This document shows, in pieces, positions 1 through 64,000 of a stretch of DNA of 64,000 nucleotides. Source of the stretch: Candidatus Eremiobacteria bacterium. GTDB lineage: Bacteria; Vulcanimicrobiota; Vulcanimicrobiia; Vulcanimicrobiales; Vulcanimicrobiaceae. Every line of letters starts with the position of its first letter. The first letter of the stretch is position 1. The notes under the pieces were generated by a model, which saw only the letters and a program-made list of their open reading frames with translations, did no database searches and was not told the origin of the DNA. The stretch lies in the NCBI GenBank assembly GCA_963758295.1, contig CAVWUU010000003.1, positions 96,001 to 160,000 on the forward strand, in the 5' to 3' direction. The translations under genes were made by a program, and so were the position numbers.

Positions 1-939
1 ACGCAATTCCGGCGTTTCGCAGCGTATAAGTACTTGTGGGTCGTGGGATCGCTCGTGCTCTTCGTCTTGCTGATTATTTTCGGACAAGAAGTAAATGGCG
101 CGAAACTCTGGATCAAACTGGGTCCGATTCAGTACGAGCCGATCGAACTGATCAAGCTGTTCATCGTATTCTTCCTGGCGGCGTATCTCGCCGAAACAGC
201 CGACGTCATTGCGGCGGCGCGGCCGTGGTCCGTGCGCGCGAATTTAAAGTATCTCGGTCCGCTGTTTTTAGGCTGGGGCGCTTCGATGGCGATCCTCGTG
301 TTGCAGCGCGATCTCGGTATGGCCACCTTGCTGCTGGCAACCTTTGCGGCGCTGCTGTACGTGGCGACACGGCGCTTGGATATCGTGATCGGCGGTATAG
401 CGATCTTCGCGCTTGCGGCGTTCTGGGCGGTGCACCACTATCCGTACGTGCAAACCCGTATCGCGGTATGGCGCGATCCGTTCAGCGATCCTCTCGGTTC
501 GGGGTATCAGTCCTCGCAAGCGTATTACGGTATCGCGGCGGGCGGGTTGTTCGGGACGGGATTCCAGCTCGGCCATCCGCGCTTCATTCCCGATGTGGCG
601 ACGGACTATATTTACGCCGCCTTTTGCGAAGAGTTCGGGTTCATCGGCGCGCTCGCGGTACTCGGCATTTTTCTGGCGCTCGTACGGCGCATTTTCGCGG
701 TCGGAACGGAACAGCCGGATCTCTATTCAAAACTTCTGGCGGCAGGCATGGCGGCCACACTGGGCTTTCAAATCTTCATTATCGTCGGCGGCGTTATCGG
801 CGTCTTTCCGCTTACCGGTATCACGCTGCCGTTCATGTCGTACGGCGGCAGTTCACTCGTCGCTAACTTCTTGCTCGTCGCGCTCGTATGGGCGATGAGC
901 GGCCGCGTATGCGCACCGCTTCGCTCTCCGTCGTCATAA
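1..939 (+). CDS. FtsW/RodA/SpoVE family (SEDS) peptidoglycan polymerase, 5'-truncated by window
   Basis: Frame is open from base 1. Motifs GAKLWI..EPIELIK, QRDLG, TDYIYAAFCEEFGF and PLTGITLPFMSYGGSSL are typical of SEDS proteins. Confidence 0.93.
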   Translation, partial: TQFRRFAAYKYLWVVGSLVLFVLLIIFGQEVNGAKLWIKLGPIQYEPIELIKLFIVFFLAAYLAETADVIAAARPWSVRANLKYLGPLFLGWGASMAILVLQRDLGMATLLLATFAALLYVATRRLDIVIGGIAIFALAAFWAVHHYPYVQTRIAVWRDPFSDPLGSGYQSSQAYYGIAAGGLFGTGFQLGHPRFIPDVATDYIYAAFCEEFGFIGALAVLGIFLALVRRIFAVGTEQPDLYSKLLAAGMAATLGFQIFIIVGGVIGVFPLTGITLPFMSYGGSSLVANFLLVALVWAMSGRVCAPLRSPSS

Positions 940-1709
940 TCGTTCTCGCGCTCGCTTCGATCGTCGCGGGCTACCTGGGCGGGCAAGCGACGTCGCATCC
1001 GCCGGCCATCGTTTCGCTGCGCGCGACGGCGCTTCCAAGCAACGCGCCCGTAACGGCCGCCAACCTTTCGAACGTGATGCGACGCGTCTCGGACAGCGCG
1101 GTCGTAGACTCGTTTTCAAGCGACGACGTCGTCGTTCAGCGCGACCGGCTAACGTTGCGCAATTGGGCGAAGCCGAGGCTTTCGTTCGTTGTCGGTCTGA
1201 CCGGCAATTCGGCGATCGTAGAATCCCAATTCTTACGGCTCGGCATTCCGATGGCATTTGACGTAGATCCGTCGGCGGCCGAGGCGCCCGCGATAGCCAA
1301 GCTCGTGCGCACCAGCGGTAACGTCTTGTTCGTGCACGTGGGCTCGGCACCCGATGCGGCAAGCTTGCGCCATTTCAAAGACCGGCTTGGTACATTCGAC
1401 GGAATTGCGTCGCGAGTTACCGGCGGCATGCCGGCCGCTTTGCGAGGAACCGGACTGACGTTCTTCGATGAAGAAGGCGACGCCGCGGCCTTTCTATTTG
1501 CCAAATCGCGGGTAACGCTCGTTCAACGGGATGTAACGATCGATAATCGAACGTCTCAAACGTATATTTTCTATATGCTCGATCGTGCCGCGTTACAAGC
1601 GCGCGGTGAAGGGCGGCTTGTCGTATTCATGCGGCCGCAACCCAATACGCTTGATGCGCTCGATCGTTTCTTGAACACCGCACCGGCCGAAATCGCCGCC
1701 TTGCGTTAA
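909..1709 (+). CDS. Divergent polysaccharide deacetylase (YibQ/DUF610-like) with N-terminal membrane anchor
   Basis: N-terminal hydrophobic helix; QRDVTIDN resembles the family RDVFLDN motif; LTFFD and C-terminal RPxxNT. ATG at 909 overlaps the end of the SEDS gene. Confidence 0.7.
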   Translation: MRTASLSVVIIVLALASIVAGYLGGQATSHPPAIVSLRATALPSNAPVTAANLSNVMRRVSDSAVVDSFSSDDVVVQRDRLTLRNWAKPRLSFVVGLTGNSAIVESQFLRLGIPMAFDVDPSAAEAPAIAKLVRTSGNVLFVHVGSAPDAASLRHFKDRLGTFDGIASRVTGGMPAALRGTGLTFFDEEGDAAAFLFAKSRVTLVQRDVTIDNRTSQTYIFYMLDRAALQARGEGRLVVFMRPQPNTLDALDRFLNTAPAEIAALR

Positions 1710-1785
1710 CGTTTCGCAGGCCATGCCGTTCGCGTCCGCGTACTGGCCGGAAAAGGAAATTCGGAGGAGTGAAAGGAGCGTCCCA

Positions 1786-2283
1786 ATGACTCGCATCAGC
1801 AAGGTTGGGCTAGTCGGATTAGCAGTAGTTTTTGCGCTTTCCGCGTGTTCCAAGGGCAGCCAAACCAGCAGTACCAGCACGACAACGACCGAGACGAGCG
1901 CCGCGCCGGAAGCGTCCTCGACCGTGGCCGCAACGGCCGGCGGTGAAATGGCAGCCGGTAATGCCGGCGACGGCGCCAAGATTTATCAAACGAATTGTTC
2001 GAGTTGCCATCAGGCAACGGGACAAGGCGTACCCGGCACGTTTCCGCCTCTTGCCGGAAATCCGGTTGTCCAGGGCGATGCTAAAACCGTCATTCACATC
2101 ATCAAGTACGGCCTCAACGGCAAAGTCGCCGTGCACGGAGCGACGTATAACGGTATGATGCCCGCGTGGGGGACGCAGCTCTCCAATGCCGACATTGCCT
2201 CCGTTGCAACGTACGTGCGCTCTTCGTGGGGGAACAAAGCTTCAGCGATCAGCGAAGCGCAAGTAAAGGCCGTTTCGAAGTAA
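1786..2283 (+). CDS. Monoheme c-type cytochrome, lipoprotein
   Basis: GAAAGGAG RBS; lipobox ALSAC; Ser/Thr linker; CSSCH heme motif; GTFPPLAG and distal MMP ligand region. Confidence 0.92.
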   Translation: MTRISKVGLVGLAVVFALSACSKGSQTSSTSTTTTETSAAPEASSTVAATAGGEMAAGNAGDGAKIYQTNCSSCHQATGQGVPGTFPPLAGNPVVQGDAKTVIHIIKYGLNGKVAVHGATYNGMMPAWGTQLSNADIASVATYVRSSWGNKASAISEAQVKAVSK

Positions 2284-2290
2284 ATCGAAT

Positions 2291-3070
2291 TTAGCTGAAG
2301 CGGACGGTGGTCATCGAAATCGAGCCGCCGTCCATGCCTTCCACGGGAAACGTTACGCGATCGCTCTCATCGGATGCGCCCAGAACGTAGAGAAGTGGAA
2401 GATAGTGATCGGGAGTCGGCGCCGATAGCATCGCGTCGTCACCGAGCGATTCATAATCGATCAAGGGATCAAAATTGCGCGCGAGCAACAGCTCGCGCGC
2501 TGTTTTTTCAAAGCGAACCGCCCAATCGAACGGCTCCGCGGGATGCCTCCCCCACGCATAGGCATGCAGGTTATGGATCAGATTGCCGCTCGCCGCAATC
2601 AGCACGCCTTCATCGCGTAAGGGGCGCAAACGTGTGCCGAGTTCGTAGTGATAAATAGGATCCTTCGTCTCGTCGATGCTGAGCTGCACGACCGGAACAT
2701 CGGCGTTCGGATAAGCATGAACCAGCACGGACCACGCTCCGTGGTCCAGGCCCCAGCGCGAATCCGGAACGGCCGCTGCCGGAGAAAGCAATTCGATGAC
2801 CCGGTCGACCAAAGCGCGATCGCCCGGTGCCGGATACTCGACTTCGTACAACGGCCGCGGAAAACCGCCGAAATCGTGAATCGTGCGAGGCCGCTCGTTG
2901 TTCGTGAGCATGGTTCCGGGCACGTACCAGTGCGCCGAAACCATAAGAATCGCTCGCGGCTTTTCGAACGATTCACCGATTTGGCGCCACGCCCGCGTGT
3001 AGGCGTTTTCATCGATGGCGTTCATAGGATTGCCATGTCCGAAGAAAATCGCCGGCATGCGTTGCGTCAT
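2291..3070 (-). CDS. ygiD: 4,5-DOPA extradiol dioxygenase (LigB family)
   Basis: MPAIFFGHGNPMNA, SAHW, TIHDFGGFP, WGLDHGAW, SGNLIHNL, PTPDHYLPLLY. Confidence 0.93.
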   Translation of the reverse strand: MTQRMPAIFFGHGNPMNAIDENAYTRAWRQIGESFEKPRAILMVSAHWYVPGTMLTNNERPRTIHDFGGFPRPLYEVEYPAPGDRALVDRVIELLSPAAAVPDSRWGLDHGAWSVLVHAYPNADVPVVQLSIDETKDPIYHYELGTRLRPLRDEGVLIAASGNLIHNLHAYAWGRHPAEPFDWAVRFEKTARELLLARNFDPLIDYESLGDDAMLSAPTPDHYLPLLYVLGASDESDRVTFPVEGMDGGSISMTTVRFS

Positions 3071-3161
3071 CTACCAATGCTCCCCATGCCTTCGTCGAAG
3101 GAAACCGCCTCGAAATGCCCATTCGCCACGGCGGAGGATTCTCGTGAATCTTTGACGGTCG

Positions 3162-4568
3162 TTAGAGCTTGCAGATCGTAACGCTGAGCGTGGTGGAGCG
3201 CGGTTTAGGATTTTGCGGGTCGCTGTAATCGGTGATGAAGCGTTTATCTTCGGTTGCCGTGATGGAACACGTTCCGGATCCGGTCGGCTTTATGTCTAGT
3301 TCCGCGTTCGGACCGATGGCGAAGCCGGCGTTGTCGGTATATCCCGGCGGCGCGTCGTTGTACGAGCCGGCACGCGTCTCGATCGTGCACGGACCTTGCA
3401 GCGTCATATGAAAGACGCCGTCCCAAGGCACCGGCGCCGCCGGCGTACCCGGCTTGTACGTCGGGTCGTCAGCAATGAGCACGTGGAAGTTTTCGCGATC
3501 GCCTACTCTGCTCTGCGGCGGCCCCTGAGGATTGTTGCCGACGGCGTTGCAATCGATGCTCTCTTTCGCCGTAACGCAGCTGCGTAAATCTTGAACGTTC
3601 CCTGCAATGAAATTGTCGTACGTCGCCGGGACGGAGAATTGCGGGACGTTGCACGAGTTGTCGAGCGTGCATTCGAAGCCTTGCGCGGCCCCGTCCGGCT
3701 CAAAAACCGCGCGATCCGGTTTCGGCTTAACGATGTCGAACGTGACGGTTTGCCCGAATTGAATCGATCCCCCGTTGGCCGGCGTGATGTGACAGAAAAA
3801 CGATGGAATGCCGACGAGCGGCACGCCTTGGAGTGCGGGGTCGAGCATTCCGGTCGAAGTAAACGCGTTGAAACAACCCACCGAATACGTCGAAACACCG
3901 GAAGACGAGCTGTAGGTGAACTGCAAACCGCTGGGAAGGTTCGGCGCGTTCGCCGTGAGGTTGGTCGTTGAACCCGGCGCGACGGGGAAAGCGACGTCCG
4001 AAGTAGACTTTTCCGGCAAAACGGCGATTTGCGACGTGGTCAACGGCGCCAGCACGATATCCTTTACGACCGCTTTGAAGACGAGCTTTCGTCCGTCGAC
4101 GGTCGCATCGCCCAATTTAATGGGCGAGACGACTTGCGGCTGAGGAACGACTTGATAGAAGCTTGCGCCGAAGAGCGGGTTTTCCGGCGTGCAATGCAGC
4201 GTGACTTTGAAGCTGTCGATATCGATCGTTATGGGAAACGGAAACGGGTTGCGCAGCCGAATCGCGGGGACCGGCGGACACGTGGGCTTCTCGTGCATCG
4301 TTGTCAGGCGCGGCGATCGGCTCGTCGCGGCCAGGTCCGAATAGAAGCCGATTGCGGACGAGGGCAGCGCGGTGTTCGATCGGATGGAGATCGTCGCACT
4401 CGTTCCGTCCGTCGCGCTCACGGCGTACGAATGACGGATGCCGCCTTGCGCGGATTGCGCCTGTTCTGTCTGCGTTTGCGGACCGATGGCGTTTGAGCCG
4501 CTGCCGCAAGACGCGGCCAACGGCAGAAGAGCGGCAAGAACGAAGGCGCGATATCGATAGCACAGCAT
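3162..4568 (-). CDS. Hypothetical lipoprotein, beta-rich with several Cys
   Basis: 468-aa ORF; lipobox LAASC followed by a Gly/Ser/Gln linker; no recognisable catalytic motif. Confidence 0.7.
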   Translation of the reverse strand: MLCYRYRAFVLAALLPLAASCGSGSNAIGPQTQTEQAQSAQGGIRHSYAVSATDGTSATISIRSNTALPSSAIGFYSDLAATSRSPRLTTMHEKPTCPPVPAIRLRNPFPFPITIDIDSFKVTLHCTPENPLFGASFYQVVPQPQVVSPIKLGDATVDGRKLVFKAVVKDIVLAPLTTSQIAVLPEKSTSDVAFPVAPGSTTNLTANAPNLPSGLQFTYSSSSGVSTYSVGCFNAFTSTGMLDPALQGVPLVGIPSFFCHITPANGGSIQFGQTVTFDIVKPKPDRAVFEPDGAAQGFECTLDNSCNVPQFSVPATYDNFIAGNVQDLRSCVTAKESIDCNAVGNNPQGPPQSRVGDRENFHVLIADDPTYKPGTPAAPVPWDGVFHMTLQGPCTIETRAGSYNDAPPGYTDNAGFAIGPNAELDIKPTGSGTCSITATEDKRFITDYSDPQNPKPRSTTLSVTICKL

Positions 4569-4661
4569 AGCCGTAACCTAACAGCGGTCCCGCGAGCGCC
4601 TCTAGAGGCTTTCGTCCCAGTTTTGTTGCTTTGGCGCTCGCGGCAAGTCATAATTAGCCCG

Positions 4662-7472
4662 ATGGACATGGTCGCCGCTGTTCCGCAGCAAGCGGAAGAG
4701 CGTGTGCTTCCTTCCGGCAATGTCACGTTTCTATTTACGGATATTGTCGGCAGCACGGTGCGCTGGGAGAGCGATCCGGAGACGATGCGTCTGGACGTTC
4801 GCCGGCATGATATTCTCCTGCGCCGAGCGATCGAGTCGAACGGCGGGGTTGTCTTTAAAACGGTCGGCGACGCGTTTTGCGCCGCTTTTTCGGAGTTGCA
4901 AAATGCCATGCGCGCCGCAATCGACGCGCAACTCGCCATTTCGGACGAACGCTTTTCTTGCGACGGCGGCATTTCCGTTCGTATGGCGCTTCACGCCGGC
5001 AACGCCGAAGAGCGCGATTCCGATTACTTCGGTCCTACGTTGAATCGCATTGCCCGGTTGCTTGCAATCGGGCACGGCGGGCAGATTTTGCTCTCGAACG
5101 CGGTTGTCGAGTCTGCCGGCGGTGCATATCCCTGCGGCGGCAGCGCGCGCGATCTCGGCTTTCACCGGCTGAAAGACCTGACGGCAGCCGAACACGTGTT
5201 TCAGTTGCACGTTCCCGAGCTTATTTCCGAATTCGAACCGCTCCGATCGCTGAACTATCTCAGTAATAATCTCCCCGAGCAGACAACGAGTTTCGTGGGG
5301 CGCGAAGAAGACGTTGCGGAGATTCGCTTACTCGTGCAGCAGCATCGTTTAGTTACCTTAAGCGGAGCGGGCGGCATCGGAAAAACGCGGTGTGCGCTTC
5401 AGGCGGGCGCGGAATTACTGGAAGAGTATGCTGACGGCGTCTGGTTTATCGACCTCGCGCCGGTTCGCGATCCCATGTTGGTAGCCGGCACGATCGGGCG
5501 CGTCTTCGAATTACGCGAGACCCCGAACCAATCGCTTTACGACATGTTGACGCACCATCTGAAGAACAAGCAGTTGCTGCTAATCTTCGATAACTGCGAG
5601 CAAGTGGTAACCGAGGCTTCGCGGATCGCGGCGTCATTGTTGCGCGAATGTCCGGATGTTCGCATTCTTTCGACGAGCCGTGAGGCGCTCAACCTTAGCG
5701 GGGAAAAGCTGCATCGAATTCCGTCGCTTTGCGTGCCGCCCGTCGAAGCGAAGGCCCTGACGGCATTGACGGCGCTTGGATACAGCGCCGTCGCGCTTTT
5801 TGAGACTCGCGCTCAAAATGCAAATCCGCTCTTTACCGTGCGCGATGCAAACGCCGGCATCATCGCGCAGATCTGTCGCCGGCTCGATGGAATTCCGCTA
5901 GCGATCGAACTGGCCGCGGCTCGCCTACGCGTGCTCGGGCCCGTGCAACTCCTGGAGAAGCTGAACGAACGCTTCCGTGTGCTCGCCGGTGGAGATCGCA
6001 CGGCACTCCCGCGTCAGCAAACGATGCGCGCGCTGATTGACTGGAGCTACGATCTTTTGTGCGAACGGGAGCAATGGGTTTTCCAACAGATTTCGATCTT
6101 TGCCGACGGTTTCACGATCGAAACTGCGGCCGGCGTGTGCGCGAATGACGAGCTTGACGAACTCGACCTGCTGGACGTTCTGCAATCGCTGTGCGATAAA
6201 TCCCTGATGCTCGCCGAGCCGCAGTGCGAAACGATGCGGTACCGCCTGCTCGAGTCGATGAGCGCTTACGGCCGCGAAAAACTCGCGGCTTCGGGCAACG
6301 CAAATGACGCGGCGCAACGCCACGCCGAAACGTTCGCGCAATTCGTCGAACGGCTCGAAGATCAACGCGACACCTTGACGCCGCGCGAATGGCTCATGCA
6401 GGGCGAGGCCGAGATCGAGAATTTGCGCGCGGCACTGACGTTCTCGTTCTCCGGGAAGGGCAATCCGCTCGAGGGCCAACGGATCGCGGCCGTGCTCCCG
6501 CGCATCTTCGGTGTCCTCGCGGCAACCGAAGGTCTGCGATGGGTTCATACCGCGATCCAACGAGTGACCGAGGCCACGCCGCGTGAGGTCGTCGCCGGGC
6601 TTGAACTGGCGCACGCAAGCCTTGCGTCCGTGTTCAATCAGTTCGGCAACGCCCTTTCGGCGGCTCAACGCGCGCTGGATACGTACATCGCGCTGGATCG
6701 CGCGGCAGGCGTCGCCGATGCATTGCGCCTTGCGGGCCGGTCGCTTGTCTATCTCGGGCGGGTCGAGGAAGGTGAAAATTTGCTGCAAGAAGCGCTGAAT
6801 AATCGCCGCGCCGGCGGCTCTTCGCGCATCGGAAGCATTCTCGCCGACCTTGCGGTGGCGCGCGCATATCAGAACGATTTGCCGGGTGCCCGAACGCTCT
6901 TTGCGCGCGCTTCGGCAATGTACGAGGAGCGCGAAGACATCTCGAAGATCGCGGTAACCGCCGCCACGTTGGCCGAAGCCGAATTTTCCGGCGGAAATGC
7001 GCGTGAAGCCGTGCGGCTTGCCGAAAATGCGTTGGCGAGCGCGCGGATGTTGGGACGCTTCCGCACGGCCGAGGTCATCTTGGGAAATCTCGCCGCGTAC
7101 AACATTGAGCTGGGTGAATATGCTGCCGCTCGCGCTTCCGCTTGTGAAGCGCTGGAGATTTCGCAGACTCAAACCGACGCGATCTCGGTCGTCTTCGGCA
7201 TTCAACATCTGGCGGCGGTGGCAGCGCTCAGCGCTTGGGACGACGACGAAACAGCGATCGAACAACGAGTGCGCGCCGCCCGTCTGCTGGGCTTCGTCCA
7301 AAGGCGCCTTGCCGTTCTGGAAGTCGAACGCGAATACACCGAACAGTGCGGATACACGAAACTGCTAGCCGCCTTGTGCGACCTTTTTGAGCCCGAAGAT
7401 CTTCAGCCGCTCATGGACGACGGCGCCGGTTGGAGCGAAGAAAAGGCCCTGTCGGAGGCATTTCGCATTTGA
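4662..7472 (+). CDS. Class III adenylate/guanylate cyclase fused to STAND (NB-ARC-like) ATPase and TPR-like repeats
   Basis: Cyclase motifs FTDIVGST, KTVGDAF, DYFGPTLNRIARL; Walker A GAGGIGKT; LLIFDNCE; LDGIPLAIELAAAR; helical repeat C-terminus. Start codon uncertain (4623-4668). Confidence 0.9.
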   Translation: MDMVAAVPQQAEERVLPSGNVTFLFTDIVGSTVRWESDPETMRLDVRRHDILLRRAIESNGGVVFKTVGDAFCAAFSELQNAMRAAIDAQLAISDERFSCDGGISVRMALHAGNAEERDSDYFGPTLNRIARLLAIGHGGQILLSNAVVESAGGAYPCGGSARDLGFHRLKDLTAAEHVFQLHVPELISEFEPLRSLNYLSNNLPEQTTSFVGREEDVAEIRLLVQQHRLVTLSGAGGIGKTRCALQAGAELLEEYADGVWFIDLAPVRDPMLVAGTIGRVFELRETPNQSLYDMLTHHLKNKQLLLIFDNCEQVVTEASRIAASLLRECPDVRILSTSREALNLSGEKLHRIPSLCVPPVEAKALTALTALGYSAVALFETRAQNANPLFTVRDANAGIIAQICRRLDGIPLAIELAAARLRVLGPVQLLEKLNERFRVLAGGDRTALPRQQTMRALIDWSYDLLCEREQWVFQQISIFADGFTIETAAGVCANDELDELDLLDVLQSLCDKSLMLAEPQCETMRYRLLESMSAYGREKLAASGNANDAAQRHAETFAQFVERLEDQRDTLTPREWLMQGEAEIENLRAALTFSFSGKGNPLEGQRIAAVLPRIFGVLAATEGLRWVHTAIQRVTEATPREVVAGLELAHASLASVFNQFGNALSAAQRALDTYIALDRAAGVADALRLAGRSLVYLGRVEEGENLLQEALNNRRAGGSSRIGSILADLAVARAYQNDLPGARTLFARASAMYEEREDISKIAVTAATLAEAEFSGGNAREAVRLAENALASARMLGRFRTAEVILGNLAAYNIELGEYAAARASACEALEISQTQTDAISVVFGIQHLAAVAALSAWDDDETAIEQRVRAARLLGFVQRRLAVLEVEREYTEQCGYTKLLAALCDLFEPEDLQPLMDDGAGWSEEKALSEAFRI

Positions 7473-8728
7473 GCGAAGACCGGCGTGCGGTCGCGCGGGT
7501 GCGGCCGCACAACCCGATGCCGGAATCGCGCTTCGAAGTCCTCGCGTTATTTACCGGTGCGATGGTTGGCGCATCGCTTTTCTTGATGGCTACGGGCCCG
7601 CTGCTGCCGTTTCTCGGCGCGGCGTTTCACCTGAGCCAAACGCAACTCGGCCTCGTGCTTTCGGTGCAGATGAGCGGCTCCGTCTTAATGACTGCTGTCG
7701 CGGGCATGTTGACGGATCGCTTCGGCGATAAAGCGCTCGTACTCTGGACGGGCGTATTCATGGGCATCTCGCTCATTGCTGCGGCGTTCGTGCACGACTT
7801 CGGCTGGGTGCTTTTCTGGCTGCTGATGTACGGGATCGGTTTTGCGGCCGTGACGCCTTCGGGAAGTCACGCAATCATCTACTTTTTCAAGAAAAAAGAA
7901 CGCGGCTTGGCTATGGGCATCCGTCAGTGCGGCGTGCCCGCCGCGGGCGTTCTCGGCTCCATTCTGCTTCCGGCTGTAGCGGCGCGGTGGCACTACGATG
8001 CGGCTTTCATCGTCGCCGGTGTCGCAACCATCGTTTCGTGTTGTGCAGCATCGCTCTTATACCGCGAGCCCGTGGAGCTGGAAGGCGAACGCGTTTCCGT
8101 AAACGCGATGTTCGCCGAAATGGCCGTCATGGTTCGCAATGTGCGACTGCTTTTGCTCACGCTCACGTCCATGGGGCTGGTGTGCGGCCAGGTCGCCGTA
8201 ATGGCGTTTTTAACGCTGACGCTCGTTCGCGAAACGACAATAGGGCTTTTCGCTTGCGTGAGTCTCTTCACGCTTTCGCAATTCGCGGCCATCGGAGGCC
8301 GAATTTTCTGGGGATGGAGCAGCGATAAGCTTTTCGCCGGTAGCCGCGCACTGCCGCTCGGGGCCGTCGGCGTTCTTACCGGGCTGCTCGCGCTTTGCAC
8401 GTCATTTATCAGTCCGGTGACCGCCGCTTGGATTCTCGCAGTCCTAGCCGCCCTGCTAGGGTTCAGCGCCGAGGGATGGTTTGGCGTAGCGGTACTCGCA
8501 ATCGCCGAGGTCGGAGGAGAAGAGCACAGTGGAAGTGCTCTCGGCGCAGCGCTGACGTTCATTTTCATTGCCGGTTGTCTTGCGCCGATCGTTATCGGCG
8601 CCGTTTCGGAAGTCCACGGTTATGCCTTTGCGTGGCGCGGCGTCGCCTTCGTTCAGGCACTCGCCGTAATTCCGGCACTTTTCGCAACCGCGTATATGCG
8701 GCGCGTTTCGGAGACCGCATCGTCATAG
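7469..8728 (+). CDS. MFS transporter
   Basis: About 12 hydrophobic segments; GMLTDRFG motif A and WGWSSD. Possible TTG start overlapping the upstream TGA; alternative ATG at 7517. Confidence 0.88.
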   Translation: MSEDRRAVARVRPHNPMPESRFEVLALFTGAMVGASLFLMATGPLLPFLGAAFHLSQTQLGLVLSVQMSGSVLMTAVAGMLTDRFGDKALVLWTGVFMGISLIAAAFVHDFGWVLFWLLMYGIGFAAVTPSGSHAIIYFFKKKERGLAMGIRQCGVPAAGVLGSILLPAVAARWHYDAAFIVAGVATIVSCCAASLLYREPVELEGERVSVNAMFAEMAVMVRNVRLLLLTLTSMGLVCGQVAVMAFLTLTLVRETTIGLFACVSLFTLSQFAAIGGRIFWGWSSDKLFAGSRALPLGAVGVLTGLLALCTSFISPVTAAWILAVLAALLGFSAEGWFGVAVLAIAEVGGEEHSGSALGAALTFIFIAGCLAPIVIGAVSEVHGYAFAWRGVAFVQALAVIPALFATAYMRRVSETASS

Positions 8729-8755
8729 CAAAAAAAAGCTCCGCAATGCGAAGCT
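8729..8755 (-). terminator. Probable intrinsic terminator for the 9312-8794 gene
   Basis: Minus strand reads AGCTTCGCA-T-TGCGGAGCT followed by a long T run. Confidence 0.65.
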
Positions 8756-8793
8756 CTTTCAAGTGGAACGATTAACGTGCGTGAGTCTCTTGT

Positions 8794-9312
8794 CTACCGC
8801 ACGGTCACCGACGACGAACTCTTAACCCAAGCCGGAAACTTCTTGTCGGGCGTAATCGTCACGTCTTTGCCCTTAACCATGTTATGTGCGAAAAGCCCGA
8901 GCGGTCCCAACGCGACGGTAGCCGCGATAGTGGCAGTCGAGGCCTTTCCCTTTTCAGCATTGCCGCTCACGCTGCTGTCTTCCGTAAGTCGAATATTCGA
9001 TCCGTCGACGGCATGAATCGTATCGAAGGCGAGCGTTATCTCGCCGGCGCTTTTGCCTTGCGCCTTCGCGGCTTTGACGACGTGGCCGGAGCCGAGTGCG
9101 CCCTTTGCAATGACAACGTGTCCGCCGGCTATGACGGGCGCTGCGGCCTCAAACGCAAACGATTGACCGGCGACGGCGGTGCCTGATGATACCGGCTTCA
9201 AGACATGCACTTGTACCTGCGTTCCGACCGCGACGCTCTGCGTTGCGGCTAATGCCGTTAGCGGCAGAGTAAATGCCAGAAATGCACCGGTAATGGACGA
9301 TAGAATCCTCAT
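8794..9312 (-). CDS. Secreted hypothetical protein (beta-rich, C-terminal GPLGL..KGKD segment)
   Basis: GGAGG RBS upstream of ATG 9312; signal peptide ending in ALA-A. Confidence 0.75.
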   Translation of the reverse strand: MRILSSITGAFLAFTLPLTALAATQSVAVGTQVQVHVLKPVSSGTAVAGQSFAFEAAAPVIAGGHVVIAKGALGSGHVVKAAKAQGKSAGEITLAFDTIHAVDGSNIRLTEDSSVSGNAEKGKASTATIAATVALGPLGLFAHNMVKGKDVTITPDKKFPAWVKSSSSVTVR

Positions 9313-9473
9313 GGTGTTCCTCCAATTCAGCATTACCACGGGACGGAGAACCGAAGAGTCAACAACTACGAGAGATTTGGTACGGTTGATTACCTTCGGT
9401 GGGCTCCCGCCGGATGCCGCTTTCTCCGTTCGGGCAACAGTGCGCTTGCCGGCATCGGAATTACGTCGTCAAC

Positions 9474-9561
9474 GTCGACGCTCGTAAGCGCTCTTTTGTT
9501 GCGCGGGGCCAATGTGAAGTGCGGTCATTGACCTCCACAAACGCACGCAGGCCCTCTCTGC
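9474..9561 (-). pseudogene. Degenerate orphan 3' fragment (copy C) of the HExxH peptidase gene at 12396-11800
   Basis: Translates as EGLRAFVEVNDRTSHWPRATKERLR..VD versus EALRAFVEINDVTSHWPRATKIRLRNVD in the intact gene. Confidence 0.85.
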
Positions 9562-9605
9562 TTCTCGCTGGCGGGTGCTCGCGATAACAGGTCGAAGCGG
9601 CCAAG

Positions 9606-10859
9606 ATGCGGCCACGTCTTATGATGATCGTGGTCCTGATTGGGCTTTCGATCTTCATCAACTACATCGATCGCGGAAACTTAGCGACCGCGGCGACGCT
9701 CGTTGAAAAAGAACTCCATCTCTCGCCATCGCAGCTGGGCTTTTTACTGACGGCGTTCTTCATCACCTATATGCCGATGCAGCTCGTGGTAGGCTGGCTG
9801 GTCGACAAATACACTGCGAGTCGGGTGCTCGTCGTGGGATTCTTCATTTGGTCACTAGCGACATTACTTAGCGCATTTGCGGTCGGGTTCGTGTGGCTCT
9901 TTGCTTGCAGGCTGCTGCTCGGGCTGGGCGAGTCCGTCTCGTTCCCATCGATGGCAAAGCTTTTAGCAGAAAACGTAAACGAAAAGCAGCGTTGTTTCGC
10001 CAACGGTATTATTCAGGCGGGCCTGGCTTTCGGGTCGGCCTTCGGAATCTTCGTTGGTAGCGCGGTGATCGCGGAACACGGTTGGCGCCCGTTCTTCATT
10101 GGTTGCGGCGTAGTCAGCATGCTGTGGATCGTCGCCTGGCAGTTCGCATCGCGTGGGCACCTTCGTAAACGAAGCGCGGACGTGCGAGCGGCGGAAACGC
10201 CTGGCTTCGACCTCATTCTGCGCGAGCGGACGCTTTGGGGCGCATCCCTCGGGCATTTCGGCGGTAATCTCGTACTGTATTTCACGATCAGCTGGATTCC
10301 GTACTATCTAGTGCACGAACGCGGCTGGTCGATATCGCAGATGGGAATTATCGCGGGGTCTGCATCGCTGGCTGCTGGGTTAACGATGATTGTTTCCGGG
10401 CTCGTCTCCGATCACGCAATCCGCCACGGCGCGTCGCCGACCTTTGTAAGGAAGACGGCGTTTGCGACTGGCGGGCTGGGCGGCGCAATTTCGCTGCTCG
10501 GGTGCGGATATTCGCACGGTGCGAATGCTTCTGCAGCATGGCTTCTGGCTGCGGGGTTCTTCAGTGGACTTGCCGCTCTCAATACGTTCGTCGTGGCACA
10601 AACAAAGGCGGGAGACGCGACGGGGAAGTGGGTCGGCATTCAAAATATGTTAGCCAATGCCGCCGGCCTGATCGCTCCCTTGGTCACCGGAGTGCTGGTC
10701 GAGGCGACCGGAAACTTCAAGCTGCCATTTGCTTTGGCCGCACTCGCGGCGCTCGGGAGCGGTCTATCATGGACGCTGCTGACGGGAAAGATCGAACCGA
10801 TCGATTGGAAAGCACGAGCAATTGCTCGCTCTTACGCGCTTGCAGTGGTCGTTAAATAG
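9606..10859 (+). CDS. MFS transporter, anion:cation symporter (galactonate/hexuronate-like) family
   Basis: INYIDRGNL N-terminal motif, GWLVDKY, RLLLGLGES, GWRPFF. Confidence 0.88.
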   Translation: MRPRLMMIVVLIGLSIFINYIDRGNLATAATLVEKELHLSPSQLGFLLTAFFITYMPMQLVVGWLVDKYTASRVLVVGFFIWSLATLLSAFAVGFVWLFACRLLLGLGESVSFPSMAKLLAENVNEKQRCFANGIIQAGLAFGSAFGIFVGSAVIAEHGWRPFFIGCGVVSMLWIVAWQFASRGHLRKRSADVRAAETPGFDLILRERTLWGASLGHFGGNLVLYFTISWIPYYLVHERGWSISQMGIIAGSASLAAGLTMIVSGLVSDHAIRHGASPTFVRKTAFATGGLGGAISLLGCGYSHGANASAAWLLAAGFFSGLAALNTFVVAQTKAGDATGKWVGIQNMLANAAGLIAPLVTGVLVEATGNFKLPFALAALAALGSGLSWTLLTGKIEPIDWKARAIARSYALAVVVK

Positions 10860-10892
10860 GTTCCGATGGATGTGGTGGCGCACGTCTCGCGA

Positions 10893-11041
10893 CTACTTGG
10901 CAGCACTGAACGTGCAACGAAACAATCGATTTACGTACTCAAAGAGCATCGGATCGACCTTTCGCAAACGCCACTTCGTCGCCCGTGGCCAGTGCGACGT
11001 CACGTCGTTGATCTCAACAAAGGCGCGGAGCGCCTCTGCAA
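10893..11041 (-). pseudogene. Intact orphan 3' fragment (copy B, last 48 codons) of the HExxH peptidase gene
   Basis: AEALRAFVEINDVTSHWPRATKWRLRKVDPMLFEYVNRLFRCTFSAAK* has 37/48 residues identical to the intact gene end and the same length to the stop. No similarity upstream of the Ala codon. Confidence 0.9.
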
Positions 11042-11156
11042 TTATGTGGAATTGGCTGAACCGCGCCGCGCTGCGGGAGGGCCCTACAAACAGTCTCTTC
11101 GAAAGCAAGGTCCGCCCGCTGAGGCGGAGCTGTGGCGCCTACTTTTCGACGCGCGA

Positions 11157-11609
11157 TTACATCGCGGGTTTAACGGGGAGGTTTGTCTGCGGACCTTGAC
11201 CGCCGACCTGTTCGATAGTTTCGCCCTGGGCGATCGACCAGTGGTGCACGCCGGCCGGAACCATGATGAACGAACCTGTCGGCAACACTTTCGCGTTCGC
11301 TTTGTTCACTACGTCGCCGGTGCCGAAGAGAAGGGTACCTTGAATGACGGTAATGTACTCGTCGTGTGCATGGTAGTGCGGCTTGTTCGTGTATCCGTCC
11401 GGCATTTTAACGCGTGCAATTGCGTTGCCCGATTTATTCCGATCACCAACGAACGTCGTAAGGAAAAGGCCTTTTGATGCACCCGTTCCCGCCACCCAGT
11501 GTAGATTGTCGGGGGTGAAGGTCAGGGGATTTCCCGACCCGGCCGCGAGAGCGGCGCCTGCGCCAAATGCCAAGCTGAGTCCGATAAGGATTGAGGCAAG
11601 CAGTTTCAT
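11157..11609 (-). CDS. Secreted cupin-domain protein (DUF4437-like)
   Basis: AGAGGAG RBS; signal peptide ALA-A; cupin motifs PHYHAHDEYITVIQG and GSFIMVPAGVHH. Confidence 0.88.
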   Translation of the reverse strand: MKLLASILIGLSLAFGAGAALAAGSGNPLTFTPDNLHWVAGTGASKGLFLTTFVGDRNKSGNAIARVKMPDGYTNKPHYHAHDEYITVIQGTLLFGTGDVVNKANAKVLPTGSFIMVPAGVHHWSIAQGETIEQVGGQGPQTNLPVKPAM

Positions 11610-11799
11610 CGATTGAAGCTCCTCTGTTCCGATTGTTGCAGCATATGTGACACAACGGGGTAAGACGCCGAAGAAAACCAAGGCGTTCTAGGCGGATCGT
11701 AGCACCGCGCCTACGGTTAAGGAACTGCCGATATGCCCATTTAACGGGCGCAGCAATCAGAAGCTGCCTTGGCAGCCTTGCTTTAACGCACACGTCGTT

Positions 11800-12396
11800 C
11801 TAGGCCGCGACGGTAAACGCACATCGGAACAGGCACTCGACGTAGTCGTAGAGCTGCGGGTCCACGTTTCGTAATCGAATCTTCGTTGCGCGCGGCCAAT
11901 GCGACGTCACATCATTGATCTCCACAAATGCGCGGAGCGCCTCAGCAAGATATTCATCGATTCCGGTTGCGGCATACGGCGTTACGAATGCCCGTGCGTT
12001 AGCGAACAGACGGCGCAACTCCGGATCTACTCCGGAACGGTAGACGCCGCCGCCTAATGCGCAATCGAGCGCGTGGCCAAATTCGTGAGCGACGGTCATC
12101 GGGCTGCGGGAACGAAGATACACCGTGCGTTCTTCGACGACGAACAAGCCGGCCGGCGGGGCAGGCCACGCGTCCACGTTGATGCCAAGGCGCGCAAGCG
12201 CCGGTGATGCGTTGCAGTATTGCTCGTGCTTTTCGAGCGGCGAAATCCGGATGCCGCCGTCAAGCGCAAAGCGAAGCGCTCCCGCTCCGAATCGTTCGAG
12301 CGTCTCGACGATTGCGTCGTGCGATTTCACCGAACCCCTCGAGATTAGAGCAAGTGCAAGACCAGCGCAATCGGACATAGGGCACCAGTCTCGCAT
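11800..12396 (-). CDS. Zincin metallopeptidase (HEFGH; anthrax lethal factor/MtfA-like fold)
   Basis: VAHEFGHALD zinc motif; YAAT..DEYLAE third-ligand motif; DPxLY tail. Alternative start at 12378. Confidence 0.8.
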   Translation of the reverse strand: MRDWCPMSDCAGLALALISRGSVKSHDAIVETLERFGAGALRFALDGGIRISPLEKHEQYCNASPALARLGINVDAWPAPPAGLFVVEERTVYLRSRSPMTVAHEFGHALDCALGGGVYRSGVDPELRRLFANARAFVTPYAATGIDEYLAEALRAFVEINDVTSHWPRATKIRLRNVDPQLYDYVECLFRCAFTVAA

Positions 12397-12483
12397 CTCG
12401 ATGTTTTTGTACTATTGCCGCCTTACGTCCAAAGCGTTCGCACCGCCGCGAAACAAACTCCCGCGGGCAGCCGTAGCTGTGGC

Positions 12484-13359
12484 ATGAATCGGCTTCAAAT
12501 CGAGGCGCTTAATAAACGCTATCGTAGCGGCGTTCACGCCCTCAAGGATGTCTCGCTCGATTTCGGCCCGGGGGTGGTTGGATTGCTCGGCCCAAACGGG
12601 GCCGGAAAGTCGTCGTTGATGCGCATTATCTCGACAGTGATGAAGCCGACGAGCGGCACGGTCCGTTGGAATGGTGCAGCGGTTGCGGCGAAGCCGGATG
12701 CTCTTCGGTCGCAACTCGGTTATCTTCCGCAGGATGCCGGCGTCTATCCGAATTTGACCGCGCGTGAATTTCTGCGCTATATGGCGGCGTTGAAAGGATT
12801 AAGCGGGCGCGCCGCAGAGCGAAACATCGGCGAGCTGCTCGAGCAATTAAACCTTACAGCGGCCGGAAGCCGCCCGCTCGGAGGCTTTTCCGGCGGTATG
12901 AAGCAGCGCGTTGGCATCGCTCAAGCATTGCTAGGCGATCCGCAAATCGTCGTCGTCGACGAGCCTACCGTCGGTCTCGACCCGGAGGAGCGCTCGCGCT
13001 TCCGCGAGTTGATTACCGGGATGGCGGGCGATCGCATCGTGATTCTCTCGACCCATATCGTTTCGGATGTAGAAACGATTGCCGAGCGCGTCGTAATGAT
13101 TGCCGACGGCGCGGTAATTGCCGATGCCGCACCCGACGTGCTTGCATCCCAACTCGACGGCAGTGCGTGGCAAGGGATGATTGCACCGGGCGAGCTTGCA
13201 CCGATGCGCGAGAAGTATGCGGTGACGTCGGCGGTTCGCCGGCGCGACGGGGTCCTCGTGAAGCTTTGCGCTAAACATGCCCCCGACGGATTCTCAGCCG
13301 TACAGCCGTCCCTAGAAGACGTGTACTTGGTGAACGTGCGTGAGGCGCGCATCGCGTGA
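12484..13359 (+). CDS. ABC transporter ATP-binding protein (ABC-2 type)
   Basis: Walker A GPNGAGKS, signature FSGGMKQR, Walker B VVVDEPT, H-loop LSTH. Confidence 0.95.
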   Translation: MNRLQIEALNKRYRSGVHALKDVSLDFGPGVVGLLGPNGAGKSSLMRIISTVMKPTSGTVRWNGAAVAAKPDALRSQLGYLPQDAGVYPNLTAREFLRYMAALKGLSGRAAERNIGELLEQLNLTAAGSRPLGGFSGGMKQRVGIAQALLGDPQIVVVDEPTVGLDPEERSRFRELITGMAGDRIVILSTHIVSDVETIAERVVMIADGAVIADAAPDVLASQLDGSAWQGMIAPGELAPMREKYAVTSAVRRRDGVLVKLCAKHAPDGFSAVQPSLEDVYLVNVREARIA

Positions 13360-14862
13360 GCGCGGTTCTGACGATTGCCGGAGCCGACGCTGCCGAACGG
13401 ATGCGCCGGTTTGCCTTTATCCTCACGATTGCGGCCGCGCTCTATGCGGGATACCTGTATGTCCCCGAAGCGAGCGCGACGTATCATACAGTGGTCATTC
13501 ATGGACACGGCGGCATTTATAATTCCGCGTTCTATGGAGCCACGATCGCCGCTCTAAGCGGCGGATTTCTCACGCTCTTCGGGTTTTTTCTTGTGCGCGG
13601 TGCGATCGAACGCGACGCGGAGTGCCACGTCGACGCAATGGTCGCAGCGTCTCGGGTTCGCAAGAGCGTTTTCGTTCTGTCGAAGTGGCTGAGCAGCGCC
13701 GCGGTTCTGTGGGCTGTCGCGGGCCTCTCGTATTTGGCCGCGATGGTCATGCAGATATTGCGTGGGCATTCGCTGCAGGTGGACCCGTTGGCTTACGTCG
13801 GTCCTTACTTGTTGATCACGATGCCCGCAATGGGATTCGTTGCCGCCGTGGCGACGGTCTTCGACATCATTCCGTTCTTGCGCGGTGTCCTCGGCACGAT
13901 CGTATTCCTTATACTGTGGCCGGCATTGCTCGCAACACCGATGAGCGCCGGCTCGGGCGGCGTGCGGGCTCTCGACCCGCTAGGCTTCAGCGTGATTGCC
14001 TCGAGCCTTATCGGCTCGGAACAGCGCGCGTTTCCAAGGGATGTGTCTTCGGACGTCAATTTCGGAGTGATCGCCACTGCGCATATCGGACAGCCGTTTG
14101 CGTTTTCGGGATTTCAGTGGACGAGCGAAATCGTCATGCAGCGACTCGCCTGGATCGCGGTCGCGGTGCTGCTCGTGCTGCTTGCATCGAGGTTCTTTGA
14201 CTTATTCCGCCGCGAGAACGTGCGCGCGAGCCGAAGGCTCTTTATCGACGTCGCGCGCGTTATTCCGAACGTCCCCTTTCTGCGAATTTTTCGCGCCGAG
14301 CTTGGCCTGATTGCAAGCGGCGCAAGCCTTTGGTGGTACCTCGGCGCAATCGGCATCATCATTGCCGGCGCACTCGTGCCGTTCGAGAGCGTCACGAAGG
14401 TCGTACTGCCAATCGCGTTGATCTGGCCGCTGGAACGTATTTCGGCGCTTGGCGCGCGCGAGCGGCGCTTTGGGGTCGATGCGATCGTATCAACGACCGC
14501 GGGCTTCGCCACGAAGACGCTGGCATTTCAATGGCTCGCGGGCGCACTTGTGGCATTCGTGGTTTGTTCGAGCTTGCATGTTGCGCTTGGTGCTTACGGG
14601 CGACGGATTGAGTCTCTTCGCGTGTCTTGCCGTTGCCGCGGCGATTTCTGCTCTGGCGTTGGCCCTCGGCACCCTCGCCGGTGCGTCGCGTCCGTTCGAA
14701 GCGTTGTTCTTACTCGCTTGGTATCTCGGACCGGTTCAACATGTACCGGGCATTGACTTTGCAACCGGCATGCGAACGGCTCCACTAGCAACGACGATCG
14801 TGTGCGTGCTGCTCGCTGCCTTTGGCCTTGCCGTCACGACGGGCCGAAGGTCCATACACTGA
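13356..14862 (+). CDS. ABC-2 type permease, frameshifted near 14580-14610
   Basis: GTG start overlaps the ATPase stop; multi-TM protein. The hydrophobic C-terminus continues in ORF 14449-14862 (ALALGTLAGASRPFEALFLLAWY). Confidence 0.8.
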
Positions 14863-14873
14863 AGGGACCGATC

Positions 14874-15766
14874 TTACTCTCGCCAGACGAAAATCTTCGG
14901 AACGCCATGCTGCGTACCAATGCCGGCGATCGAGCCGTCTCCGGTAACCGCATAGGCTGATTCGAAACGCCAGCCCGGTGGATGTGGTAGGTCATCCAGG
15001 CGCCGAAGGAGTCCGTTGCGCCAACGAAAGGCAAAATGACGTCCTTTAGCATCGCTCAACATGCCCACGACCGTCCCGTTGTCGCTCACGCCATACGCGA
15101 CGCTGCGCGGCGATTTCGGGGCGAGGTCGATGCGGCGTCCCATTCTGTCCCAAGCTACCGCATGCGGAATACCGGGGCAGTTGGTCTGCGTCGTAGTGCC
15201 TCCAGTGCCTGAAAACGTTACGGACATGCAGCCGGCTCGTGCCGGCAGCGCGTCTGCGCCGACGGCCAATCCGGTGCTGTTGATTGCGAGTGCGTCTCCC
15301 GGGCCGAGTTCGCGGAGGTGTTCGCCGTACCAACGCGCCAGCGTGGACAACGCCTCGCCCTAAGTTGCGACAGCTGGAACCACGCGACGTAGGCATATGG
15401 AGCGTACTCTTCGGGAGCGTCTCCCATCACTTGGAACGAGCCCGCCCCAGAGGCTGTTACGAGAAGGTCGTTACCGGCGCCGGCGATACCGGCTGCAATG
15501 GCGTTGGAGTCTTCCCCGCCGTTCTGCTGAGCCCCGGGCTGCGTCACTACGTCCAATGCGCGAAAGATCTCCGGGCTACCATCGTTACCCCAGCGAAAAG
15601 CGCGAGTCCGGTAGGTTCCGTCCGTCGATCCGGCAATGGCGCCGACCGTGCCGTTCGCAGTAAGCGCGATCATCGGGACGGTGCCCTCAGGATCGACCGT
15701 GAAGCCGACCGGCATGGAGAGTGCCCGAACGAAAGCGATGGCTGTGAGCACAAGCACTAAATCCAA
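14874..15766 (-). CDS. Secreted HAF-repeat (extracellular beta-propeller-like) protein, frameshifted near 15350
   Basis: Repeats RAFRW, ALAINSTG, HAVAW, AYGVSDNGTVVG, FAFRW and AYAVTGDGSIAG are split across ORFs 15218-15766 and 14874-15350. Confidence 0.7.
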
Positions 15767-15817
15767 CCTCCAGGTGCGAGCAGCGTGCGGATGTGCTGCT
15801 TCGTGATGTCTCGTGAG

Positions 15818-16405
15818 TCAGTTCGGTAGTGTAGATGAAGGCACGTTTGCGGATGCGATCGCTGCAGCCATGGCCAGCTTGTGATCGCTATTCCACGGCG
15901 AACCAAGGCCATTGCGCATCTGCGCGAAGCGATCGTCGAAGCTTTCGATGCCCAGGATTTGGCTCGCCAAAGTCGATACCGTTTTCGCATCGTACCAGTA
16001 AACGGACCAACCGCGCGATTCGGCGGCCGACGCGAGCGCCTCACGATACATCACCCAGTCGGCAACGTTTCGCGCGCGGTAATTGGTGATTCGATCGGCG
16101 ATCGTGGGCGGCAGCTGTTGGCGCGCGCGAAGAGCGACGCCGGCTATACCGGGAACCGACCCTGCGACTGCATCGAGCGCGAGTAAGGCATGTCTGTCCG
16201 CGGAAGCGCGCACGCGCTCAACTAAGGCAACGGCATCGGCGATGGGCATGAGCTGCCCTTCATGATGATGAGGCAACGCCGGCAAGTCGTGGTCCACGAG
16301 TTCGACTCGACGGCGATCGAGAAGCGTTCCGTCGGGCGTAACGGTTACCAGCACCGCCCACCCGCCATGATCTGAAACACCGATGACGCCGCCGGCCGCC
16401 GTCAT
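15818..16405 (-). CDS. Conserved hypothetical protein
   Basis: 195-aa ORF whose ATG overlaps the LLM gene stop; protein-like composition ([23 protein letters not shown]). Confidence 0.7.
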
Positions 16406-17412
16406 GCAACGGCGTCCGCGGCTTGCGCGGCAATTTCAAACGAGCGCAAGCGCGCGGCGTGATCGTAAATCATTCCGGTGACAATGACTTCGTCGACGTT
16501 CGTGTGTTGCACGAACGAAGCAACGCCGCGGACGACCGTGTCTCGCGTTCCCACAATCGCGTATCGAAGCGTCTGCTCGACCATTTCTTGCTCCATAGGC
16601 GACCAAAAGCCGTCCATTGTTCCGCGAGGCGCCGGTAATCGTCCCGGGCGGCCGCGACGCAAGTTTATGAACGACTGCTGATGCGACGTAAAGAGACGGC
16701 GCGCTTCTTCGATGGTGTCCGCGGCAATAATATTCATGCCGGCCGCGGAATACGGCTCGCGCAACTGTGCAGTCGGTTGGAATTCCTGTCGATACATGTT
16801 CAGGGCTGGAAGCAACATGTCCGGCGCAAAGTGCGATGCAAACGCAAACCGCAATCCGAGCATGGCGGCAAGTCGCGCGCTGAAAAGGCTGGAGCCAAGA
16901 AGCCAAACCGGAATGTCGCTGCCGGCACCCGGAACGGCCGTTACCGTGCGATGCGAGGGCGGCGCCTGAAAGTAATTCATCAGCTCCATGACGTCTTGCG
17001 GAAAGGTATCGTCGCTTCGGAGTAAATTCCGCCGCAATGCGCGCGCGGTCATCTGATCGGTACCAGGCGCGCGTCCCAAACCCAGGTCGATTCTTCCCGG
17101 ATACAGCGCTTCGAGGGTGCCGAACTGTTCCGCCACGAGCAACGGCGCATGGTTGGGCAACATCACGCCGCCCGATCCAATGCGGATCCTTGTCGTGCCT
17201 GCGCCGATATAAGCAAGCGCAACGGCGGTGGCTGCGCTGGCTATTCCGGGCATGTTGTGATGTTCGGCGAGCCAGTACCGCCGGTAGTTCCATCGTTCCG
17301 CGTGCTGCGCGAGATCGAGAGAATTCTTTAAAGCCTGCCCCGCACTCGCGCCCTCGGCAATCGGCGCGAGATCGAGAATCGAAAGCGGAACGGTTTTGAC
17401 TTTGTCGGTCAC
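16402..17412 (-). CDS. LLM-class flavin-dependent oxidoreductase (luciferase family, YhbW-like)
   Basis: [50 protein letters not shown]. Confidence 0.95.
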
Positions 17413-17784
17413 GCATAGATCAACATGTTACGAGAAGTTTTCGTTGCGAACGCATTCGCATCTCGAACGGCGTGGAGCGCAGTTGCTTAAGTGCAAACAA
17501 AACATGTGACGGGCGTAGCGAACTTGATACCTTTATGTGCAAATGCTTTTAGCTTTGCATTCGAATCTTTTTCAGCCCGAGTCCGGGCTTCGGTGCCGGG
17601 CGGCGCGCAGCTCGTTGCCATGTACGTCTATGAAGGCGGATCGCTCGACCGCTTGCTGGCGTTCGACCAAGAGAGCCGGTTCCACGACCGTTGTGTAGAA
17701 GCAATCGAGCCGGCCATGCTTATTGCGAAAGGTTGTAAATATTACGGATTAGGTGGATAATCGCCGCAAGGAGGCTGTTTAACC

Positions 17785-18300
17785 ATGCGCTTTTTTGTTG
17801 TGGTCGTTGCCCTTCTGGCGAGCAGCGCGGCCGCGCTGGCTCAACCTCAACCGTTTACGCCAAGCGTGCTAGCCGTTAGCAAATGCGACCCGCAGGCGAA
17901 CGTAAGCACCACGTATCCCGGGTACGTTCCGGCTTATTATCCGGCCGGCGCTCGTTTCTACTGGGGCGACGTCTATGGACGCCGGTTTTATCAACCGCCG
18001 GTGTCCAGCGCGAACCCCACTTTGAACGTCGATTTCAGAAACGTTACCAACAAGGTGATGACGCAAATCGAGTGGGGCCTGCTCGCAAATGGCCGGCTGG
18101 TAGCCGAAGCGAAGGACGTCGGAACGTTTTCGCCCGGCGCCGAAATCAAGCACAAATATGGTTTGAGCCGGAACGTGTTTCCGCTGCAGACCGGTTTACC
18201 ACGATGCGTGGCGATGCGCATCACGTTTGCAGACGGGACGCACTTGCGAAACCCGAACCTGCCTGCGATTCGACGCCAACTGTACGGGATGCACGAGTGA
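17785..18300 (+). CDS. Secreted hypothetical protein with two Cys
   Basis: AAGGAGG RBS; signal peptide ALA-Q; DVGTFSPGAEIKH and C..ITFADGT segments. Confidence 0.8.
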   Translation: MRFFVVVVALLASSAAALAQPQPFTPSVLAVSKCDPQANVSTTYPGYVPAYYPAGARFYWGDVYGRRFYQPPVSSANPTLNVDFRNVTNKVMTQIEWGLLANGRLVAEAKDVGTFSPGAEIKHKYGLSRNVFPLQTGLPRCVAMRITFADGTHLRNPNLPAIRRQLYGMHE

Positions 18301-18647
18301 TCAAAGATCTCGCCTTCGTGGCCTACTCGGTGCGCGATGTTCCAGCTGCGATCACGTTCTATCGTGACGTGGTCGGACTGCAACCGGGCGAACTCTTCAG
18401 CGATCACTGGGCCGAATTCAAAGTAGGAACCACCGCATTCGGCGTCGGTAACGGTGAACCACTCGGGTACGAGCCCGGGAAATCCACCGGTGCGTCGTTC
18501 GAAGTGGATGATATTCGCACCATGCGAGATCGTTTAGTAGAACGGGGAATCACCGTTTCCGACGTTCACGACTTTCCAAATTGTTCGGCCTGTTTCGTGA
18601 CCGATCCCGAGGGAAATCAGTTCGGCCTGCATCAACGGCGCGCATAG
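18297..18647 (+). CDS. VOC/glyoxalase family protein
   Basis: GTG overlaps the upstream TGA; motifs AITFYRDVVGL, SFEVDDI, FVTDPEGNQFGLH. Confidence 0.9.
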   Translation: MIKDLAFVAYSVRDVPAAITFYRDVVGLQPGELFSDHWAEFKVGTTAFGVGNGEPLGYEPGKSTGASFEVDDIRTMRDRLVERGITVSDVHDFPNCSACFVTDPEGNQFGLHQRRA

Positions 18648-18711
18648 CCGATTGAACGCCCGGCGCACGGGCGAGGGCGTGGCCAGCATGAATGGGCGGC
18701 GCGGAGACCCA

Positions 18712-19190
18712 ATGAGCGAAAAAGTCCGTAGGTTTCCGTTGCCGCCCATGAAAATTTCAAGATCAAACCCCGTCGATTGGAGTTTCCAAACACTGGATCC
18801 CATGGATGCTCTGGCGTCGCGCCGGACGTTCATGGCGTTCCTTCATCGGGCCTGTGCAGCGGATTCCGATTTCGACGGCGCGGAACCGGTCTTTGGCGAA
18901 CTTGTTTCGAACGTTGCCATGCATGCATGCACCGGAGTTCGTGCAAATTCACGCTTATGCGAGCGCACATGGCATCACGCTCGACGTCTACGACACCGGC
19001 CTTTCTACCGGCTACGACGCTTCCGAGCGACGTTGGCAGCGATCGCGGACGCGGACTATTCATCATTTCGCATCTTGGTTCAAAGTTTTGCGTGGAACGA
19101 ACATCTAGTGGGAATCGCGTCAGCGTAGAGCTTCCCGTTTCAATAAAGGCAAGCGCTTCGAATGGTGCACGACGACGGTTCCGAGGATAG
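18712..19190 (+). CDS. RsbW-like anti-sigma/ATP-binding protein (HATPase_c), frameshifted
   Basis: GELVSNVAMHA, LDVYDTG and DRGRGLFIISHL occur in three successive frames; resembles the intact paralogue at 50424-50044. Confidence 0.7.
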
Positions 19191-19198
19191 GTTTATCA

Positions 19199-19444
19199 AT
19201 GAAGCTCCAAGACTTCGATCCGTATTTCGGCAAAAGCGTCGAGATCGTCACGCGCCCGATTGCTCCGTCGCATGACGAGGGACACTACAAAGGAATGCTC
19301 GAGCGAATCGATGGTGACGCTTCGCACGTGTATCTTCAAATCCGAGACGAGGATGCGCCGCGGCCGCCCTACCGTCGTCATGGCCGCGGAGCGCACGCAA
19401 CGGCGGTTCCGATCAACGAAATCCGCCACGTTCGCCCGCTGTAA
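19199..19444 (+). CDS. Small hypothetical protein, possible Sm/LSm-like fold
   Basis: GAGG RBS; pattern FGKSVEI...YKGMLERID...VYLQ...VPINEIRHV. Confidence 0.55.
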   Translation: MKLQDFDPYFGKSVEIVTRPIAPSHDEGHYKGMLERIDGDASHVYLQIRDEDAPRPPYRRHGRGAHATAVPINEIRHVRPL

Positions 19445-19530
19445 TGCCCATTGAATTGCAAGGCCGCGCGGTTTTCGCACGGTTTGAACGAGGCATTACC
19501 CGGCATTGCGCTGATGGGGAGGACGCGTCT

Positions 19531-19989
19531 GTGAAGCGAGCGACCGCGGAACCCAGTGATGATTTCGATTTCGCTACGGACATGCGCGAAGCGATGGACC
19601 TCGAGATCGAAGTCGATCACGATCGAGCGCACCCCGGGTGGCGACAGCGTTTCAAAGACTTCTGGGCTTCTCGTCAAGCCGCCGGCATCGCGCAGTTCTT
19701 CGTCGCTCGCAACGGCGATGGAGAGCGCATCGGCATGGCGTTCGTCACCGCGTCGGACCACTATCGCACGCATGCGTTCGGCACGCGTTATGCCTGCGTA
19801 CACGGCCTCTACGTGAAAGCGGAATTTAGGCGCCGTGGCGTTGCGTCGGCATTGATGACGGCTGTGGAGACTTGGGCGCGCGAAAACGGCTACGACGTTC
19901 TGCGTTTGCGCGCGTCAGAAATGGGACGTCCGCTCTATGCGACGCTCGGGTTCACGCCGACGACGGAAGTTGAAAAAAACCTGAAGTAA
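19531..19989 (+). CDS. GNAT family N-acetyltransferase
   Basis: GGAGGA RBS before GTG; acetyl-CoA motif LYVKAEFRRRGVASALM; GRPLYATLGF. Confidence 0.9.
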   Translation: MKRATAEPSDDFDFATDMREAMDLEIEVDHDRAHPGWRQRFKDFWASRQAAGIAQFFVARNGDGERIGMAFVTASDHYRTHAFGTRYACVHGLYVKAEFRRRGVASALMTAVETWARENGYDVLRLRASEMGRPLYATLGFTPTTEVEKNLK

Positions 19990-19994
19990 CGCGG

Positions 19995-20426
19995 CTATTG
20001 CGATTTGGCAATGCAGCCGGCACAGCGCCCTTGCAAGGTAACGACCGCACCGGAGAGTTGAGCGCCGAGCTCCGCGCCAATCGCCTCGACTGACTCGACC
20101 GGCAGCTGGAACGCGACGTCGCTTACGTGTCCGCATTCAGAGCAGCGAAAGTGGGCGTGCGGCGGACCGGCCGGTTCGTAGTAGGCCGAATCGGCGCCTG
20201 GAACGGCGATTTCCGAAACCAGCCCCAAATCCCGAAGCCGGATTAGCGCCCGGTAAACGGTTGTGAAACCGATGCCGGGACGCTGGTGGATGGCCAAATC
20301 GAACAGTTCGGCCATGGCCAAATGCCGGCCGATGCCTTGCTCCTGGACAATTTCGAAAACGAGGCGGTGGTTCTTGGAGAGCCGGGCCTCGTGCTCCGCA
20401 GCGTGCATCTCTATGTATCTTATCAT
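19995..20426 (-). CDS. Fur family transcriptional regulator
   Basis: IGFTTVYRAL helix, HAHF, and CSEC and CAGC zinc motifs. Confidence 0.92.
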   Translation of the reverse strand: MIRYIEMHAAEHEARLSKNHRLVFEIVQEQGIGRHLAMAELFDLAIHQRPGIGFTTVYRALIRLRDLGLVSEIAVPGADSAYYEPAGPPHAHFRCSECGHVSDVAFQLPVESVEAIGAELGAQLSGAVVTLQGRCAGCIAKSQ

Positions 20427-20441
20427 ATCGACCGGCTAAAC

Positions 20442-20456
20442 TGAAAATGACTTTCA
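20442..20456. promoter_or_regulatory. Fur-family box-like 7-1-7 inverted repeat
   Basis: TGAAAAT-G-ACTTTCA versus the classical TGATAAT-N-ATTATCA; lies 15 bp upstream of the Fur-family gene start. Confidence 0.5.
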
Positions 20457-20484
20457 CCGGTACTGCGATGAAGGAAAAGTCGCC

Positions 20485-20500
20485 TTATTAAAACTAATAA
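20485..20500. promoter_or_regulatory. AT-rich palindrome, candidate operator for the PadR regulator
   Basis: Perfect inverted repeat TTATTA-AAAC-TAATAA, 13 bp upstream of the PadR ATG, in an otherwise GC-rich sequence. Confidence 0.5.
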
Positions 20501-20513
20501 TGCAACATCTATC

Positions 20514-20906
20514 ATGGCTGAAAACGGCAAGTCGCCGGCGGAAGAGCTGATCGCCGGACCAATCAAGTCCAAGACGATCTTTCCGGCCCTCGTGCTTCAC
20601 TTGCTCGAGGACCGGCCCGACCACGGGTCCGGCCTGATGGCGCGCATCGAAACGGTGTGCGCCGGTCTCTTGGCCGTGAATACGAACACGATCTACCCGC
20701 TGTTGCGTCGTTTGGAAGAGCGCGGATTCATCGTCGGCGAGTGGGAGCACCCCACAAAACGCTCGCGGCGCTTTTATCGCATTACGCCCGACGGCCGTAC
20801 CCGGCTCGAACGCATCAAAGCGGGCATGCTGCCCTACCTCGATATGCTTGCGAAATCTATCGAACGTTTGCGTCGCGAGCTTTACGACGACGTTCACGCC
20901 GCCTAA
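20514..20906 (+). CDS. PadR family transcriptional regulator
   Basis: HGSGLM, TIYPLLRRLEERGFI, RRFYRITPDG. Confidence 0.92.
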   Translation: MAENGKSPAEELIAGPIKSKTIFPALVLHLLEDRPDHGSGLMARIETVCAGLLAVNTNTIYPLLRRLEERGFIVGEWEHPTKRSRRFYRITPDGRTRLERIKAGMLPYLDMLAKSIERLRRELYDDVHAA

Positions 20907-20930
20907 TCTCTCCGGAGGAAACATCACGAG

Positions 20931-22752
20931 ATGAGCACTTACCAAGCACCGTTGCGAGACATGCAGTTCGTTCTACACGAACTCGCCGGAATTGAAGAAA
21001 TCGCGAAGCTTCCGGGATGCGAAGACACGCTGGACGTCGTTGATTCGATTCTCGAAGAAGCCGGTTCGTTTGCGAGCGGCGTGCTCGATCCGTTGAACCG
21101 TACCGCCGACAAAGAGGGCTGCACCTGGAACAACGGCGCGGTCACTACGCCGAAGGGCTTCAAAGAAGCCTATAAAAAGTTCGCCGACGCGGGTTGGATC
21201 GGTTTGCCGGTGCCGCCGGAATACGGCGGTCAAGGATTGCCGCAACTCCTGCTCGGACCGACGCTCGAAATGTGGAACGCGTCGAACATCGGCTTTGCAA
21301 ACGGGCCGCTTTTGAACCAAGGTTCCATCGAAGCGATCGAACTCGTCGGCTCGGAAGAACAGAAGAAGCGTTGGATTCCAAATCTCGTTTCCGGTAAGTG
21401 GACCGGCACGATGAATCTTACCGAACCGCAAGCCGGCTCGGATCTCGCGCAAGTACGCACCAAAGCCGTTCCGGATGGCGATCACTATTTGCTCACCGGT
21501 GAAAAGATTTTCATCACGTTCGGCGAGCATGATATGGCGGAGAACATCGTTCACCTCGTCCTGGCGCGTCTTCCGGATGCGCCCGAGGGCGTAAAGGGCA
21601 TTTCCCTCTTCATCGTGCCAAAGATTCTTGTCGAACGCCGATGGTTCGCTCGGTGAGAAGAACGACGTCGTTTGCGCCGGCATCGAGCACAAGCTCGGCA
21701 TCAACGGCAATCCGACATGTACGATGAAGTTCGGCGAATCCGGTAAGGGCGCCGTCGGCTATCTCGTCGGCGAAGCGAATCGCGGTCTCGAGTATATGTT
21801 CATCATGATGAACGCCGCGCGTTTCTCGGTTGGCGTGCAAGGTTTCGCCGTCGCCGATCGTGCGTACCAGGCTTCGCTCGAGTATGCTAAGGATCGCGTG
21901 CAAATGGCCGACGCCGCATCCCGTAGCAAGACGCCCGTCCGCATCATCGAGCATCCCGACGTGCGCCGCATGCTGATGTGGCAAAAGGCGAACATCGAAG
22001 CGATGCGCGCCCTTTCGTACGTTACCGCTGCGTCGCTCGACCTGGCGCACAAACACCCCGACGAAAAAGTGCGCAAGCAGCACAAGGCATTCGTGGAACT
22101 CATGATTCCGGTCGTCAAGGGCTGGTGCACGGAGAACTCCGTCGAGCTCTGTTCGACCGCGTTGCAAATTTTCGGCGGCATGGGTTACGTTGAAGAAACC
22201 GGCATTGCGCAACAGTATCGCGACGTGCGCATCACCACGATCTATGAAGGCACGACCGGGATCCAAGCGCTGGATCTCGTCGGCCGTAAGCTGATTCGGG
22301 ACATGGGCGCCACCGCGACCACCGTGATCAAAGACATGGAGAAATTTGCGAAGGAAGCCGTCGCAAACGATAACGCAGACGTTAAAGCGGTCGGCGAAGC
22401 CCTCCTCAAGGGCATCGCCACGCTTGCGGAAGTTTCGCAATGGATCGGAATGAACGCCATGGGCGACCTGCGCAAAGCCTTCGCGTGCTCGGTGCCCTAT
22501 CTCAAGCTTTGGGGCGTTGTTGCCGGCGGCTGGCAGATGGCACGCGCCGCGAAAGTCGCCGCAGAGAAAATCGCAGCCGGCGACAAAGATCCGTTCTACC
22601 AGGCAAAACTCACGACGGCGAAGTTTTACGCATCGCACGTGCTCACGCAAGGTGCGTGGTACAAGCGCCAGATCATCGACGGTTCCGGCGACGTAATGAC
22701 GCTGCCTGAAGAAGCATTCGAACTCGATCGTAAATTGGCGGTTACTGCATAA
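20931..22752 (+). CDS. Acyl-CoA dehydrogenase (long type), frameshift near 21635
   Basis: YQAPLRDMQF, GTMNLTEPQAGSDL, KIFITFGEHD, IEHKLGI, GGMGYVEE, IYEGTTGIQALDL; split across ORFs 20931-21656 and 21628-22752. Confidence 0.93.
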
Positions 22753-22754
22753 TC

Positions 22755-24921
22755 ATGGGATTCATCCATACCGTCCTTCGACAAGCCCAGGGTGACGGTG
22801 GCGGCAATATCCTCGTAATAACGCTGGATAACCCGCCCGTGAACTCGCTGTCGTTCGCACTTTCGGCCGAGCTAGTGCCGGCCATTGAAGCGGCGTCGGC
22901 CGACCCGGCCGTCAAAGCTGTCGTCATTACGGGTGCCAACGGCCAATTCTCCGCAGGCGCCGACGTCAATGACTTCAATACGGAACCGACGCCGGAAACC
23001 AAGACCATTCGCGACGTCATCGCGGCCGTGGAAAAGAGCGACAAAATCTTTGTCGCAGCCATTGAAAAGAACGCGCTCGGCGGCGGCCTCGAGCTGTCGC
23101 TCGCGTGTGACTATCGCGTTGCGCAAGAAGACGCGAAGGTGGGCCTGCCGGAAATCAAACTTGGGCTGCTGCCGGGTGCCGGCGGCACGCAGCGCTTGCC
23201 GCGCCTGATCGGCGCGCAAGACGCGCTCGACATCATGCTCAAGGGACGCAACGTCCGCATGGACGAGGCGAAAGAAAAAGGCATCATCGACGAAGTCGTC
23301 GCTTCGAGAGGCTCGGGACAGGGCAGCTCCGTTCTCGACGCGGCCGTCGAGCTCGCAAATCGCGTTACCGAGAAGCGCCGCGTCTCGCAGCGCCAGGCAA
23401 TCATCGGCAAGGGCATTACGTCGCAAGCCGGTCCGTTTGTCGTTTCGCAAGCGCACAAGATGGTACCGCCGGAAGATAACGGCGGATTCGCTGCGCACAA
23501 ACTAATCGATGCCGTGGAAGCCGCGGTCGAGATGCCGTTCGCGTTCGGACTCGCGCGCGAGGCGCGTCTGTTCGAAGAACTCGTGCGATCCGCGCCGTCC
23601 GCGGCGCTGCGACACGTATTCTTTGCGGAACGGGAACTCGCAAAGATTCCGGGTTTGAAATCCGCGCACCCAGCCGAAGTCAAGAAAGCCGGCGTTATCG
23701 GCGCGGGCACGATGGGCACCGGCATCGCGATTACCTTCGCCCAAGCCGGCATTCCCGTCGTGGTAATCGATTCGAACGACGCGGCGGTCGAGAAGGCGAA
23801 GCAAACGGTCTTCGGCATGTTCATGTATCAGGTCCAGAAGGGACGACTGACGCAAGAGCAAGCGTGGAAGCTCGGCCAGTCGATTCAGTTCAGCGAAGAC
23901 TATAGCGAAGTTGCCGATGCCGACGTCGTGATTGAGGCCGTCTTCGAAGACATGACCGTCAAGAAGCAAGTCTTCGAGAAGCTCGACCAAGTGGTTAAGC
24001 CCGAAGCGCTTCTGGCTTCCAATACCTCAACGCTCGATATCGACGAAATGGCGTCCGTTACGAAGCGGCCGGAGAAGTTCGTCGGCCTGCATTTCTTCGT
24101 TCCGGCGAACATTATGCCGCTGCTCGAAATCGTGCGCGGGAAAGAGACGTCGGCCGAAACGATCTGGCGACCGCGTTCAAGCTCGGCAAGGCGCTGAAGA
24201 AGACTGCCGTGCTTTCCGCGAACGCATTCGGCTTCATCGGCAATCGCATGGTGTTCGATTACGCAAAGGCTGCGGGTGCACTCGCGGAAGAGGGCATCTC
24301 GCCGTTACGCATCGACGCGATTGCGAAGAAGTTCGGTTTTCCGATGGGACCGTTTGCCATGGGCAGACCTCTCGGGCATCGACGTTGCGTGGCACATCGG
24401 CAAGGCGCGACCCGACATCGCGGGCGGACGCACCAACATCGTCGATCGTCTCGTCGAAATGAAGCGCCTTGGCCAAAAAACCATGGCCGGCTATTTCAAG
24501 TACGACAAGAGCGTCGGCAAAGGCCGCGAGCCCATTTGCGATCCGGAAATCGAAGCGCTGTTTGCGGAAGAAGCGAAGAAAGCCGGCATCGCGCCGCGCG
24601 ACGGTTTCCGACGAAGAGATCTTGCAGCGTCTCATGTTCGCGCTGATCAATCGCGGCGCGTTCCTGCTCGGAAGAAGGCGTGGCGTTGCGTCCGGGCGAC
24701 ATCGATATCGTCTACGTCTACGGCTACGGTTTTCCGCCGCATCGCGGCGGCCCGATGTGGTATGCCGATGAAGTCGGCGTGCAAAGCCGTTTACGACAAA
24801 GTCGTCGAGTTCGGTTGGGAACCGGCGCCGCTGCTTAAAAAAACTTGCCGAAGAGAACGGCAAGTTTGCCACTGTGTCCCTGAGCGAGTCGAAGGGCGAA
24901 GGAGAACTCATCAATGCGTGA
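22755..24921 (+). CDS. Fatty-acid oxidation multifunctional enzyme (enoyl-CoA hydratase/3-hydroxyacyl-CoA dehydrogenase), several frameshifts after 24160
   Basis: [60 protein letters not shown] and YGYGFP..RGGPM occur across frames; reconstructed stop TGA at 24919-24921. Confidence 0.92.
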
Positions 24922-26104
24922 GGCGGTAATCGTCTCGGCCGCGCGCACGCCGATCGGGAAGGCGTTTCGCGGTGCGTTCAATCAAACTCCCGGCGCAACG
25001 CTCGCCGGTCATGTCGTCCGGAATGCGATCGAGCGCGCCGGCGTCGATCCGGCGGAAGTCGAAGACGTGGTCATCGGCTCGGGCTTGCCCGAAGGCGCTA
25101 CCGGAAATAACATCGGCCGCACCGCCGCGTTGCGCGCCGGCTGTCCGGTAACCGTTCCGGGCCAAACCGTTAGCCGGTATTGCGCATCGGGCCTCGACGC
25201 CATTGCGTCGGCCGCGAAGCGCGTGATGGTCGACGGCGCCGATGTCGTGGTTGCCGGCGGCGTCGAATCGATTTCGCATGGTGCAGAACAATCTGAACAT
25301 GGAGTACTTACACCGAAGAGTGGCTGCTGCGCCATACGCCCGACGTGTACATGCCGATGCTCTACACGGCCGACAACGTTGCTAAGAAGTACAACGTGTC
25401 GCGCGAACGGCAGGACGAGTACGCGCTGCAGAGCCAGCAGCGTACCGCTGCTGCGCAAGACGCCGGCCGTTTCGATGCCGAGATCGTGGCGCTGCCGTCC
25501 TGGAAGTACAATCAGGACAAAGAAACCGGCAAGGTTACGGAAGAGCACGTAACGCTTAAGCGTGACGAGGGCAATCGCGCCGACACGACGCTCGAAGGGT
25601 TGTCGTCGCTCAAAGGCGCGGTGCCGGGTATCAAAGATACGTCGATCACCGCCGGCAATTCATCGCAGCTTTCCGACGGTGCCGCGGCGGTCGTCGTGAT
25701 GGATTCGAAGCTTGCGCGAACAGCGCGATCTTCAGCCGCTGGGTATTTATCGCGGCTTCGTGGTCGCGGGATGCGAACCGGGCGAAATGGGCATCGGTCC
25801 GATCTACGCCGTGCCGAAACTGCTCAAGCAGCACGGCTTGACAGTCGACGACATCGGCCTGTGGGAACTCAACGAAGCCTTTGCGGTGCAAACCGTGTAC
25901 TGCCGAGACGTCTTGGAAATTCCCAACGATCGCTTCAACGTCGACGGCGGCGCGATTTCGATCGGCCATCCCTACGGCATGAGCGGCGCGCGCATGGCGA
26001 TGCACGCGCTCATCGAAGGCAAACGTCGCGGCGTGAAATACGTCGTCGTCACGATGTGCATCGGCGGCGGCATGGGTGCGGCAGGCCTTTTCGAAGTCGC
26101 TTAA
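24914..26104 (+). CDS. Acetyl-CoA C-acyltransferase (thiolase), frameshifted
   Basis: [52 protein letters not shown]; three ORF pieces. Confidence 0.93.
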
Positions 26105-26161
26105 CACGAGACGCGACGCAGGAGAGCTCGGACGAACGTCCGGGCTCACGCACGGAAGATC

Positions 26162-26190
26162 GAAAGGCGACGCCTGAAGCGTCGCCTTTC
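26162..26190. terminator. Hairpin between the convergent thiolase and HiPIP genes, probable bidirectional terminator
   Basis: GAAAGGCGACGC-CTGAA-GCGTCGCCTTTC, a perfect 12-bp stem. Confidence 0.75.
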
Positions 26191-26210
26191 TCGTGTTCCT
26201 TTAGCGGGCC

Positions 26211-26480
26211 TTATTTGGGAGTGTAAGCGACGCACCAGCCGTTGGGGCTGATCGAGCCTTCGACCACTTTGCACATGCCGTTGGCTTTCGCCGTTTTACC
26301 GGGAATGAACAGCTTGCAGCCGGAGCACTTCGCCGTGCCTTTGGGCGTATTTTGATACTTCATCGCGGATTTCGATGATTTTGCTTCAGCCAGCGTCGAT
26401 GTTCCGGCGAAAGCGAGTCCGGCGAGCGCCGGTAATACTATCAGGTGTTTTAATGCCTCTTTCCGCGAGGGGTGTCTCAT
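26211..26480 (-). CDS. High-potential iron-sulfur protein (HiPIP)
   Basis: Tat-like signal SRKEALK; YQNTP; CSGC...C...GWC four-Cys pattern. Confidence 0.9.
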   Translation of the reverse strand: MRHPSRKEALKHLIVLPALAGLAFAGTSTLAEAKSSKSAMKYQNTPKGTAKCSGCKLFIPGKTAKANGMCKVVEGSISPNGWCVAYTPK

Positions 26481-26491
26481 GAAAGAACCTC

Positions 26492-28090
26492 CTATAAAGG
26501 CGTATGCGGGAGCTTTTCGCGTCTTGCGGCCTCACCCTTCGGCTGCACGACGTAAATGTAGTCGACGACGCGGCCCTCGTAATTCTCGGCTGTTGCAACC
26601 AGTCGTGCGCCGGGCGGTGCGTCGAATTGTTCCTTCGTTACGACGATTGACTGCGGCCAGTAACACTCGGGGAGTAAGCCTTCGATTTTATCCAAATGCG
26701 ATGACCTCAGATAATAAGCGAAGAGCGTCTGCGAATTCATGCCGTTGATGCCTTCAAAGCAAACGCGAGACGCAGCCGGTTCGAGCCTACGCACGACGGC
26801 GAAGAGTTCGCGGTTCTCGTATTGATTCGCATCGGCCGACGGCCCGACGTAGGCGATGAAGTACGCCCGGAAAAAAAGCATGACTTGCGCGGCCGCGATT
26901 GCGCCCAGGACGTAGCCTAGCTCGACGCGATAGGCGCGAAGGGGGGATCGAGCAAGCGCGTCCCATGCCGCGAGCAATCCGATGGCCGTGAAGATACACG
27001 CAACCGGCGCCCCGATCAGCGTGCGAAGGAAGTGCGGAACGCCGTCGTTGGTGAGCGCGCCGCCCAGCGGATAGATTAGCAGCCAAGTCCACAAAAATGC
27101 CGCGACGCGCGCCGTATAACGCCGCCAGGCCGCAACAGCGCCGAACACCATCCATGGCAACATCCAAAGATAGAGCACCCCGAAAAGCGGGCCGTGATTC
27201 GGATTGCGGTCGCCGCTTTGGAATAGCGGCTCCGGAAGAAAGTGCGCGAAGTAGTTGTTCGCAAAGAGGGCGATCGTTTTCGGGTTCACGCCGTCGGCGA
27301 ACGTCGAGATCCGGTGGTCGCGCCAAAAGAACTCCGGATGGTTCGCCACCGAGGTCACGAGCGGAAGAAGCTCCACAAACCAGATCGCCGTCATGCCAAG
27401 GACCGGACGCCACGCGGTGCGCGCGCAACGGAAGTCGAGCAGAAGCATCGCTGCGCAGAGCGCTAAGCTCTCGGGCAACGCCGCTCGATAGCTGTAGCTG
27501 CCGATTCCGAATAAGACTCCGGCAAGTAAGATCGGCGCGTTTCTCGCCTGGTCCAGACCTGCGCGCAGCGCCCACAGACCACCCAACACGAATGGGAGCA
27601 TCGCGGCGGGCTCCCATCCCACTCGGGAGATCACGATGTCCCACGGAAGTATCGCAGCGATCGCACCGGCGAGAAGCGCGGCGGTTCGATCGTGGAGGAG
27701 CCTGCGGGTAAGGCCCATCGTGCACCAAACCGTCGCGACGCCGAGAATCACCGCGGGAAGACGGAACGCGACCGCGGTCGTACCAAACACGAGACTCGAG
27801 GCATACTCGAACGCGCCGTAGAGCGGCAAGTACATGATGCGATAGTCGAAGAATGCGCGCACCGGGGCCCGGCCGGTGAGCTCGTCGAGGATGCCGGCAT
27901 ACCCGGCGAGTTCGTCGGGATGCAGCGCCCCCGGAACTGATCCTAGTTCCCAAATGCGAAACAGGAAGGCCGTAAGCAACGTAGCGGCGATTGCAAGCGT
28001 CCAGCCGTTTAGAGAAATTCTACGGTCGAGCGGACTCGTCTGAAGATTTTTTGACGCGTCGCCGCCTATAGTTAACGACATCCGTCTCAC
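26492..28090 (-). CDS. GT-C membrane glycosyltransferase (ArnT/PMT-like, family 39/83)
   Basis: FRIWELGSVPGALHPDE loop, AFRLPA, PWDIVISRVGWE; many TM helices. Start codon uncertain. Confidence 0.85.
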   Translation of the reverse strand: MRRMSLTIGGDASKNLQTSPLDRRISLNGWTLAIAATLLTAFLFRIWELGSVPGALHPDELAGYAGILDELTGRAPVRAFFDYRIMYLPLYGAFEYASSLVFGTTAVAFRLPAVILGVATVWCTMGLTRRLLHDRTAALLAGAIAAILPWDIVISRVGWEPAAMLPFVLGGLWALRAGLDQARNAPILLAGVLFGIGSYSYRAALPESLALCAAMLLLDFRCARTAWRPVLGMTAIWFVELLPLVTSVANHPEFFWRDHRISTFADGVNPKTIALFANNYFAHFLPEPLFQSGDRNPNHGPLFGVLYLWMLPWMVFGAVAAWRRYTARVAAFLWTWLLIYPLGGALTNDGVPHFLRTLIGAPVACIFTAIGLLAAWDALARSPLRAYRVELGYVLGAIAAAQVMLFFRAYFIAYVGPSADANQYENRELFAVVRRLEPAASRVCFEGINGMNSQTLFAYYLRSSHLDKIEGLLPECYWPQSIVVTKEQFDAPPGARLVATAENYEGRVVDYIYVVQPKGEAARREKLPHTPL

Positions 28091-31000
28091 GTGAAGGAGC
28101 TTCGTTTGACTCGAGTCCCGGTCATCGTGCGCACCGCGGCGTTTTGTGCTGCGGCTCTAGCGCTGAGCGGCGCGGTGGCATTTGCCGATCCGTCGCCGTC
28201 CCCGTCTCCGTCGGCGTCCCCGGCTGCCTCCGGTAAGCCGTCGCCGTCGCCCTCGCCGTCCCCAACGGCCAAGCCCGTCTACCAGAGCATGCAGTGGCGG
28301 CAGCTCGGCCCGGGCCTGCATGGGAGGCCGGGCGGCAAACGTCGCCGGCTCGGCCAAGAACATCAACCTTTACTACGTCGCGTCGGCGGGCGGCGGCGTC
28401 TGGAAAACCACCGACGGCGGCGAGACCTGGAACTCGGTCTTCGATAAGGAACCCGTTGCCTCGATCGGTGACGTCGTCATCGATCCCACGAACGATAACG
28501 TCGTGTGGGTCGGCACCGGCGAAGGCAATCCGCGCAATGACGTCATCCCCGGCGCGGGCGTCTATAAGACGACCGACGGCGGCAAGACGTGGACGCTGAT
28601 GGGGCTGAAGGAGACGCGCACGATCACGCGCGTTCTCGTCGACCCGAAGAATCCGAACCATGTGATCGTGGCTGCGCTCGGCGACGTGTACGCGCCGAGT
28701 GAAGACCGCGGCATCTACGTGACCGACGATGGCGGGAAGACGTGGAAGAAGACGCTCTATGTCAGCACGCAGAGCGGCGGATCGGACCTTGCGTGGGATC
28801 CGAGCAATCCGAGCGTGGTGTATGCGGGCATGTGGCACTTCATGCGCAAGCCGTGGACCACGAACAGCGGCGGTTCCGACGACGGTCTCTATAAGTCGAC
28901 CGACGGCGGCAACACTTGGACGAAGCTCACCGGGAACGGCCTGCCGACCGATACGACCGGACGCATCGGCCTTGCCGTGGCCCCGAGCGACGGCAATCGC
29001 GTGTACGCGCTCATCGAATCGAAGCAAGGCATTCTGTGGCGTTCGGACGACGGCGGAAAGAACTGGACGATGACGAGCAACGATACGCTCGTCGATCAAC
29101 GTCCGTTTTACTTCTCGCACATCTACGTGGATCCGAAAGACGCGAATCACGTTTACGGCGTTTCGGCCGATCTTTCGCAATCGAAAGACGGCGGCAAGAC
29201 GTTCAAGTCCATGCCGGGCTCGCCCCACGGCGATTTCCACGGCATGTGGATTGCTCCGAACGACCCCGATCGCATGATGGTTGCCGAAGACGGCGGCGTT
29301 GCGCGCTCGCTCGACGGCGGCGGAACGTGGTTCTTCGACCGCAATTTACCGATCGGCGAGGTGTATCACGTCGGCGTCGGCCTCAAGGGCAATCCTTACT
29401 GGGTTTGCGGCGGCTGGCAAGACAACAATGCGTGGTGCGGACCGGCGTTCAACACCGATCCGTCCGGCGTGCAGAACAAGAATTGGGTGAACACCACCGG
29501 CGGCGACGGCGAGTGGGCGATTCCTGATCCGCTCGATCCCGATATTCTGTGGTCGGAGTCGCAACAAGGCTTCCTCACGGTCTACAACAAGCGTACGCGC
29601 GACTCGTACTTCGTTCAGCCATACTTGGCGACGGCAAACCAACAGTTCGATCTGCGCACCGCGAAGTATCGCTTCAACTGGGATACGCCCTTTGCGTTCG
29701 CCCCATGGGACGGACACGTCGCGTGGATCGGCGGAAGCGCGTTATTCCAGACGACCGATCGCGGCCGTCATTGGAGCGTCATCAGCCCCGATCTCACGTT
29801 GAACGAGAAGGATCATCAGGCGCCTCCGGGCGGCCCGATCACGCACGACGTTTCGAGCGCTGAGAACTACAACACGATTCTGGACGTCGAGGGATCTTCG
29901 CTGCATCGCGGCGAGATCTGGGTCGGAACCGACGACGGCCAAGTACAGTACACGATCGACAACGGCAAACATTGGCACAACGTCACGCCGAAAGCTGCGC
30001 CGGATCACGGTGAAGCCGAAACGGTTGCGCCTTCAACGACCAACGACGGTACGGTGTACGTCAGCTACGACAAACACTTGCTCGGCGATTACAAGCCGTA
30101 TCTTTTCGTCACGCACAATTTTGGAAAGACGTGGACGAACATCGCGAACGGTATTCCGGAAGGTCAGTACGCGCGTTCCGTGCGTCAGGATCTGCATAAT
30201 AAGAACATCGTGTACGCGGGAACCGAAACCGGATTTTGGATTTCGTGTGACGGCGGCTCGTCGTGGCACGACTTCAAGAATAATCTGCCTACCGTTGCAG
30301 TGCGCGACATTCGCTTCCAACCGCAGTGGGACGACATGGTTATTGCGACGCACGGCCGCGCGATCTACGTGATGGACGATCTTCGTCCGCTGCAGCAGAG
30401 CGCATGCAGCAAACCGGATCGCGCCTATGTTCTCGCGCCGCGTCCAACCTATCAGTATAATCTGCATAGCGACGACGAAGGCACTTACACCGATTGGACG
30501 GCGCAGAATCCGCCGTACGGAGTCGCGATCTCCTACTACCTTCCGGCTGCCGAAAAGACCGGCCCGGTAATTCGGATTCTCGACTCGAAGGGCCACGTCG
30601 TTCGCACGATTCAGGGCAACCGCCCGAACCCGTTCTCGGACAAACAGCGCCCCTGGATCAAGAACGAAGCCGGCTTGCAGCAGTTCGTTTGGGACACCAG
30701 CGAAGACGGTCCGGTTCGCTGGAACGGCGCCGGCAAACTCTTCAAAGGGCCCGCCGAAGGCGTCGGCGTGGTGCCGGGGCATTACACGCTGCAGATGACG
30801 CTCGGAAACCAAACGTTCACGCAGCCGTTCGTAATCAAAGAAGATCCTGACTCGCAGTACACCATGGCGGAACTGCAAGCCTCGCACGACTACGGCAAGC
30901 ACTTCATGCAGAAGCTCTCGGCGATCGACGTTGCATTGAATTCGCTCGACGACGTCAAATCGGGATTGCAAAAGGCGCGTAAAGCGGCGCAGGCCAAGAA

Positions 31001-31313
31001 CGACACCGCTTCAGTCACGGCTATCGATACGGCGCTCGCCAATCGTCAGAAGCTCGTAGACAATCTCACCGCGGACTACCAGAACGGCGAAGATTTCATT
31101 CAACGCCCCGGCAAGCTGCGTGAGGATCTGATGGGCGTCTTGTTTACGGCAAACATAACGCCGGCGAACCTCGACATCGGCCGGCGCGTCGATGCGGAAT
31201 ACGCAGGCGCCGTTTCGCAGTATAACGCGTACGTTGCGACGTTGCCGATGGTCAACTCGACGCTGGCGCACGACGGTTACGGCTCCGTAACGGTGCCAAG
31301 ACCGCTACGTTAG
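28091..31313 (+). CDS. Secreted VPS10/sortilin-like BNR (Asp-box) beta-propeller protein, frameshift near 28318
   Basis: Signal peptide plus PSPSPS linker, WRQLGP..MGGR, many S/TxDGGxTW Asp-boxes, YRFNW, ATHGR, helical C-terminus. Confidence 0.9.
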
Positions 31314-31473
31314 CCGTTTCACCTAGGCTCCGGGCCCCGGAAAGGCGACGGGGTTCGGAATTGGATCGATCGGCGGCTCCTCATTCGGTCCCGGTTCACC
31401 CGGGGCCGGCTGGGGAGTCGGCGGCGGCATCCCGGGATCGGGAACCGGCATTCGCATAAGGATTTCGGAGGCC

Positions 31474-34400
31474 ATGAAGCAGACATACCCCATCGCAGCT
31501 TTAACACTGCTGCTTTCCGCATGCTCGCTCCATACGCCGCAGCAGCATGAGGCAGCATCCACATTCGGCGCCGTCGCAACGCCGCGCGCGGAGGCTACGG
31601 TTGCGCCCGCCGACTTCGGCGAATTGAGCTGGCGCGAAGTCGGACCGGCGGTTATGGGCGGACGCTTGGACTCCGTCGTCAGCGTGCCGGGTGATGAAAA
31701 CACCATTTACTTGGGGCACTCCTCCGGCGGATTGTACAAATCGACGAATGCGGGCATGTCGTTCGCACCGGTCTTTCACGCCGGATCCTCGTCATCCATC
31801 GGCGCGATTGCGATTGCGCCCTCGGAAGCTAAAACGGTCTATGCCGGTACCGGTGAAGGCTTTCCGCGAAACACGGCGGCCATCGGTGACGGCGTTTTTG
31901 TCTCGCATGATGCCGGCGGTACTTGGCACGCCGCCGGATTGAAGGAACACAGCACATCGCGCGCATTGCGGTCGATCCACACGATCCTGAAAACGGTGCT
32001 CGTGGCCGCAATGGGACCGGAGTTTTCCGCCGGCGGGGATCGCGGCATCTATCGAACGACGGACGGCGGCGCCCACTGGACGCGCGCCCTCTACGTTAAT
32101 CCGACGACCGGAGGCAGCGACGTCGCTTTCGATCCTTCGAATCCGCTCGTTGCGTATGCCGGGACGTTCGACTACCTCCGCGAGCCGTAGCACGTTTCGC
32201 GGGGGCGGTCCGGGAGCGGCCTGTACAAATCCATCGACGGCGGGAAAACGTGGAAGAAACTGACGGATCCCGCATTGCGCAATGGCTTGCCCGGCGGAAT
32301 CATCAACCGCGTCGGGTTAACGGTTTGCGCGCACCATCCGCAAACGCTCTACGCGATCGTTCCGACTAAGAGCGGCATGCTCTATCGTTCCGACGATGCG
32401 GGCGGCCACTGGAAGCTCGTGAATGCGTCGCAAGATTTGGTCTTCCGGCCGTTCTACTTTTCACAAGTTCGCGTCGATCCCGAGAACGTCAATGAAGTTT
32501 GGATCGTATCAGGCGAATTGCGCCGCTCCATGGACGGTGGCAAGAAGTTCCACGACGTCTATGCCGGCGGCGATAATCACGATCTTTGGATCGACCCGCA
32601 GAAGCCCAACGTGGTTCTCCTCGGAAGCGACATGGGATTCAACCGTTCCGTCGACGGCGGAAAAACGTGGATCTATGTCGACACGGTGCCGTTCTCTCAA
32701 GTCTATCGCGTCGGGTACGATCGCGAATTGCCGTATCACATCATGGGCGGCATGCAAGATCACGAGGTCTGGTGGGGACCCAGCAGTCTTTGGAACGGCG
32801 CCGGAATAGACGGCGGCTCCTGGCGTAACATTTCCGACTGGGGCGACGGGCAGTACGCGTGGCCCGATCCGGCCGACGCCAACATCATTTACGAAGACAC
32901 GCACTTCGGCGATCTCACGCGCCGCAACCTCGCGACCGGTGAAGCGCGGTATATAGGCCCGCAACCCGTCATTACGTTTGGTGCCGGCGCCGGGTCGATG
33001 CCGTACCGCTTCAATTGGAGCGCGCCGCTGATCGTTTCTCAACACGCGGCGAACCGCGTGTACTACGGCGGAAACGTGCTGTTCCAGAGCAACGACCAGG
33101 GCAATTCTTGGCGAGCTATCAGTCCCGATCTCTCTCAGCCGTGCGATAAGGCATGGCTCGCACCAAGCGGCGGCCCCATCACTCACGACAACACCAACGC
33201 CGAAACGTATTGCACCGTCTTCGCTATCGCCGAAGATGCCGATGACGGCACGTTGTGGGCGGGAACCGACAATGGCAATCTGCAGATTACGCGCGACGGT
33301 GGCGGGAGCTGGAGGAATGTAATCGCGAACGTTCCGGATCTGCCCGCGCGATCGTGGGTCGCGTCGATTGACGCTTCTCACCGCGCAAGCGGATCGGCAT
33401 ACGTTACGTTCGATCGCCATCGCTTCGGCGATACCAAGGCGTATGTGTATCATACGACCGATTACGGCGCGCATTGGGCAAACGTTTCCGGCGGGTTGCC
33501 CAGCTGGGCGTACGTAGTGCGCGAAGATCCGCGCGAGCCGGATCTCCTTTTCGCCGGGACCGAACGCGGGGTATCCGTATCTTTTGACCGCGGTGCGCAT
33601 TGGAGCGATCTGCAACTGGGCGACGACCGGGTTCCGGTATACGATCTGCAAATCCAGCCGGATGCGAACGACCTGATCGCCGGCACGCATGGCCGCGGTT
33701 TTGCCATCCTAGACGATATCACGCCCCTCGAGGGCCTTGCGCGAGCGGTGCACGGAAACGTCGCGCTGTTTGCGCCGCGCGACGCTTGGAAGTACCAAGC
33801 GCGTCCGACGCACGACTACGGCCAAAACGAATTCATCGCCGATAATAAACCGTACGGCGCGATTGTTTCGTATTACCTCGCTCCGCGGCCGCGTATCCAC
33901 GATAAGAAGAAGAAACGAACCGAAACCGTGACGCTCGTAATTTTGGACGGCAGCGGAAAAGTCGTTCGTCACTTAACCGGAACCGCAAAAGATGGTGTGA
34001 ACCGCGTCGTGTGGGATCTGCAAACCGATCCGCCGGGCGGCACGCACGCCGCGCAGGATCCGCGTCCCTACTACGTCTTTTATCCGCTCGATATCGAGGG
34101 ACCCGAAGCCATGCCCGGTCCTTACTCGGTCCGCTTGACGGCTCGCGGCGAAACGCTGTCGGTGCCGCTTACCGTGCGCCTCGATCCCTCCGTAACCGCG
34201 TCGACCGGCGATTTGCAGGCGCAATATAACGCAATGGAACGCTTGGCGCAAATGCAAGAACGCGGCGAACGGTGGCTGGCCGCTATTAGAAAGCTCGAGA
34301 AGAAGCATCACACGGCGGCCCTCGACGCCCTGGCTAACCGCCTGCGCAACGGTGACGGAAGCGAAAACGCCGGATATAAAGATCCGGCGCAAGTCATCGA

Positions 34401-34569
34401 TCAAATTGCGTATCTTCGTCACATCATTGCGACGTCGTACGCCGGACCGACTCAAATCCAGCAGCAGTTGATCGACCGCTACGACAAGGAGTTGCGCGCA
34501 ATCGAACCCGATGCGCGCAAGCTCTTAAACTACGGTGACTCCGACGCGAATCCGCGTACCTCGACGTAG
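31474..34569 (+). CDS. Second VPS10/BNR beta-propeller protein, lipoprotein; interrupted by a TAG at 32188-32190 and compensating indels
   Basis: Lipobox LLSAC; WREVGPAVMGGR; Asp-boxes; RPFYFS, YRFNWS, GTHGRG. ORFs 31474-32190 and 32275-34569 are in the same frame. Confidence 0.88.
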
Positions 34570-35438
34570 CCTTCGACGATGCGAGTTTCGAGGGTCGGCT
34601 GCGCAAGCGTGGCAGGCCCGTCGAGCACGCGGCCGTTTTCCAGAGAAAATCGCGAACCGTGCCACGGACAGCGAATACTGCAGTCCTCCAGCCGGCCCTG
34701 CGACAGTGGGCCACCCAGGTGCGCGCAGGAGTCTAGCAATGCGTAGACCGTTTCGCCGCGACGAACCAGAACGATGTTGCGTCCTCGAAGATTCGCACGG
34801 TGCGGCTTTTCTTCGATCAATTCCGTGAGCGGCAACAAGCGGACATAATCCAGCGGCAAGTCCTCGGCAGTCGCGTGATTCACGCCTTGCGTTTCACCGA
34901 AAACCAGATGACCGCCAAGTCCCGCAGCCAATAGCGCGATTCCGTACCCGGCGAACGACGCGACGATTCCCCGGCCCCGCGAACGTTTTCGTAGAAACCG
35001 CGAAGCGACAAACGCGCTCAAAGCAATGGTGTTACATGCGGCGTGAATGACGCCGACGCGAGCCGGGCGGCCGTAGGTTTCACTCCAATCCGCGAGGCCC
35101 GATGCAGCGGCGCCGAGCGCGCCCACGATGCCGACGTCCACGGCAAGGTCCGCCGCCCGTTCGAATCCCTCGTCGTCACGGAGGAGCGTGATGGCATCGA
35201 AGATTGCTGCCATCGTCCACGCGCCGATCGGCACGTCGGTAAGCACGGGATGCAACGGATGTCCCACCCACGTCCCATGCAGAAAGTTCTTTATCTGACG
35301 GTTACCGTCAAACGCTCGCTTGACCGCCGGCTGGACGTTTTGCGTGAACGTCTGGACGGCTGGTTGATCTTGGGTCGCACGTACGATGCCGTCAAAGAGC
35401 GGATTGCCGCCAAATGACGACGCGGGTTCTTGCGCCAT
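34530..35438 (-). CDS. DUF2231 membrane domain fused to a Rieske [2Fe-2S] domain
   Basis: LHGTWVGHPLHPVLTDVPIGAW, GLADW, LGGHLVF; Rieske boxes CAHLG and CPWHGS. Confidence 0.92.
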   Translation of the reverse strand: MAQEPASSFGGNPLFDGIVRATQDQPAVQTFTQNVQPAVKRAFDGNRQIKNFLHGTWVGHPLHPVLTDVPIGAWTMAAIFDAITLLRDDEGFERAADLAVDVGIVGALGAAASGLADWSETYGRPARVGVIHAACNTIALSAFVASRFLRKRSRGRGIVASFAGYGIALLAAGLGGHLVFGETQGVNHATAEDLPLDYVRLLPLTELIEEKPHRANLRGRNIVLVRRGETVYALLDSCAHLGGPLSQGRLEDCSIRCPWHGSRFSLENGRVLDGPATLAQPTLETRIVEGYVEVRGFASESP

Positions 35439-36685
35439 GCGTGCGGTTTACCCAGACGCGACGGGATTCGAGCATACGCGTGGATGGGCGGGCAGAGCAG
35501 CAGCCACGCGCAGGAAACTACGCCGATGAGGCCGCCCACGAGCACTGTGGTATGAATGCCCGCAACTTGGGCGAAGGCGCCGCCCGTCATGGCGCCGAGA
35601 GGAAGCGCGCCCCAGATCAACGTGCGCATCGTGGCGTTCATGCGGCCCATCATCTTGTCGTCGACCGTTAGGACGCGGATTTCTTGCTCGACGATGTTGT
35701 AAACGGGACCGGCAAGCGACAGCAATAGGCGGCCGGCCAGAATCGACAAAAACGGAAACGGCGCGATAAGAAACAGCAGTTTCGCCACGCCCGAAAGCAT
35801 CGTCGCTGCAGCGAGAGTCGTACGGGGGCCAAGTCGCGACGCGACCGGCTTTGCCACCATGCCGCCGAGCAAGCCGAGATTTCCGAATCCCATAAGGAGT
35901 CCGAAAGTCAGCGGCGACATGTGCAGCACGCGGTAGGCGTAGATTGCGAATACGGCGGTCACCATCGAGCCGCTGAAGTACGCCGTCGAGCTGGTGAGCG
36001 CGATCGCGCGAAGCTGGCGCGCATTCCAAACCAGCGCTAACCCTTCCCAGAATTCTTCAGCAAATTGTTTGAGCGCATTCTCGGCGTGAGGCTGCATTTC
36101 GATTTGTTCTTCGACGCGCATTCTGACGAGCGAGAACGACGACACGACATAGGTGAGACAGTTCAAGATGAGAGCGAGCGGCGCACCAACGAACTGGACG
36201 ATAACGCCGGAACTGCTGTTGCCGACGGCTTCGGCGGCCGACGCCGACATCGTCATCTTGGCATTGCCCTCTCCGAACTCGTCACGGCCGAGCAAGGACG
36301 GAACAAAGGCGCCGAAGGCCGTGTCGAATACGACGTTTGCCGACGCCGTAATGGCGGCGCAGATAAAGAATTGCGTTAGCGAGAAGCGATGGAGCGCAAA
36401 TGCTATTGGGAGCGAGCCGATACTCAGAATCCGCACTAAGTTTGCGGCGAGCATCAACGGACGGCGTTTGAACCGGTCGACGATAACGCCCACGAAGATC
36501 GCGAGGATCGCGACGACTGAAAACTCGAGGCTTTGAAGAGCGCCAACCTGAGCGGCATTGGCATGAAGCACTAAGATCGCAATTGTCGGAAGGGCAAAGA
36601 TGCTTAGCTGTCCACCAAGCTGAGAAACCGATTGGCCGCTCCAGAGCAATGAAAAATTGCGCCGGCGCTTAAGGTCATCCGTCAC
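35291..36685 (-). CDS. MFS transporter (H+ antiporter/EntS-like); true 3' end probably near 35448
   Basis: RNFSLLWSGQSVSQLG, GVIVDRFKRRPLM, MMGRMNA, PLGAMTGG. The ORF tail overlaps the Rieske gene by 148 bp. Confidence 0.88.
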   Translation of the reverse strand: MTDDLKRRRNFSLLWSGQSVSQLGGQLSIFALPTIAILVLHANAAQVGALQSLEFSVVAILAIFVGVIVDRFKRRPLMLAANLVRILSIGSLPIAFALHRFSLTQFFICAAITASANVVFDTAFGAFVPSLLGRDEFGEGNAKMTMSASAAEAVGNSSSGVIVQFVGAPLALILNCLTYVVSSFSLVRMRVEEQIEMQPHAENALKQFAEEFWEGLALVWNARQLRAIALTSSTAYFSGSMVTAVFAIYAYRVLHMSPLTFGLLMGFGNLGLLGGMVAKPVASRLGPRTTLAAATMLSGVAKLLFLIAPFPFLSILAGRLLLSLAGPVYNIVEQEIRVLTVDDKMMGRMNATMRTLIWGALPLGAMTGGAFAQVAGIHTTVLVGGLIGVVSCAWLLLCPPIHAYARIPSRLGKPHAWRKNPRRHLAAIRSLTASYVRPKINQPSRRSRKTSSRRSSERLTVTVR

Positions 36686-36696
36686 ATAATAGTTAA

Positions 36697-36726
36697 CGGC
36701 GCTAAGGGAGAACCGCCTTAGCGCCG
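36697..36726. terminator. Stem-loop between the oxidoreductase stop and the MFS start
   Basis: CGGCGCTAAGG-GAGAACCG-CCTTAGCGCCG, a perfect 11-bp stem. Confidence 0.55.
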
Positions 36727-36760
36727 CCAGTAACGAATTGTTAAGATTGTAAAACGCGAA

Positions 36761-37708
36761 TCAAATCGTCCCGGTTTCCACCGTGAGAATTAGCTTGCCG
36801 TCGATGGATCCCGATTTACTGTGCTCCAACGCTTGAGCGGCATCGCGCAAATCTCTTTCGGCCGAGATCTTCACGCGCAGCGTGCCTTCCTCCACTAGGC
36901 GCACAAGCTCTCGCAATCCCGCGTGCGACGACTGTCGCGTTTTGTTCATCACCAGATTTTGCGCCCGGATGCTTCGCTCGTTCCATTCGTTGGGTGATAA
37001 CGCGCCTATCGTCGAGACGATGGCGCCGCCGTCTTTCAGTGCCGGCTTCACTCGCGCGATCGTATCTTCGCCGTCAACCAAATCAAGGATCGCATCGAAT
37101 GGCTCTTCGTCCGCAAGCACCTTAAACACGTCGCCTTTATCGTAGGCGATGTATCGGTCGACGCCTAGATCGCGCGCTACGGATTCATGCGTTGCGCTCC
37201 CGGTGCCCGTAACCAAAGCGCCGCGAGCGCGCGCCATCTGTGCGGCGAATTCGCCGACGCCGCCCGTTACGCCGAGAATCGCGAGCCGCGTCCCGTCCTT
37301 TACGCCCAGCGCCTCCATCGAAGCGAGCGCCGTCAATCCGGCGGTCGGTAATGCGGCAGCGTCGGCGTCTCCCACGTCGTCGGGAATCTTGCAAATCGGC
37401 GATTGATTATCGTCTTCGGGCACGATGGTGAATTCCGCATAACTGCCGTGCGAACGGGCAATCCCGAAAACGCGATCGTCGAGATTGTATTTGCGTGCAT
37501 CGGCGCCGGCGCTCACGACGATGCCGGCGAAATCTTGTCCGAGCACAAACGGCATAGGGTGTTCGCCTCGGTCGCGGATCTTCCAATCAACCGGATTGAC
37601 GCCGGCCGCGGTAATGCGAACGAGTACCTCGCCTTTTTGCGGCTCCGGCGTCGGCACCTCACGAAGCGAGCCCGCTTCGCCCAAATGTTCGACGATGACA
37701 GCTCTCAT
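36761..37708 (-). CDS. NADP-dependent oxidoreductase (MDR/quinone reductase-like)
   Basis: AAGVNPVDWKIR, LGQDFAG, AAALPTAGLTA, GVTGGVG, GKLIL. Confidence 0.92.
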   Translation of the reverse strand: MRAVIVEHLGEAGSLREVPTPEPQKGEVLVRITAAGVNPVDWKIRDRGEHPMPFVLGQDFAGIVVSAGADARKYNLDDRVFGIARSHGSYAEFTIVPEDDNQSPICKIPDDVGDADAAALPTAGLTALASMEALGVKDGTRLAILGVTGGVGEFAAQMARARGALVTGTGSATHESVARDLGVDRYIAYDKGDVFKVLADEEPFDAILDLVDGEDTIARVKPALKDGGAIVSTIGALSPNEWNERSIRAQNLVMNKTRQSSHAGLRELVRLVEEGTLRVKISAERDLRDAAQALEHSKSGSIDGKLILTVETGTI

Positions 37709-38562
37709 GGATATCGCCTTTCCCAAAGCATTGCCGCTCCACGTACGCCGCTGGAATCACCATGAGTTGCGTGCCGTATGCTCGTTCGGACCGAATCCGA
37801 AAACACGTATCTCGTGAGTTCTTCCGGCAATCGTTTGTAGAGCGCTTCGATGTTCGAAACTCCGCCTCCAAGAACTATGGCATCCGGATCCAAGACGTTG
37901 ATCACGGTCGCGAGAGCGCGCGCAAGACGATCGATGTAAATGGCAAGCACTTCAGGCGTATCGCCGTGCTTCGAGCGTTCGCGTTCCAACGCCGGCCCGG
38001 ATAGCCAGGTTTCTATGCAGCCGTATTTGCCACAATAGCACGCAGGACCGGGAAGTTCATCGCTGCGCGGCCATGGAAGCGGATTGTGTCCCCACTCTCC
38101 CGCTATCGCGTTGCGTCCGCTCAAAATGTGCTTGCCTACGCTTATGCCTCCACCGACGCCCGTCCCAAGGATGACGCCGAACGCCACGTTCACATCGGCA
38201 GCCGACCCGTCCACCGCTTCCGAGAGGATGAAGCAGTTCGCGTCGTTCGTCATCAAGACGCTTCGGCCGAGGAGGTGCTCGATGTCGCTCTGCAGCGACT
38301 TTCCGATCAGCACCGTGCTATTTGCGTTTTTGATCAGATGGGTTTCGAGAGAAACCGAACCCGGGGTGCCGATTCCGGTCGGAGCCGGCATGTCGAGATC
38401 GCGTTCGGCATCTTGAATCAGTGAGACAATTGCGGCGACCGTCGCCGAATAATCCCCGCACGGCGTCGGAATACGCCGGCGCAGGAGCGTCTGATGCGCG
38501 GCGTCCATGCCGATGACTTCGATCTTGGTGCCACCCAAGTCGATTCCGATTGAAACTTCCAT
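37705..38562 (-). CDS. mak: ROK family sugar kinase (fructokinase Mak-like)
   Basis: GIDLGGTKIE, NDANCF, LGTGVGGG, GEWGHNPLPW, CYCGKYGCIE, HGDSSGVRGAA. Confidence 0.88.
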   Translation of the reverse strand: MEVSIGIDLGGTKIEVIGMDAAHQTLLRRRIPTPCGDYSATVAAIVSLIQDAERDLDMPAPTGIGTPGSVSLETHLIKNANSTVLIGKSLQSDIEHLLGRSVLMTNDANCFILSEAVDGSAADVNVAFGVILGTGVGGGISVGKHILSGRNAIAGEWGHNPLPWPRSDELPGPACYCGKYGCIETWLSGPALERERSKHGDTPEVLAIYIDRLARALATVINVLDPDAIVLGGGVSNIEALYKRLPEELTRYVFSDSVRTSIRHATHGDSSGVRGAAMLWERRYP

Positions 38563-38861
38563 TGCGGCTTCCTTCGTCGCCGAAACGCAAATGCGCACGT
38601 AGGAAATCGCCTACGTACGCACTGCGTCATGAAGCATCCGTGCCTCGCCGCCGCCGAAGGGCCTCTTCCGGCAGCTCCGAGTCCATGCATTGAGAATAGC
38701 GGAGCGAGCGCAGCCCTGCAGCAGCAAGGTGGGGTAGGGCCGCTAAGCCTATCGTCCCCATGGGAACCAGCGCCCGGTCCTCAGTTGCCCGAGCCGGCGT
38801 TAGGTCTCTCGCTCCTATGCGGCGGGCCGACGCAACGAGCGGCGTTGGTGGCCTTACACGC

Positions 38862-40529
38862 TTACGACAGCGTGAGGGGACGGTAGCGGATGCGTTTGGG
38901 CTTCGCCGCTTCTTCGCCGAGACGCTTGATCTTGTCGGCTTCGTACTCTTGGTAATTGCCTTCGAAGAAATACACGCTGCTGTCGCCTTCGAAAGAGAGA
39001 ATGTGCGTCGCAATGCGATCGAGGAACCAGCGGTCGTGACTGATCACCATAACGGTTCCGGCAAATTCTGCAAGTGCGTCTTCGAGCGCGCGCAGCGTTT
39101 CCACGTCGAGATCGTTCGACGGTTCGTCCAGCAGCAGGACGTTGGCGCCGGTTAGCAATGTCTTGGCTAAATGAAGGCGTCCCCGTTCGCCGCCGGAGAG
39201 CGTTCCGACGTTCTTCTGTTGATCTCCGCCTTTGAAATTAAAGCGGCCCAAATAGGCCCGCGACGGCATTTCAAAACGTCCGACTTGCAAGATGTCGAGA
39301 CCGCCGCTGACGTCTTCCCATGCCGTTTTGCTGTTGTCGAGATCTTCGCGGGATTGATCGACAAGCGCGAGTTTCACCGACGGCCCGATCGTTATTTGAC
39401 CGGAATCAGGCCGTTCTTTCCCGGCGATCATACGGAAGAGCGTTGATTTGCCCGCGCCGTTGGGTCCGATGATGCCGACGATGGCGCCCGGCGGAATTGA
39501 AAAGCTGACGTCGTCGAGCAAAAGTTTGTCGCCGTACGCTTTGCTCACGTGGTCGAAATCGATCACGCGATCGCCCAATCGCTCTGCAACGGGAATGAAG
39601 ATCTCTTGCGTTTCGTTGCGGCGCTGATATTCGTAGCTCGAGAGTTCCTCGAATCGTGCAAGGCGGCTCTTGCTCTTGCTCTGTCGCCCCTTCGTGCCTT
39701 GGCGAACCCAGTCCAGTTCTTTCTTCAGTGCTTTTTGACGAGCGGACTCCGCGGCTTCTTCCTGTCCGAGCCGTTCTTGTTTTTGATCGAGCCACGAACT
39801 GTAATTGCCCTTCCACGGAATGCCGCGGCCGCGGTCAAGTTCGAGAATCCATTCGGCCGCGTTATCCAAGAAATACCGGTCGTGCGTAACGGCGACGACG
39901 GTGCCCGGGAAACGTTGAAGAAATTGTTCGAGCCATTCGACGCTTTCCGCGTCTAAATGATTCGTCGGCTCGTCGAGCAGCAGCATGTCGGGCTTTGAAA
40001 GCAACAGGCGGCAGAGCGCAACCCGGCGCTTTTCACCGCCCGAAAGGGGACCGATCTTTGCTTCCCAAGGCGGCAGGCGTAACGCGTCCGCGGCAATTTC
40101 CAGCTGCTGATCGAGATCGTCGCCGGCCGCGGAAATAACGGCCTCGAGCTTCGACTGCTCTTCGGCCAGCTTGTCGAAGTCGGCTTCAGGGTCGCCGTAG
40201 GCGGCATAGATTTCATCTAGGCGGTGGCGCGCTTCGATGAGCTCGCCCAGGCCCTGTTCGACCGTCTCACGGACCGTTTTGTCGGGATCGAGTTTCGGCT
40301 CTTGCTCGAGAAAACCAACGGTCAGGTTCGGCGCCGGCTTCGCCTCGCCGTCGATCTCCGTGTCCACCCCGGCCATAATGCGCAGCAAAGACGACTTCCC
40401 GGCGCCGTTGAGGCCGAGAATGCCGATCTTTGCACCCGGGAAAAAGCTGAGGGAAATATCCTTGAGGATCTGACGCTTCGGCGGCACGACTTTGCCGACG
40501 CGATGCATCGTATAAACGTATTGCGTCAC
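38862..40529 (-). CDS. ettA: Energy-dependent translational throttle protein EttA (ABC-F)
   Basis: 555 aa; YVYTMHRVGKVVPPKRQILKDISLSFFPGAKIG start; two ABC domains; KRIRYRPL end. Confidence 0.97.
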   Translation of the reverse strand: MTQYVYTMHRVGKVVPPKRQILKDISLSFFPGAKIGILGLNGAGKSSLLRIMAGVDTEIDGEAKPAPNLTVGFLEQEPKLDPDKTVRETVEQGLGELIEARHRLDEIYAAYGDPEADFDKLAEEQSKLEAVISAAGDDLDQQLEIAADALRLPPWEAKIGPLSGGEKRRVALCRLLLSKPDMLLLDEPTNHLDAESVEWLEQFLQRFPGTVVAVTHDRYFLDNAAEWILELDRGRGIPWKGNYSSWLDQKQERLGQEEAAESARQKALKKELDWVRQGTKGRQSKSKSRLARFEELSSYEYQRRNETQEIFIPVAERLGDRVIDFDHVSKAYGDKLLLDDVSFSIPPGAIVGIIGPNGAGKSTLFRMIAGKERPDSGQITIGPSVKLALVDQSREDLDNSKTAWEDVSGGLDILQVGRFEMPSRAYLGRFNFKGGDQQKNVGTLSGGERGRLHLAKTLLTGANVLLLDEPSNDLDVETLRALEDALAEFAGTVMVISHDRWFLDRIATHILSFEGDSSVYFFEGNYQEYEADKIKRLGEEAAKPKRIRYRPLTLS

Positions 40530-40572
40530 GGAATGGCCTTCGCGGGATAAGGGAATTGCCCGCGACTATTCG

Positions 40573-40821
40573 CTAGTTGCCGAGGAGTCCCGCCTCGTTT
40601 AGCAGGGCCTTCACGTCGTCTAGCTGCTTGCGCAGCTCGTGGATCCGAACCATCCGCCGGTTGGGATCGATGATCCACTGTTGCGCCCGCCACGCATTGA
40701 CGTGTGCTTTCAAGTTTTCCCACGCCACGCGCTCGACGCTGCCGCTGGGAAATTGCGTAAAAAGCTGCTCCGCGTTTTGGATGAGCGAACTAGCTTTATC
40801 CAGCTCGGTATCGATGCTCAC
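40573..40821 (-). CDS. Small helical hypothetical protein
   Basis: 82-aa ORF filling the gap between FUSC and ettA; GAGGGG RBS-like element upstream. Confidence 0.55.
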   Translation of the reverse strand: MSIDTELDKASSLIQNAEQLFTQFPSGSVERVAWENLKAHVNAWRAQQWIIDPNRRMVRIHELRKQLDDVKALLNEAGLLGN

Positions 40822-40869
40822 AGTGCAACCATCTTACCCCTCGCTGAAAACGGCGAATACAGACCTCAT

Positions 40870-42822
40870 TTAGGGCTTTTGGCTACGGCTGAAGTACTCT
40901 GCAAGCGGATCGATTGCCGAATCCAACTTGTCGAGGTGCTTCCGCACTATTTCTTCGGACGTTCTACTCTCCGAAAGGTCGCGCATCAATGCGCGCAAGC
41001 CGCTTTCGATCGGCCGCCAAAATTCGTGCAGTTCGAGCGCGGGCGTCGATGCATCGGCATAGAAGCTGCCGAGGGCAATGTTGGCGAGGCCGATCCGCCG
41101 AGTGGCTGCGGCGATCGCTAATGCGAGCGAAGCATCAAGTTCGTGGGTCGAAGCCGGCTCCGCGAGCATCCGTTCGAGCGACTCGTCTGCCGCACTGCGC
41201 GCGTTCCAGACCTCATTTCGAAGAACGTTCAACGCAACGACGTCGCGCAGTCGCGGGTCGGCCAGTCCGTCGAAGAGCCTTTGCCCGTATTGGGAATCGA
41301 TTTCGAGAAGCTGCACTAAGCGTTGGCGCGTATGAGGTGCTTCCCACGTCGGCCACAGCAAATACGAGAGCATCGCGAGCGTACCGCCGGCCGACGTTGC
41401 GACGAGCCGGTTCACGATCGCGCTTTGTTCGGGAGTGCCGGTAAGCGACAACAGGAAAACGACGTACGCGGTTATGGAGAGAGTGTAAAGCGCGTAGTTT
41501 ACTTGAAAGATCGCATACCCGAGCGTTGCGAAAACAATGGCGAGCGCGAGCGACACATGTTGTGTGTCCGGCACAACTAGCACGAGCGCGGTCGAAAAAA
41601 CGACGCCGATCAGAGTTCCGCCGATGCGCGCGAAACCGCGCGAAAGAGTACTCGTAAAATCCGGCCGCAAAACGAGCACCGCGGTGAGCGGAATCCAGTA
41701 CCCTCTTTGGTGAGGAAAAAGTTCGGCGAGCGTGCCGGCGATCGCCATTACGACGGCCAGGCGCAACGCGTGCCGTCCGAAGGGCGTGTGAATCGATAAA
41801 TTGGTTCGAACGCGCGTCAGAGTATCGTCGACCGAAGGGAAAACGTCGCGCATCGCTTTGCCGTCGGGCGGATGCAGCGCAATCCCCCGAGTCGGGGCGC
41901 CGGCGTAACGCAAGGCCGTTCCCAATTGATGAAAGAGCGATTGCTGCAAACGATTGTTTTCGGGTGGATCGAGCATCGTTGACTGCTGCGCTTCCGGAGC
42001 GCGTGCATCGTCAAGCGCGTTCGCGATTTCCTCGAGGACGGCCACCACGCGCGGCTGAATTATCTCAAATGAACTATCGTCTTGTGCCGCGATCCGCGTG
42101 AGCGTCGAACGAAGGCGCTCGGCTTCATTCAAAAGCGCTTGAAATGACGCAAGCGCCGTTCGGCGTCCGAAAGGGCGTGGATCCGCAAGCGTCTTGCGTA
42201 CCGATTGAAGCACCGAACTTGCGGGAAACGCGGCGTGATCGCTGATAAGATCGCGCGCATAGGCCGCAAGCGTTCGATAGGCAGCCGCAAGTGCGCGCCG
42301 CTCTTCGGGATATCGTTGAACGGGCCACAACACGACTAAAAGAACGGCTTGAAGCACGCCGCCGGCGAGTACGGATACGCCGGCCTCAGCGGTTTGCAGC
42401 GGCGTCATCGAAAAGCTGCTGAAGACAATCAGCGCGATCGCAGCGTTTAAACAAATGCCCGCTGCCGCCGGTCCGAGTGAGGCGAAGAGACCGTAGGCAA
42501 ACCCCCATAGAGCAAGCGCAATTACCGTGAGATAAGGATGGCCTACGGTAAGCGCGCCGGCGACCGTCGAGAACGCCATCGCAACCGCCATGCCGACCAT
42601 CGTCGCAGCTCGCGTGCGGTAAACGCCCTGTAGCGACGCAAAGCCCGTGCTCATTGCGCCGACGGCTGCTGCGACTGCGTCGAGCGGATGTCCCGTAAGG
42701 AAACCGCTCACAAGCGCGATGGCAACGCCCAGGGAACATCGCGCGATGAAGAGCGGTTCCAACCGGCGCCGTTCCAAGCGGAACGCCGTTCTCGCGATAG
42801 AGCGGGCCGTTTTAAATGCCAT
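40870..42822 (-). CDS. FUSC family membrane protein (YccS/YhfK-like)
   Basis: RHALRLAV, GYWIPLTAVLVLRPDF, RIGGTLIG, LLWPTWE; likely ATG at 42822 (MAFKTARS). Confidence 0.9.
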   Translation of the reverse strand: MAFKTARSIARTAFRLERRRLEPLFIARCSLGVAIALVSGFLTGHPLDAVAAAVGAMSTGFASLQGVYRTRAATMVGMAVAMAFSTVAGALTVGHPYLTVIALALWGFAYGLFASLGPAAAGICLNAAIALIVFSSFSMTPLQTAEAGVSVLAGGVLQAVLLVVLWPVQRYPEERRALAAAYRTLAAYARDLISDHAAFPASSVLQSVRKTLADPRPFGRRTALASFQALLNEAERLRSTLTRIAAQDDSSFEIIQPRVVAVLEEIANALDDARAPEAQQSTMLDPPENNRLQQSLFHQLGTALRYAGAPTRGIALHPPDGKAMRDVFPSVDDTLTRVRTNLSIHTPFGRHALRLAVVMAIAGTLAELFPHQRGYWIPLTAVLVLRPDFTSTLSRGFARIGGTLIGVVFSTALVLVVPDTQHVSLALAIVFATLGYAIFQVNYALYTLSITAYVVFLLSLTGTPEQSAIVNRLVATSAGGTLAMLSYLLWPTWEAPHTRQRLVQLLEIDSQYGQRLFDGLADPRLRDVVALNVLRNEVWNARSAADESLERMLAEPASTHELDASLALAIAAATRRIGLANIALGSFYADASTPALELHEFWRPIESGLRALMRDLSESRTSEEIVRKHLDKLDSAIDPLAEYFSRSQKP

Positions 42823-42881
42823 CGTGGAGTGAAAGGTTCCCTCGTAGGAGCCGCGCTTCACCATTGAGTATCCGTGCGACC

Positions 42882-43790
42882 ATGAATCCACCCCAATCGG
42901 GCATTTTTGCACTCGGCGATTCGTCGCAGATCTTTTTGGAATTTGCACTTGATTGCGGAAAATCGGCGGAAGATTTGGTGAGCTCCGTGGCGGCGATCCA
43001 CGAGCCCCGTACGACGGTCGGGGGAGTGAATTTCGTCGTGGGTTTTCGCCCGGAACTCTTCCGAGAGATCGCGCCCGGCGACACGCCGGACGATGCGCGG
43101 GGATTCGACACGCCGCTCGCCGGGGCCGATGGCTTCGCGATGCCGGCGACTCAGGCCGACTTGTGGTTGTGGTTTGCTGGAGCGTCCTATGACATCGTTT
43201 GGGAAAGCGCTCACGGCGCCGTACGCGCGCTGCAAGGCGTTGGAACGCTCGTGCGCGAGGTAGACGGATGGCCTTACCGCCACAGCCGCGACTTAACCGG
43301 CTTCGAAGACGGAACGGAAAATCCGAACCTGCTCGAAGCGCCCGAAGCCGCGATTGTTGCCGAAGGCAAAAAAGGCGAAGGCGCGAGCATCGTGCTTTTC
43401 CAGCAATGGCGCCACGAACACGAGTGGCTCGCGCTCCCCGTGGAAGACCAAGAGCGCGCAATGGGGCGAACCAAGCGCGATAGTATTGAATTCAGTGAAG
43501 AAGCGATGCCGCCGACGGCACACGTCGCGCGCGCCAAAGACGTGGTCGACGGCGAAGAACGCGACATTTTCCGCCGGAACGTTCCGTACGGGAACGTTAC
43601 GAACTATGGGACGATCTTCGTCGGCTTCAGCGCCGAACAATCGCGCCTCAGGCGCATGTTGGAACGCATGGCCGGAACAGAAGGCGGCGTCCGTGACGAG
43701 TTGACTCGCTACACTACGCCGCTCACCGGAGCGTATTACGTCGTGCCTTCTACGACGGCGCTCAAACGTTTCTCACCCGAATCCGAATAG
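42882..43790 (+). CDS. Dyp-type peroxidase
   Basis: MPATQADLWLW, RDLTGFEDGTENP (GxxDG), AHVAR, IFRRNVPYG, TGAYYVVPS. Confidence 0.95.
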   Translation: MNPPQSGIFALGDSSQIFLEFALDCGKSAEDLVSSVAAIHEPRTTVGGVNFVVGFRPELFREIAPGDTPDDARGFDTPLAGADGFAMPATQADLWLWFAGASYDIVWESAHGAVRALQGVGTLVREVDGWPYRHSRDLTGFEDGTENPNLLEAPEAAIVAEGKKGEGASIVLFQQWRHEHEWLALPVEDQERAMGRTKRDSIEFSEEAMPPTAHVARAKDVVDGEERDIFRRNVPYGNVTNYGTIFVGFSAEQSRLRRMLERMAGTEGGVRDELTRYTTPLTGAYYVVPSTTALKRFSPESE

Positions 43791-43799
43791 AAAGCAGCT

Positions 43800-44042
43800 A
43801 TGGCAGCCGAAACCAGAACTTTCGAAAACGTCGACCGCACCAAAGTCGACCGCTTGCGATCGTCGCTCGCGGCGTTCGTCACACTTCCCGAGGGCGATCG
43901 CGGCGCGATTTCGAAGAGCGGATTCTCCGGGACGTACGATTACGATGAGCCCGCTCAGCGGCTCATGCTCACGATCGAAGAGGCGCCGGTCTTTGTGCCG
44001 CGGTCGATGGTTTGGTCGACGATCGAACGCGCGCTTTCCTAG
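43800..44042 (+). CDS. Small hypothetical protein downstream of Dyp
   Basis: 80-aa ORF starting 9 bp after the Dyp stop on the same strand. Confidence 0.65.
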   Translation: MAAETRTFENVDRTKVDRLRSSLAAFVTLPEGDRGAISKSGFSGTYDYDEPAQRLMLTIEEAPVFVPRSMVWSTIERALS

Positions 44043-44046
44043 CGCC

Positions 44047-45252
44047 TTAGCGACGCCGCCGCGCACGGTAGACGACGCGCGGTTTCGGCGCCTCGATGCT
44101 TGCTTCAGGCTGAAGGGGATTCACCGTGCGCTCGAGACGCTTGCCAAGAACGTACTCGATCCGGCGTATGAGCGGCTCTTCATCGGTAGAAACGAACGTG
44201 ATCGCGTCGCCGCTGGCCTTGGCGCGAGCCGTGCGGCCGATGCGGTGAACGTAGTCTTCGGCGGCCATCGGTACGTCGTAATTGAAGACATGTCCGAGCT
44301 GCGCGACGTCGATGCCGCGAGCGGCAATGTCCGTGGCGACCAGCACGCGGCATTTTCCCTTCCGCAAGCTCTCTAGCGCACGGGTTCTTTGAGATTGCGT
44401 GCGGTCGCCATGCAGCAGCTCCGTCGGGACTTTTTGTTTTGCCAGCGCTGCAGCCAGCCGGTTCGCGCGCGCTTTCGTTCGCGTGAACGCAATCGCCGTA
44501 AAGATGTTGCTATCTTTCAGCAGCTCGAGCAGCAGTTCGGTTTTCTTCTCCGACGGCACGGCATAGAGCGTCTGCGTCAGGGTTTCGACCGGGGGATTCG
44601 TAGCCGCCAGCTCCACGCGGACCGGCTCGTGCAGCATCTCGCGCACAAGCCCGTCGATTGCCGGCGGAAGCGTCGCAGAGAAAAATAGTGTTTGGCGTTG
44701 TGGCGGAAGCTTCTGAAGCACGGCGCGCACCGCCGGAAGAAAACCCATGTCCAGCATGCGGTCCGCCTCGTCCAGGACTACCGTCGATATGGAGTTCAGT
44801 CGCGCAGTTCCGCGCTTAAGGTGATCTTGCAAACGTCCCGGCGTCGCGACGATAATGTCGCAGCCGCGTTTAAAGGCCAGTACTTGCGGGTTGAAACCAA
44901 CACCGCCATAAACGGCGGCTACTTGAACGCCGGTGTGCCGCGCGAGTACCGTCAAATGCTTGGAGATTTGTTCCGCGAGTTCGCGCGTCGGAGCGAGAAT
45001 GAGCGCTCGGGTAGTGCCGCGTGGCTGAGCGGCAAGCGACTGGATGATCGGCAGTCCGAACGCCGCGGACTTGCCGCTGCCGGTCTGCGCGCTCGCTAGC
45101 ACGTCCCGGCCCTCTAGGGCCGGCGGAATCGCCTGTTGCTGGATGGGGGTAGGCTCGCTAAAGTGCAGTTCTTCAAGCGCGCGAAGGAGCTCAGGCATCA
45201 AGCCGAGCTGATTAAAGCTGGAAATCGTTGTCGTTCTTTCGAGTGTGCGCAA
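44047..45252 (-). CDS. DEAD-box RNA helicase (RhlE-like)
   Basis: PTPIQ, AQTGSGKS, PTRELA, TPGRL, DEAD, SAT, ARGID, HRIGRTAR. TTG start is tentative. Confidence 0.95.
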   Translation of the reverse strand: MRTLERTTTISSFNQLGLMPELLRALEELHFSEPTPIQQQAIPPALEGRDVLASAQTGSGKSAAFGLPIIQSLAAQPRGTTRALILAPTRELAEQISKHLTVLARHTGVQVAAVYGGVGFNPQVLAFKRGCDIIVATPGRLQDHLKRGTARLNSISTVVLDEADRMLDMGFLPAVRAVLQKLPPQRQTLFFSATLPPAIDGLVREMLHEPVRVELAATNPPVETLTQTLYAVPSEKKTELLLELLKDSNIFTAIAFTRTKARANRLAAALAKQKVPTELLHGDRTQSQRTRALESLRKGKCRVLVATDIAARGIDVAQLGHVFNYDVPMAAEDYVHRIGRTARAKASGDAITFVSTDEEPLIRRIEYVLGKRLERTVNPLQPEASIEAPKPRVVYRARRRR

Positions 45253-45383
45253 TTCGATCGCAAATTCGAAAGATCGCGCGGAGGTAACGCGTCAGTATCG
45301 CATGGAACGGCCTTCGTGTCCAATGGTAAAGTCTGGGGCTTGCTTCCCAGGGAGCGGGCGGGCCTGGTCGGAAGTCCCCGCGC

Positions 45384-46253
45384 ATGCTGAATCGCCCGGC
45401 CGCCAAGACGCGGCCTTTCTTTGCGACGATTAACTGGGGCACGTCCATCGGGATCATCGTCATCCATCTCGGCGCGTTGCTCGCGCTATTCCCGGCTTTC
45501 TTTAGTTGGAAAGCCGTAATCACTATGATCGTGCTTTGCGTGTTTACATCGGCGATCGGCATCTCTCTGTGTTTTCACCGAGCGCTTACGCATCGTGGAT
45601 TGCGCATGGTAAAGCCGCTCGAGTACCTCACGACGGTCTTTGGAACGCTCGCCTTGCAAGGTGGGCCCATCACCTGGGTTGCCACGCACCGCCAGCACCA
45701 TGCCTCCACCGATGCCGAAGGCGATCCGCATGGTGCCGACCGCGGATTCCTCTGGTCGCATTGCGCGTGGCTGTTTACAAATAACGAAAACGTTCCGTCG
45801 GCCGATGCGCGCCGGCGCTTGGCGCGAGACCTTTCCGCCGATCCGTTCTATCGCTTCTTGGATCGCTTCGACGTTCCGTTACAGATTGCGCTCGGCGTCG
45901 CCCTGTATTTCTTCGGCGGCTGGCCGGCGGTCGTGTGGGGAATCTTCGTTCGACTGGTTTTGATGTACCACTCGACCTGGTTCGTGAATTCGGCTTCCCA
46001 CATGTTCGGCTACCGTTCGTTCAAGACGAACGATCTATCTCGTAACAACTGGTGGGTCGCGATTGTCTCGTGGGGCGAAGGCTGGCACAACAATCATCAC
46101 GCGTTCCAATTCTCAGCACGTCATGGTCTGCGTTGGTTCGAATTCGATCCGGTTTGGTGGATCATCAAGCTGCTCGGCTGGGTCAAGCTCGCCCGCGAAA
46201 TCAAAGTCCCGACGATCGAAATGCGCGAGCGGATGAAGTTCGTTCGTAACTAG
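45384..46253 (+). CDS. Delta-9 type fatty acid (acyl-CoA/acyl-lipid) desaturase
   Basis: His boxes FHRALTH, HRQHH, and GEGWHNNHH; WFVNSASH. Confidence 0.95.
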   Translation: MLNRPAAKTRPFFATINWGTSIGIIVIHLGALLALFPAFFSWKAVITMIVLCVFTSAIGISLCFHRALTHRGLRMVKPLEYLTTVFGTLALQGGPITWVATHRQHHASTDAEGDPHGADRGFLWSHCAWLFTNNENVPSADARRRLARDLSADPFYRFLDRFDVPLQIALGVALYFFGGWPAVVWGIFVRLVLMYHSTWFVNSASHMFGYRSFKTNDLSRNNWWVAIVSWGEGWHNNHHAFQFSARHGLRWFEFDPVWWIIKLLGWVKLAREIKVPTIEMRERMKFVRN

Positions 46254-46285
46254 CTCGCCTACCAAAGCTTGGGTATAACGGCCGC

Positions 46286-47185
46286 ATGACGAGACGTCAG
46301 GCGGTCGTTATTTCTTCCGAGCATTCGCACTCCGGCCGCGCTGCAATCGAAGCCGTTCCGCGGCTGCTGCTCGAACGCGGCGTGGAGATATCCGGGGTCT
46401 ATGTCGAGCGCAATTCAAAGGCGCTCGCGAAGCGCGTGAAGCGGGAAATGAAAGCCGGCGCGCGCCTTATTGTGGTTTGCGGAGGGGACGGGACGCTGAC
46501 GCACTCCGTTCCGCTTTTTGCAAACAAGAACTGCGTGTTGGGCGTCGTGCCGGCCGGGACGGGCAATAGTTTCGCTTGCAGCTTGGGCATCGACGAATCG
46601 TTCGAAGCGGCGGCCGATGCGATTGCGTACGGCGAAGAAGCCTGCGTCGATCTTGGGACCGTGGACGGAACCTATTTCGCAAATTTCCTGACGATCGGCT
46701 TTCCTTCGCAAGTAGCGGGTGAAACGCCGCGCGGGCTCAAGCGTGTTTTCGGGGCGTTCGCGTACGGGGTAGCCGGTTTCGTGCCCTTGCTCGTGCATGC
46801 ATCGTTTCGCGCAACCTTCAAGTGGAAGAAGCATCGCGTTAGCGTTGAGACGCACCAGGCGATCGTGGCGAACGGCCGGGACTTCGGCCATCAACCGTTG
46901 TCCGGAGATGCCTCTCTCGTGGACGGACGCCTCACCGTTTTCGTGCGCGATACGACGAGCAAGATCGATTTGCTGCAGACCTACTTCGCGTTATTGTTGG
47001 GCTCGCAGCATCGTTTACGCGACGCCCATATTTGGTCGACGTCCGATACGCTGAAGATTAGCACGAAGCCCCGCGTTCCGGTAGCCATCGACGGTTCGTT
47101 ACGCTGCAAAACCCCGATTCGCGTGGGCGTCGCTCCGAAGGCACTTCGCGTCCTGGTTCCGTCAGTTAGCGGACTGTCCGAGTGA
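46286..47185 (+). CDS. Diacylglycerol/lipid kinase family (YegS/Rv2252/BmrU)
   Basis: GGDGT, PAGTGNSFA, VDLG, NGRDFG, IDG. Confidence 0.9.
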   Translation: MTRRQAVVISSEHSHSGRAAIEAVPRLLLERGVEISGVYVERNSKALAKRVKREMKAGARLIVVCGGDGTLTHSVPLFANKNCVLGVVPAGTGNSFACSLGIDESFEAAADAIAYGEEACVDLGTVDGTYFANFLTIGFPSQVAGETPRGLKRVFGAFAYGVAGFVPLLVHASFRATFKWKKHRVSVETHQAIVANGRDFGHQPLSGDASLVDGRLTVFVRDTTSKIDLLQTYFALLLGSQHRLRDAHIWSTSDTLKISTKPRVPVAIDGSLRCKTPIRVGVAPKALRVLVPSVSGLSE

Positions 47186-47802
47186 TGCTCCAGACACTGC
47201 TTGCGGCAGCGGCAGTGGTGTGCCTGGCCGTAACATTGCTTTTGGGCTATTCCGTTACTCGTTCCGCTTCGCTATGGCGCATCGATGCAGAGGCTGCGGC
47301 ACTGCGGGGTGCCGGGGCTCCAGCGGCGCTCATGTTCACGCTTAGCGGCCGGGCGATGCCGCTTTTTTTCATTGCGGCCGCGGCATTCGGGATTACGCTT
47401 GCATTGCGTGCGGGGTGGAAGCTCGCTCTCGCCATTTTCCTCGTTCAGCTGATCTCGCAAGCCGGCGCAGAATTGCTGAAGCGGTGGTATCGGCGGCCGC
47501 GGCCGGATTACTGGCTCGTGCACGAAGAGCTCGGCTTTTCGTACCCGAGTGGACATGCAACTACCGCCGTCTTTTTCTACGGCTCGTGGGCCGTGCTCGG
47601 GCTATTACTGCCGATCCCGAAAACGATTTCCGAACCGCTCGCCGCTGCGCTCGGCGCGTGGGCGGGGGGCATCGTGTGGTCGCGGCTTGCACTCGGCGCG
47701 CACTATCCGGTCGACGTGACCGGCGGCGCGTTTTTCGGGGCGATGTGGGCGTGTATATTCTGGCTGCTCGTGCTTTCGCTTCACGCGATGCCCCTCCGCT
47801 GA
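47182..47802 (+). CDS. PAP2 family phosphatase
   Basis: KRWYRRPRP, SYPSGHA, SRLALGAHYPVDV. Confidence 0.93.
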   Translation: MMLQTLLAAAAVVCLAVTLLLGYSVTRSASLWRIDAEAAALRGAGAPAALMFTLSGRAMPLFFIAAAAFGITLALRAGWKLALAIFLVQLISQAGAELLKRWYRRPRPDYWLVHEELGFSYPSGHATTAVFFYGSWAVLGLLLPIPKTISEPLAAALGAWAGGIVWSRLALGAHYPVDVTGGAFFGAMWACIFWLLVLSLHAMPLR

Positions 47803-47870
47803 TCGTGTGCCGTTGCTCGTAAAAGGGAAACACTTCTGAAAACGTCTTTATCGAGAGAGGCTTAGCATCC

Positions 47871-50042
47871 ATGCGCCCTTTCGCTGCAGTACTTCTCGCG
47901 TGTTCCCTCCTTGCTGCATGCACCGGAAATCAGTCGTCGACGTCGGAGAGTTCCGCTTCTCCGGGAGAGACCGCTTCGGCGAATGCATCACCGGCTGAAT
48001 CCGCGTCTCCGCTTGAATCCGGATCGCCCGGTACCTCCGCTGCGCCGGCGAATTTCCCCGATGCAACCGTGTTGCTGAATTCACAAAGCGATAACAACAA
48101 CTGGCCGATTTCGGGCAAAACGTATGGCGGCAATCGTTTGACCGGGCTCACGCAAATTACGCCGTCCAACGTCAATCAACTGAAGAAGGCGTGGGTCACT
48201 GCCGTTGCGGACGACGGCGAAGAGGAAGCATCGCCCATCGTTTGGGACGGCGTCGTGTATCTCTCCACCGCGCACGATAATATGCTGGCTCTGGACGGAA
48301 CGACCGGAAAATTAAAGTGGGCGTTCGGCTACAATCCGTCTTACGAGTTGCAATACGCCGTCAATCGCGGCGTGGGATTAGCCAACGGAAACGTGTACAT
48401 CGTTACGCAAGATTGCCGCCTTGTGGCAGTTGACGCCGCCACGGGCACGCAACGCTTCAACGTTCCGGCCTGCCACGATACGTCCGATGCGTGGTACTCC
48501 ACCGCATCGTACGTTTATAAGGACAAGGTGATCGTCGGTACGTCGGGCGGCGATTTGGGCGGCAGCGGATTGGTGAGCGCGTTTGATGCGAATACGGGAA
48601 ACCGTCTATGGGATTGGCACACTGTCGCGCAGCCCGGCGAAGCGGGACACGAAACGTGGCCGGGTGATTCTTGGAAGCACGGCGGTGCCGCGGTTTGGGC
48701 CGGATTGTCGATCGGCCAAGACGACGACACCGTTTATGCAGCTCCGGGAAACGCCGGGCCTAACCTTACGGAATACGGACACAAAGGCAAGAATCTCTAT
48801 TCAGATTCCGTCGTTGCGCTCGACGTGTCCGGGTCGCAGCCGAAGTTGAAGTGGTATTACCAAGTTCTTCAAAACGACACCCACGACGCCGATCCGGCGA
48901 TGCCGCCGGTGCTTTTCGAGGCTAATGTGGGCGGCACGGCGCGCAAGCTTCTTGCAACCGGCGATAAGGCCGGAGACTTCGTCGTCCTGGATCGCACGAA
49001 CGGCCAAGAGGTTTATCGTACCGCCGTAAGCTCGCAGTCGAATCTCGATACGCCTCCAACGACGCAAGGCGTGCATGCATGTCCGAATCACGGTGGCGGC
49101 GTCGAATGGAACGGCGGTTCCTACTCGCCGCAAACAAACATGTTCTACATTCCCAGTACGAATGAATGCGCGACGTGGAAGGTCGTTTACACCGGCGCCG
49201 TTCCGTACGTTCCCGGCCAGCCGTACACCGCCGGGCCGCTGCCGAAGCGACAACCCGCAACCGGCGTGATCACGGCAATCGACATGGGCACCGGTAAGGT
49301 GGCATGGAAAGACGCGGTCCCCTATCCGGCGCAAGGCGGCGTACTCGTGCAGTCCAACGGCTTGATCTTCACGAGCGACGCCAGCGGCCGCGTATACGCG
49401 CTCGACGCGAAGACGGGCAAAGACTTATGGCATGACGACACCGGTTCGTCGATCGTTGCGCCAATCTCCGCATATCAAGGATCTGACGGTAAAGAGTACC
49501 TCGTCCTCATTGCCGGCGAAGCGGGAAATCAGAAGACTCCGAATTTGCCCGCAACGCATGGCGCACGCATCGTCGCGTATACGCTTAATGCGTCGCAAAC
49601 CGCGATGAACGACGCGTCGGGACAACCGAAGGTGAACGTTGCGACCGCCGGCGGAGCAAAGACCGAAAGCGGCAACGCGCCCTCGACCGTGGGCCAAGGC
49701 ACGGCGCCCTATACGGCCGATCAGGCTTCGGCCGGCAAGAAAGTCTTCGAAACCCAGTGTTCGTCGTGCCATGGCGCGCAATTGCAGGGCGTTTCAGCGC
49801 CGGCCTTGAGCGGGCCGCAATTCGCACATGCGAACCTAAACGTTTCGCAGATTTATGCCATCGTCACCAAGCAGATGCCGCTTAGTGCGCCCGGATCGCT
49901 CTCGCAAGACGAATATGCCGACGTGATGGCGTACATTTTGAAACGTGATTGCGTGAAGCCGACCGCCGGAAATGAGAAGTTCCCGAGCACCAATCTTCCA
50001 GTGCTCTCCAAGGTGACGGTCGGCTCCGGAAGCTGCCCGTAA
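47871..50042 (+). CDS. PQQ-dependent dehydrogenase lipoprotein with C-terminal cytochrome c domain
   Basis: Lipobox LAAC; QITPSNVNQLKKAW; W-motifs (ALDGTTGKLKW, ALDAKTGKDLW); NRG; GGAAVW; NLYSDSVVALD; CP..GG..W; CSSCH and MP. Confidence 0.92.
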   Translation: MRPFAAVLLACSLLAACTGNQSSTSESSASPGETASANASPAESASPLESGSPGTSAAPANFPDATVLLNSQSDNNNWPISGKTYGGNRLTGLTQITPSNVNQLKKAWVTAVADDGEEEASPIVWDGVVYLSTAHDNMLALDGTTGKLKWAFGYNPSYELQYAVNRGVGLANGNVYIVTQDCRLVAVDAATGTQRFNVPACHDTSDAWYSTASYVYKDKVIVGTSGGDLGGSGLVSAFDANTGNRLWDWHTVAQPGEAGHETWPGDSWKHGGAAVWAGLSIGQDDDTVYAAPGNAGPNLTEYGHKGKNLYSDSVVALDVSGSQPKLKWYYQVLQNDTHDADPAMPPVLFEANVGGTARKLLATGDKAGDFVVLDRTNGQEVYRTAVSSQSNLDTPPTTQGVHACPNHGGGVEWNGGSYSPQTNMFYIPSTNECATWKVVYTGAVPYVPGQPYTAGPLPKRQPATGVITAIDMGTGKVAWKDAVPYPAQGGVLVQSNGLIFTSDASGRVYALDAKTGKDLWHDDTGSSIVAPISAYQGSDGKEYLVLIAGEAGNQKTPNLPATHGARIVAYTLNASQTAMNDASGQPKVNVATAGGAKTESGNAPSTVGQGTAPYTADQASAGKKVFETQCSSCHGAQLQGVSAPALSGPQFAHANLNVSQIYAIVTKQMPLSAPGSLSQDEYADVMAYILKRDCVKPTAGNEKFPSTNLPVLSKVTVGSGSCP

Positions 50043-50043
50043 C

Positions 50044-50424
50044 CTACGTCTGCCTCGGGAGCACGGCTTTCACGTAGTGATGGCCGTGCTCGTCCCTGCC
50101 GGCGCAAACGTCCTTCGCGAACTTCGACACAAGAAAAAGCCCACGTCCGCGATCGGCTAGAGGATCGCGCGGCAACGCGGGCGCGAGATTGAATCCCGGG
50201 CCTTCGTCGGCGACCGTCAAGATCGCCTCATTGTTTTGCAGCTCCACCGAAATTTCGATCGCGCCCGGAGCATGATAGACGACGTTCGTAACTAGTTCGC
50301 TATAGATCAGCGACGAGGCAAACGTATCCACCGGGAGCGCGGCATCGTCTTTCACCGCCGTCAAAAAGTTGTGGCAATGCCGTAACGCTTCACTCGCGTT
50401 CGGCGAGCGAAAATTCCACACCAT
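50044..50424 (-). CDS. RsbW-like anti-sigma/ATP-binding protein (HATPase_c)
   Basis: SELVTNVVYHA, VADEGPGF, DRGRGLFLVS. Confidence 0.88.
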   Translation of the reverse strand: MVWNFRSPNASEALRHCHNFLTAVKDDAALPVDTFASSLIYSELVTNVVYHAPGAIEISVELQNNEAILTVADEGPGFNLAPALPRDPLADRGRGLFLVSKFAKDVCAGRDEHGHHYVKAVLPRQT

Positions 50425-50518
50425 AAATCAGGTATACCCTAATTTCTCTGCTTGCTTCAGTCGCCGAACGCTTGCATGCAGTAATCGTCGCGGGACGCGG
50501 GAATGCCAAGTTTGCTAT

Positions 50519-51163
50519 ATGGCCTTGCGGATCTACCCCTTCGGCGAAAATGCGCTCGTGTTGGCGCACGAGCCGCCCGCGTCCATCGACATCCAGCGCC
50601 GAATTTGGACGCTAGCCGCGGCTGCGAAGGGGTGGAGCGGCGTCGCGGAGGCCGTTGCGGGCATGAACAACCTCACGGTCTTCTTCGAAGCCGGCATGGA
50701 CCGGCAGTCGTTGGAATCTCAGCTCGCGCAAGGATGGGAGCATTCTGGTGCCGCCCGCGTGCGCGGAGATTTGCACGACGTTGCCGTCCGCTATGGAGGC
50801 TCTTTCGGGCCCGACCTCACCGAAGTCGCGAAACGCTGTGGTATGTCCGAGGCCGAAGTCGTTCGTCTACATTGCGAGCGTGAATTCGAAGTCTATTTCC
50901 TCGGCTTTCAGCCGGGATTTGCGTACCTCGGCGACCTCGATCGAAAACTCGAGGTGCCGCGGCGCTCGGAACCGCGGTCCGCGGTACCGGCCCGATCCGT
51001 CGCAATCGCCGGAATGCACACCGCGATTTATCCGCTTCGCGCGCCGGGCGGCTGGCACGTCATTGGAAGCACGGAAGTGCGTCCGTTCGATCTCGAGCGT
51101 TCCGAACCAGTGCTGTTCAAGCCGGGAGATCGCGTGCGCTTCCGGCCGGTAGACGCCGCATGA
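50519..51163 (+). CDS. pxpB: 5-oxoprolinase subunit B
   Basis: YGGSFGPDL, GFQPGFAYLG, IYP..APGGWHVIG, PGDRVRF. Confidence 0.93.
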   Translation: MALRIYPFGENALVLAHEPPASIDIQRRIWTLAAAAKGWSGVAEAVAGMNNLTVFFEAGMDRQSLESQLAQGWEHSGAARVRGDLHDVAVRYGGSFGPDLTEVAKRCGMSEAEVVRLHCEREFEVYFLGFQPGFAYLGDLDRKLEVPRRSEPRSAVPARSVAIAGMHTAIYPLRAPGGWHVIGSTEVRPFDLERSEPVLFKPGDRVRFRPVDAA

Positions 51164-52122
51164 CGCGTTTCCTCGAAGTGTTGCGCCCGGGATTGCTTTC
51201 CAGCGTTCAAGACGTTGGGCGGCTGAACCACCGGGCCGAAGGCATTGCTGCATGCGGCGCGTTGGATCCGTTGGCGCTTGCAGCAGCAAACGTTCTTGCC
51301 GGCAATGCCCGCGAGGCTGCGGCCATCGAAATTACGATGGGAAATGCGGCATTTCGATTCTCGACGTCGCTTCGGTTCGCGTTGAGCGGCGCCGAAACGA
51401 ACGCGACGCTCGACGGCTCACCCATTCCGTCTTGGAGTTGCGCGACCGCGACCGCCGGCCAAACGCTCGAATTGCGCGCACCGGTGAGCGGCATGCGATC
51501 TATTCTTGCAGTTGCCGGCGGCGTAGACGTTCCGCAAGTTCTCGATTCACGCAGTACCGATTTGCAAGCGGCATTCGGCGGATTCGGAGGACGCGCGTTG
51601 CGCTGCGGGGACCGCTTGGCGATCGGCCTTACACAAGTCGAACCTCCGGCGAAGTTTCGCATCAAACCGCCGCATTGGCAATTCGATCCGCATGAAGTGG
51701 GCGTTCTGCCGGCTCCCGAGCGCGCGCAATTCACGATCGAATCGCAAGGAGCGTTCTTCGACACGGCGTGGACCGTAACGCCGCAAAGCAATCGAATGGG
51801 CTACCGGCTGGCGGGCGCGGTCTTACGGTGCCGAAGCGATGCAGGCGCGATGCTTTCCGCCGCCGTCTTTCCCGGAGTCATTCAAGTGCCGCCGTCGGGG
51901 TCGCCAATCGTGCTTCTCAACGATGCGCAAACGACGGGCGGGTATCCGCGCATCGGCGTCGTCCGTGAATCGGATCGTTGGAAACTGGCAGGCATTGTGC
52001 TCGGCGCGCAAATCCGGTTTGTCCCTTCGACGCTCGAAGCGGCGGAAGAAGCAAAACGGCACGTCGACCGGTACCTCGACGAAGTGGAAGCTGCCGTTAC
52101 GTCGCGAATGAATTCCCTCTGA
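51160..52122 (+). CDS. pxpC: 5-oxoprolinase subunit C
   Basis: SVQDVGR, SRSTD, SNRMGYRL, DAQTTGGYPRIG; ATGA overlap with pxpB. Confidence 0.93.
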   Translation: MTRFLEVLRPGLLSSVQDVGRLNHRAEGIAACGALDPLALAAANVLAGNAREAAAIEITMGNAAFRFSTSLRFALSGAETNATLDGSPIPSWSCATATAGQTLELRAPVSGMRSILAVAGGVDVPQVLDSRSTDLQAAFGGFGGRALRCGDRLAIGLTQVEPPAKFRIKPPHWQFDPHEVGVLPAPERAQFTIESQGAFFDTAWTVTPQSNRMGYRLAGAVLRCRSDAGAMLSAAVFPGVIQVPPSGSPIVLLNDAQTTGGYPRIGVVRESDRWKLAGIVLGAQIRFVPSTLEAAEEAKRHVDRYLDEVEAAVTSRMNSL

Positions 52123-52124
52123 AG

Positions 52125-52826
52125 ATGACGGTCGATCTGAATGCCGACGTGGGCGAGGGCTGTGCGAACGACGCAGCGCTATTCGAAATCGTAACGTCGG
52201 CAAACATTGCGTGCGGATGGCACGCGGGCGACGAAGAGACAATGCGACGCACCGTGCGCGCCGCGATGACGCACGGCATAGCGATCGGCGCACACCCGTC
52301 GTATCCCGACCGCGAGCGTTTCGGACGCGCGCCGATGAACCGAGCGACCGAAGACGTCTACGCCGACGTGGCGGCGCAACTTCGCTCCCTACACGCGGTG
52401 GTCGCAAAAGAAGGCGGAGCGTTGCGGCACGTGAAGGCGCACGGCGCATTATATAACGCCGCTTCCGCAGATCGCATTATAGCCGACGCCATCGTAGCAG
52501 CGGTGCGCGACTTCGATCCAGCACTGGCAGTCGTCGGACTTGCCGGAGGCGCCCTGATCGACGCAGCGACACGTGCCGGCATGCGCGCCGTCCCGGAAGG
52601 CTTCGCCGACCGCCGTTATGACGGCGCCGGAATGCTCGTGCCCAGAACGGCGCCCGGCGCCTTCGTTGAGAATGCCGACGAAGCTCTGGAGCAAACGCTG
52701 GCGCTAATAGGCCAAAAGGTTCAGTCGATCTGCCTCCACGGTGACGATCCGCATGCGCTGGAGTTTGCGAAGACGCTGCGCGACGGCCTGAAGAATTACG
52801 GCATTTCGATCGCTGCAGTACGATAA
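52125..52826 (+). CDS. pxpA: 5-oxoprolinase subunit A (LamB/YcsF)
   Basis: DLNADVGEG, SANIACGWHAG, GAHPSYPD, HVKAHGALYN, EGFADRRY, ICLHGD. Confidence 0.95.
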   Translation: MTVDLNADVGEGCANDAALFEIVTSANIACGWHAGDEETMRRTVRAAMTHGIAIGAHPSYPDRERFGRAPMNRATEDVYADVAAQLRSLHAVVAKEGGALRHVKAHGALYNAASADRIIADAIVAAVRDFDPALAVVGLAGGALIDAATRAGMRAVPEGFADRRYDGAGMLVPRTAPGAFVENADEALEQTLALIGQKVQSICLHGDDPHALEFAKTLRDGLKNYGISIAAVR

Positions 52827-53015
52827 ATGTATCGCTAGCGTAAAGGCGGCGCGTTTTACATTATCGACGCGAAAAGACTTGGTAATGCGCTGCGGCGTTT
52901 ATTAACTTGGGTCCTACCCGTTTGCTATATTTGGCCTATCGTAACCAGCCGGGCTCTACGCCGCATGACGCGGTCTTTGGAACCGGCGCATTTTTGACGT
53001 GTCCGGAGGGGACCA

Positions 53016-53453
53016 ATGGAATGGAACCACCGAGTCGCCGCGTTGTTCCTCACGTTCGTGGTTTCAGCCACGGCGTTTGCCTATGCGGCCGCTCCCAGCG
53101 TTCAGCTCAAGCTGAGCGGATCGATCGTTACTTCAACCGCGCCCGGAAAGACGGCATACTTGCCGCTTACGCGATCCGTGAAAGCCGGCGAAGTCGTCCG
53201 CTACACGATCGTGGCGCATAACGGCGGCAGCGCGCCGGCCTATCAGCTGGCTCCGGTCGGCAACATTCCCGCGCGGACCGCGTTCTTGAAGATTGACGAA
53301 TCGCCGCAGGGCGCGCACGTCGAATATACGGCTGACGGTAAGAAATGGTCCAAGGCGCCGATGAGCGGAATGCGCTCTTTGCGTTGGACGCTCTCGCGTG
53401 CGCTGCCGCAAGGCGCCACGTCGACCTTCGCCTACGAGGTCCGCGTTAAATGA
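53016..53453 (+). CDS. Small secreted single DUF11-like Ig-domain protein
   Basis: GGAGGGG RBS; signal peptide AYA-A; AGEVVRYTIVAHNGG, IP, VEYTADG, LRWTL; ends STFAYEVRVK. Confidence 0.85.
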   Translation: MEWNHRVAALFLTFVVSATAFAYAAAPSVQLKLSGSIVTSTAPGKTAYLPLTRSVKAGEVVRYTIVAHNGGSAPAYQLAPVGNIPARTAFLKIDESPQGAHVEYTADGKKWSKAPMSGMRSLRWTLSRALPQGATSTFAYEVRVK

Positions 53454-55942
53454 AGCGGTATCTCGTTTCTGCAGCAGCGTGGCTGACGGCAGCATCACTT
53501 GCCGCTAATGTGGTTTTGCTTCCGCTTGGAAGCGACGCCGCGAACGGCCACGACGATCCAGGCACGCAAATTACGAACAGCGCAAGCGCCGTCTATAAAG
53601 ACGCCGCCGGCAATACGTACAACACGACTTCCAACACCGTAACGACGACGGTGCAAAACGCGCCGACGTTGACGAACGTTCAAGGCAGCGGCACGAGCTA
53701 TGCGCCGGGTCAGACGATCGCCGACACGTTCGTCATCACGAACACCGGTAACGGCCCCGGCACGTTGCAGCTTTCCGATTCGAGCGCGGCACCGACTGCT
53801 TCATCGGATGCCGTTCTCGCGGGCAGCGATGCCGCCTCAGCAACGCTCGGCAACAACGCCGCGACCTGTACCACTCCGGTCGGATCGCAGTCTGCGCCGT
53901 GTAAGTACTCGGCCACCGTCGGCGGCACGACGTACTCCTTCACGAGCTTCAACGGCACGTCGGACAACAATTCCCTCGACTACTGGCTGTTGCACACCAA
54001 TGGAACGACGGCAGCCGGCTCGTCCATCACCGTCACGGTGTATTACACCCTCTCGAATTCGGCGACGACGCCCGGAACCGTAACGTCGCAGATCTTTGCG
54101 ACGGTCGCGTATGCCGCGTCGGGAAGCGCTCCTGCCGAGACCTCGGCGTCGGTTTCCGCAACGGAATCGAACACGGTGACCGCCGATGCGCGCCTCGACT
54201 TATACAAGGCGAGCTCGCAAAACGGCTCGACCGGCGACATCACCTATACGATCTCCGCGCATAACGGTGGCGCGTTTGCCGCCAAGGACTTGCAGTCTGT
54301 CAAAGCGCTCCTCGGTGCAGCCACGGCCGGTGTCTTCATCACCGATCGCATTCCGCAGTTCGGTGGATCGCCGTTGACGCTGAGCAACTCCGGTGCGGTT
54401 ACGGTTACGCCGAATGCTGCTTACGGTTATGCGACCGGCGCTACGGCGGACGTGTACTACACGACGTCGGCGAACGGCTCGTCGGGCTGGACAAAGGCTG
54501 CGGGAAATCTTCCGACCGACGGCACCGTCACGTACATCGGCATCTTTATTCACGGCGGTACGTGTACGAGCGCCGGGTACGAGCTATGCGCCGATACCGG
54601 GCACGGGACGACTCCGGGCAACGCAAACGTTGCATCCGCCGCCGCCCTGCAATTTGCGTTCACCGTCGCACAGCCCACGGGGCCGGGATCCGCTAACTCC
54701 GGTTCGGTGAAGAACATCGCGAACGGCGTCATCGGCGATAACCAGCCGACGGAACATATTCTGGGACCGGGTATTCCGGGCGGTACGGCCGATAGCGGTT
54801 CGTCGACGCCGCTCACCACGGCCGGACAGGGCGTGAACAATACGACGAACACGTCCACCAACGGCGGATCGAATCAAACCAGCGATCAGGCGTTGTCGTC
54901 CTATGCACCGTTGAATGGACCCGCGGGCCAGCCGGCGGCGACTGGAAGCTACGACGGCGCCGTCGCGAGCAATACGAGCGACGACTTTACTGCATATCCG
55001 TTTGGTCTTGCCGGTGATGCCGTCGCCAACACCAGCACAACCCCCGGCACTCCGACCACCGTCGCGACGCTTGGTGCCGGCGGCCAGACGCTCTGTGTGC
55101 CGAACACCGTAAAGAACAACGGCAACCACGACGACGCGTTTAACGTCGTCGCCAATGCCCCGACGCAGTACGCCGTCCCGGCTACTACCGGCGGTACGGT
55201 GGTCGCCACGTGGAAGGTCGGCATCTACTCGGACAATCTGTGTAGTTCCGCGCTCGGCGGTGCTACGGACGGCTCCAGTTCGTCGACTGCTTCGAACGTG
55301 AGCGTCACGTCCGGAAATGCGCTCAACTATTATGTGAAGTATATTGTGCCGGCCGGCGCGCCGTACTTCAATCGCTTCGACTCGGTAATCACGGCGACGA
55401 GCATCGGCGACAACACCAAGTCCAACACGACGCACGACGAACTATACTCCGGCTTCATTGCTCTGACGAAATCGCAAAGCGTCACAAGCAACGGCTGTCC
55501 GGCAGGCGTGTCACCGTCCTACGCGGCCAACACGGTTTGTCCGACCGGCGTACTGAAATACACCGTCGACTACCGCAACCTCGTAATGGGCACGAGCAGC
55601 ACGAACGCTTCGTTTAGCGCGGTCGTCACCTCGGCTGGCTCGTTGCAAATCACGGATGACGGCACGCTTTCCACATCGGCCTCAAGCACCACGACGCCGA
55701 ACTGGGCATCGTTCGCGGCAATGACGGCGTCGCCGGCCGATACGACGACGGGTTCGACCTACACGTACTACACCGGTGTACCGGCGAGCGGCGGCGGCAG
55801 CGCGACGTGGTCGTCGAGCGCAACGAAGTTCATCGACCTTGTCGGCGGAGCTGCGTTCCAATTGGTTCCTAAAAACTACAACGCTCCGTCTGCGTCGCAA
55901 GGAAACCAAGGAACGATCCAGTTCTCGATCTCGGTACAATAG
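53450..55942 (+). CDS. Large secreted Thr/Ser/Gly-rich DUF11-type multi-Ig protein (candidate fibre shaft subunit)
   Basis: Signal peptide; N-terminal PGTQITNSA..Y..SNTVTTTV; Ig repeats with TNTGN and KNNGN; DUF11 units LYKA..ITD..KNIA and LTKS..ITD; ends TIQFSISVQ. Confidence 0.85.
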   Translation: MKRYLVSAAAWLTAASLAANVVLLPLGSDAANGHDDPGTQITNSASAVYKDAAGNTYNTTSNTVTTTVQNAPTLTNVQGSGTSYAPGQTIADTFVITNTGNGPGTLQLSDSSAAPTASSDAVLAGSDAASATLGNNAATCTTPVGSQSAPCKYSATVGGTTYSFTSFNGTSDNNSLDYWLLHTNGTTAAGSSITVTVYYTLSNSATTPGTVTSQIFATVAYAASGSAPAETSASVSATESNTVTADARLDLYKASSQNGSTGDITYTISAHNGGAFAAKDLQSVKALLGAATAGVFITDRIPQFGGSPLTLSNSGAVTVTPNAAYGYATGATADVYYTTSANGSSGWTKAAGNLPTDGTVTYIGIFIHGGTCTSAGYELCADTGHGTTPGNANVASAAALQFAFTVAQPTGPGSANSGSVKNIANGVIGDNQPTEHILGPGIPGGTADSGSSTPLTTAGQGVNNTTNTSTNGGSNQTSDQALSSYAPLNGPAGQPAATGSYDGAVASNTSDDFTAYPFGLAGDAVANTSTTPGTPTTVATLGAGGQTLCVPNTVKNNGNHDDAFNVVANAPTQYAVPATTGGTVVATWKVGIYSDNLCSSALGGATDGSSSSTASNVSVTSGNALNYYVKYIVPAGAPYFNRFDSVITATSIGDNTKSNTTHDELYSGFIALTKSQSVTSNGCPAGVSPSYAANTVCPTGVLKYTVDYRNLVMGTSSTNASFSAVVTSAGSLQITDDGTLSTSASSTTTPNWASFAAMTASPADTTTGSTYTYYTGVPASGGGSATWSSSATKFIDLVGGAAFQLVPKNYNAPSASQGNQGTIQFSISVQ

Positions 55943-55950
55943 AACAACCC

Positions 55951-58125
55951 ATGAAAGCACGGCCCGCTCTTCGGGTTGTAGCGACTGTCGCGTTGTGCTG
56001 CGTCTTTGCGGCACAGCGCGGTTTCGCTGCTCCTGCGGGCGGCGCCGCAATCGTGAACGCGGTTTCGGCAACCTACGCCGACGCCGCTTCGCACGTGTAT
56101 CAGACGTCGTCTAACGCCATCGTCGCTACGGTCGCGAGTCTCTCGTCAGTCGTCGTTTCGCCGAAGGAAGCCTCGGCAAACGCCTCGGCGGACGGAGTGC
56201 CCGTCGCCTCGACGGTGACGCGGACTTTCACGATTACCAATACTTCCAATATTCCAGACGCGTATCAGATCGACAAACTTTCGGCTGGTACGCTGGCTAT
56301 TTCCAAAGTCGTGTGGATTACTTCATCGGGCTCGATCGCAACCCGCATCAACGGCAGCACGTCGCCGGCTGTTGCGCCCAACGCCTCGATCTCCGCGCAG
56401 GTTACGATTTCCACGAACGGCATGACGATCGGCCAGAGCGTGGCGATACAATTTGAAGCGCATACGACGGTAACCGGCACGCAGAACGGCATCGCTGCGG
56501 ACAGCGGGCAACAGTGGCTTGTCGGCACGTCGGGTCCGCATCTCGTAGGCCCCGCGGGCGCGAACACCCTCGTTTCCAAAACGGTGAACGAATCATCGCT
56601 TGTGCAATCACAGCCCGGAAGTTCCGTGCAGTTCCAAATTGCCGCGAAAAATGCGGGCGGCAGTGCGGCGACCAACGTGAAGATTTCGGATCCCGTCCCT
56701 GCGGGATTGGCGATCGATTTGTCGTCGGCGACGATCGACGGACAGCCGGCGGGCGCGCAAGCTTCCGTGTCGGGACAGACGATTACCTTCGTGATCCCGC
56801 AGCTCGACGGCGGCGTTATGCTGAACGTGGCGTTTCGCGCATCTTTGCCGCCGGGCAACACGCTTGGACAATCCTTCGTTAACGTTGCATCTATTTCCGC
56901 GGACGGCATTCCGGCGCAAGGCACTACGCCGGCCGACGTCTTCGACGGCTCGGCCGACATCGTGTTCGACGGCTATGCCGGCGGCTCGCATCCGGTCGGC
57001 GGCGCAACCGTAGCGTTGCTGGACGCAGCCGGTAACCCGGTGAATCTCGCGTCTGCGACCCCGGCAGATCGCGCGCGCATGGCTTCGGCGGCGCAGAGCG
57101 GGACGACCAATCCGGTCGTCACCACCAACGACGGAACGTATGGATTTGCGCTTTCCGCATCCGCCATCCCGTCGCAAGGCGCGCGCTATTACTTGACAAT
57201 TGCCGCGCCCGGGTATCTGAACCGCCGTATCGCGGTCGACGTTGCACCCGCGGCTCATGCGTCCTTTTACAATGTTACCCAAACCTCAGTGGACGGTCAG
57301 CCGCTTGCGATGGCGGGCGGCTTTACGCTGACGAAAAACAACGTCAGCATTCAAGACGTTTTCGGATTGTTTGGAAACCTGCCGCTTTTCGCGCAAAGCA
57401 CCATCGTCGTTTCTAAGACGAGCGACAAACAGGCCGCATCGGCCGGCGATCGTGTGATGTACTCGCTACAGTTTCAAGACCAGTCGGCGATGGCGTTCAA
57501 CGACGTCGCGGTTGTAGACACGATGCCGGCCGGACTGGTCTACCTGCGCGGCACCGCTCGCCTTGACGGCGACGCGATCGAGCCGCGCGTTGAAGGGCGC
57601 ACGCTCACGTGGGACCTCAGCTCGCTCGCGCCTTCCGAACAACACACGATCGCGTATGCGGCGACGATTTTCGGCGACATCGCGCCCGGTTCGACGCTTA
57701 CGAATCAGGTTGCCGTTTCCGGAACGGGAAGTTCCGGCGGCGTGCGCGCGAGCGGATCCTCTTCGGCAACGGTGACGGTGCTCGGCGGACCGTTTTCCGC
57801 GCGGCGCGTCGTGGCGGGACGCGTGTTCTTCGACGATGCCAAAACGGGAACGTTCGCTAAGGGCGATCGCGTCGCCGCGGGCGTTCGCGTGTTCATGGAA
57901 GACGGTTCGTTTGCGTTAACCGACGTTAACGGCGCGTTCTCGTTCCCCGCGGTCCGTCCGGGCATGCATGCATTGCGCCTGGATCCGCTTTCGCTGCCGG
58001 CTAATGCGCTCGTCGCGAGCGATGCGCCGATGACTTCGCCGTACTCGCTCGAACGGTTGCTGCACGGCATTTTAGACGACGCAACGATGGAAGACGTCGA
58101 GTTCGCGTTGGAGCCGAAATCGTGA
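55951..58125 (+). CDS. Secreted DUF11-repeat protein with C-terminal SdrD-B/carboxypeptidase-regulatory-like domain
   Basis: Signal peptide; two complete DUF11 units (VSKT..SDPVP..FVNVA; VSKT..VDTMP..LTNQV); GRVFFDD..GVRVFMEDG..TDVNGAFSF..PGMHALRLD. Confidence 0.87.
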   Translation: MKARPALRVVATVALCCVFAAQRGFAAPAGGAAIVNAVSATYADAASHVYQTSSNAIVATVASLSSVVVSPKEASANASADGVPVASTVTRTFTITNTSNIPDAYQIDKLSAGTLAISKVVWITSSGSIATRINGSTSPAVAPNASISAQVTISTNGMTIGQSVAIQFEAHTTVTGTQNGIAADSGQQWLVGTSGPHLVGPAGANTLVSKTVNESSLVQSQPGSSVQFQIAAKNAGGSAATNVKISDPVPAGLAIDLSSATIDGQPAGAQASVSGQTITFVIPQLDGGVMLNVAFRASLPPGNTLGQSFVNVASISADGIPAQGTTPADVFDGSADIVFDGYAGGSHPVGGATVALLDAAGNPVNLASATPADRARMASAAQSGTTNPVVTTNDGTYGFALSASAIPSQGARYYLTIAAPGYLNRRIAVDVAPAAHASFYNVTQTSVDGQPLAMAGGFTLTKNNVSIQDVFGLFGNLPLFAQSTIVVSKTSDKQAASAGDRVMYSLQFQDQSAMAFNDVAVVDTMPAGLVYLRGTARLDGDAIEPRVEGRTLTWDLSSLAPSEQHTIAYAATIFGDIAPGSTLTNQVAVSGTGSSGGVRASGSSSATVTVLGGPFSARRVVAGRVFFDDAKTGTFAKGDRVAAGVRVFMEDGSFALTDVNGAFSFPAVRPGMHALRLDPLSLPANALVASDAPMTSPYSLERLLHGILDDATMEDVEFALEPKS

Positions 58126-61100
58126 TGAAACTTTCACGGTTTCTTCAGTGCGCGGGCGCCACGTTAAGCATGTTCGCTATATTCGGCCAGCAAACCGTGG
58201 GCGGTTCGTTCGCGGCTACGGTCACGCCTCCGGCCGCAGCCGCTACACCGGCGGCCTCCGCAGCACCGGCCGGCTTTGTGGTACCAAACGCTTCCGCGTC
58301 ACCCGCCGCGTCGGAAACCGCCGAGAGCCTTTCGAATCTCACCTACACGGCCACCGGGACGCTGCAGGCGTCGTTCGTCGCGCCGGTTAGCGATGATGCC
58401 TCACCGGTAACGGCCGCGCAAGTCGTCGTTTCTACGCAACGCGGTGCAGGCATCGAACTTCGCGCGAACGACGTCGTTATTGATTCCAAGCATCTCGGCA
58501 AACGCACCGTCAATACGAAGACCGGCGAAACGCAATACTTTTTTTACGGCGTGCCGCTCGCGCCCGGACCGAATACCCTAAGCGCAACGCCGCTGGGCGC
58601 GGGGGATACGCGCGGGCCTGAATCGTCGATAACGGTTTACGGTCCGTCGGAGGCGGCCAGCGTAAAGGCCGAATTCGGCCAACATCTTGTCGCAGACGGA
58701 AAGACGGCGGTACCCCTGAACATCACCGTCCTAGACCGTTTCGGCCACGCGTCACTTCCCGCTCAGCGCGTGCACGTTGCCATTCTCAGCGGCGACGTGC
58801 ACTTCGTCGATCTGCCGAAAGAGGACAGCGCACAAGCGGCGCCGGCCGCATCGCCGTCGCCCAACGTCGTGGCTTCGCCGCCGTCGCAGGGGCGCGAAGC
58901 GACTGTCGCGTTGCCCGTTGGTGCCTATTTCTCGCTGCGCGTGCAACCGGGCGTCGTAGCCGGTCCTTTCGAAGTTGAAATTCGAGCGGGGAACGCGTAC
59001 GCGCGTAAAACGTTTTATGTCGATCCGTTCGTCCGTTCGGCGTTCGTCAACGGCGTCGTCAGCGCGGGAACCGGCATCGTGCCGGGCGCCGTAGACGGCG
59101 ACGCGTTGTACGACAACGGCGGCGCGCGGCACGAGCGGCTGGCGATGTTCGGCACGGGCGCCGTCGGGAAGTCGCTGCTTACCGTCGCTTACGAATCGCA
59201 GAACCGGCTCTCGCCCGTGTCGTCTTTTGGCCCCTTCGTGGACGATCCCAACGAGCGTCCGTATTTGACCTACGGCGATGCCTCGCAAGTCACGTCGCCC
59301 TATCATTCCGAAGATCATCTCTACGCCCGTGTCGATCGCGGGCGCAGCAGCGCCATGTGGGGACAGTATCAAGCCTCAATCGGGCCGAACGACGTAGGAT
59401 CGTACCAGCAGTTGCTAAGCGGCGCGAAAGTGGATCTTTCGCTTGGTCGCGACGCGCGCGCAAACGTCGTGGGCTTTTCCGCTCGCAACGATCAAGCGTT
59501 CGTTTCTCAAATTCTTCCGGTCTCCGGTCTAGCTCAATTGATGCAGCCGCTACATCCGCAAATCGTCGTATCTTCCGAATTGCTGCAACTCGTGACGCTC
59601 GACCGCAGCACCGGCCTCGTCCTCCACGAAGTGCCGTTGCTACGGAACGTCGATTACACGATCGACTATGCCACCGGCACGCTGCGTTTCATCAACGTTC
59701 CGCTGCCGTACGACGAAGAATTCAACCCGCAAGTCATTTCGCTGCAGTACGAATATGAGGGCCCGGGCGTGCAGTCGCAGACGACGGGCGGCCAATTCAA
59801 CTACGATCTGTCGCCCGACCATCACACGAAGCTGCTGTTGAGCTACGTGAACGATGCTACCGGAACCCAGAATTTTGCGCTCTCGAGCGAAGCGCTGACG
59901 CGTACGTGGAGCGGCGGATCGGTGCACCTTTCGCGTGCGACCAGTTTTGGAATGATGCCGAACGCCGGGAACACGCTGCAGCTCGGCGGGAAAAAGTTCC
60001 GAACTCCGGAAGCGCGTATTCGTTTGCGTTCGACGAACGGGCTCGCGGGGATGCCGTCAACCTCGGATTTCAATCGACGACCGCCGGCTACGACGATCCG
60101 TTCGGCGGCTTCAGCACGCCGGGAACCAACGCATATCGTGCCCTGTGGAATCACGGAACGCAGACGAAGGGCCAGCTTTCGTTGAGCTACTCCGGCCAGC
60201 AGAACCACGGCGTCGGCGAGGAGAGCCGCGAAGGCGATCTGACGCTCCAATTGATCCGGACTCTCGCGCGTAACCTCACCGGCTCGTTCGGATTTACGCA
60301 ACACCAACAGCGCGTTGGCGGCGTGGTTTCAGCATCGCCGGCTCCGGGCGTCGCACTTGCAAACACGGCGCAAACGCAGGCGCAAGCCGCCCTCGACTAC
60401 CAACTTCCCAAACACTTCGGTGTCGCGATCTCCGAAGCCATGACGCTCGCGGGCTCGGACGTCGGTTCCACGCAGCCGTCGCAAACCGCCATCGAGGCCT
60501 CGTACGATCTTCCAAAGCAGGGGCGCATTTTCGCGCGCGAATTGCTGAGCGCGCAACCGTCGGCGACGTTTGCAAACTCGACTTCTAACTTGAACGTCGG
60601 CTCGGGCTCCACGCGCTCGCTGCAGCTCGGCATAGAACAGCCGCTTTCCTCGGCGACTTCTGTTAGCTCGCAATACGTGGTCGATCAGACCGGGTCGGGT
60701 TTGAACGTTTATGATGCCGCCGGCGTCGACGAACGGCTGCATTTGACCAAAACGATCGGCGCAAATTTTCAAGTGCAAGCCGCTAATGCGGTCGGCAACG
60801 GCGCGCAAGGGTTTACGCTTTTGAGCGGCACGCTTAACTATGCGGGCGTTCCCGGCGGCTTCCGTTCCTCGCTTTCGTACCAGGATCGCACGGGCGATAC
60901 CGGCGGATCCACGCTCGCCGCTGCCCTTGCGGGACGCGTTACGGCGAATGTTTCAGCCGTCGGGTTCATTCAGCACGCGTACGGAAACGGCATCGACGCG
61001 ATCAACGACCGCCTCTCGTTTGCGTATCGCCCGTCGACAAGCGACCGGCTCATCTCGCTCTTTGATTACACGCGCACAAACGGCGCGTCGTTGAGCGGTG

Positions 61101-61489
61101 AGGCTTCTAACGTGCTCTCGTTCGAAGAACTTTTCCACGCGACGCCGCGCTTGGAACTTGCAGGACGCATGGCGTACAAGCTTGACGGCGGCGGATTGTA
61201 CGTCGCAAAGACGACGCTGTACGCGCTTCGCGCACGGCAAACTATCGGCAAAACAAACGACATCGGCGCCGAAGTGCGCACAATTAACGTGCCGGGCGGA
61301 ACCGGTGCGCGCCAAACCGAAGTCGCGGTCGAAGCGGGTCAAACGCTGGGCCGCAGCGCGCGTGTTGGTCTCGGTTACAACCTCTCCGGCAGCGTCGATC
61401 CGACGCTCGTGGGACAAGCGCAACGCCATGGATTCTACCTGACGGTAACGTCTTTGATCGACCGGATCTTCGGATGGGGCAAACCGTGA
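58122..61489 (+). CDS. Large secreted protein with predicted outer-membrane beta-barrel, one frameshift near 59990
   Basis: Signal peptide; Ig-like region (LAPGPNTL, ADGKT); YLTYGDAS; LLRNVDYTIDYATGTLRF; long run of amphipathic beta-strands ending VGLGYN..GFYLTVT. ORFs 58122-60185 and 59906-61489 switch at GGGAAAAAG. Confidence 0.8.
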
Positions 61490-64000
61490 CGCGCCTTGTG
61501 ATGAAACGCGCGCTCGCAATGCTGTTGCTGGCTGCACAAACTGCGGCAGGGATAGCCGCCGGTGAAGTCGCCGCCGTTATTCCGGCTCAAGCAGCGTCGT
61601 ACACGTGTAATGCGGGCAAGGACGGTGCCGCCGGTTCGCTTACAGGCGCATACAACACCTATTACACGCCGCCGGCGGGTACGGCCGCTTCGGGCGCGAC
61701 GTCGATTCAGCTTGGAACCGTGGATACGGGCGGAGGCGGTGCTTCAACCGTCGTTGCTGCGGGGGATTTGTTGCTGATTATTCAGATGCAAGACGGCTCG
61801 CTCAACGACGTCAATTCGTCGTCGTACGGCATGACGAGCGTTGGAAACGCAGGTCTCTACGAGTACGTGCAAGTCGTCTCGGTCAGCGCCGGGACGGCGA
61901 CTATTTACGGTGCCAATGCCGGCAGGCCTCATCAATTCGTACACCGAAGCCGCGGCGACGAGTTCCAGCGGCCAGAAAACGTATCAAATCATTCGCGTGC
62001 CGCAATATGTCAGCGCCACGCTGACGGGCACGTTTCACGCCGGATACTGGGACGGAAAAACCGGCGGCGTGGCCGCGCTGGACATCGCGACGACGTTAAA
62101 CCTAGGCGGCGCTTCGCTTTATGCGACGGGTGACGGATTTCGCGGCGGCGGCGTATCGGTTGCCGGCGGCACCTCGAACTCGGCGGTTTTAAACAGCGAC
62201 TGGATGGTGCCAGGCTTTACGAACAACTCGAACCCGCCGTCGCATGGATTCAAAGGCGAAGGCATTCTCGGAACACCGGCGTACACGTTCGGTTACACCG
62301 TATTCACCACGCCGTCCACGCCCGCGAGCCCAACGGTCAATAAGGGCGCGGCCGACGGGTATCCGGGCGGCGACATGGCGCGCGGCGCGCCGGGTAACGC
62401 GGGCGGCGGCGGCACGGATGCCGATCCCGTTTCGAACGATCAAAACACCGGTGGCGGCGGCGGGTCCAACGGCGGGAACGGCGGCAACGGCGGCTGGCCC
62501 TGGACTCCGAGCGAGCCGCAGTATCCACAAAATTCTCCGGGCGCTAACGCTGCAGGGAATTATGCGGCAGCCGATGCCACGCACAATCCGGACATCGGCG
62601 GGCGCGGCGCAACGGCGATGACGCTTGCTGTTATCGCGCGTTTTCCTGGGCGGCGGCGGCGGCGCCGGTTCGAACAACAACGGTTCAAACAATAACTCTG
62701 CAAACAATTACGGTTCTTCCGGCGGAACAGGCGGCGGCATCATCATGATGCGCATCGCGCGACACGAGCGGTTCGCCGGCAACCATTTATGCCGACGGTA
62801 CTACCGGTCTCGCGCCCGACAACGACGGCGGGGGCGGCGGCGGAGCGGGCGGAACGGTTGTCATCACATCGCCGAAGCAGTTTACCGGCGTTACGGTCTA
62901 TGCTCGCGGCGCAGCGGGAACCTCGGCGTATTACAAAACCGCGGATACGAGCTCGACGACTGCACACGGCCCGGGCGGCGGCGGCGGCGGCGGTGCCGTT
63001 TATTCCAGCAGTCCCGTTACTGCAACCGTTAGCGGCGGTACAAACGGCGTGACCGTTTACGGCGTGAGCGAAGCGTATGGCGCAACGCCGGGCACGGCCG
63101 GCACCTCGTCGGTAATAAGCGCCGGTTCGATTCCGGGCGTGCCGTCCGGCGCCGAATGTTACACCACGCCCACGGCGACGTCGCCGTTGTACCTCGGTCC
63201 GGTCGATGCGACGGAAGCAACGTACAACGGGTCGGATTACACCGGTTCTTACAACGGCTCGGCGAGTGCAACGAACAACGATGATTTCACGGCGCGCAGC
63301 TTCGACCCCGGAGGCGTCGCCATGACGAACGCCGGAACGACGCCGGGCACGCCGGTTGGTAATGCGCTCGCCGGTACTGCGACGGTCAACGTCCCAAACG
63401 AGCTGTACTATAGCAACGCCGGCGTCAATTCCGCAAAGACGCTCACGCTAAGCGGGACTGCGCCGCTGACCCCATCAGGTTGGATTATCCGATTTTGCCC
63501 GGATAGTGCGGGTGTTCCGGACTGCAGCGGCGGGACAACAACGCCGTTTGCGCCCACTACAGCCGGCACAACCACCTCGACGACAATAGCCGTTGCCAAG
63601 AAACAGAATTCCGGGTCGGCAAAATTTTGGGCGGTCTACAGCGCGCCGACAGGCACTACCGCTTTCACGCGTTACGATTCCGTACTGAGCTTGGATGACG
63701 GCACGTCGACGAATCTCACGCACGATGAGCTTTACACCGGGTTCATTCCAATCACGAAGCAAACGACGGTGGTTGCTAACGGGTGTCCTGCGAACGTGAC
63801 GCCGCCGGCGGGCGGAATTTGTCCGGGCGGTGTTTTGCGATATACGCTTGATTACCGCAACATCATGACGGGTGCGGGACAAGGAACCGAAGGGCAGTTG
63901 CTTTCCGCGTTTCTGGCGACCGCGGCCGGACAGTTGAGCATCACCGACAACGGCGCGGCAGCGGGAAATTCGTGGGCCACGAATACGAACGGGCTGAAAG
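61486..64000 (+). CDS. Secreted Gly-rich adhesin-like protein with C-terminal DUF11-type domains; frameshifted and 3'-truncated by window
   Basis: Signal peptide; GDLLLIIQMQ, YQIIRVPQY, WDGKTGG, GFRGG, poly-Gly tracts. Frame 1 near the end reads HDELYTGFIPITKQ..GCP..CPGGVLRYTLDYRN..ITDNG, paralogous to the 53450 gene end. Confidence 0.83.

Follow-up and report, generated by a model that had tools for sequence, protein, structure and literature searches.

Why should the 3' end of one peptidase gene stand three times in a row, with a different gene in each interval? The window, by which we mean the whole 64,000-nt stretch of DNA analysed here from a Candidatus Eremiobacteria genome (G000), carries on its minus strand three copies of the end of a gene for a HEFGH zinc-metallopeptidase-like protein, called tails A, B and C below (Table 1). 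They are spaced by 907 and 1480 nt, each interval holds a single gene, and the order reads gene, tail A, cupin, motif, tail B, MFS, tail C. This layout agrees with the initial annotation, and so does the position of the most decayed copy, tail C, at the distal end; the junction motif described below is also gone there. The annotation took the locus for an attB hotspot that gathers minimal cassettes with replacement of the gene's 3' end, and this reading is now supported by the breakpoint, the motif, the cargo and the exchange of cassettes. We consider it likely that the peptidase gene end is a docking site for small, stacking gene cassettes that belong with tyrosine-recombinase elements.

Table 1. 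Features of the array, in window positions
Feature	Positions	Strand	Description
HEFGH zinc-metallopeptidase-like resident gene	11800..12396	-	198-aa ORF; codons 1-150 native, codons 151-198 from cassette 1
attB-like site, border of gene and cassette 1	11932..11960	-	GATGAATATC-TTGCTG-AGGCGCTCCGCGC: B arm, 6-nt overlap, B' arm; from junction alignments
Tail A, present gene end, part of the cupin cassette	11800-11946	-	48 codons and stop
Cassette 1 (tail A, cupin, motif)	about 11040-11948	-	
Cassette 1 cargo, secreted cupin-domain protein	11157-11681	-	174 aa; Pfam Cupin_1, Cupin_2, DUF4437
C arm, end of cassette 1	11040..11054	-	junction motif CAATTCCACATAATT; with the next GCAGAGG an attR-type site
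Tail B, displaced gene end	10893-11039	-	open over 48 codons to the stop
Cassette 2 cargo, MFS transporter	9606-10859	+	417 aa; opposite to the gene; Pfam MFS_1, 7e-55
Tail C, decayed displaced gene end	about 9474-9561	-	HMM positions 147-172, E 7e-9
Hypothetical secreted protein beyond tail C	8794..9339	-	181-aa ORF; cargo or original flank

How closely are the three copies related? Tail B is 76% identical to tail A over 133 nt, and tail C matches over 75 nt at 69-75% identity. The peptidase protein has only three matches in the whole 3.03-Mb assembly, with E-values of 1.5e-135, 2.2e-20 and 3.4e-7, which exclude chance. The Ala codon in ...EYL|AEALRAF marks a sharp onset of the similarity, and the preceding 22 codons are unrelated. 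Codons 151-172 of tails A and B show 9 synonymous changes and no non-synonymous one, the same count as in the initial annotation, while over all 48 codons the differences amount to 20 synonymous and 11 non-synonymous codons. The breakpoint is common among relatives. At least 26 orphan tails, from 19 of the 69 genomes examined and from 10 genera, share it when a start of the tail-HMM match at position 11-14 is taken as the measure, and with the full-length HMM 23 of the 39 orphan-tail matches in the loci examined start at position 143-147. The well-kept orphan tails across many Eremiobacterota genomes begin with the same Ala-Glu codons, and the reading frame still runs uninterrupted to its stop in 19 of 32 distinct orphan tails. 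Tail C has lost its C arm and its Ala-Glu codons in a deletion of about 25 nt, which becomes apparent on comparison with the third tail of G270, where the motif is retained. The suggestion that the array is ordered by age survives as a tendency only, since the most distal tail of G074 is intact. The secreted-protein gene beyond tail C is absent from G003.

What then marks the border between a cassette and the tail behind it? Just before the orphan tails lies an almost invariant 15-nt non-coding motif, CAATTCCACATAATT. It precedes 31 distinct orphan tails as CAATTCCACATAAT(T/C) immediately 5' of GCNGAGG. Over these 31 junctions the upstream positions carry about 0 bits of information and those of the motif 1.6-2.0 bits each, whereas the wobble positions of the tails vary freely; a near-invariant motif beside varying synonymous sites suggests that the site has remained under selection or in use. 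G000 has the motif core AATTCCACATAATT a single time, at the end of cassette 1, and all 11 matches in G070, G074, G270 and G271 fall inside arrays, which confines the motif to arrays in the five genomes checked. The opposite kind of junction was found in G005, G006 and G296: behind the 5' part of the gene stands TTATGTGGAAT, an exact reverse complement to the C arm. The C arm TTCCACATAA of the 31 attR junctions and the C' arm TTATGTGGAA of the 3 attL junctions are exact reverse complements, and the overlap TTGCNG is common to the element site and the gene. From these junctions a putative tyrosine-recombinase core can be reconstructed as TTCCACATAA-TTGCCG-TTATGTGGAA, with 10-bp inverted arms and a 6-bp overlap, and the attB-like site of Table 1 was likewise rebuilt from the attR and attL junctions. 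Neither an intact C-O-C' site (attP) nor a circle turned up in 3.9 Mb of sequence or among viral contigs; the junction motif, attP-type sites and relatives of the integrases described below were likewise missing from the viral contigs.

Some candidates around this site were set aside. The pattern GCCGTTATGCGGAAT was tried as an attL signature; its one-mismatch relatives occur once per genome in many genera, within the end of a conserved protein gene, and 3 of its 6 exact matches lie in unrelated genes (G006:C248, G023:C56 and G005:C5:147470). Matches of the motif in Metaplanococcus (L056) and in two metagenome sequences (L072 and L074) are due to chance, with no tail behind the motif. An attC-like hairpin was suggested by an inverted repeat around a GC-rich spacer and was rejected, as the right-hand repeat is free wobble in many tails.

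How might such an array be built? In the scheme that we favour, an attB within codons 148-156 of the peptidase gene would serve a family of tyrosine-recombinase elements. The cassettes would be non-autonomous, each bearing a hybrid site that consists of the C arm and the overlap, to which a copy of the gene's last 48 codons peculiar to that cassette is joined. Integration would fuse the incoming tail to the gene, leaving the gene intact and regenerating an attB-like site, and the old tail would be displaced downstream, behind the cargo, with C arm, overlap and old tail as the junction left behind. Repeated insertion would then give an array in which the newest cassette adjoins the gene. We infer that the cassettes pass through a circular form and that the integrase of a transient element, acting in trans, moves them.

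Is there any exchange of cassettes between genomes? The cassettes span 0.25-3.5 kb, hold 1-4 ordinary metabolic or transport genes and stand in series of up to five. Their cargo is variable; a scan of 153 ORFs found no recombinase domain in the 24 delimited cassettes, one IS (rve) excepted. The cargo ORFs lie on the strand of the gene in 12 cases and on the opposite strand in 19. Identical cassettes are found in different genera and at different positions of the array. The cupin cassette is 96-99% identical between two genera, against 74-80% for the 5' part of the gene, and tail A matches the tails of G003 and G270 at 96.5-97.2%, against 75.8-79.2% for the 5' part. The nucleotide identity of the cupin cargo to G003 and G270 is 94-100%, and that of the MFS cargo to the G270 cassette is 96-100%. 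Between G000 and G270, which belongs to another genus, identity stays at about 97% from window position 11947 to the motif, and the next tail is at 70-80%. A tail far more similar than the 5' part was seen in 3 of 435 gene pairs, and these are the pairs of G000, G003 and G270. The same cassette was found at about 95% identity in soil contigs from two metagenome studies (X2 and X3), where it takes an internal position in the array. In these contigs the similarity ends exactly at the two borders of the cassette, and beyond window position 11948 they read TTATGTGGAATTG, the C arm of a preceding cassette. Nine sequencing runs were covered as contigs, with a share of sampled words of 0.06-0.11.

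Could the array be a passive fossil instead? Complete islands with an integrase, each bringing a replacement tail, would then have integrated one after another and been whittled down to their cargo by deletion, and the immobile cassettes would have been spread by homologous recombination through the gene and tail arms. Degenerated remnants of serial integrations are described in a preprint on tycheposons (bioRxiv 10.1101/2020.12.28.424599), and no integrase was found in the array genomes. Between G000 and G003 there is 1 mismatch over 11801-11922 with flanks at about 80%, and the high identity stops at window position 11922, 24 nt into the tail and not at the overlap; because this switch lies inside the tail, homologous recombination seems to act as well. 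The order of cassettes is common to G000 and G270, so that blocks of cassettes may travel together. Deletions are frequent, such as the one that took window positions 8700-11091 from G003 and the one that took the motif of tail C. Yet the borders of the 0.9-kb cupin cassette are the same in all four contexts where it stands, one of them internal, and separate whittling events would not stop at identical nucleotides; a 15-nt non-coding motif that hardly changes beside freely varying synonymous sites also speaks against a fossil. We consider a purely passive origin unlikely.

There is a further question of concern, which enzyme would move the cassettes? Integrase-bearing elements at the tail site, for which the initial annotation had proposed a search, exist in two genomes. 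The G005 element is a 13.3-kb insert that sits exactly at the breakpoint and ends in a tyrosine integrase, with 45 nt between this gene and an orphan tail. G088, of a different genus, has an integrase 49% identical to it, which also adjoins an orphan tail. The attR sites beside these integrases have a variant C arm (TTCTCAATAA and TTCTAAATAA, respectively) and a different overlap, both ends of the element are present in G005 only, and neither integrase is linked to the canonical cassette site. At E<=1e-20 the integrase family was absent from 29 of 30 genomes, all array-bearing ones included, and a search of 201 genomes of the bacterial family at E<=1e-25 recovered it from no more than 2. The view that the recombinase is not local agrees with the genome of the window, in which no integrase of this type was found. 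Since neither the cassettes nor this genome carries an integrase, the enzyme would have to act in trans, and enzymes of the G005 and G088 type are the candidates for acting on the cassettes. Two other integrases, which share 92% identity, stand about 3 kb upstream of a second peptidase copy in G222:C26 and in G296:C29. They are part of an ICE-like element that has no C arm in its vicinity, and at about 23% identity to the G005 enzyme they were discarded as cassette recombinase.

A different source of activity would be the host itself, whose single Xer-type recombinase might move the cassettes in the manner of IMEX or of the pdif modules of Acinetobacter plasmids. The five array genomes examined (G000, G270, G271, G074 and G070) have just one tyrosine recombinase in common, a single Xer-like enzyme. 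No PF00589 domain was found near the arrays, and in G000 the domain is limited to the Xer-like gene and one frameshifted fragment elsewhere; in the same five genomes a serine recombinase (PF00239) turned up solely in G271, on a small contig, and the Y1 transposase (PF01797) in none. The site arms CATAA / TTATG presumably resemble the general dif consensus, which would also speak for Xer. However, no second CATAA-N6-TTATG site was found in G000, G070, G271, G009, G011 and G014, save a palindrome in the 16S rRNA leader, and dedicated integrases adjoin the site in G005 and G088. That palindrome, TCCATAA-N6-TTATGGA, occurs once per genome and was considered as dif itself, but was rejected, as it stands directly before AGAGTTTGATCCTGGCTCAG, the 5' end of the 16S rRNA. 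A search for dif beside the xer gene found neither an intergenic space nor a shared motif there. We regard movement by Xer as very unlikely. Least probable are decayed tandem paralogues or an assembly artefact: G073 does carry a pair of full-length copies at a distance of 3.5 kb, a fragment in G035 starts elsewhere and lacks the motif, and short-read contigs frequently end at tails, but the constant breakpoint, the junction motif foreign to the gene and the unrelated cargo already contradict this, arrays occur in many independent assemblies, some of one or two contigs, and independent soil contigs bridge the borders.

If cassettes dock at the peptidase gene as proposed, how far does the system reach? 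We can tentatively picture, at somewhat less than even chance, a second cassette system independent of integrons, with circulating circles, an integrase supplied in trans, a self-regenerating site in an essential-looking gene, and displaced tails that are reused on excision. The many open tails and their patterns of purifying selection would then be explained by displaced tails returning to use upon excision. The host belongs to an uncultured soil phylum whose gene exchange is almost uncharted; in our literature search, Eremiobacterota combined with integron or gene-cassette terms gave nothing relevant. The defined DNA signature allows cassettes to be mined in soil metagenomes, and a concrete site pair with candidate integrases is offered for testing. 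The system also offers a way to ask how cassettes that are not autonomous maintain themselves and spread among genomes that seldom harbour the recombinase.

What kind of protein is encoded by the target gene? The gene is conserved and single-copy in the class, being present in 363 of 385 genomes, and the HEFGH motif occupies residues 104-108 of its product. No Pfam or NCBIfam model matched the peptidase above cut-off, while PDB profiles gave a weak match to lethal factor around HEFGHAxD...E(Y/F)FAE (E 0.004). With an AF2 model of the protein (pLDDT 93.8), Foldseek matched lethal factor and PPEP-1/2/3 at TM 0.63-0.70 and E 2e-5. The product is thus predicted by its model to have the M34 (lethal-factor / Pro-Pro-endopeptidase) zincin fold. 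It has the HEFGH motif in common with the catalytic domain of anthrax lethal factor, PPEP-1/Zmp1, PPEP-2 and PPEP-3, and the fold match to the PPEPs (about 190 aa) extends over the whole protein. In contrast to these zincins, to which it is only 14-21% identical, it reaches no Pfam family at threshold, and its gene, conserved and single-copy in the class, has no sign of secretion or of a toxin context.

How does the array compare with known mobile systems? The elements e14 and phage 21 in icd, and ICESt1 and ICESt3 in fda, enter a protein gene at its 3' end, for which they supply a replacement. As in icd, the proposed attB at the peptidase gene lies inside the coding 3' end, a diverged and mostly synonymous incoming copy restores the frame, and the old end is found behind the element. 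Direct repeats of the gene's 3' end flank the inserts here too (tails A, B and C), with the proximal copy open as the 198-aa ORF, and the inverted arms with an overlap of 6-8 bp shared by attB and attP have their counterpart in the reconstructed site. Elements of the icd type bring their own tyrosine integrase, whereas here integrases occur only in the larger inserts of G005 and G088. The units of 0.25-3.5 kb have no integrase, excisionase, phage or conjugation genes and stand up to five in series, and the incoming site would be a hybrid of an element arm and a gene-type arm, by which the target is regenerated each time.

A further likeness is offered by the tycheposons of Prochlorococcus, the subject of the preprint cited above, and by tandem accretion arrays that hold cis-mobilizable elements (CIMEs). 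Serial integration at one site, in which newer elements push older ones inward, is common to those arrays and ours, as are remnants in the form of partial target copies scattered about and cargo of an adaptive type, and the reliance of non-autonomous members on the integrase of a relative may be likened to the trans-acting enzyme proposed here. The differences are that our target is a protein gene and not a tRNA, that the cassettes are minimal with a standard 15-nt end, that most array genomes have no resident integrase, and that the phylum is the uncultured Eremiobacterota. As in CIMEs, the cassettes have no recombination genes and stand between att sites that belong to a family of integrative elements, and the autonomous relatives at the same attB would be the G005 and G088 inserts, with homologous integrases and a variant C arm and overlap.

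Integrons are the textbook chromosomal platform for collecting single-gene cassettes, and CALINs are clusters of attC sites that lack an integrase. The integron-like character suggested at first deserves a separate word: it stands as a functional likeness, while there is no intI and no attC-type site and the cargo lies on both strands. In both systems small cassettes, most of them with a single gene, are lined up in order at one chromosomal site, each cassette has its own recombination site, and cassettes are common to several taxa; as in CALINs, the array persists without an integrase nearby. Integrons differ in the IntI that adjoins the array and attI, and in an attC with R''/R' boxes and a G|TTRRRY crossover, to which the junction consensus CAATTCCACATAATT|GCNGAGG (ATAATT|GCNGAG) does not correspond. 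The cassette site here includes 144 nt of coding sequence. Integron cassettes are promoterless and co-oriented behind a common promoter, whereas our cargo, because it lies on both strands, is not driven by one promoter. What the peptidase gene end probably offers is thus an integron-like outcome reached by other means, namely the attB/attP logic of phages and ICEs with replacement of the 3' end, reduced to a 15-nt arm and a coding tail.

All descriptive statements of the initial annotation were borne out. The last 48 codons of the peptidase gene recur twice on the same strand with the distal copy decayed, as tails B and C, and each interval holds one gene, for a cupin and an MFS transporter. 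The peptidase protein matches just three places in the assembly of G000, the genome of the window (3.03 Mb, 6 contigs), with E-values of 1.5e-135, 2.2e-20 and 3.4e-7. A recount gave the same 9 synonymous and 0 non-synonymous differences between tails A and B over the first 22 tail codons (codons 151-172). Over all 48 codons this codon-by-codon comparison found 20 synonymous and 11 non-synonymous codons, and no similarity between A and B in the 22 codons preceding the Ala-Glu pair. The GC content of the window cassettes is 0.57-0.58 vs 0.60 in the flanks.

Features with their coordinates (window positions unless a contig is named) and recombination sites; C, junction-motif arm; C', its reverse complement; O, 6-nt overlap; B and B', gene arms
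Feature	Location	Strand	Remark
Peptidase gene (HEFGH ORF)	11800-12396	minus	198 aa; C-terminal end ...GIDEYLAEALRAFVEINDVTSHWPRATKIRLRNVDPQLYDYVECLFRCAFTVAA
Tail B	10893-11039	minus, same as gene	76% nt identity over 133 nt
Tail C, decayed copy	~9474-9561	minus, same as gene	
Secreted cupin gene	11157-11681	minus	sole gene of its interval
MFS transporter gene	9606-10859	plus	sole gene of its interval
Island in G005	L097 (G005:C5:122000-141000) 3480-16770		large Rhs-repeat/DUF6531 protein set, secretin, hypothetical genes
Palindrome in G000, outside window	G000:C4:428584-428611		
attB	intact gene		GAYGAATATT-TTGCCG-AGGCGCTCCG
attL	G005, G006, G296		B-O-C'
attR	before every orphan tail		C-O-B'
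Putative element site	reconstruction only		TTCCACATAA-TTGCCG-TTATGTGGAA

Is the breakpoint shared by other genomes? Of 41 relatives, 39 have the gene, as do 363 of the 385 genomes in the class, mostly as a single copy per genome. Unpublished genomes underlie only these inclusive counts and the synteny of one relative (G004), and the array genomes carry no unpublished flag. A tail profile was searched against 69 genomes, namely those with more than one match in the class survey plus genus mates. At least 26 orphan tails start at profile position 11-14, and the comparison across relatives suggested in the initial annotation thus found the shared breakpoint in 19 of the 69 genomes, belonging to 10 genera. 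Downstream of the intact gene the orphan tails line up in series, all on the same strand; G271 has five of them, G074 four, and G270, G070 and G062 two each. In the fetched loci, the full-length HMM match starts at 143-147 in 23 of 39 orphan-tail hits; the remaining 16 start earlier or later, the later starters being mostly visibly decayed. The proposed ordering by age is seen in the window and in G271 and is not strict in G074. Several short-read contigs stop exactly at a tail, as repeats would give (G068:C217, G248:C165, G354:C56, L064 and L066 end at or inside orphan tails), therefore metagenome bins probably contain fewer and less complete arrays than the populations do. Two loci are exceptions. 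In G035, from another order, a 77-aa fragment ORF starts ~20 codons upstream of the breakpoint and lacks the junction motif, with two paralogous membrane-protein genes between gene and fragment (L024 (G035:C2) 6389-8918); it may stem from another family of elements or from duplication. In G073, a distance of 3.5 kb separates two full-length, same-strand copies, with a BlaI/BlaR1-like pair in the gap (L048 (G073:C6:7000-17000)), a tandem-paralogue layout unlike the tail-only arrays.

There is a further question of what marks the junction itself. Directly upstream of all well-kept orphan tails stands CAATTCCACATAAT(T/C), followed by GCNGAGG(C/G)GCTNCGCGC. In an alignment of 32 distinct junction sequences, one of which (L072) is a chance match without tail, the information content is ~0 bits upstream, 1.6-2.0 bits across the motif and 0.1-0.2 bits at the tail wobble positions. 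Judging by this profile, the motif is conserved as DNA and the tail as coding sequence. The tail reading frame is still open to the stop (48-49 codons) in 19 of 32 distinct motif-preceded tails. Genome scans place the motif once in G000, at copy B, and inside arrays in 11 of 11 hits in G070, G074, G270 and G271; G003 has zero hits. Among species-representative genomes there are 15 motif stretches, all but one in Eremiobacterota records, and the exception is a chance hit. The 11 stretches in metagenomes comprise 8 with an HMM-detectable tail, 1 with a decayed tail and 2 chance matches, and viral contigs gave zero matches. Public records with the motif are titled Candidatus Eremiobacter(ae)ota, Vulcanimicrobiota or Candidatus Aquilonibacter.

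The opposite junction was found in three genomes, where the 5' part of the gene stops at ...GA(C/T)GA(A/G)TA(T/C)TT(T/C)GCC, followed by GTTATGTGGAAT; when reverse-complemented, TTATGTGGAA matches the motif core TTCCACATAA exactly. From these junctions come all four sites that a tyrosine recombinase should have, the element site by reconstruction. An intact C-O-C' site was found neither in the 3.9 Mb of sequence searched nor in viral contigs. The cassette's own site, unlike the plain element site, is C-O-B' plus a complete tail, and integration would recreate a site of the gene type where the cassette joins the gene, leaving C-O-B' behind the cargo. Such a cassette site would explain why the gene stays intact, why the array can grow at one end and why each orphan tail carries the motif. 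In G006, a partial peptidase copy (~residues 71-146) directly follows the intact gene and ends in an attL-type junction (L029 (G006:C165) 8117-8966).

Does the replacement touch the active site? No Pfam or NCBIfam model scored above threshold for the protein, and a profile from 17 homologues matched the anthrax lethal-factor catalytic domain weakly (E 0.004). An AlphaFold2 model (pLDDT 93.8, pTM 0.91) was matched by Foldseek to lethal factor and to the ~190 aa Pro-Pro endopeptidases PPEP-1/Zmp1, PPEP-2 and PPEP-3 (E from 2e-5, TM 0.63-0.70); because of these matches, the product is by predicted fold an M34-type zincin. The invariant residues Y141 and E148 would correspond to PPEP-1 Y178 and the third zinc ligand of PPEP-1. 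If PPEP-1 numbering holds, every catalytic residue is encoded ahead of the breakpoint, and only the last helices come from the replaced tail.

The 24 delimited cassettes span 251-3491 nt (median ~1.5 kb). Counting ORFs of 80 aa or more, each has 0-4; in total 12 run in the direction of the gene and 19 against it. Of 153 ORFs scanned inside arrays or next to them, many have no Pfam family; the labels obtained include cupin, MFS and sugar transporters, glyoxalase, beta-lactamase-fold and alpha/beta hydrolases, epoxide hydrolase, amine oxidase, LysR regulators, BlaI/BlaR1-like pairs, ECF sigma with DUF6596 and YCII, glycosyltransferase, nucleotide-sugar enzymes and one S41 peptidase. One G074 cassette harbours an IS (rve). 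A second peptidase copy lies in G222 on an ICE-like element (L049 (G222:C26:107000-116000); also L134, L135). This element has a TraG-like gene, and its integrases in G222 and G296, two different genera, share 92% identity. The G222 peptidase copy stops at ...DEYL* at the breakpoint, interrupted by a 2.8-kb insert with a candidate defence pair (PADLOC PDC-M01A/B, PtuA-like ATPase), then an attR-like site and tail.

The initial annotation had proposed a search for integrase-bearing elements carrying the peptidase 3' fragment, and two candidates were found. G005, an error-prone assembly of the same genus, has a 13.3-kb insert exactly at the breakpoint with a tyrosine integrase at its far end, 45 nt from the displaced tail; the island looks like a polymorphic-toxin-like export locus on an integrase element. 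In G088, from another genus, an integrase 49% identical to it adjoins an orphan tail; near a third homologue, in G371, a tail could not be detected. Four findings limit what these integrases can support. In the attR beside the G005 and G088 integrases the arm is a variant one (TTCTCAATAA, TTCTAAATAA) and the overlap differs as well. Searched at E<=1e-20, the integrase family gave no match in 29 of the 30 genomes, all array genomes included; at E<=1e-25 just 2 of the 201 family genomes (completeness >=85%) had it. The tyrosine recombinases of G000 are only an Xer-like gene, at 28% identity, plus one frameshifted fragment. In the five array genomes examined a single Xer-like gene is the sole one common to all, with resolvases and Y1 transposases absent or sporadic. 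The mover of the cassettes may be an integrase supplied in trans by a transient element.

Cassettes have also been exchanged. G003, the nearest relative and of the same genus, has a peptidase protein 89% identical to the window's and is collinear with it at ~78-80% nt identity in the flanking MFS gene, the peptidase 5' part and the ABC genes; identity is 94-99% over 11091-11922 (cupin gene, spacer, tail A), with 1 mismatch in 11801-11922. Positions 8700-11091 are wholly absent from G003 (L023), which lost the cupin-cassette end, tail B, the MFS cassette, tail C and a 181-aa gene in one deletion. Its cupin cargo is now joined on 29 nt past the stop codon of the MFS gene that lies upstream. In G004 and G010 the gene lies between homologues of 1-2273 and 20916-22000; therefore both sides of it are variable in the clade. 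G270, from another genus, has the same two cassettes as the window in the same order, with ~97% identity from 11947 to the motif at ~11040 and 96-100% in the MFS cargo, vs 74-80% in the gene 5' of the overlap and 70-80% between tail B and its second tail. Its second cassette has an additional 1.3-kb gene, and the motif before its counterpart of tail C, lost in the window, is kept. Among 435 resident-gene pairs from 30 genomes, only the three formed by G000, G003 and G270 show a tail similarity well above that of the 5' part (96.5-97.2% vs 75.8-79.2%). As independent support, contigs from two soil-metagenome studies (X2, X3), which as assemblies show presence and joints and not abundance or activity, match 11023-11948 at ~95% with unlike sequence past both borders. 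Past 11948 they read TTATGTGGAATTG, the C arm of a preceding cassette, therefore the cupin cassette is at an internal array position there.

How should the array be read? A site-specific cassette array, assembled through 3'-end replacement, explains the data best. Its chief rival, in which the array is a fossil of larger islands and is spread by homologous recombination, has some support from the failure to find a resident integrase, an identity switch between G000 and G003 24 nt inside the tail, and the cassette order common to G000 and G270, while it leaves unexplained the invariant non-coding arm and why one cassette has the same borders wherever it was seen, in four contexts. Movement by the host Xer found no support, a twin of the cassette site being absent from the genomes searched, but dif itself was not located. 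The sole dif-like palindrome found, TCCATAA-N6-TTATGGA, was rejected: it is perfect, occurs once per genome directly upstream of the 16S rRNA 5' end (L092-L096), and is probably an rRNA leader processing stem, easily confused with dif.

The logic of serial integration is also that of CIME/ICE accretion at fda and of e14 and phage 21 at icd. On Eremiobacterota with integrons or cassettes, nothing relevant was found among open-access papers and preprints. The array shares this logic with tycheposons at tRNA genes, where newer elements push older ones inward and partial target copies remain (bioRxiv 10.1101/2020.12.28.424599). What is new is the reduction to minimal integrase-less cassettes made of a standard 15-nt arm and a coding tail, the self-regenerating target site, the occurrence of cassettes common to different genera, and Eremiobacterota as the host phylum.

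Follow-up and report, generated by a model that had tools for sequence, protein, structure and literature searches.

The locus described here raises the question of how the products of five consecutive genes, g1 to g5, could be joined into a structure at the cell surface. The genes are located at positions 53016–64000 of the window, the whole stretch of 64,000 nucleotides that was analysed, which belongs to the Eremiobacterota genome of a soil bacterium. It is moderately probable that the proteins form a fibre in which the two parts of a split CLIPPER (DUF11, CnaA-like) domain complement each other in trans, with neither a sortase nor PapD taking part. The proteins have donor starts or acceptor ends that are one hairpin short; a surface fibre in which each subunit is inserted into the next is therefore probable, with a giant outer-membrane barrel as its holder.

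Gene order and reading frames of the locus

As a preliminary description of this DNA had proposed, the five genes are co-oriented on the + strand, their products have signal-peptide-like starts, and their ends overlap or nearly adjoin one another. The genes and the segments discussed below are the following:

52902..52931, + strand: sigma-70-like promoter match upstream of g1; weak
53016..53453, + strand: g1, 145 aa, secreted, single truncated CLIPPER/DUF11 domain, acceptor-only
53450..55942, + strand: g2, 830 aa, candidate shaft subunit, donor hairpin and C-terminal acceptor domain
53558..53653, + strand: g2 donor hairpin, residues 37–68, PGTQITN...SNTVTTTV
55451..55942, + strand: g2 acceptor domain, residues 668–830, C-terminal end QGTIQFSISVQ
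55951..58125, + strand: g3, 724 aa, candidate base subunit, donor hairpin, no acceptor
56038..56133, + strand: g3 donor hairpin, residues 30–61, GGAAIVN...SNAIVATV
58122..61489, + strand: g4, about 1120 aa, predicted outer-membrane protein, two Ig-like domains and a giant beta-barrel
61474..64000 (continues to 64219), + strand: g5, about 915 aa, candidate tip, no hairpin, C-terminal acceptor domain

In this assembly, g4 and g5 are not intact. The g4 gene is present as two overlapping open reading frames with a frameshift at 59990–59996, at GGGAAAAAG. The frame of g5 shifts twice, near 61924 and then between 62632 and 62761. The 3' end of g5 is at window-equivalent position 64219, 219 nt past the window, and the segment encoding its acceptor domain begins near 63700. 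Both genes are single open reading frames in relatives. Because of the frameshifts, the copy in this assembly may be broken or mis-assembled. One DNA run, of which a small share of words was used, yielded four short contigs, and the frameshift sites are spanned by none of them. The promoter match at 52902..52931 is the only + strand promoter site in 52600–64000; it is considered weak because the four sites found are not above the number in shuffled sequences (mean 2.5). Both the promoter and the terminator scans of the locus performed no better than chance.

The designation of the cluster as a DUF11 operon holds for g3, the only protein with a Pfam match above the gathering score. The g1 protein is just below the DUF11 cut-off, and g2, g4, and g5 match no Pfam family. 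The reported lack of PapC, PapD, and sortase genes is correct for the cluster: Pfam profiles detected neither a PapD-like chaperone nor a PapC/FimD usher (PF00577) in the five proteins and their intact orthologues. It extends to the genome (82% complete) in the case of sortase (PF04203, no matches), but PapC-type usher genes are present elsewhere in the genome, outside the cluster.

Donor hairpins, acceptor domains and the g4 barrel

A conserved two-strand hairpin is positioned directly behind the signal peptide in g2 and g3. Residues 37–68 of g2 and 30–61 of g3 are homologous (hhalign probability 98.2), and of all 30-residue segments of g2, the one that contains the hairpin is the most conserved. 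Among 74 sequences, N62 of the g2 hairpin is invariant, and at least 90% retain N43, D51, S61, and V68. The earlier observation that the hairpin stands alone at the mature N-terminus of the proteins starting at 53450 (g2) and 55951 (g3) is borne out in their orthologues: a hairpin HMM matches 45/45 intact g2 and 44/44 intact g3 sequences, although these positives arise partly by construction, and none of the 47 g1, 38 g4, and 24 g5 orthologues. The hairpin aligns with the DUF11 profile at the expected position, with an E-value of only 0.016–0.09. A Pfam scan of the isolated hairpins returned no match; a control hairpin taken from inside g3 was equally without a match.

Intact versions of the domain are found in g3, which, besides its hairpin, has CLIPPER domains in two complete copies, an SdrD_B-like domain at the C-terminus (the SdrD_B/CarboxypepD_reg match is weak), and no acceptor. 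With 74.2 bits, the DUF11 match of g3 exceeds the cut-off of 24.6; it comprises two stretches (1.3e-20); the TIGR04226 match has a value of 1.7e-15. A Lys in the first strand, the Asp of D-x-x-P, and an Asn in the penultimate strand are kept in both domains across 43 orthologues.

The DUF11 match of g1 covers profile positions 11–84 of 114 and stops at the last residues of the protein. Its score of 23.4–24.0 bits is just under the Pfam cut-off of 24.6, and comparison with the DUF11 domains of g3 gives an hhalign probability of 95.6. Both the Asn strand and the Asp are missing from the g1 domain: the D-x-x-P position is occupied by Gly in 43/48 orthologues, and g1-like proteins of both the Eremiobacterota and the distant family contain V-G-x-I-P. 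No homology was detected between g1 and the C-terminal domain of g2 (profile–profile probability 26). Judged from its sequence, g1 may be a hairpin chaperone or cap. An acceptor fold with Gly in place of the catalytic Asp would most likely bind hairpins without bonding to them, either as a periplasmic chaperone or as a cap.

The C-terminal domains of g2 and g5, the latter ending in QGTITFAVVIK, are homologous (hhalign probability 99.9), and the Asn strand is missing from both. Ninety relatives of g2 were found. In the 74 sequences compared above, at least 90% keep K674 and D737; the tip domains likewise keep K and D-x-x-P. The similarity of the g2 C-terminal domain to DUF11 is weak at the profile level (probability 15), as is a match of g5 to AgmC_N (1.1e-9, below the cut-off). 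The AF2 model of g2 has a pLDDT of 90.3, and its residues 246–483 are similar to pilin domains of the CnaA type (BcpA: Z 10.2, rmsd 2.8, 128 aligned); the VIA fold list barely covers the C-terminal domain, and the fold matches concern the rest of g2. A Foldseek search with the whole model produced generic multi-Ig matches only. Sequence searches of solved structures with the g2 profile, g3, and the g4 profile gave no matches. By computation, the domain is split: the acceptors of g2, g5, and g1 hold the early strands and stop before the last two, and the missing hairpin, which brings the conserved Asn of the penultimate strand, is that located behind the leader of g2 and g3.

The hairpin of g2 fits the g2 C-terminal domain in complex predictions with a score of 0.82, compared to 0.01 for the best of three controls, in a test that cannot separate docking in cis from docking in trans. 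The mark used was reached by 116/157 solved complexes and 2/215 mismatched pairs, counts that hold only roughly here because the prediction was run with an alignment made for this analysis. The score may partly reflect the likeness of the complex to solved intact CnaA-type domains. Between runs, at least 72% of contacts are shared, and the pLDDT of the partners is at least 74. In the complex model, the interface on the acceptor is formed by residues 666–676, 702–708, 723–738, 744–752, and 823–829. Hairpin residues 45–50 pair with 731–736, and residues 61–64 with 672–674. The earlier statement that the hairpin is missing from the C-termini of g2 and g1 agrees with the acceptance of the hairpin by the g2 domain in the model and with the end of the g1 match at profile position 84 of 114.

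The gene order g1-g2-g3-g4(-g5) is kept in 52 Eremiobacterota loci. In addition, 80 metagenome loci with fused g3-g4 anchors were found in a metagenome scan with a 10-row alignment; these were then scored with HMMs derived solely from Eremiobacterota. In these distant loci, the fused anchor has an N-terminal hairpin in 53/59 cases. The adjoining upstream gene ends in an acceptor in 49/49, of which 48 also have the hairpin, and is accompanied by an upstream g1-like gene in 47/48. An acceptor-only gene encoding 278–2321 aa is positioned downstream in 49/58. Equivalents of K674 and an acid at position 736 are each present in 50/50 distant g2-like proteins, the conserved acceptor acid being Asp, or Glu in distant relatives. 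Independence is overstated by these counts, since the loci are related among themselves. The donor/acceptor pattern in homologous clusters, which had been named beforehand as a test able to refute the assembly, is kept in two distant families.

In many other lineages, a g3-like protein and the g4 module form a single fused chain whose N-terminus retains the hairpin. Fusions of at least 1400 aa account for 57 of the 142 listed representatives of the g4 family. The hairpin HMM matches 35/57 of them, always within the first 100 residues, and 0/85 of the unfused proteins; a strict regular expression for the hairpin found 8/57 of the fused proteins.

The model of a g4 orthologue (65–67% identical) contains Ig-like domains and about 40 barrel-type strands; 41 strands of 6–16 residues are formed from residue 319 onwards. 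The quality of the model is moderate (pLDDT 70.7, pTM 0.53). Its best VIA match is FimD (Z 14.6, rmsd 8.7, 309 aligned), and further matches include the SlpA-type S-layer barrel of Deinococcus (Z 12.4), intimin D00-D0 (Z 11.9), LptD (Z 11.2), BtuB, and SusC, with solved barrels in the range of Z 10.9–14.6. The run of strands, the likeness to solved barrels, and the Omp85/BamA gene found in the genome all fit the prediction that g4 is an outer-membrane beta-barrel. The g4 family comprises 3193 sequence clusters, and its carriers include Eremiobacterota and Acidobacteriota. The ESM Atlas contained only unnamed clusters for g4, and no structure. Identity of g4 with the T9SS translocon SprA/Sov was considered and rejected: TIGR04189 scores 14.1 bits, below its cut-off of 200, and SprA is solely among the low-TM Foldseek matches.

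Candidate fibre and rival readings

In the proposed fibre, g5 would be the tip, with a variable N-terminal part and an acceptor but no donor. The hairpin of a g2 subunit would enter the g5 acceptor, and more g2 units would join head to tail to form a shaft. The chain would end at the base with the hairpin of g3, because g3 has a donor and no acceptor. In turn, g3 would be tied to g4, in which Ig-like domains are combined with an outer-membrane barrel of about 40 strands. The roles given to the proteins in the preliminary description agree with the computed results: g2 (53450) as donor plus acceptor with the docking of its hairpin, g3 (55951) as donor-only base with the g3-like fusions that keep the N-terminal hairpin, g5 (61486) as tip with its acceptor-only C-terminal domain and the variable downstream proteins of the distant loci, and g1 (53016) as chaperone or cap with an acceptor-only domain that lacks the Asp of D-x-x-P. 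For g4 (58122), the outer-membrane barrel agrees with the strands and the best structural matches of the model, and the usher role stays predicted.

At the joint, K674 of g2 would form an isopeptide bond with N43 of the hairpin that enters, a Lys-Asn lock that would close autocatalytically with the assistance of D736/D737. The K...D...N arrangement is the isopeptide triad of CLIPPER domains, and the joint is therefore probably covalent. In the portion of the CLIPPER study available, the triad is Lys715-Asp748-Asn806, and the bond joins the first and penultimate strands (PMC12617251). K674 and N43 fit this geometry, the former belonging to the opening strand of the g2 acceptor and the latter to that of the hairpin. 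The closest pairs given for K674 in the complex model are with S61 and T64, not N43. Since the last two CLIPPER strands are detached, the bond would be intermolecular.

The joints may be built in the same way and yet not yield a polymer. The hairpin of g3 could take up one g2, and the hairpin of g2 one g5 or g1, resulting in a three-part adhesin of fixed length, organized as an anchor, extension, and tip. One donor and one acceptor per joint suffice for the observed grammar, and related single-chain proteins form long stalks from 8–19 tandem DUF11 repeats rather than from subunits. Nevertheless, a stalk of fixed length is unlikely: the homotypic g2 pair scores 0.82 as opposed to 0.01 for the best control, no sequence feature was seen that forbids g2-g2 joints, and the presence of a donor and an acceptor in one subunit is the look of polymerising pilins. 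It is still less probable that the g2 hairpin completes the C-terminal domain of its own chain and closes it into a ring, with joints in trans restricted to g3 with g1 or g5, or absent, and no fibre formed. The monomer model of g2 is compatible with such closure in cis (hairpin pLDDT 80–84, pTM 0.71, which is high for a five-domain protein), the complex test is blind to the distinction, and closed self-complemented monomers have been modelled for archaeal TafA, according to the part of PMC11821415 consulted. However, donor-only proteins (g3 or the fused anchor) and acceptor-only proteins (g1, g5) are retained next to g2 in two families distant from each other, and both kinds depend on another chain for completion; if g2 were closed covalently, no common logic would be left for them.

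The position of the N-terminal motif directly after the signal peptide, a common place for export or sorting signals, is consistent with a further reading, in which g4 reads the motif as such a signal and the other proteins are ordinary DUF11 surface or S-layer-like proteins beside an unrelated large porin. The lack of a curated family for g2, g4, and g5 and the predicted-only function of g4 are in line with it. Yet the motif corresponds in position and in its conserved Asn to the final strands of CLIPPER, is predicted to fill an acceptor domain, and has its counterpart in acceptor domains that stop exactly one hairpin short, whereas the hairpin HMM finds it in none of the 85 unfused g4-like proteins. 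A sorting signal is thus very improbable, and the split-domain fibre is the preferred reading.

It is plausible, if somewhat doubtful, that the fibre represents a widespread class of pili of diderm bacteria, assembled by enzyme-free self-ligation of a naturally split isopeptide domain, which would be a natural Tag/Catcher pair. A variable adhesin would start the chain, a donor-only base would end it, a dedicated barrel of about 40 strands would thread or anchor it, and the catalytically dead g1 would prevent the hairpins from reacting early. If this is true, many soil diderm bacteria would make covalent fibres for which none of the sortase, chaperone-usher, type IV, and type V machineries is needed. 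Thousands of proteins annotated as 'DUF11 domain-containing' or hypothetical would be accounted for, and a family of giant outer-membrane barrels would gain a function. The system would also provide natural, orthogonal ligation pairs of the Tag/Catcher kind, together with a non-reactive binder, g1.

Comparison with known surface fibres

Chaperone-usher pili of the Fim/Pap type are built from a tip (FimH), a rod (FimA), a terminator, an usher (FimD), and a chaperone (FimC). The proposed fibre resembles them in that an N-terminal donor completes the previous subunit, the tip is acceptor-only, and the last subunit is donor-only, as far as described in the section of PMC11821415 consulted. Both include an outer-membrane barrel, FimD being the best VIA match of g4. 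In contrast, the donor of the proposed fibre consists of two strands, a covalent lock is probable, about 40 strands make up the barrel, and the small accessory protein, g1, is an acceptor and not a strand donor. CnaA/CnaB-type isopeptide domains and covalently linked subunits are shared with the sortase-assembled pili of Gram-positive bacteria (BcpA, SpaD, PilA/PilB), but the link would be autocatalytic here. No C-terminal sorting tail or LPXTG signal was found on g1, g2, and g5, whose C-termini are beta-strand motifs that lack a hydrophobic tail.

Exchange-and-lock logic related to the g2 scheme is already in print for other folds. The threads of Sulfolobus acidocaldarius, compared by their description in part of PMC9715654 only, combine donor strand complementation with isopeptide bonds between subunits; they differ in being archaeal, with a single membrane and no dedicated barrel. 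For BsaA of Clostridium perfringens, a member of the TasA family, a 'donor-strand exchange and lock' has been described (bioRxiv 10.1101/2024.11.04.621531). The N-terminal donor enters the next subunit, and an autocatalytic, acid-assisted Asn-Lys isopeptide bond is then formed (10.1101/2024.11.04.621531). The differences, within the portion of the preprint consulted, are the TasA-like fold, the single donor strand, the N-E-K triad, the monoderm host, and the lack of a barrel and of a tip/base/cap grammar (10.1101/2024.11.04.621531). A BsaA/TasA-type fibre was rejected as an identity for the present system: none of the proteins has a TasA-type Pfam family, and the fold matches are CnaA-type pilin domains.

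The literature covered, which did not extend to subscription journals, contained no description of a split DUF11/CLIPPER pilus. The closest domain is CLIPPER itself (DUF11, PF01345; PDB 9IFR), known from fibrillar adhesins, a family to which g3 belongs and g1 weakly so (PMC12617251, in part). The likeness includes the triad of Lys, Asp (D-x-x-P), and Asn and the occurrence in secreted stalk proteins of diderm bacteria, whereas in the present locus the final strand pair has been transferred to the N-terminal end of a different protein or copy; the words 'split' and 'truncated' do not occur in the available text of that study (PMC12617251). In SpyTag/SpyCatcher, the parts of a split isopeptide domain likewise rejoin and bond spontaneously, as outlined in the available part of PMC6539128. 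That pair was engineered from a CnaB domain, whereas the split proposed here would be natural, of the CnaA type, and used for assembly.

The gene cluster in the window

Five neighbouring genes, g1 to g5, have ends that overlap or nearly touch, and all five proteins start with a signal-peptide-like leader:

g1: 53016-53453, + strand, 145 aa
g2: 53450-55942, + strand, 830 aa
g3: 55951-58125, + strand, 724 aa
g4: 58122-61489, + strand, two overlapping open reading frames in the window
g5: from 61474, + strand, 3' end 219 nt past the window

The gene calls and leader-like starts agree with the preliminary description of five co-oriented secreted genes, but g4 and g5 are frameshifted and g5 runs past the window end. 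Comparison with an intact orthologue places the g4 frameshift at 59990-59996, in GGGAAAAAG; the frame of g5 shifts near 61924 and returns between 62632 and 62761. Most relatives have each gene as one uninterrupted open reading frame, of about 1080-1250 aa for g4 and about 810-960 aa for g5. Broken copies occur in four of 52 loci (L009, L019, L032 and L035), all MAGs with isolate names starting 'MFD', and assembly errors are among the options for the breaks in the window.

The source genome (3.03 Mb, six contigs, 82% complete) is assigned to Eremiobacterota (Vulcanimicrobiota, Baltobacteraceae-like) by the names that close relatives of its proteins and loci carry. It encodes Omp85/BamA, and therefore an outer membrane is expected. 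The 3' neighbour, outside the cluster, resembles flavin amine oxidase by sequence. Upstream, 47871-50042 (+) encodes a secreted protein of 723 aa that carries a CSSCH haem-binding motif at its C-terminal end.

Predicted donor hairpins and acceptor domains

The g3 protein contains two DUF11 domains (1.3e-20) and an isopeptide-forming fimbrial domain, TIGR04226 (1.7e-15). The DUF11 match of g1 is slightly below cut-off and covers profile positions 11-84 of 114, reaching the last residues of the protein; family scans matched no curated family in g2, g4 or g5. DUF11 was recently renamed CLIPPER, and crystal structure 9IFR is described as CnaA-like, with an intramolecular Lys715-Asn806 isopeptide bond beside Asp748; in CnaA-like folds the bond links the first and penultimate strands (PMC12617251). 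Because the CLIPPER bond is Lys-Asn with Asp, the 'K-strand ... D(x)xP ... G-x-x-x-x-N' pattern previously noted in the complete DUF11 units of g3 corresponds to the isopeptide triad, and K, D and N are kept in both complete domains across 43 orthologues. Inside g2, the segment 246-483 (window 54185-54900) is similar to CnaA-type pilin domains; BcpA matches with Z 10.2 and rmsd 2.8 over 128 aligned residues. A further K (about residue 252), D299-x-x-P302 and N416 are conserved there, and the segment is probably a conventional isopeptide domain, bonded within the chain and interrupted by a large insertion.

At the mature N-terminus, about 32 residues of g2 (37-68) and of g3 (30-61) are homologous to each other, with an hhalign probability of 98.2, and align weakly (E 0.016-0.09) where the last strands of CLIPPER lie. 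This two-strand element is referred to as the donor hairpin, and a C-terminal domain ending one hairpin short as an acceptor. Homology also links the C-terminal domain of g2 to that of g5 (probability 99.9), and g1, g2 and g5 terminate at the strand preceding the hairpin of the full domain. Both the lone N-terminal hairpins of g2 and g3 and the hairpin-less ends of g2 and g1, as first described, are thus borne out. Among intact orthologues, a hairpin HMM matched 45/45 of g2 and 44/44 of g3, positives that arise partly by construction; it matched none of 47 g1, 38 g4 and 24 g5 orthologues. No other 30-residue window of g2 is as conserved as the hairpin, in which N62 is invariant and N43, D51, S61 and V68 are each at least 90% conserved (74 sequences). 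Since only the N43 equivalent is still conserved in the distant fused family, N43 appears to be the likelier bonding residue.

Complex prediction was performed with g2 655-830 and g2 31-75, each with its own alignment, in three runs with three controls. The score was 0.82 (runs 0.77, 0.85 and 0.82) versus 0.01 for the best control. Of 157 solved complexes 116 attain this mark, as do 2 of 215 mismatched pairs; with an own alignment supplied, these counts apply only roughly. Contact agreement between the runs was at least 72% and partner pLDDT at least 74. In the model, two strands of the acceptor are paired with the hairpin: the D736/D737 strand (731-736) with residues 45-50, and the first strand, which bears K674 (672-674), with residues 61-64. 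This corresponds to the CnaA arrangement. The score may be partly due to resemblance to solved intact domains. Confidence is high for g2 modelled as a monomer (pLDDT 90.3, pTM 0.71; 80-84 for the hairpin blocks).

All 50 distant g2-like acceptors have the K674 equivalent and, at the site matching 736, an acid (E in 45, D in 5); tip-type acceptors retain the first-strand K and D-x-x-P. In g1-like proteins of both families Gly replaces the catalytic Asp (43/48 Eremiobacterota orthologues; consensus V-G-x-I-P in the distant set). Because of this Gly, and because the first-strand Lys is retained in only 30/48 orthologues, g1 looks like an acceptor incapable of catalysing the bond. These features suit the chaperone or cap that g1 had been taken for, a role that is a proposal from sequence.

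Recurrence of the cluster and fused anchors

The 52 loci were retrieved with g2 from species genomes and are nearly all labelled Eremiobacterota; contigs of sufficient length repeat the order g1-g2-g3-g4(-g5). The distribution is patchy: of 301 genomes sampled from the phylum, 73 match the g4 profile, a tally that takes in two flagged unpublished genomes (G213 and G264), and they represent 36 of 100 genera. Record OY969579.1 carries two paralogous clusters on one chromosome (L011 and L020). In locus L056 a second g3-like gene comes after g3-g4-g5-g1-g2; the cluster there looks rearranged or tandemly arranged. Cluster-bearing contigs L017, L028, L048, L039, L050 and L055 are labelled Verrucomicrobiia, Limnocylindria or Rhodospirillales, which could reflect mis-binning or gene transfer.

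Searching 1.84 billion representatives with the g4 profile gave 3193 clusters at E ≤0.001 and 1305 at ≤1e-30. Among 142 newly listed family representatives, 57 have at least 1400 aa and a C-terminal g4 module. A Pfam scan covered 13 representatives, ten of them fused (at least 1400 aa); DUF11 repeats precede the g4 module in all ten and an SdrD_B domain lies immediately before it in nine, an architecture that reads as g3 then g4. The hairpin HMM matched 35 of the 57 fused proteins, every time in the first 100 residues, and 0/85 unfused ones; two fused proteins of this kind carry Acidobacteriota names. Locus L058 (G100:C164, 2065-7434, -), from a different family in the same phylum, encodes a 1789-aa protein in which a g3-like, hairpin-bearing N-terminal part is fused to a g4-like part; its upstream open reading frame has an acceptor-like end (...LYFGVKIAQ).

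With ten fused proteins as query, 80 metagenome loci were fetched and searched with HMMs made solely from Eremiobacterota proteins; the loci are interrelated, so that their counts are non-independent events. The N-terminal hairpin is present on 53 of 59 5'-complete anchors. Where at least 2.5 kb lies upstream, the adjacent gene ends in an acceptor domain (49/49), 48 of these 49 genes bear an N-terminal hairpin, and a g1-like gene, never with a hairpin, precedes them in 47 of 48 cases. Where at least 2.5 kb lies downstream, 49/58 loci have a hairpin-less gene (278-2321 aa) with an acceptor-like C-terminus. The neighbourhood survey thus finds the donor/acceptor pattern both in the 52 loci and in the distant fused-anchor loci, and the pattern persists among anchors of 41-70% identity and through g3/g4 fusion or fission.

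Predicted barrel, proposed assembly and known systems

For g4, the modelled protein is an unbroken orthologue that shares 65-67% identity with the pieces in the window (pLDDT 70.7, pTM 0.53). It has two confident Ig-like domains (residues 60-300), matching intimin D00-D0 (Z 11.9), and from residue 319 contains 41 up-and-down strands of 6-16 residues that match outer-membrane barrels in structure comparison and in the Foldseek list.

Structure matches of the predicted g4 barrel
FimD usher: Z 14.6, 309 aligned, rmsd 8.7
Deinococcus S-layer barrel: Z 12.4, 458 aligned, rmsd 9.6
LptD: Z 11.2, 424 aligned, rmsd 13.4
BtuB: Z 10.9, 322 aligned, rmsd 6.6
SusC: Z 10.9, 330 aligned, rmsd 6.3

The high rmsd values are consistent with a predicted barrel bigger than any matched one. 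The model agrees with an outer-membrane location for g4, and its function as usher or anchor is a proposal. After the last predicted strand, g4 proteins end in ...V(V/I)DR(I/L)FGWG(K/R)x (window 61440-61489 and orthologues), a conserved motif in place of the usual terminal aromatic residue.

In the proposed assembly, g5, with an acceptor only, would be the tip; g2, with donor and acceptor, would form a shaft of units joined head to tail; and g3, with a donor only, would be the base, held by g4 or, in other lineages, fused to it. Each joint would probably be locked by a K674-N43 bond with D736/D737, and g1 would be a non-reactive binder of hairpins. The chain might be extruded through the giant barrel, tip leading, or subunits might be exported and then added outside the cell.

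Rival readings are a fixed-length anchor-g2-tip stalk with no polymer, a hairpin motif that is a sorting signal, and a g2 closed on itself by a cis clasp. The complex prediction indicates that the hairpin fits and completes the acceptor fold of g2, but does not distinguish the same from a separate chain.

The head-to-tail assembly would share its polarity with chaperone-usher pili, whose subunits are each completed by the N-terminal donor of the next one to arrive. Family scans detected no PapD or usher family among the cluster proteins or their intact orthologues, and no sortase was found in the 82% complete genome. The initial statement that PapC/PapD and sortase are missing holds for the cluster, but two PapC/FimD-type ushers (PF00577; 77.6 and 65 bits) lie elsewhere in the source genome (G000), which indicates that classical chaperone-usher loci are present too:

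G000:C4:310258-311511, - strand, PapC/FimD-type usher, outside the window
G000:C1:814717-816189, + strand, PapC/FimD-type usher, outside the window

Elsewhere in the genome, G000:C1:162800-167300 (+) is a second locus rich in DUF11; it has two ~1100-aa open reading frames with several DUF11 repeats each, and the g4 profile detected no g4-like gene beside it.

Clostridium perfringens BsaA is described as exchanging donor strands and then locking the joint by an autocatalytic isopeptide bond (bioRxiv 10.1101/2024.11.04.621531), and exchange with an isopeptide lock is likewise reported for archaeal threads (PMC9715654). Literature searches outside subscription journals found no account of a split CLIPPER domain, of a tip/shaft/base/cap grammar based on one or of its predicted giant barrel, and searching the text of the CLIPPER survey (PMC12617251) gave none either.

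Follow-up and report, generated by a model that had tools for sequence, protein, structure and literature searches.

A DUF11-like pilin domain apparently divided between consecutive subunits of a putative sortase-independent fibre in Eremiobacterota

Introduction

Why should a secreted bacterial protein begin with a solitary β-hairpin and end with an Ig-like domain that stops two strands short? The question is raised by an operon of five genes in an uncultured soil bacterium (Eremiobacterota, diderm). All five genes are read from the forward (+) strand, and they extend from 53016 to about 64218, just past the end of the window (the 64,000-nucleotide stretch of contig CAVWUU010000003.1 that was analysed and in which all positions are given). 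A sequence-only reading of this DNA had proposed that the shaft subunits are joined by an isopeptide bond whose Lys, Asp and Asn are split between neighbouring chains. That proposal is considered here through the architecture of the proteins, predicted complementation, residue conservation and synteny.

Completion of one subunit by another is the rule in chaperone-usher pili (type 1 and P pili, for example), where an incomplete Ig fold receives the N-terminal extension that the next subunit provides. In these pili the tip subunit is without a donor, the terminator is without an acceptor, and the operon includes a gene for an outer-membrane assembly protein. Sortase-assembled pili of Gram-positive bacteria (RrgB, SpaA, BcpA) have a shaft of isopeptide-stabilised Ig domains. 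Several engineered pairs, isopeptag/pilin-C, SpyTag/SpyCatcher and SnoopTag, have been derived from sortase pili, and in these split isopeptide domains react in trans.

Three further systems provide closer comparisons. CLIPPER (DUF11, PF01345) has a Lys-Asp-Asn isopeptide in its crystal structure, PDB 9IFR (PMC12617251), and in the CnaA-like layout the bond joins the first and penultimate strands, which lie on opposing sheets (PMC12617251). In BsaA, a member of the TasA family from Clostridium perfringens, an N-terminal donor bearing an Asn enters the next monomer; the autocatalytic isopeptide is N35-K74, with E56 as the acidic helper, and mutants lose oligomers (bioRxiv 10.1101/2024.11.04.621531). 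The archaeal thread Saci_0406 uses donor-strand complementation together with a proposed intermolecular isopeptide, and no sortase (PMC9715654).

The operon and its products

Gene 2 (53450..55942, +) encodes the shaft subunit, an 830-aa protein that is both donor and acceptor and for which AF2 gives tandem β domains with a mean pLDDT of 85.5. The motifs on which the sequence-only reading relied are found where it had placed them, both in this protein (ITNSA at 41, LYKA at 251, ITDRIP at 297, VKNIA at 420, LTKS at 672 and ITDD at 734) and in the 724-aa product of gene 3 (IVNAV at 34, VSKT at 208 and 487, SDPVP at 246, FVNVA at 309, VDTMP at 522 and LTNQV at 583). The shaft protein contains one complete internal domain (54206..54715, +) with an intramolecular triad, K253 (codon 54206-54208), D299 (54344-54346) and N422 (54713-54715), all on the + strand. 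Conservation of this triad among 90 homologues is K 75, D 82 and N 74. The internal domain has no Pfam match at E values up to 10. DUF11 (PF01345) matches neither the 830-aa protein nor its parts, nor any of 33 family members at E ≤0.01, and TIGR04226 does not match the 830-aa protein. Foldseek with the full-length model returned generic tandem-Ig matches only. Searching PDB sequences with either the family profile or the 724-aa protein yielded only chance matches or none.

The gene 3 product is a donor-only protein of 724 aa (55951..58125, +), made up of an N-terminal hairpin, a pair of complete DUF11 domains of the isopeptide type and, at the C-terminus, a domain resembling CarboxypepD_reg/SdrD_B. 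It is recognised by the hairpin HMM (E 1.8e-13), and the acceptor domain is absent. DUF11 (PF01345) matches it in two stretches at E 1.3e-20 (74.2 bits vs a cut-off of 24.6), and residues 208-316 match the isopeptide-forming TIGR04226 (RrgB D2 type) with 58 bits, the cut-off being 30. N36, D247 and N311 are invariant in all 33 donor-only homologues. The protein is a candidate terminator or anchor.

The acceptor-only tip protein is encoded by gene 5 (61474..64000, +, continuing to about 64218 beyond the window). It has no hairpin, a Gly-rich, AgmC-N-like middle (AgmC_N match E 1.1e-9, far below the cut-off) and a C-terminal acceptor domain with K and D (acceptor HMM E 1.2e-39). At least two frame changes, at about 61925 and at 62623-62761, interrupt the gene here. 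Orthologues of 714-982 aa are intact, and K, D and D are present in 7/7 of those of the P0085 type.

Gene 4 (58122..61489, +) encodes a putative outer-membrane assembly protein of about 1100 aa; here the frame changes near 59996, in an A5 run, which divides the gene into two. In relatives it is one uninterrupted frame, 890 to 1765 aa long. In the genomes G071, G031 and G070, which represent three other genera, one ORF occupies this place, and in G071 its length from the probable start is about 1100 aa. No Pfam family was detected in the gene 4 product, the G071 orthologue included; its nearest Atlas clusters are unnamed, apart from one 'outer membrane protein' cluster at 0.90. The product is likely to be an outer-membrane exit or assembly platform.

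Gene 1 (53016..53453, +) encodes a small secreted protein of 145 aa. Its only domain is DUF11-like but without the final hairpin, and neither a Lys nor an Asp is conserved in it. Residues 53-144 match positions 11-84 of the 114 in the DUF11 profile with E 7.8e-5 and 23.4 bits, a score narrowly short of the cut-off of 24.6; the orthologue in G071 scores 26.7 bits. In the family alignment (n=22), 17 members end at the Y.V.VK strand; Lys occurs in 6/22 or 3/22 on the two candidate first strands and the Asp equivalent in 4/22. Speculatively, the protein may be a non-covalent cap or chaperone for hairpins.

The order of all five genes recurs in three other genera (G071, G031, G070). A search of the host genome with the hairpin and acceptor HMMs found the hairpin in only two proteins and the acceptor domain in only two: one protein has both, one is donor-only and one is acceptor-only. 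The genome, 82% complete, has no match to sortase (PF04203). The LPXTG motif is absent near the C-termini, and a loose pattern is fitted only by VPASG at 777 and VPVAS at 83. Pfam and NCBIfam scans of the operon products, with the intact gene 4 and 5 orthologues included, detected no PapD-like chaperone or usher family, and no operon product contains a TasA-related Pfam family.

Since genes 4 and 5 are frame-changed here, the system may be inactive in this genome, or the assembly may hold indel errors. Three soil sequencing runs from one study contain 5-10% of the sequence words. The contigs from these runs (59392-59609, 59829-59981, 61302-61663, 61987-62137 and 62202-62352) do not cross the frame changes of genes 4 and 5, and among the sequencing runs no RNA dataset is listed.

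The N-terminal hairpin

The donor hairpin occupies residues 38-69 of the shaft subunit (GTQITN43SASAVYKD...SNTVTTTVQ; 53561..53656, +), directly after the signal peptide, and is the most conserved part of the 830-aa protein; 8 of the 27 invariant columns in the alignment of its 830 residues fall in residues 43-72. That this orphan element bears the Asn, as had been claimed, was borne out in both donors: N43 of ITNSA (codon 53576-53578, +) is the Asn proposed to be given in trans, and N36 of IVNAV (codon 56056-56058, +) is its counterpart in gene 3. Position 43 is Asn in 81/81 hairpin-bearing homologues and in 47 of 50 cluster representatives. The isolated hairpin has no Pfam match at E up to 10; it can be aligned to the strand that bears the Asn in complete DUF11 domains, N43 falling on N585, in a weak pairwise match (E 0.003). 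In the full-length AF2 model its pLDDT is only 59-71, compared with about 90 for the domains.

The C-terminal acceptor domain

Residues 662-830 (55433..55942, +) appear to form a CnaA-like Ig domain without the penultimate and last strands, with a pLDDT of 85 when modelled alone by AF2. K674 (codon 55469-55471, +), on the first strand, is the proposed isopeptide Lys, and D736 (codon 55655-55657, +) is the proposed catalytic acid. Lys is found at position 674 in 81/90 homologues and 44/50 cluster representatives. At position 736, 60 of the 90 homologues have D and 27 have E (D or E 87/90), and the neighbouring D737 is conserved at least as well as D736. Taken with the constancy of N43 and the invariant columns in residues 43-72, this pattern is not one of chance.

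The domain does end before an Asn strand, as the sequence-only reading had it. A stop codon directly follows the GTITFxVxVK strand in all 27 full matches in related genomes, two of them from the unpublished genome G041. When 89 representatives reaching the end of the profile are considered, 60 end at its last residue and 82 within 5 residues of it.

In VIA the isolated acceptor domain matches many isopeptide pilin/adhesin domains with Z 5.2-6.8, a middling range in which all Z are under 8. The best-represented group is sortase-pilus domains (RrgB D2 Z 6.4, BcpA 6.2, SpaA 5.8), and CLIPPER 9ifr is matched, again at a middling level, with Z 6.2 and rmsd 2.7 over 92 aligned residues. The top match (Z 7.7) is an unrelated adaptor domain. 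Foldseek with the acceptor domain gave no match at E ≤0.001, 9ifr being at rank 48 with E 0.48. Neither the isolated acceptor domain nor that of the tip protein has a Pfam match at E up to 10. Alignment of the separate pieces to complete DUF11 domains with hhalign gave short, weak matches in the expected register (E 9e-4 and 3e-3). When the profile is permuted so that the hairpin comes after the acceptor, its alignment to a complete DUF11 domain spans the junction, with E 4.4e-4 and a probability of 34% (global 48%).

The predicted hairpin-acceptor complex

Co-folding of residues 655-830 with residues 31-78 gave ipSAE values of 0.83, 0.85 and 0.84 (median 0.84), while the best of three controls scored 0.00. 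The ipSAE mark is reached by 116/157 solved complexes and 2/215 mismatched pairs, counts that hold only roughly because our own alignment was used. Partner pLDDT is at least 74, and contacts agree between runs in at least 91%. The score may be high because the two pieces together resemble a known single domain.

The predicted interface on the hairpin comprises residues 37-54, 57 and 59-71. Hairpin strand 41-50 pairs in antiparallel fashion with strand 731-736, which bears the Asp, and hairpin strand 59-71 is next to the Lys-bearing strand 668-676. K674 is within the interface and contacts hairpin residue 61, and D736 contacts A45, which would place D736 on the same face of the sheet as N43. 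The contacts of the model reproduce the CnaA-like strand order.

Conservation and coupled loss of the triad

All three residues of the split triad (N/K/[D,E]) are present in 72/79 shaft homologues and in 43/50 cluster representatives. When the internal and split triads are tabulated against each other, the counts are 69 and 3 in the first row and 3 and 4 in the second (Fisher p 7e-4, uncorrected for relatedness). The four proteins that have lost both triads are 40% or less identical to each other. Losses within the split triad are also paired. For example, P0213, P0225 and P0249 have each lost both K and the acid, and in P0202 the change of N to E accompanies that of K to R. Variation at N43 is confined to a clade in which K674 is often lost. 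As judged from these alignments, the split triad decays together with the internal triad, or pairwise.

Proposed mechanism and alternatives

We favour, with a probability of roughly 0.55, the reading that the operon encodes a sortase-independent fibre in which the N-terminal hairpin of each subunit completes the last domain of the next, the joint being locked by a Lys-Asn isopeptide. The free β-hairpin at the mature N-terminus would correspond to the last two strands of a CnaA-like DUF11/CLIPPER domain, and the shaft C-terminus would be such a domain minus this pair. When the hairpin of one subunit enters the C-terminal domain of the next, the sandwich would be completed and N43 buried opposite K674, adjoining D/E736; the isopeptide would then form autocatalytically. 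With a lock at each joint, the proposed fibre would be one covalent chain. The tip protein, which has an acceptor only, could begin the chain, and the 724-aa protein, which has a hairpin only, could finish or anchor it. The triad-less gene 1 protein may hold hairpins reversibly until assembly.

The original claim that subunits are joined in this way separates into two parts. Completion of another subunit's truncated domain by the hairpin is well supported by the co-fold scores, by the donor-only and acceptor-only proteins of the operon and by the family-wide architecture. The covalent K674-N43 bond, with D736 as catalyst, fits the conservation of the triad, its coupled loss, the 9IFR precedent and the lack of a detected sortase or LPXTG motif. 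We infer this bond, how assembly is ordered and what genes 1 and 4 do; the computation itself shows how the proteins are built, that the hairpin is predicted to complement the acceptor, and that residues and gene order are conserved.

Complementation in trans might also be non-covalent, as in chaperone-usher or type V pili, with Lys, Asp and Asn kept for packing and hydrogen bonds. Asn is retained at position 43 in six shaft proteins without K674, so N43 may also have a structural role, and whole sub-clades without the triad still carry both the hairpin and the acceptor domain, so complementation would work without it. BsaA oligomers are SDS-stable even without the isopeptide (bioRxiv 10.1101/2024.11.04.621531). 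Yet conservation of the triad is far higher in the shaft proteins than in the gene 1 family, which lacks it. Loss of the triad is also coupled to loss of the internal isopeptide triad, and residue for residue it equals that of a fold with proven cross-linking (PMC12617251). A purely non-covalent joint is regarded as unlikely, if by no means negligible.

It is highly improbable that the hairpin folds back on the C-terminal domain of its own chain, giving a closed, stapled monomeric adhesin and no polymer. The co-fold cannot distinguish cis from trans because the alignment rows were paired from one protein, and coevolution has the same ambiguity. However, conserved hairpin-only and acceptor-only proteins share the operon, and 15 of 43 long cluster representatives have the acceptor domain without a hairpin; such proteins need a partner in trans. 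The low confidence of the hairpin in the full-length model, set against that of the domains, also argues against a fold-back. Just as hard to credit are separate fibrillar adhesins whose hairpin targets or docks them to the outer-membrane protein by β-augmentation and not to another subunit. Docking would accord with the large putative outer-membrane protein that the operon invariably encodes. Against it, the hairpin resembles the strands missing from the acceptor and is predicted with high confidence to fill it, and the acceptor domain always stops at the very point at which the hairpin would start.

The covalently locked fibre may be part of a wider picture, which is offered tentatively and which we hold to be somewhat short of an even bet: an unrecognised class of diderm pilus in which a CLIPPER domain is split between subunits. 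Because the isopeptide domain would be divided between consecutive subunits, polymerisation and covalent locking would be one autocatalytic, extracellular step. An outer-membrane protein of no known family would serve assembly, the triad-dead gene 1 protein would be a decoy that reversibly caps hairpins against premature locking, and interchangeable tips would share a common catcher domain. The carriers would include Eremiobacterota, Acidobacteriota, cyanobacteria (for example Fortiea sp. LEGE XX443) and probably Deinococcus.

Relation to known fibres

Literature searches found no prior description of this fibre system, only precedents. What the divided domain would share with CLIPPER is a CnaA-like Ig fold whose first strand bears the Lys, with Asp in mid-domain and Asn on the penultimate strand; complete copies are present in the same operon. 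The difference is that in the shaft protein the two last strands would have moved from the C-terminal domain to the protein N-terminus, so the bond would join two chains. The words 'split' and 'strand complementation' do not occur in the accessible text of the CLIPPER paper (PMC12617251).

The proposed mechanism has a precedent in BsaA, which has another fold, and in archaeal threads. With BsaA it would share an Asn-bearing N-terminal donor, a Lys of the next subunit and an acidic residue, here predicted only. BsaA differs in its TasA-like single-strand fold, Gram-positive host and SipW signal peptidase, and its available description includes no outer-membrane component and no set of tip, shaft and terminator. 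The donor considered here would be the two-strand hairpin of a split CnaA-like domain, and the middling fold matches of the acceptor are to Ig-like pilin domains. The likeness drawn earlier to a natural SpyTag/SpyCatcher pair is accordingly less unprecedented than was implied: donor exchange with an Asn-Lys lock has mutational support in BsaA (bioRxiv 10.1101/2024.11.04.621531). Saci_0406 is archaeal and unrelated in sequence, and it has no Lys-acid-Asn triad in the account available; there the proposed bond runs from the N-terminal amine of Asp24 to Asn57 of subunit n+2 (PMC9715654).

Likeness to chaperone-usher pili would extend to the donor-completed Ig fold, the donor-less tip, the acceptor-less candidate terminator and the putative outer-membrane protein of the operon. 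The present system differs in that no PapD-like chaperone or usher was detected, the donor is a hairpin and not a single strand, a covalent lock is proposed, and gene 1 is acceptor-like and not donor-like. A shaft of isopeptide-type Ig domains would be shared with sortase pili; here, however, no sortase or LPXTG motif was found, and a natural split is proposed to serve as the joint of polymerisation.

Implications and distribution

If the proposed mechanism is correct, diderms of several poorly studied phyla chain surface fibres covalently without sortase by splitting a self-cross-linking Ig domain, and one more pilus type would stand beside the known classes. A role would be given to many 'hypothetical' and DUF11 proteins of Eremiobacterota and cyanobacteria, and the principle of 'exchange and lock' would be extended from TasA-like fibres to the CnaA-like fold. 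The family would also offer natural, orthogonal tag/catcher pairs, in hundreds of variants, for protein engineering. It includes a cultured cyanobacterium (an isolate) with the split triad intact, so the idea is directly testable. A search for loci related to the Deinococcus protein P0186 found only three, the best of which is a GC-rich contig of 5.5 kb filed under a Taylorella assembly.

The Operon and Its Neighbours

Five co-directional genes begin at position 53016 in a genome of 3.03 Mb (6 contigs, 82% complete). They encode a secreted protein of 145 amino acids (gene 1, 53016-53453), a shaft protein of 830 (gene 2, 53450-55942), a protein of 724 (gene 3, 55951-58125), a large protein split over two frames (gene 4, 58122-61489) and another split over at least three (gene 5); gene 5 continues beyond the window as far as about 64218. 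Three related genomes from different genera, G071, G031 and G070, show the same succession of small, shaft, donor-only, large and acceptor-only proteins, and have genes 4 and 5 as single ORFs. Homologues of the studied proteins are labelled Eremiobacteraeota, Baltobacteraceae or Vulcanimicrobiaceae by their sources. Upstream (47871-52826) lie genes with no apparent link to the fibre operon: a PQQ-dependent dehydrogenase with a fused cytochrome c domain, the 5-oxoprolinase parts PxpB, PxpC and PxpA, and, on the minus strand, a small HATPase_c_2 protein. The source genome, 82% complete, yielded no sortase family, and no LPXTG motif was found.

The Hairpin and the Truncated Last Domain

The shaft protein has no Pfam match. 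Its signal peptide is followed by GTQITN43SASAVYKDAAGNTYNTTSNTVTTTVQ, and its last domain contains LTK674S and ITD736DG and terminates at GTIQFSISVQ. When 33 homologues are aligned, 27 columns are invariant and 8 of these lie within residues 43-72, which makes the hairpin the protein's most constrained part. All motifs named in the sequence-only reading are present where it placed them. Its claim that the last domain ends before the Asn strand also holds, since in related genomes the stop codon directly follows GTITFxVxVK in 27/27 full matches (two of these rows are from the unpublished genome G041). A profile of this acceptor domain found 234 clusters at E ≤0.001 among 1.84 billion representatives. 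Among the matches listed (150 of 234), 143 clusters were examined; the match extends to the profile end in 89 of them, and the protein ends on the last profile residue in 60/89 and within 5 residues of it in 82/89.

Likely Complementation in Trans

Hairpin and acceptor HMMs were run on the source genome in six frames. The hairpin was found just in the 830-residue protein (E 4.7e-19) and the 724-residue protein (E 1.8e-13), the acceptor just in the 830-residue protein (E 6.4e-65) and gene 5 (E 1.2e-39). The first protein is therefore both donor and acceptor, the 724-residue protein donor only and gene 5 acceptor only. Such a composition argues for complementation in trans. Chaperone-usher pili follow a logic of tip, shaft and terminator, and donors and acceptors are distributed by the same logic in this operon. 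Hairpin complementation in trans is likely, with a probability of roughly 0.8.

Among the matches listed, 43 long cluster representatives extend to the end of the profile; 28 of them carry the hairpin, and the remaining 15 have different N-terminal modules. For example, P0193, P0197, P0198, P0194, P0209, P0242 and other homologues have the acceptor domain at the C-terminus and propeller-like, Gly-rich AgmC-like or other modules at the N-terminus. The diverse N-termini of at least 15 long acceptor-bearing proteins suggest interchangeable tip adhesins.

Predicted Structure of the Complex

The acceptor region (residues 655-830) was co-folded with the hairpin region (31-78), using the family alignment for both. 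The ipSAE values were 0.83, 0.85 and 0.84, and the best of 3 controls gave 0.00. The mark for this score is attained by 116/157 solved complexes and by 2/215 mismatched pairs, counts that hold only roughly because the analysis supplied its own alignment. The partners had a pLDDT of 74 or more, and the runs shared 91% or more of their contacts. The Asp strand (731-736) is antiparallel to hairpin strand 41-50, residues 41-43 contact 750-752, and hairpin strand 59-71 flanks the Lys strand (668-676), with contacts of 674 to 61 and of 736 to 45. In CnaA-like domains the isopeptide bridges the two opposing sheets, from the first strand to the penultimate one (PMC12617251, sections used here). The predicted contacts have this layout: the first strand carries K674, the penultimate strand N43, and the strand next to the latter D736; from the pairing register, N43, A45 and D736 would share one sheet face.

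The co-fold has two other readings. Its rows were paired within the same protein, so that it does not separate cis from trans, and the operon composition is what argues for trans. The pass may also be due to resemblance to a known single domain. The 724-residue protein has two complete DUF11 domains, which also match the isopeptide-forming fimbrial family TIGR04226 (58 bits, cut-off 30). The separate shaft pieces align with complete DUF11 only locally, with N43 on N585 (pairwise E 0.003). An acceptor-then-hairpin profile gives an alignment to a complete DUF11 domain that spans the junction (E 4.4e-4, probability 34%; 48% in global mode), and a global alignment to the second complete domain places K, D and N on their counterparts at a probability of only 0.4%. 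Folded by itself (pLDDT 85), the acceptor domain had no Foldseek match at E ≤0.001. In an exhaustive VIA search its best match was an unrelated adaptor domain (Z 7.7), followed at Z 5.2-6.8, a range that by the tool's own caution may reflect merely a common arrangement, by a long run of chiefly isopeptide-bearing pilin and adhesin domains (PrgB, AgI/II, RrgB D2, BcpA, SpaA, SpaD and 9ifr). The match to 9ifr, a CLIPPER domain, has Z 6.2 and rmsd 2.7 over 92 aligned residues. By sequence and fold, the links of the shaft pieces to DUF11 are in register yet weak.

Residues D737 (55658-55660), G738 and W752 (55703-55705) are conserved in 80/90, 88/90 and 88/90 homologues, equal to the proposed triad or above it; W752 and its neighbours contact hairpin residues 41-43 in the model.

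The Split Triad and a Putative Covalent Lock

In the 9IFR crystal structure of the parent fold, the isopeptide involves Lys715, Asp748 and Asn806 (PMC12617251, in the portion consulted). The sequence-only reading proposed such a bond between shaft subunits, and a covalent lock on top of complementation is putative, its chances a little better than even. In the 90-homologue set, N43 is Asn in all 81 hairpin-bearing members, K674 is Lys in 81/90, and position 736 is Asp in 60 and Glu in 27; all seven tip-type proteins retain K and D. The whole split triad occurs in 72 of 79 shaft proteins (the 90 minus 11 rows: P0031, garbled; P0038 and P0069, truncated; P0085-P0092, tip-type or other). Set against the internal triad (K253, D299, N422), the table is 69, 3 and 3, 4 (Fisher p 7e-4, kinship ignored), and the four double losses share at most 40% identity. 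Among the matches listed, 43/50 hairpin-bearing representatives have the full split triad, including proteins of Fortiea sp. LEGE XX443 and of one MAG each from Aphanothece and Blastocatellia.

Decay is partly concerted. K and the acid are lost jointly in P0213, P0225 and P0249, and P0202 has K to R alongside N to E; its clade has E, T or A at N43, with R, N and R at K674 in P0202, P0343 and P0344, respectively. P0339 retains K despite E at the N43 position, and P0340 has K changed to N with N43 retained. Against the bond, six shaft proteins without K retain Asn at N43, and D737 matches D736 in conservation.

In the decayed-triad clade, some relatives have two or three paralogues of the shaft on a single contig (P0343, P0344 and P0225 on 20.6 kb; P0340 and P0341 on 32.4 kb), which may form heteropolymeric, non-covalent fibres. 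A possible triad-free variant is P0086, a long relative (1437 aa) with three internal repeats of the shaft middle domain, a hairpin with Ser or Ala at N43, and a different C-terminal DUF11-like domain that has neither Lys nor Asp.

Exchange followed by a lock is precedented. For BsaA, mutational data support donor-strand exchange and then an autocatalytic Asn-Lys lock (bioRxiv 10.1101/2024.11.04.621531, in part), and archaeal threads combine an unusual isopeptide with strand complementation (PMC9715654, in part). The CLIPPER survey, in the sections used here, has intramolecular bonds only (PMC12617251). No description of a split CnaA-like/DUF11 domain as a polymerisation joint, or of the operon, was found in the literature covered, which includes few subscription journals.

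Genes 1, 4 and 5

The gene 1 protein covers DUF11 profile positions 11-84 of 114, and therefore likewise lacks the last hairpin. In its family of 22, 17 members terminate exactly at the Y.V.VK strand, 3 extend 5-7 residues beyond, 1 is long-tailed and 1 breaks off early. Neither of the two candidate first strands has a conserved Lys (6/22 and 3/22), and the Asp position is chiefly Gly (Asp in 4/22). Speculatively, this truncated acceptor-like protein, incapable of cross-linking, could be a reversible hairpin cap.

In relatives, the place of gene 4 is taken by one uninterrupted frame, 890 to 1765 aa long; counted from its likely start, the G071 protein has 1097 aa. The protein has no Pfam or NCBIfam match, and its nearest Atlas clusters are unnamed save one 'outer membrane protein' cluster at 0.90; position and size suggest a putative outer-membrane platform. 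The gene 4 frame changes near 59996, in an A5 run at ggcgggaaaaag (59961-60040), and that of gene 5 near 61925 (61891-61960) and between 62623 and 62761 (62601-62780). These could be assembly indel errors, which would fit a genome of 6 contigs and 82% completeness, or real pseudogenes; public contigs leave the sites uncovered.

Distribution

The acceptor domain occurs in 20/61 sampled family genomes (two of the 20, G041 and G054, unpublished), gene 1 in 21/61, and gene 4 in 10/21 relatives, including the unpublished G004. The fibre system may also be present in cultured Deinococcus. DUF11 proteins of D. maricopensis and D. metalli (P0186 and P0187; 909 and 929 aa), distant relatives of the donor-only protein, begin, once past the signal peptide, with the hairpin GT.I.NQAS...SN.V..TVQ. 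A P0186-like gene lies at 1148-3937 of a 5.5-kb GC-rich contig (L043, NZ_JHXN01000024.1) filed as Taylorella asinigenitalis, flanked by another DUF11 gene and a large gene-4-like gene. A protein encoded on the contig shares 45% identity with one from Deinococcus; from this and its GC-rich look, the contig may be a contaminant of the Taylorella assembly.
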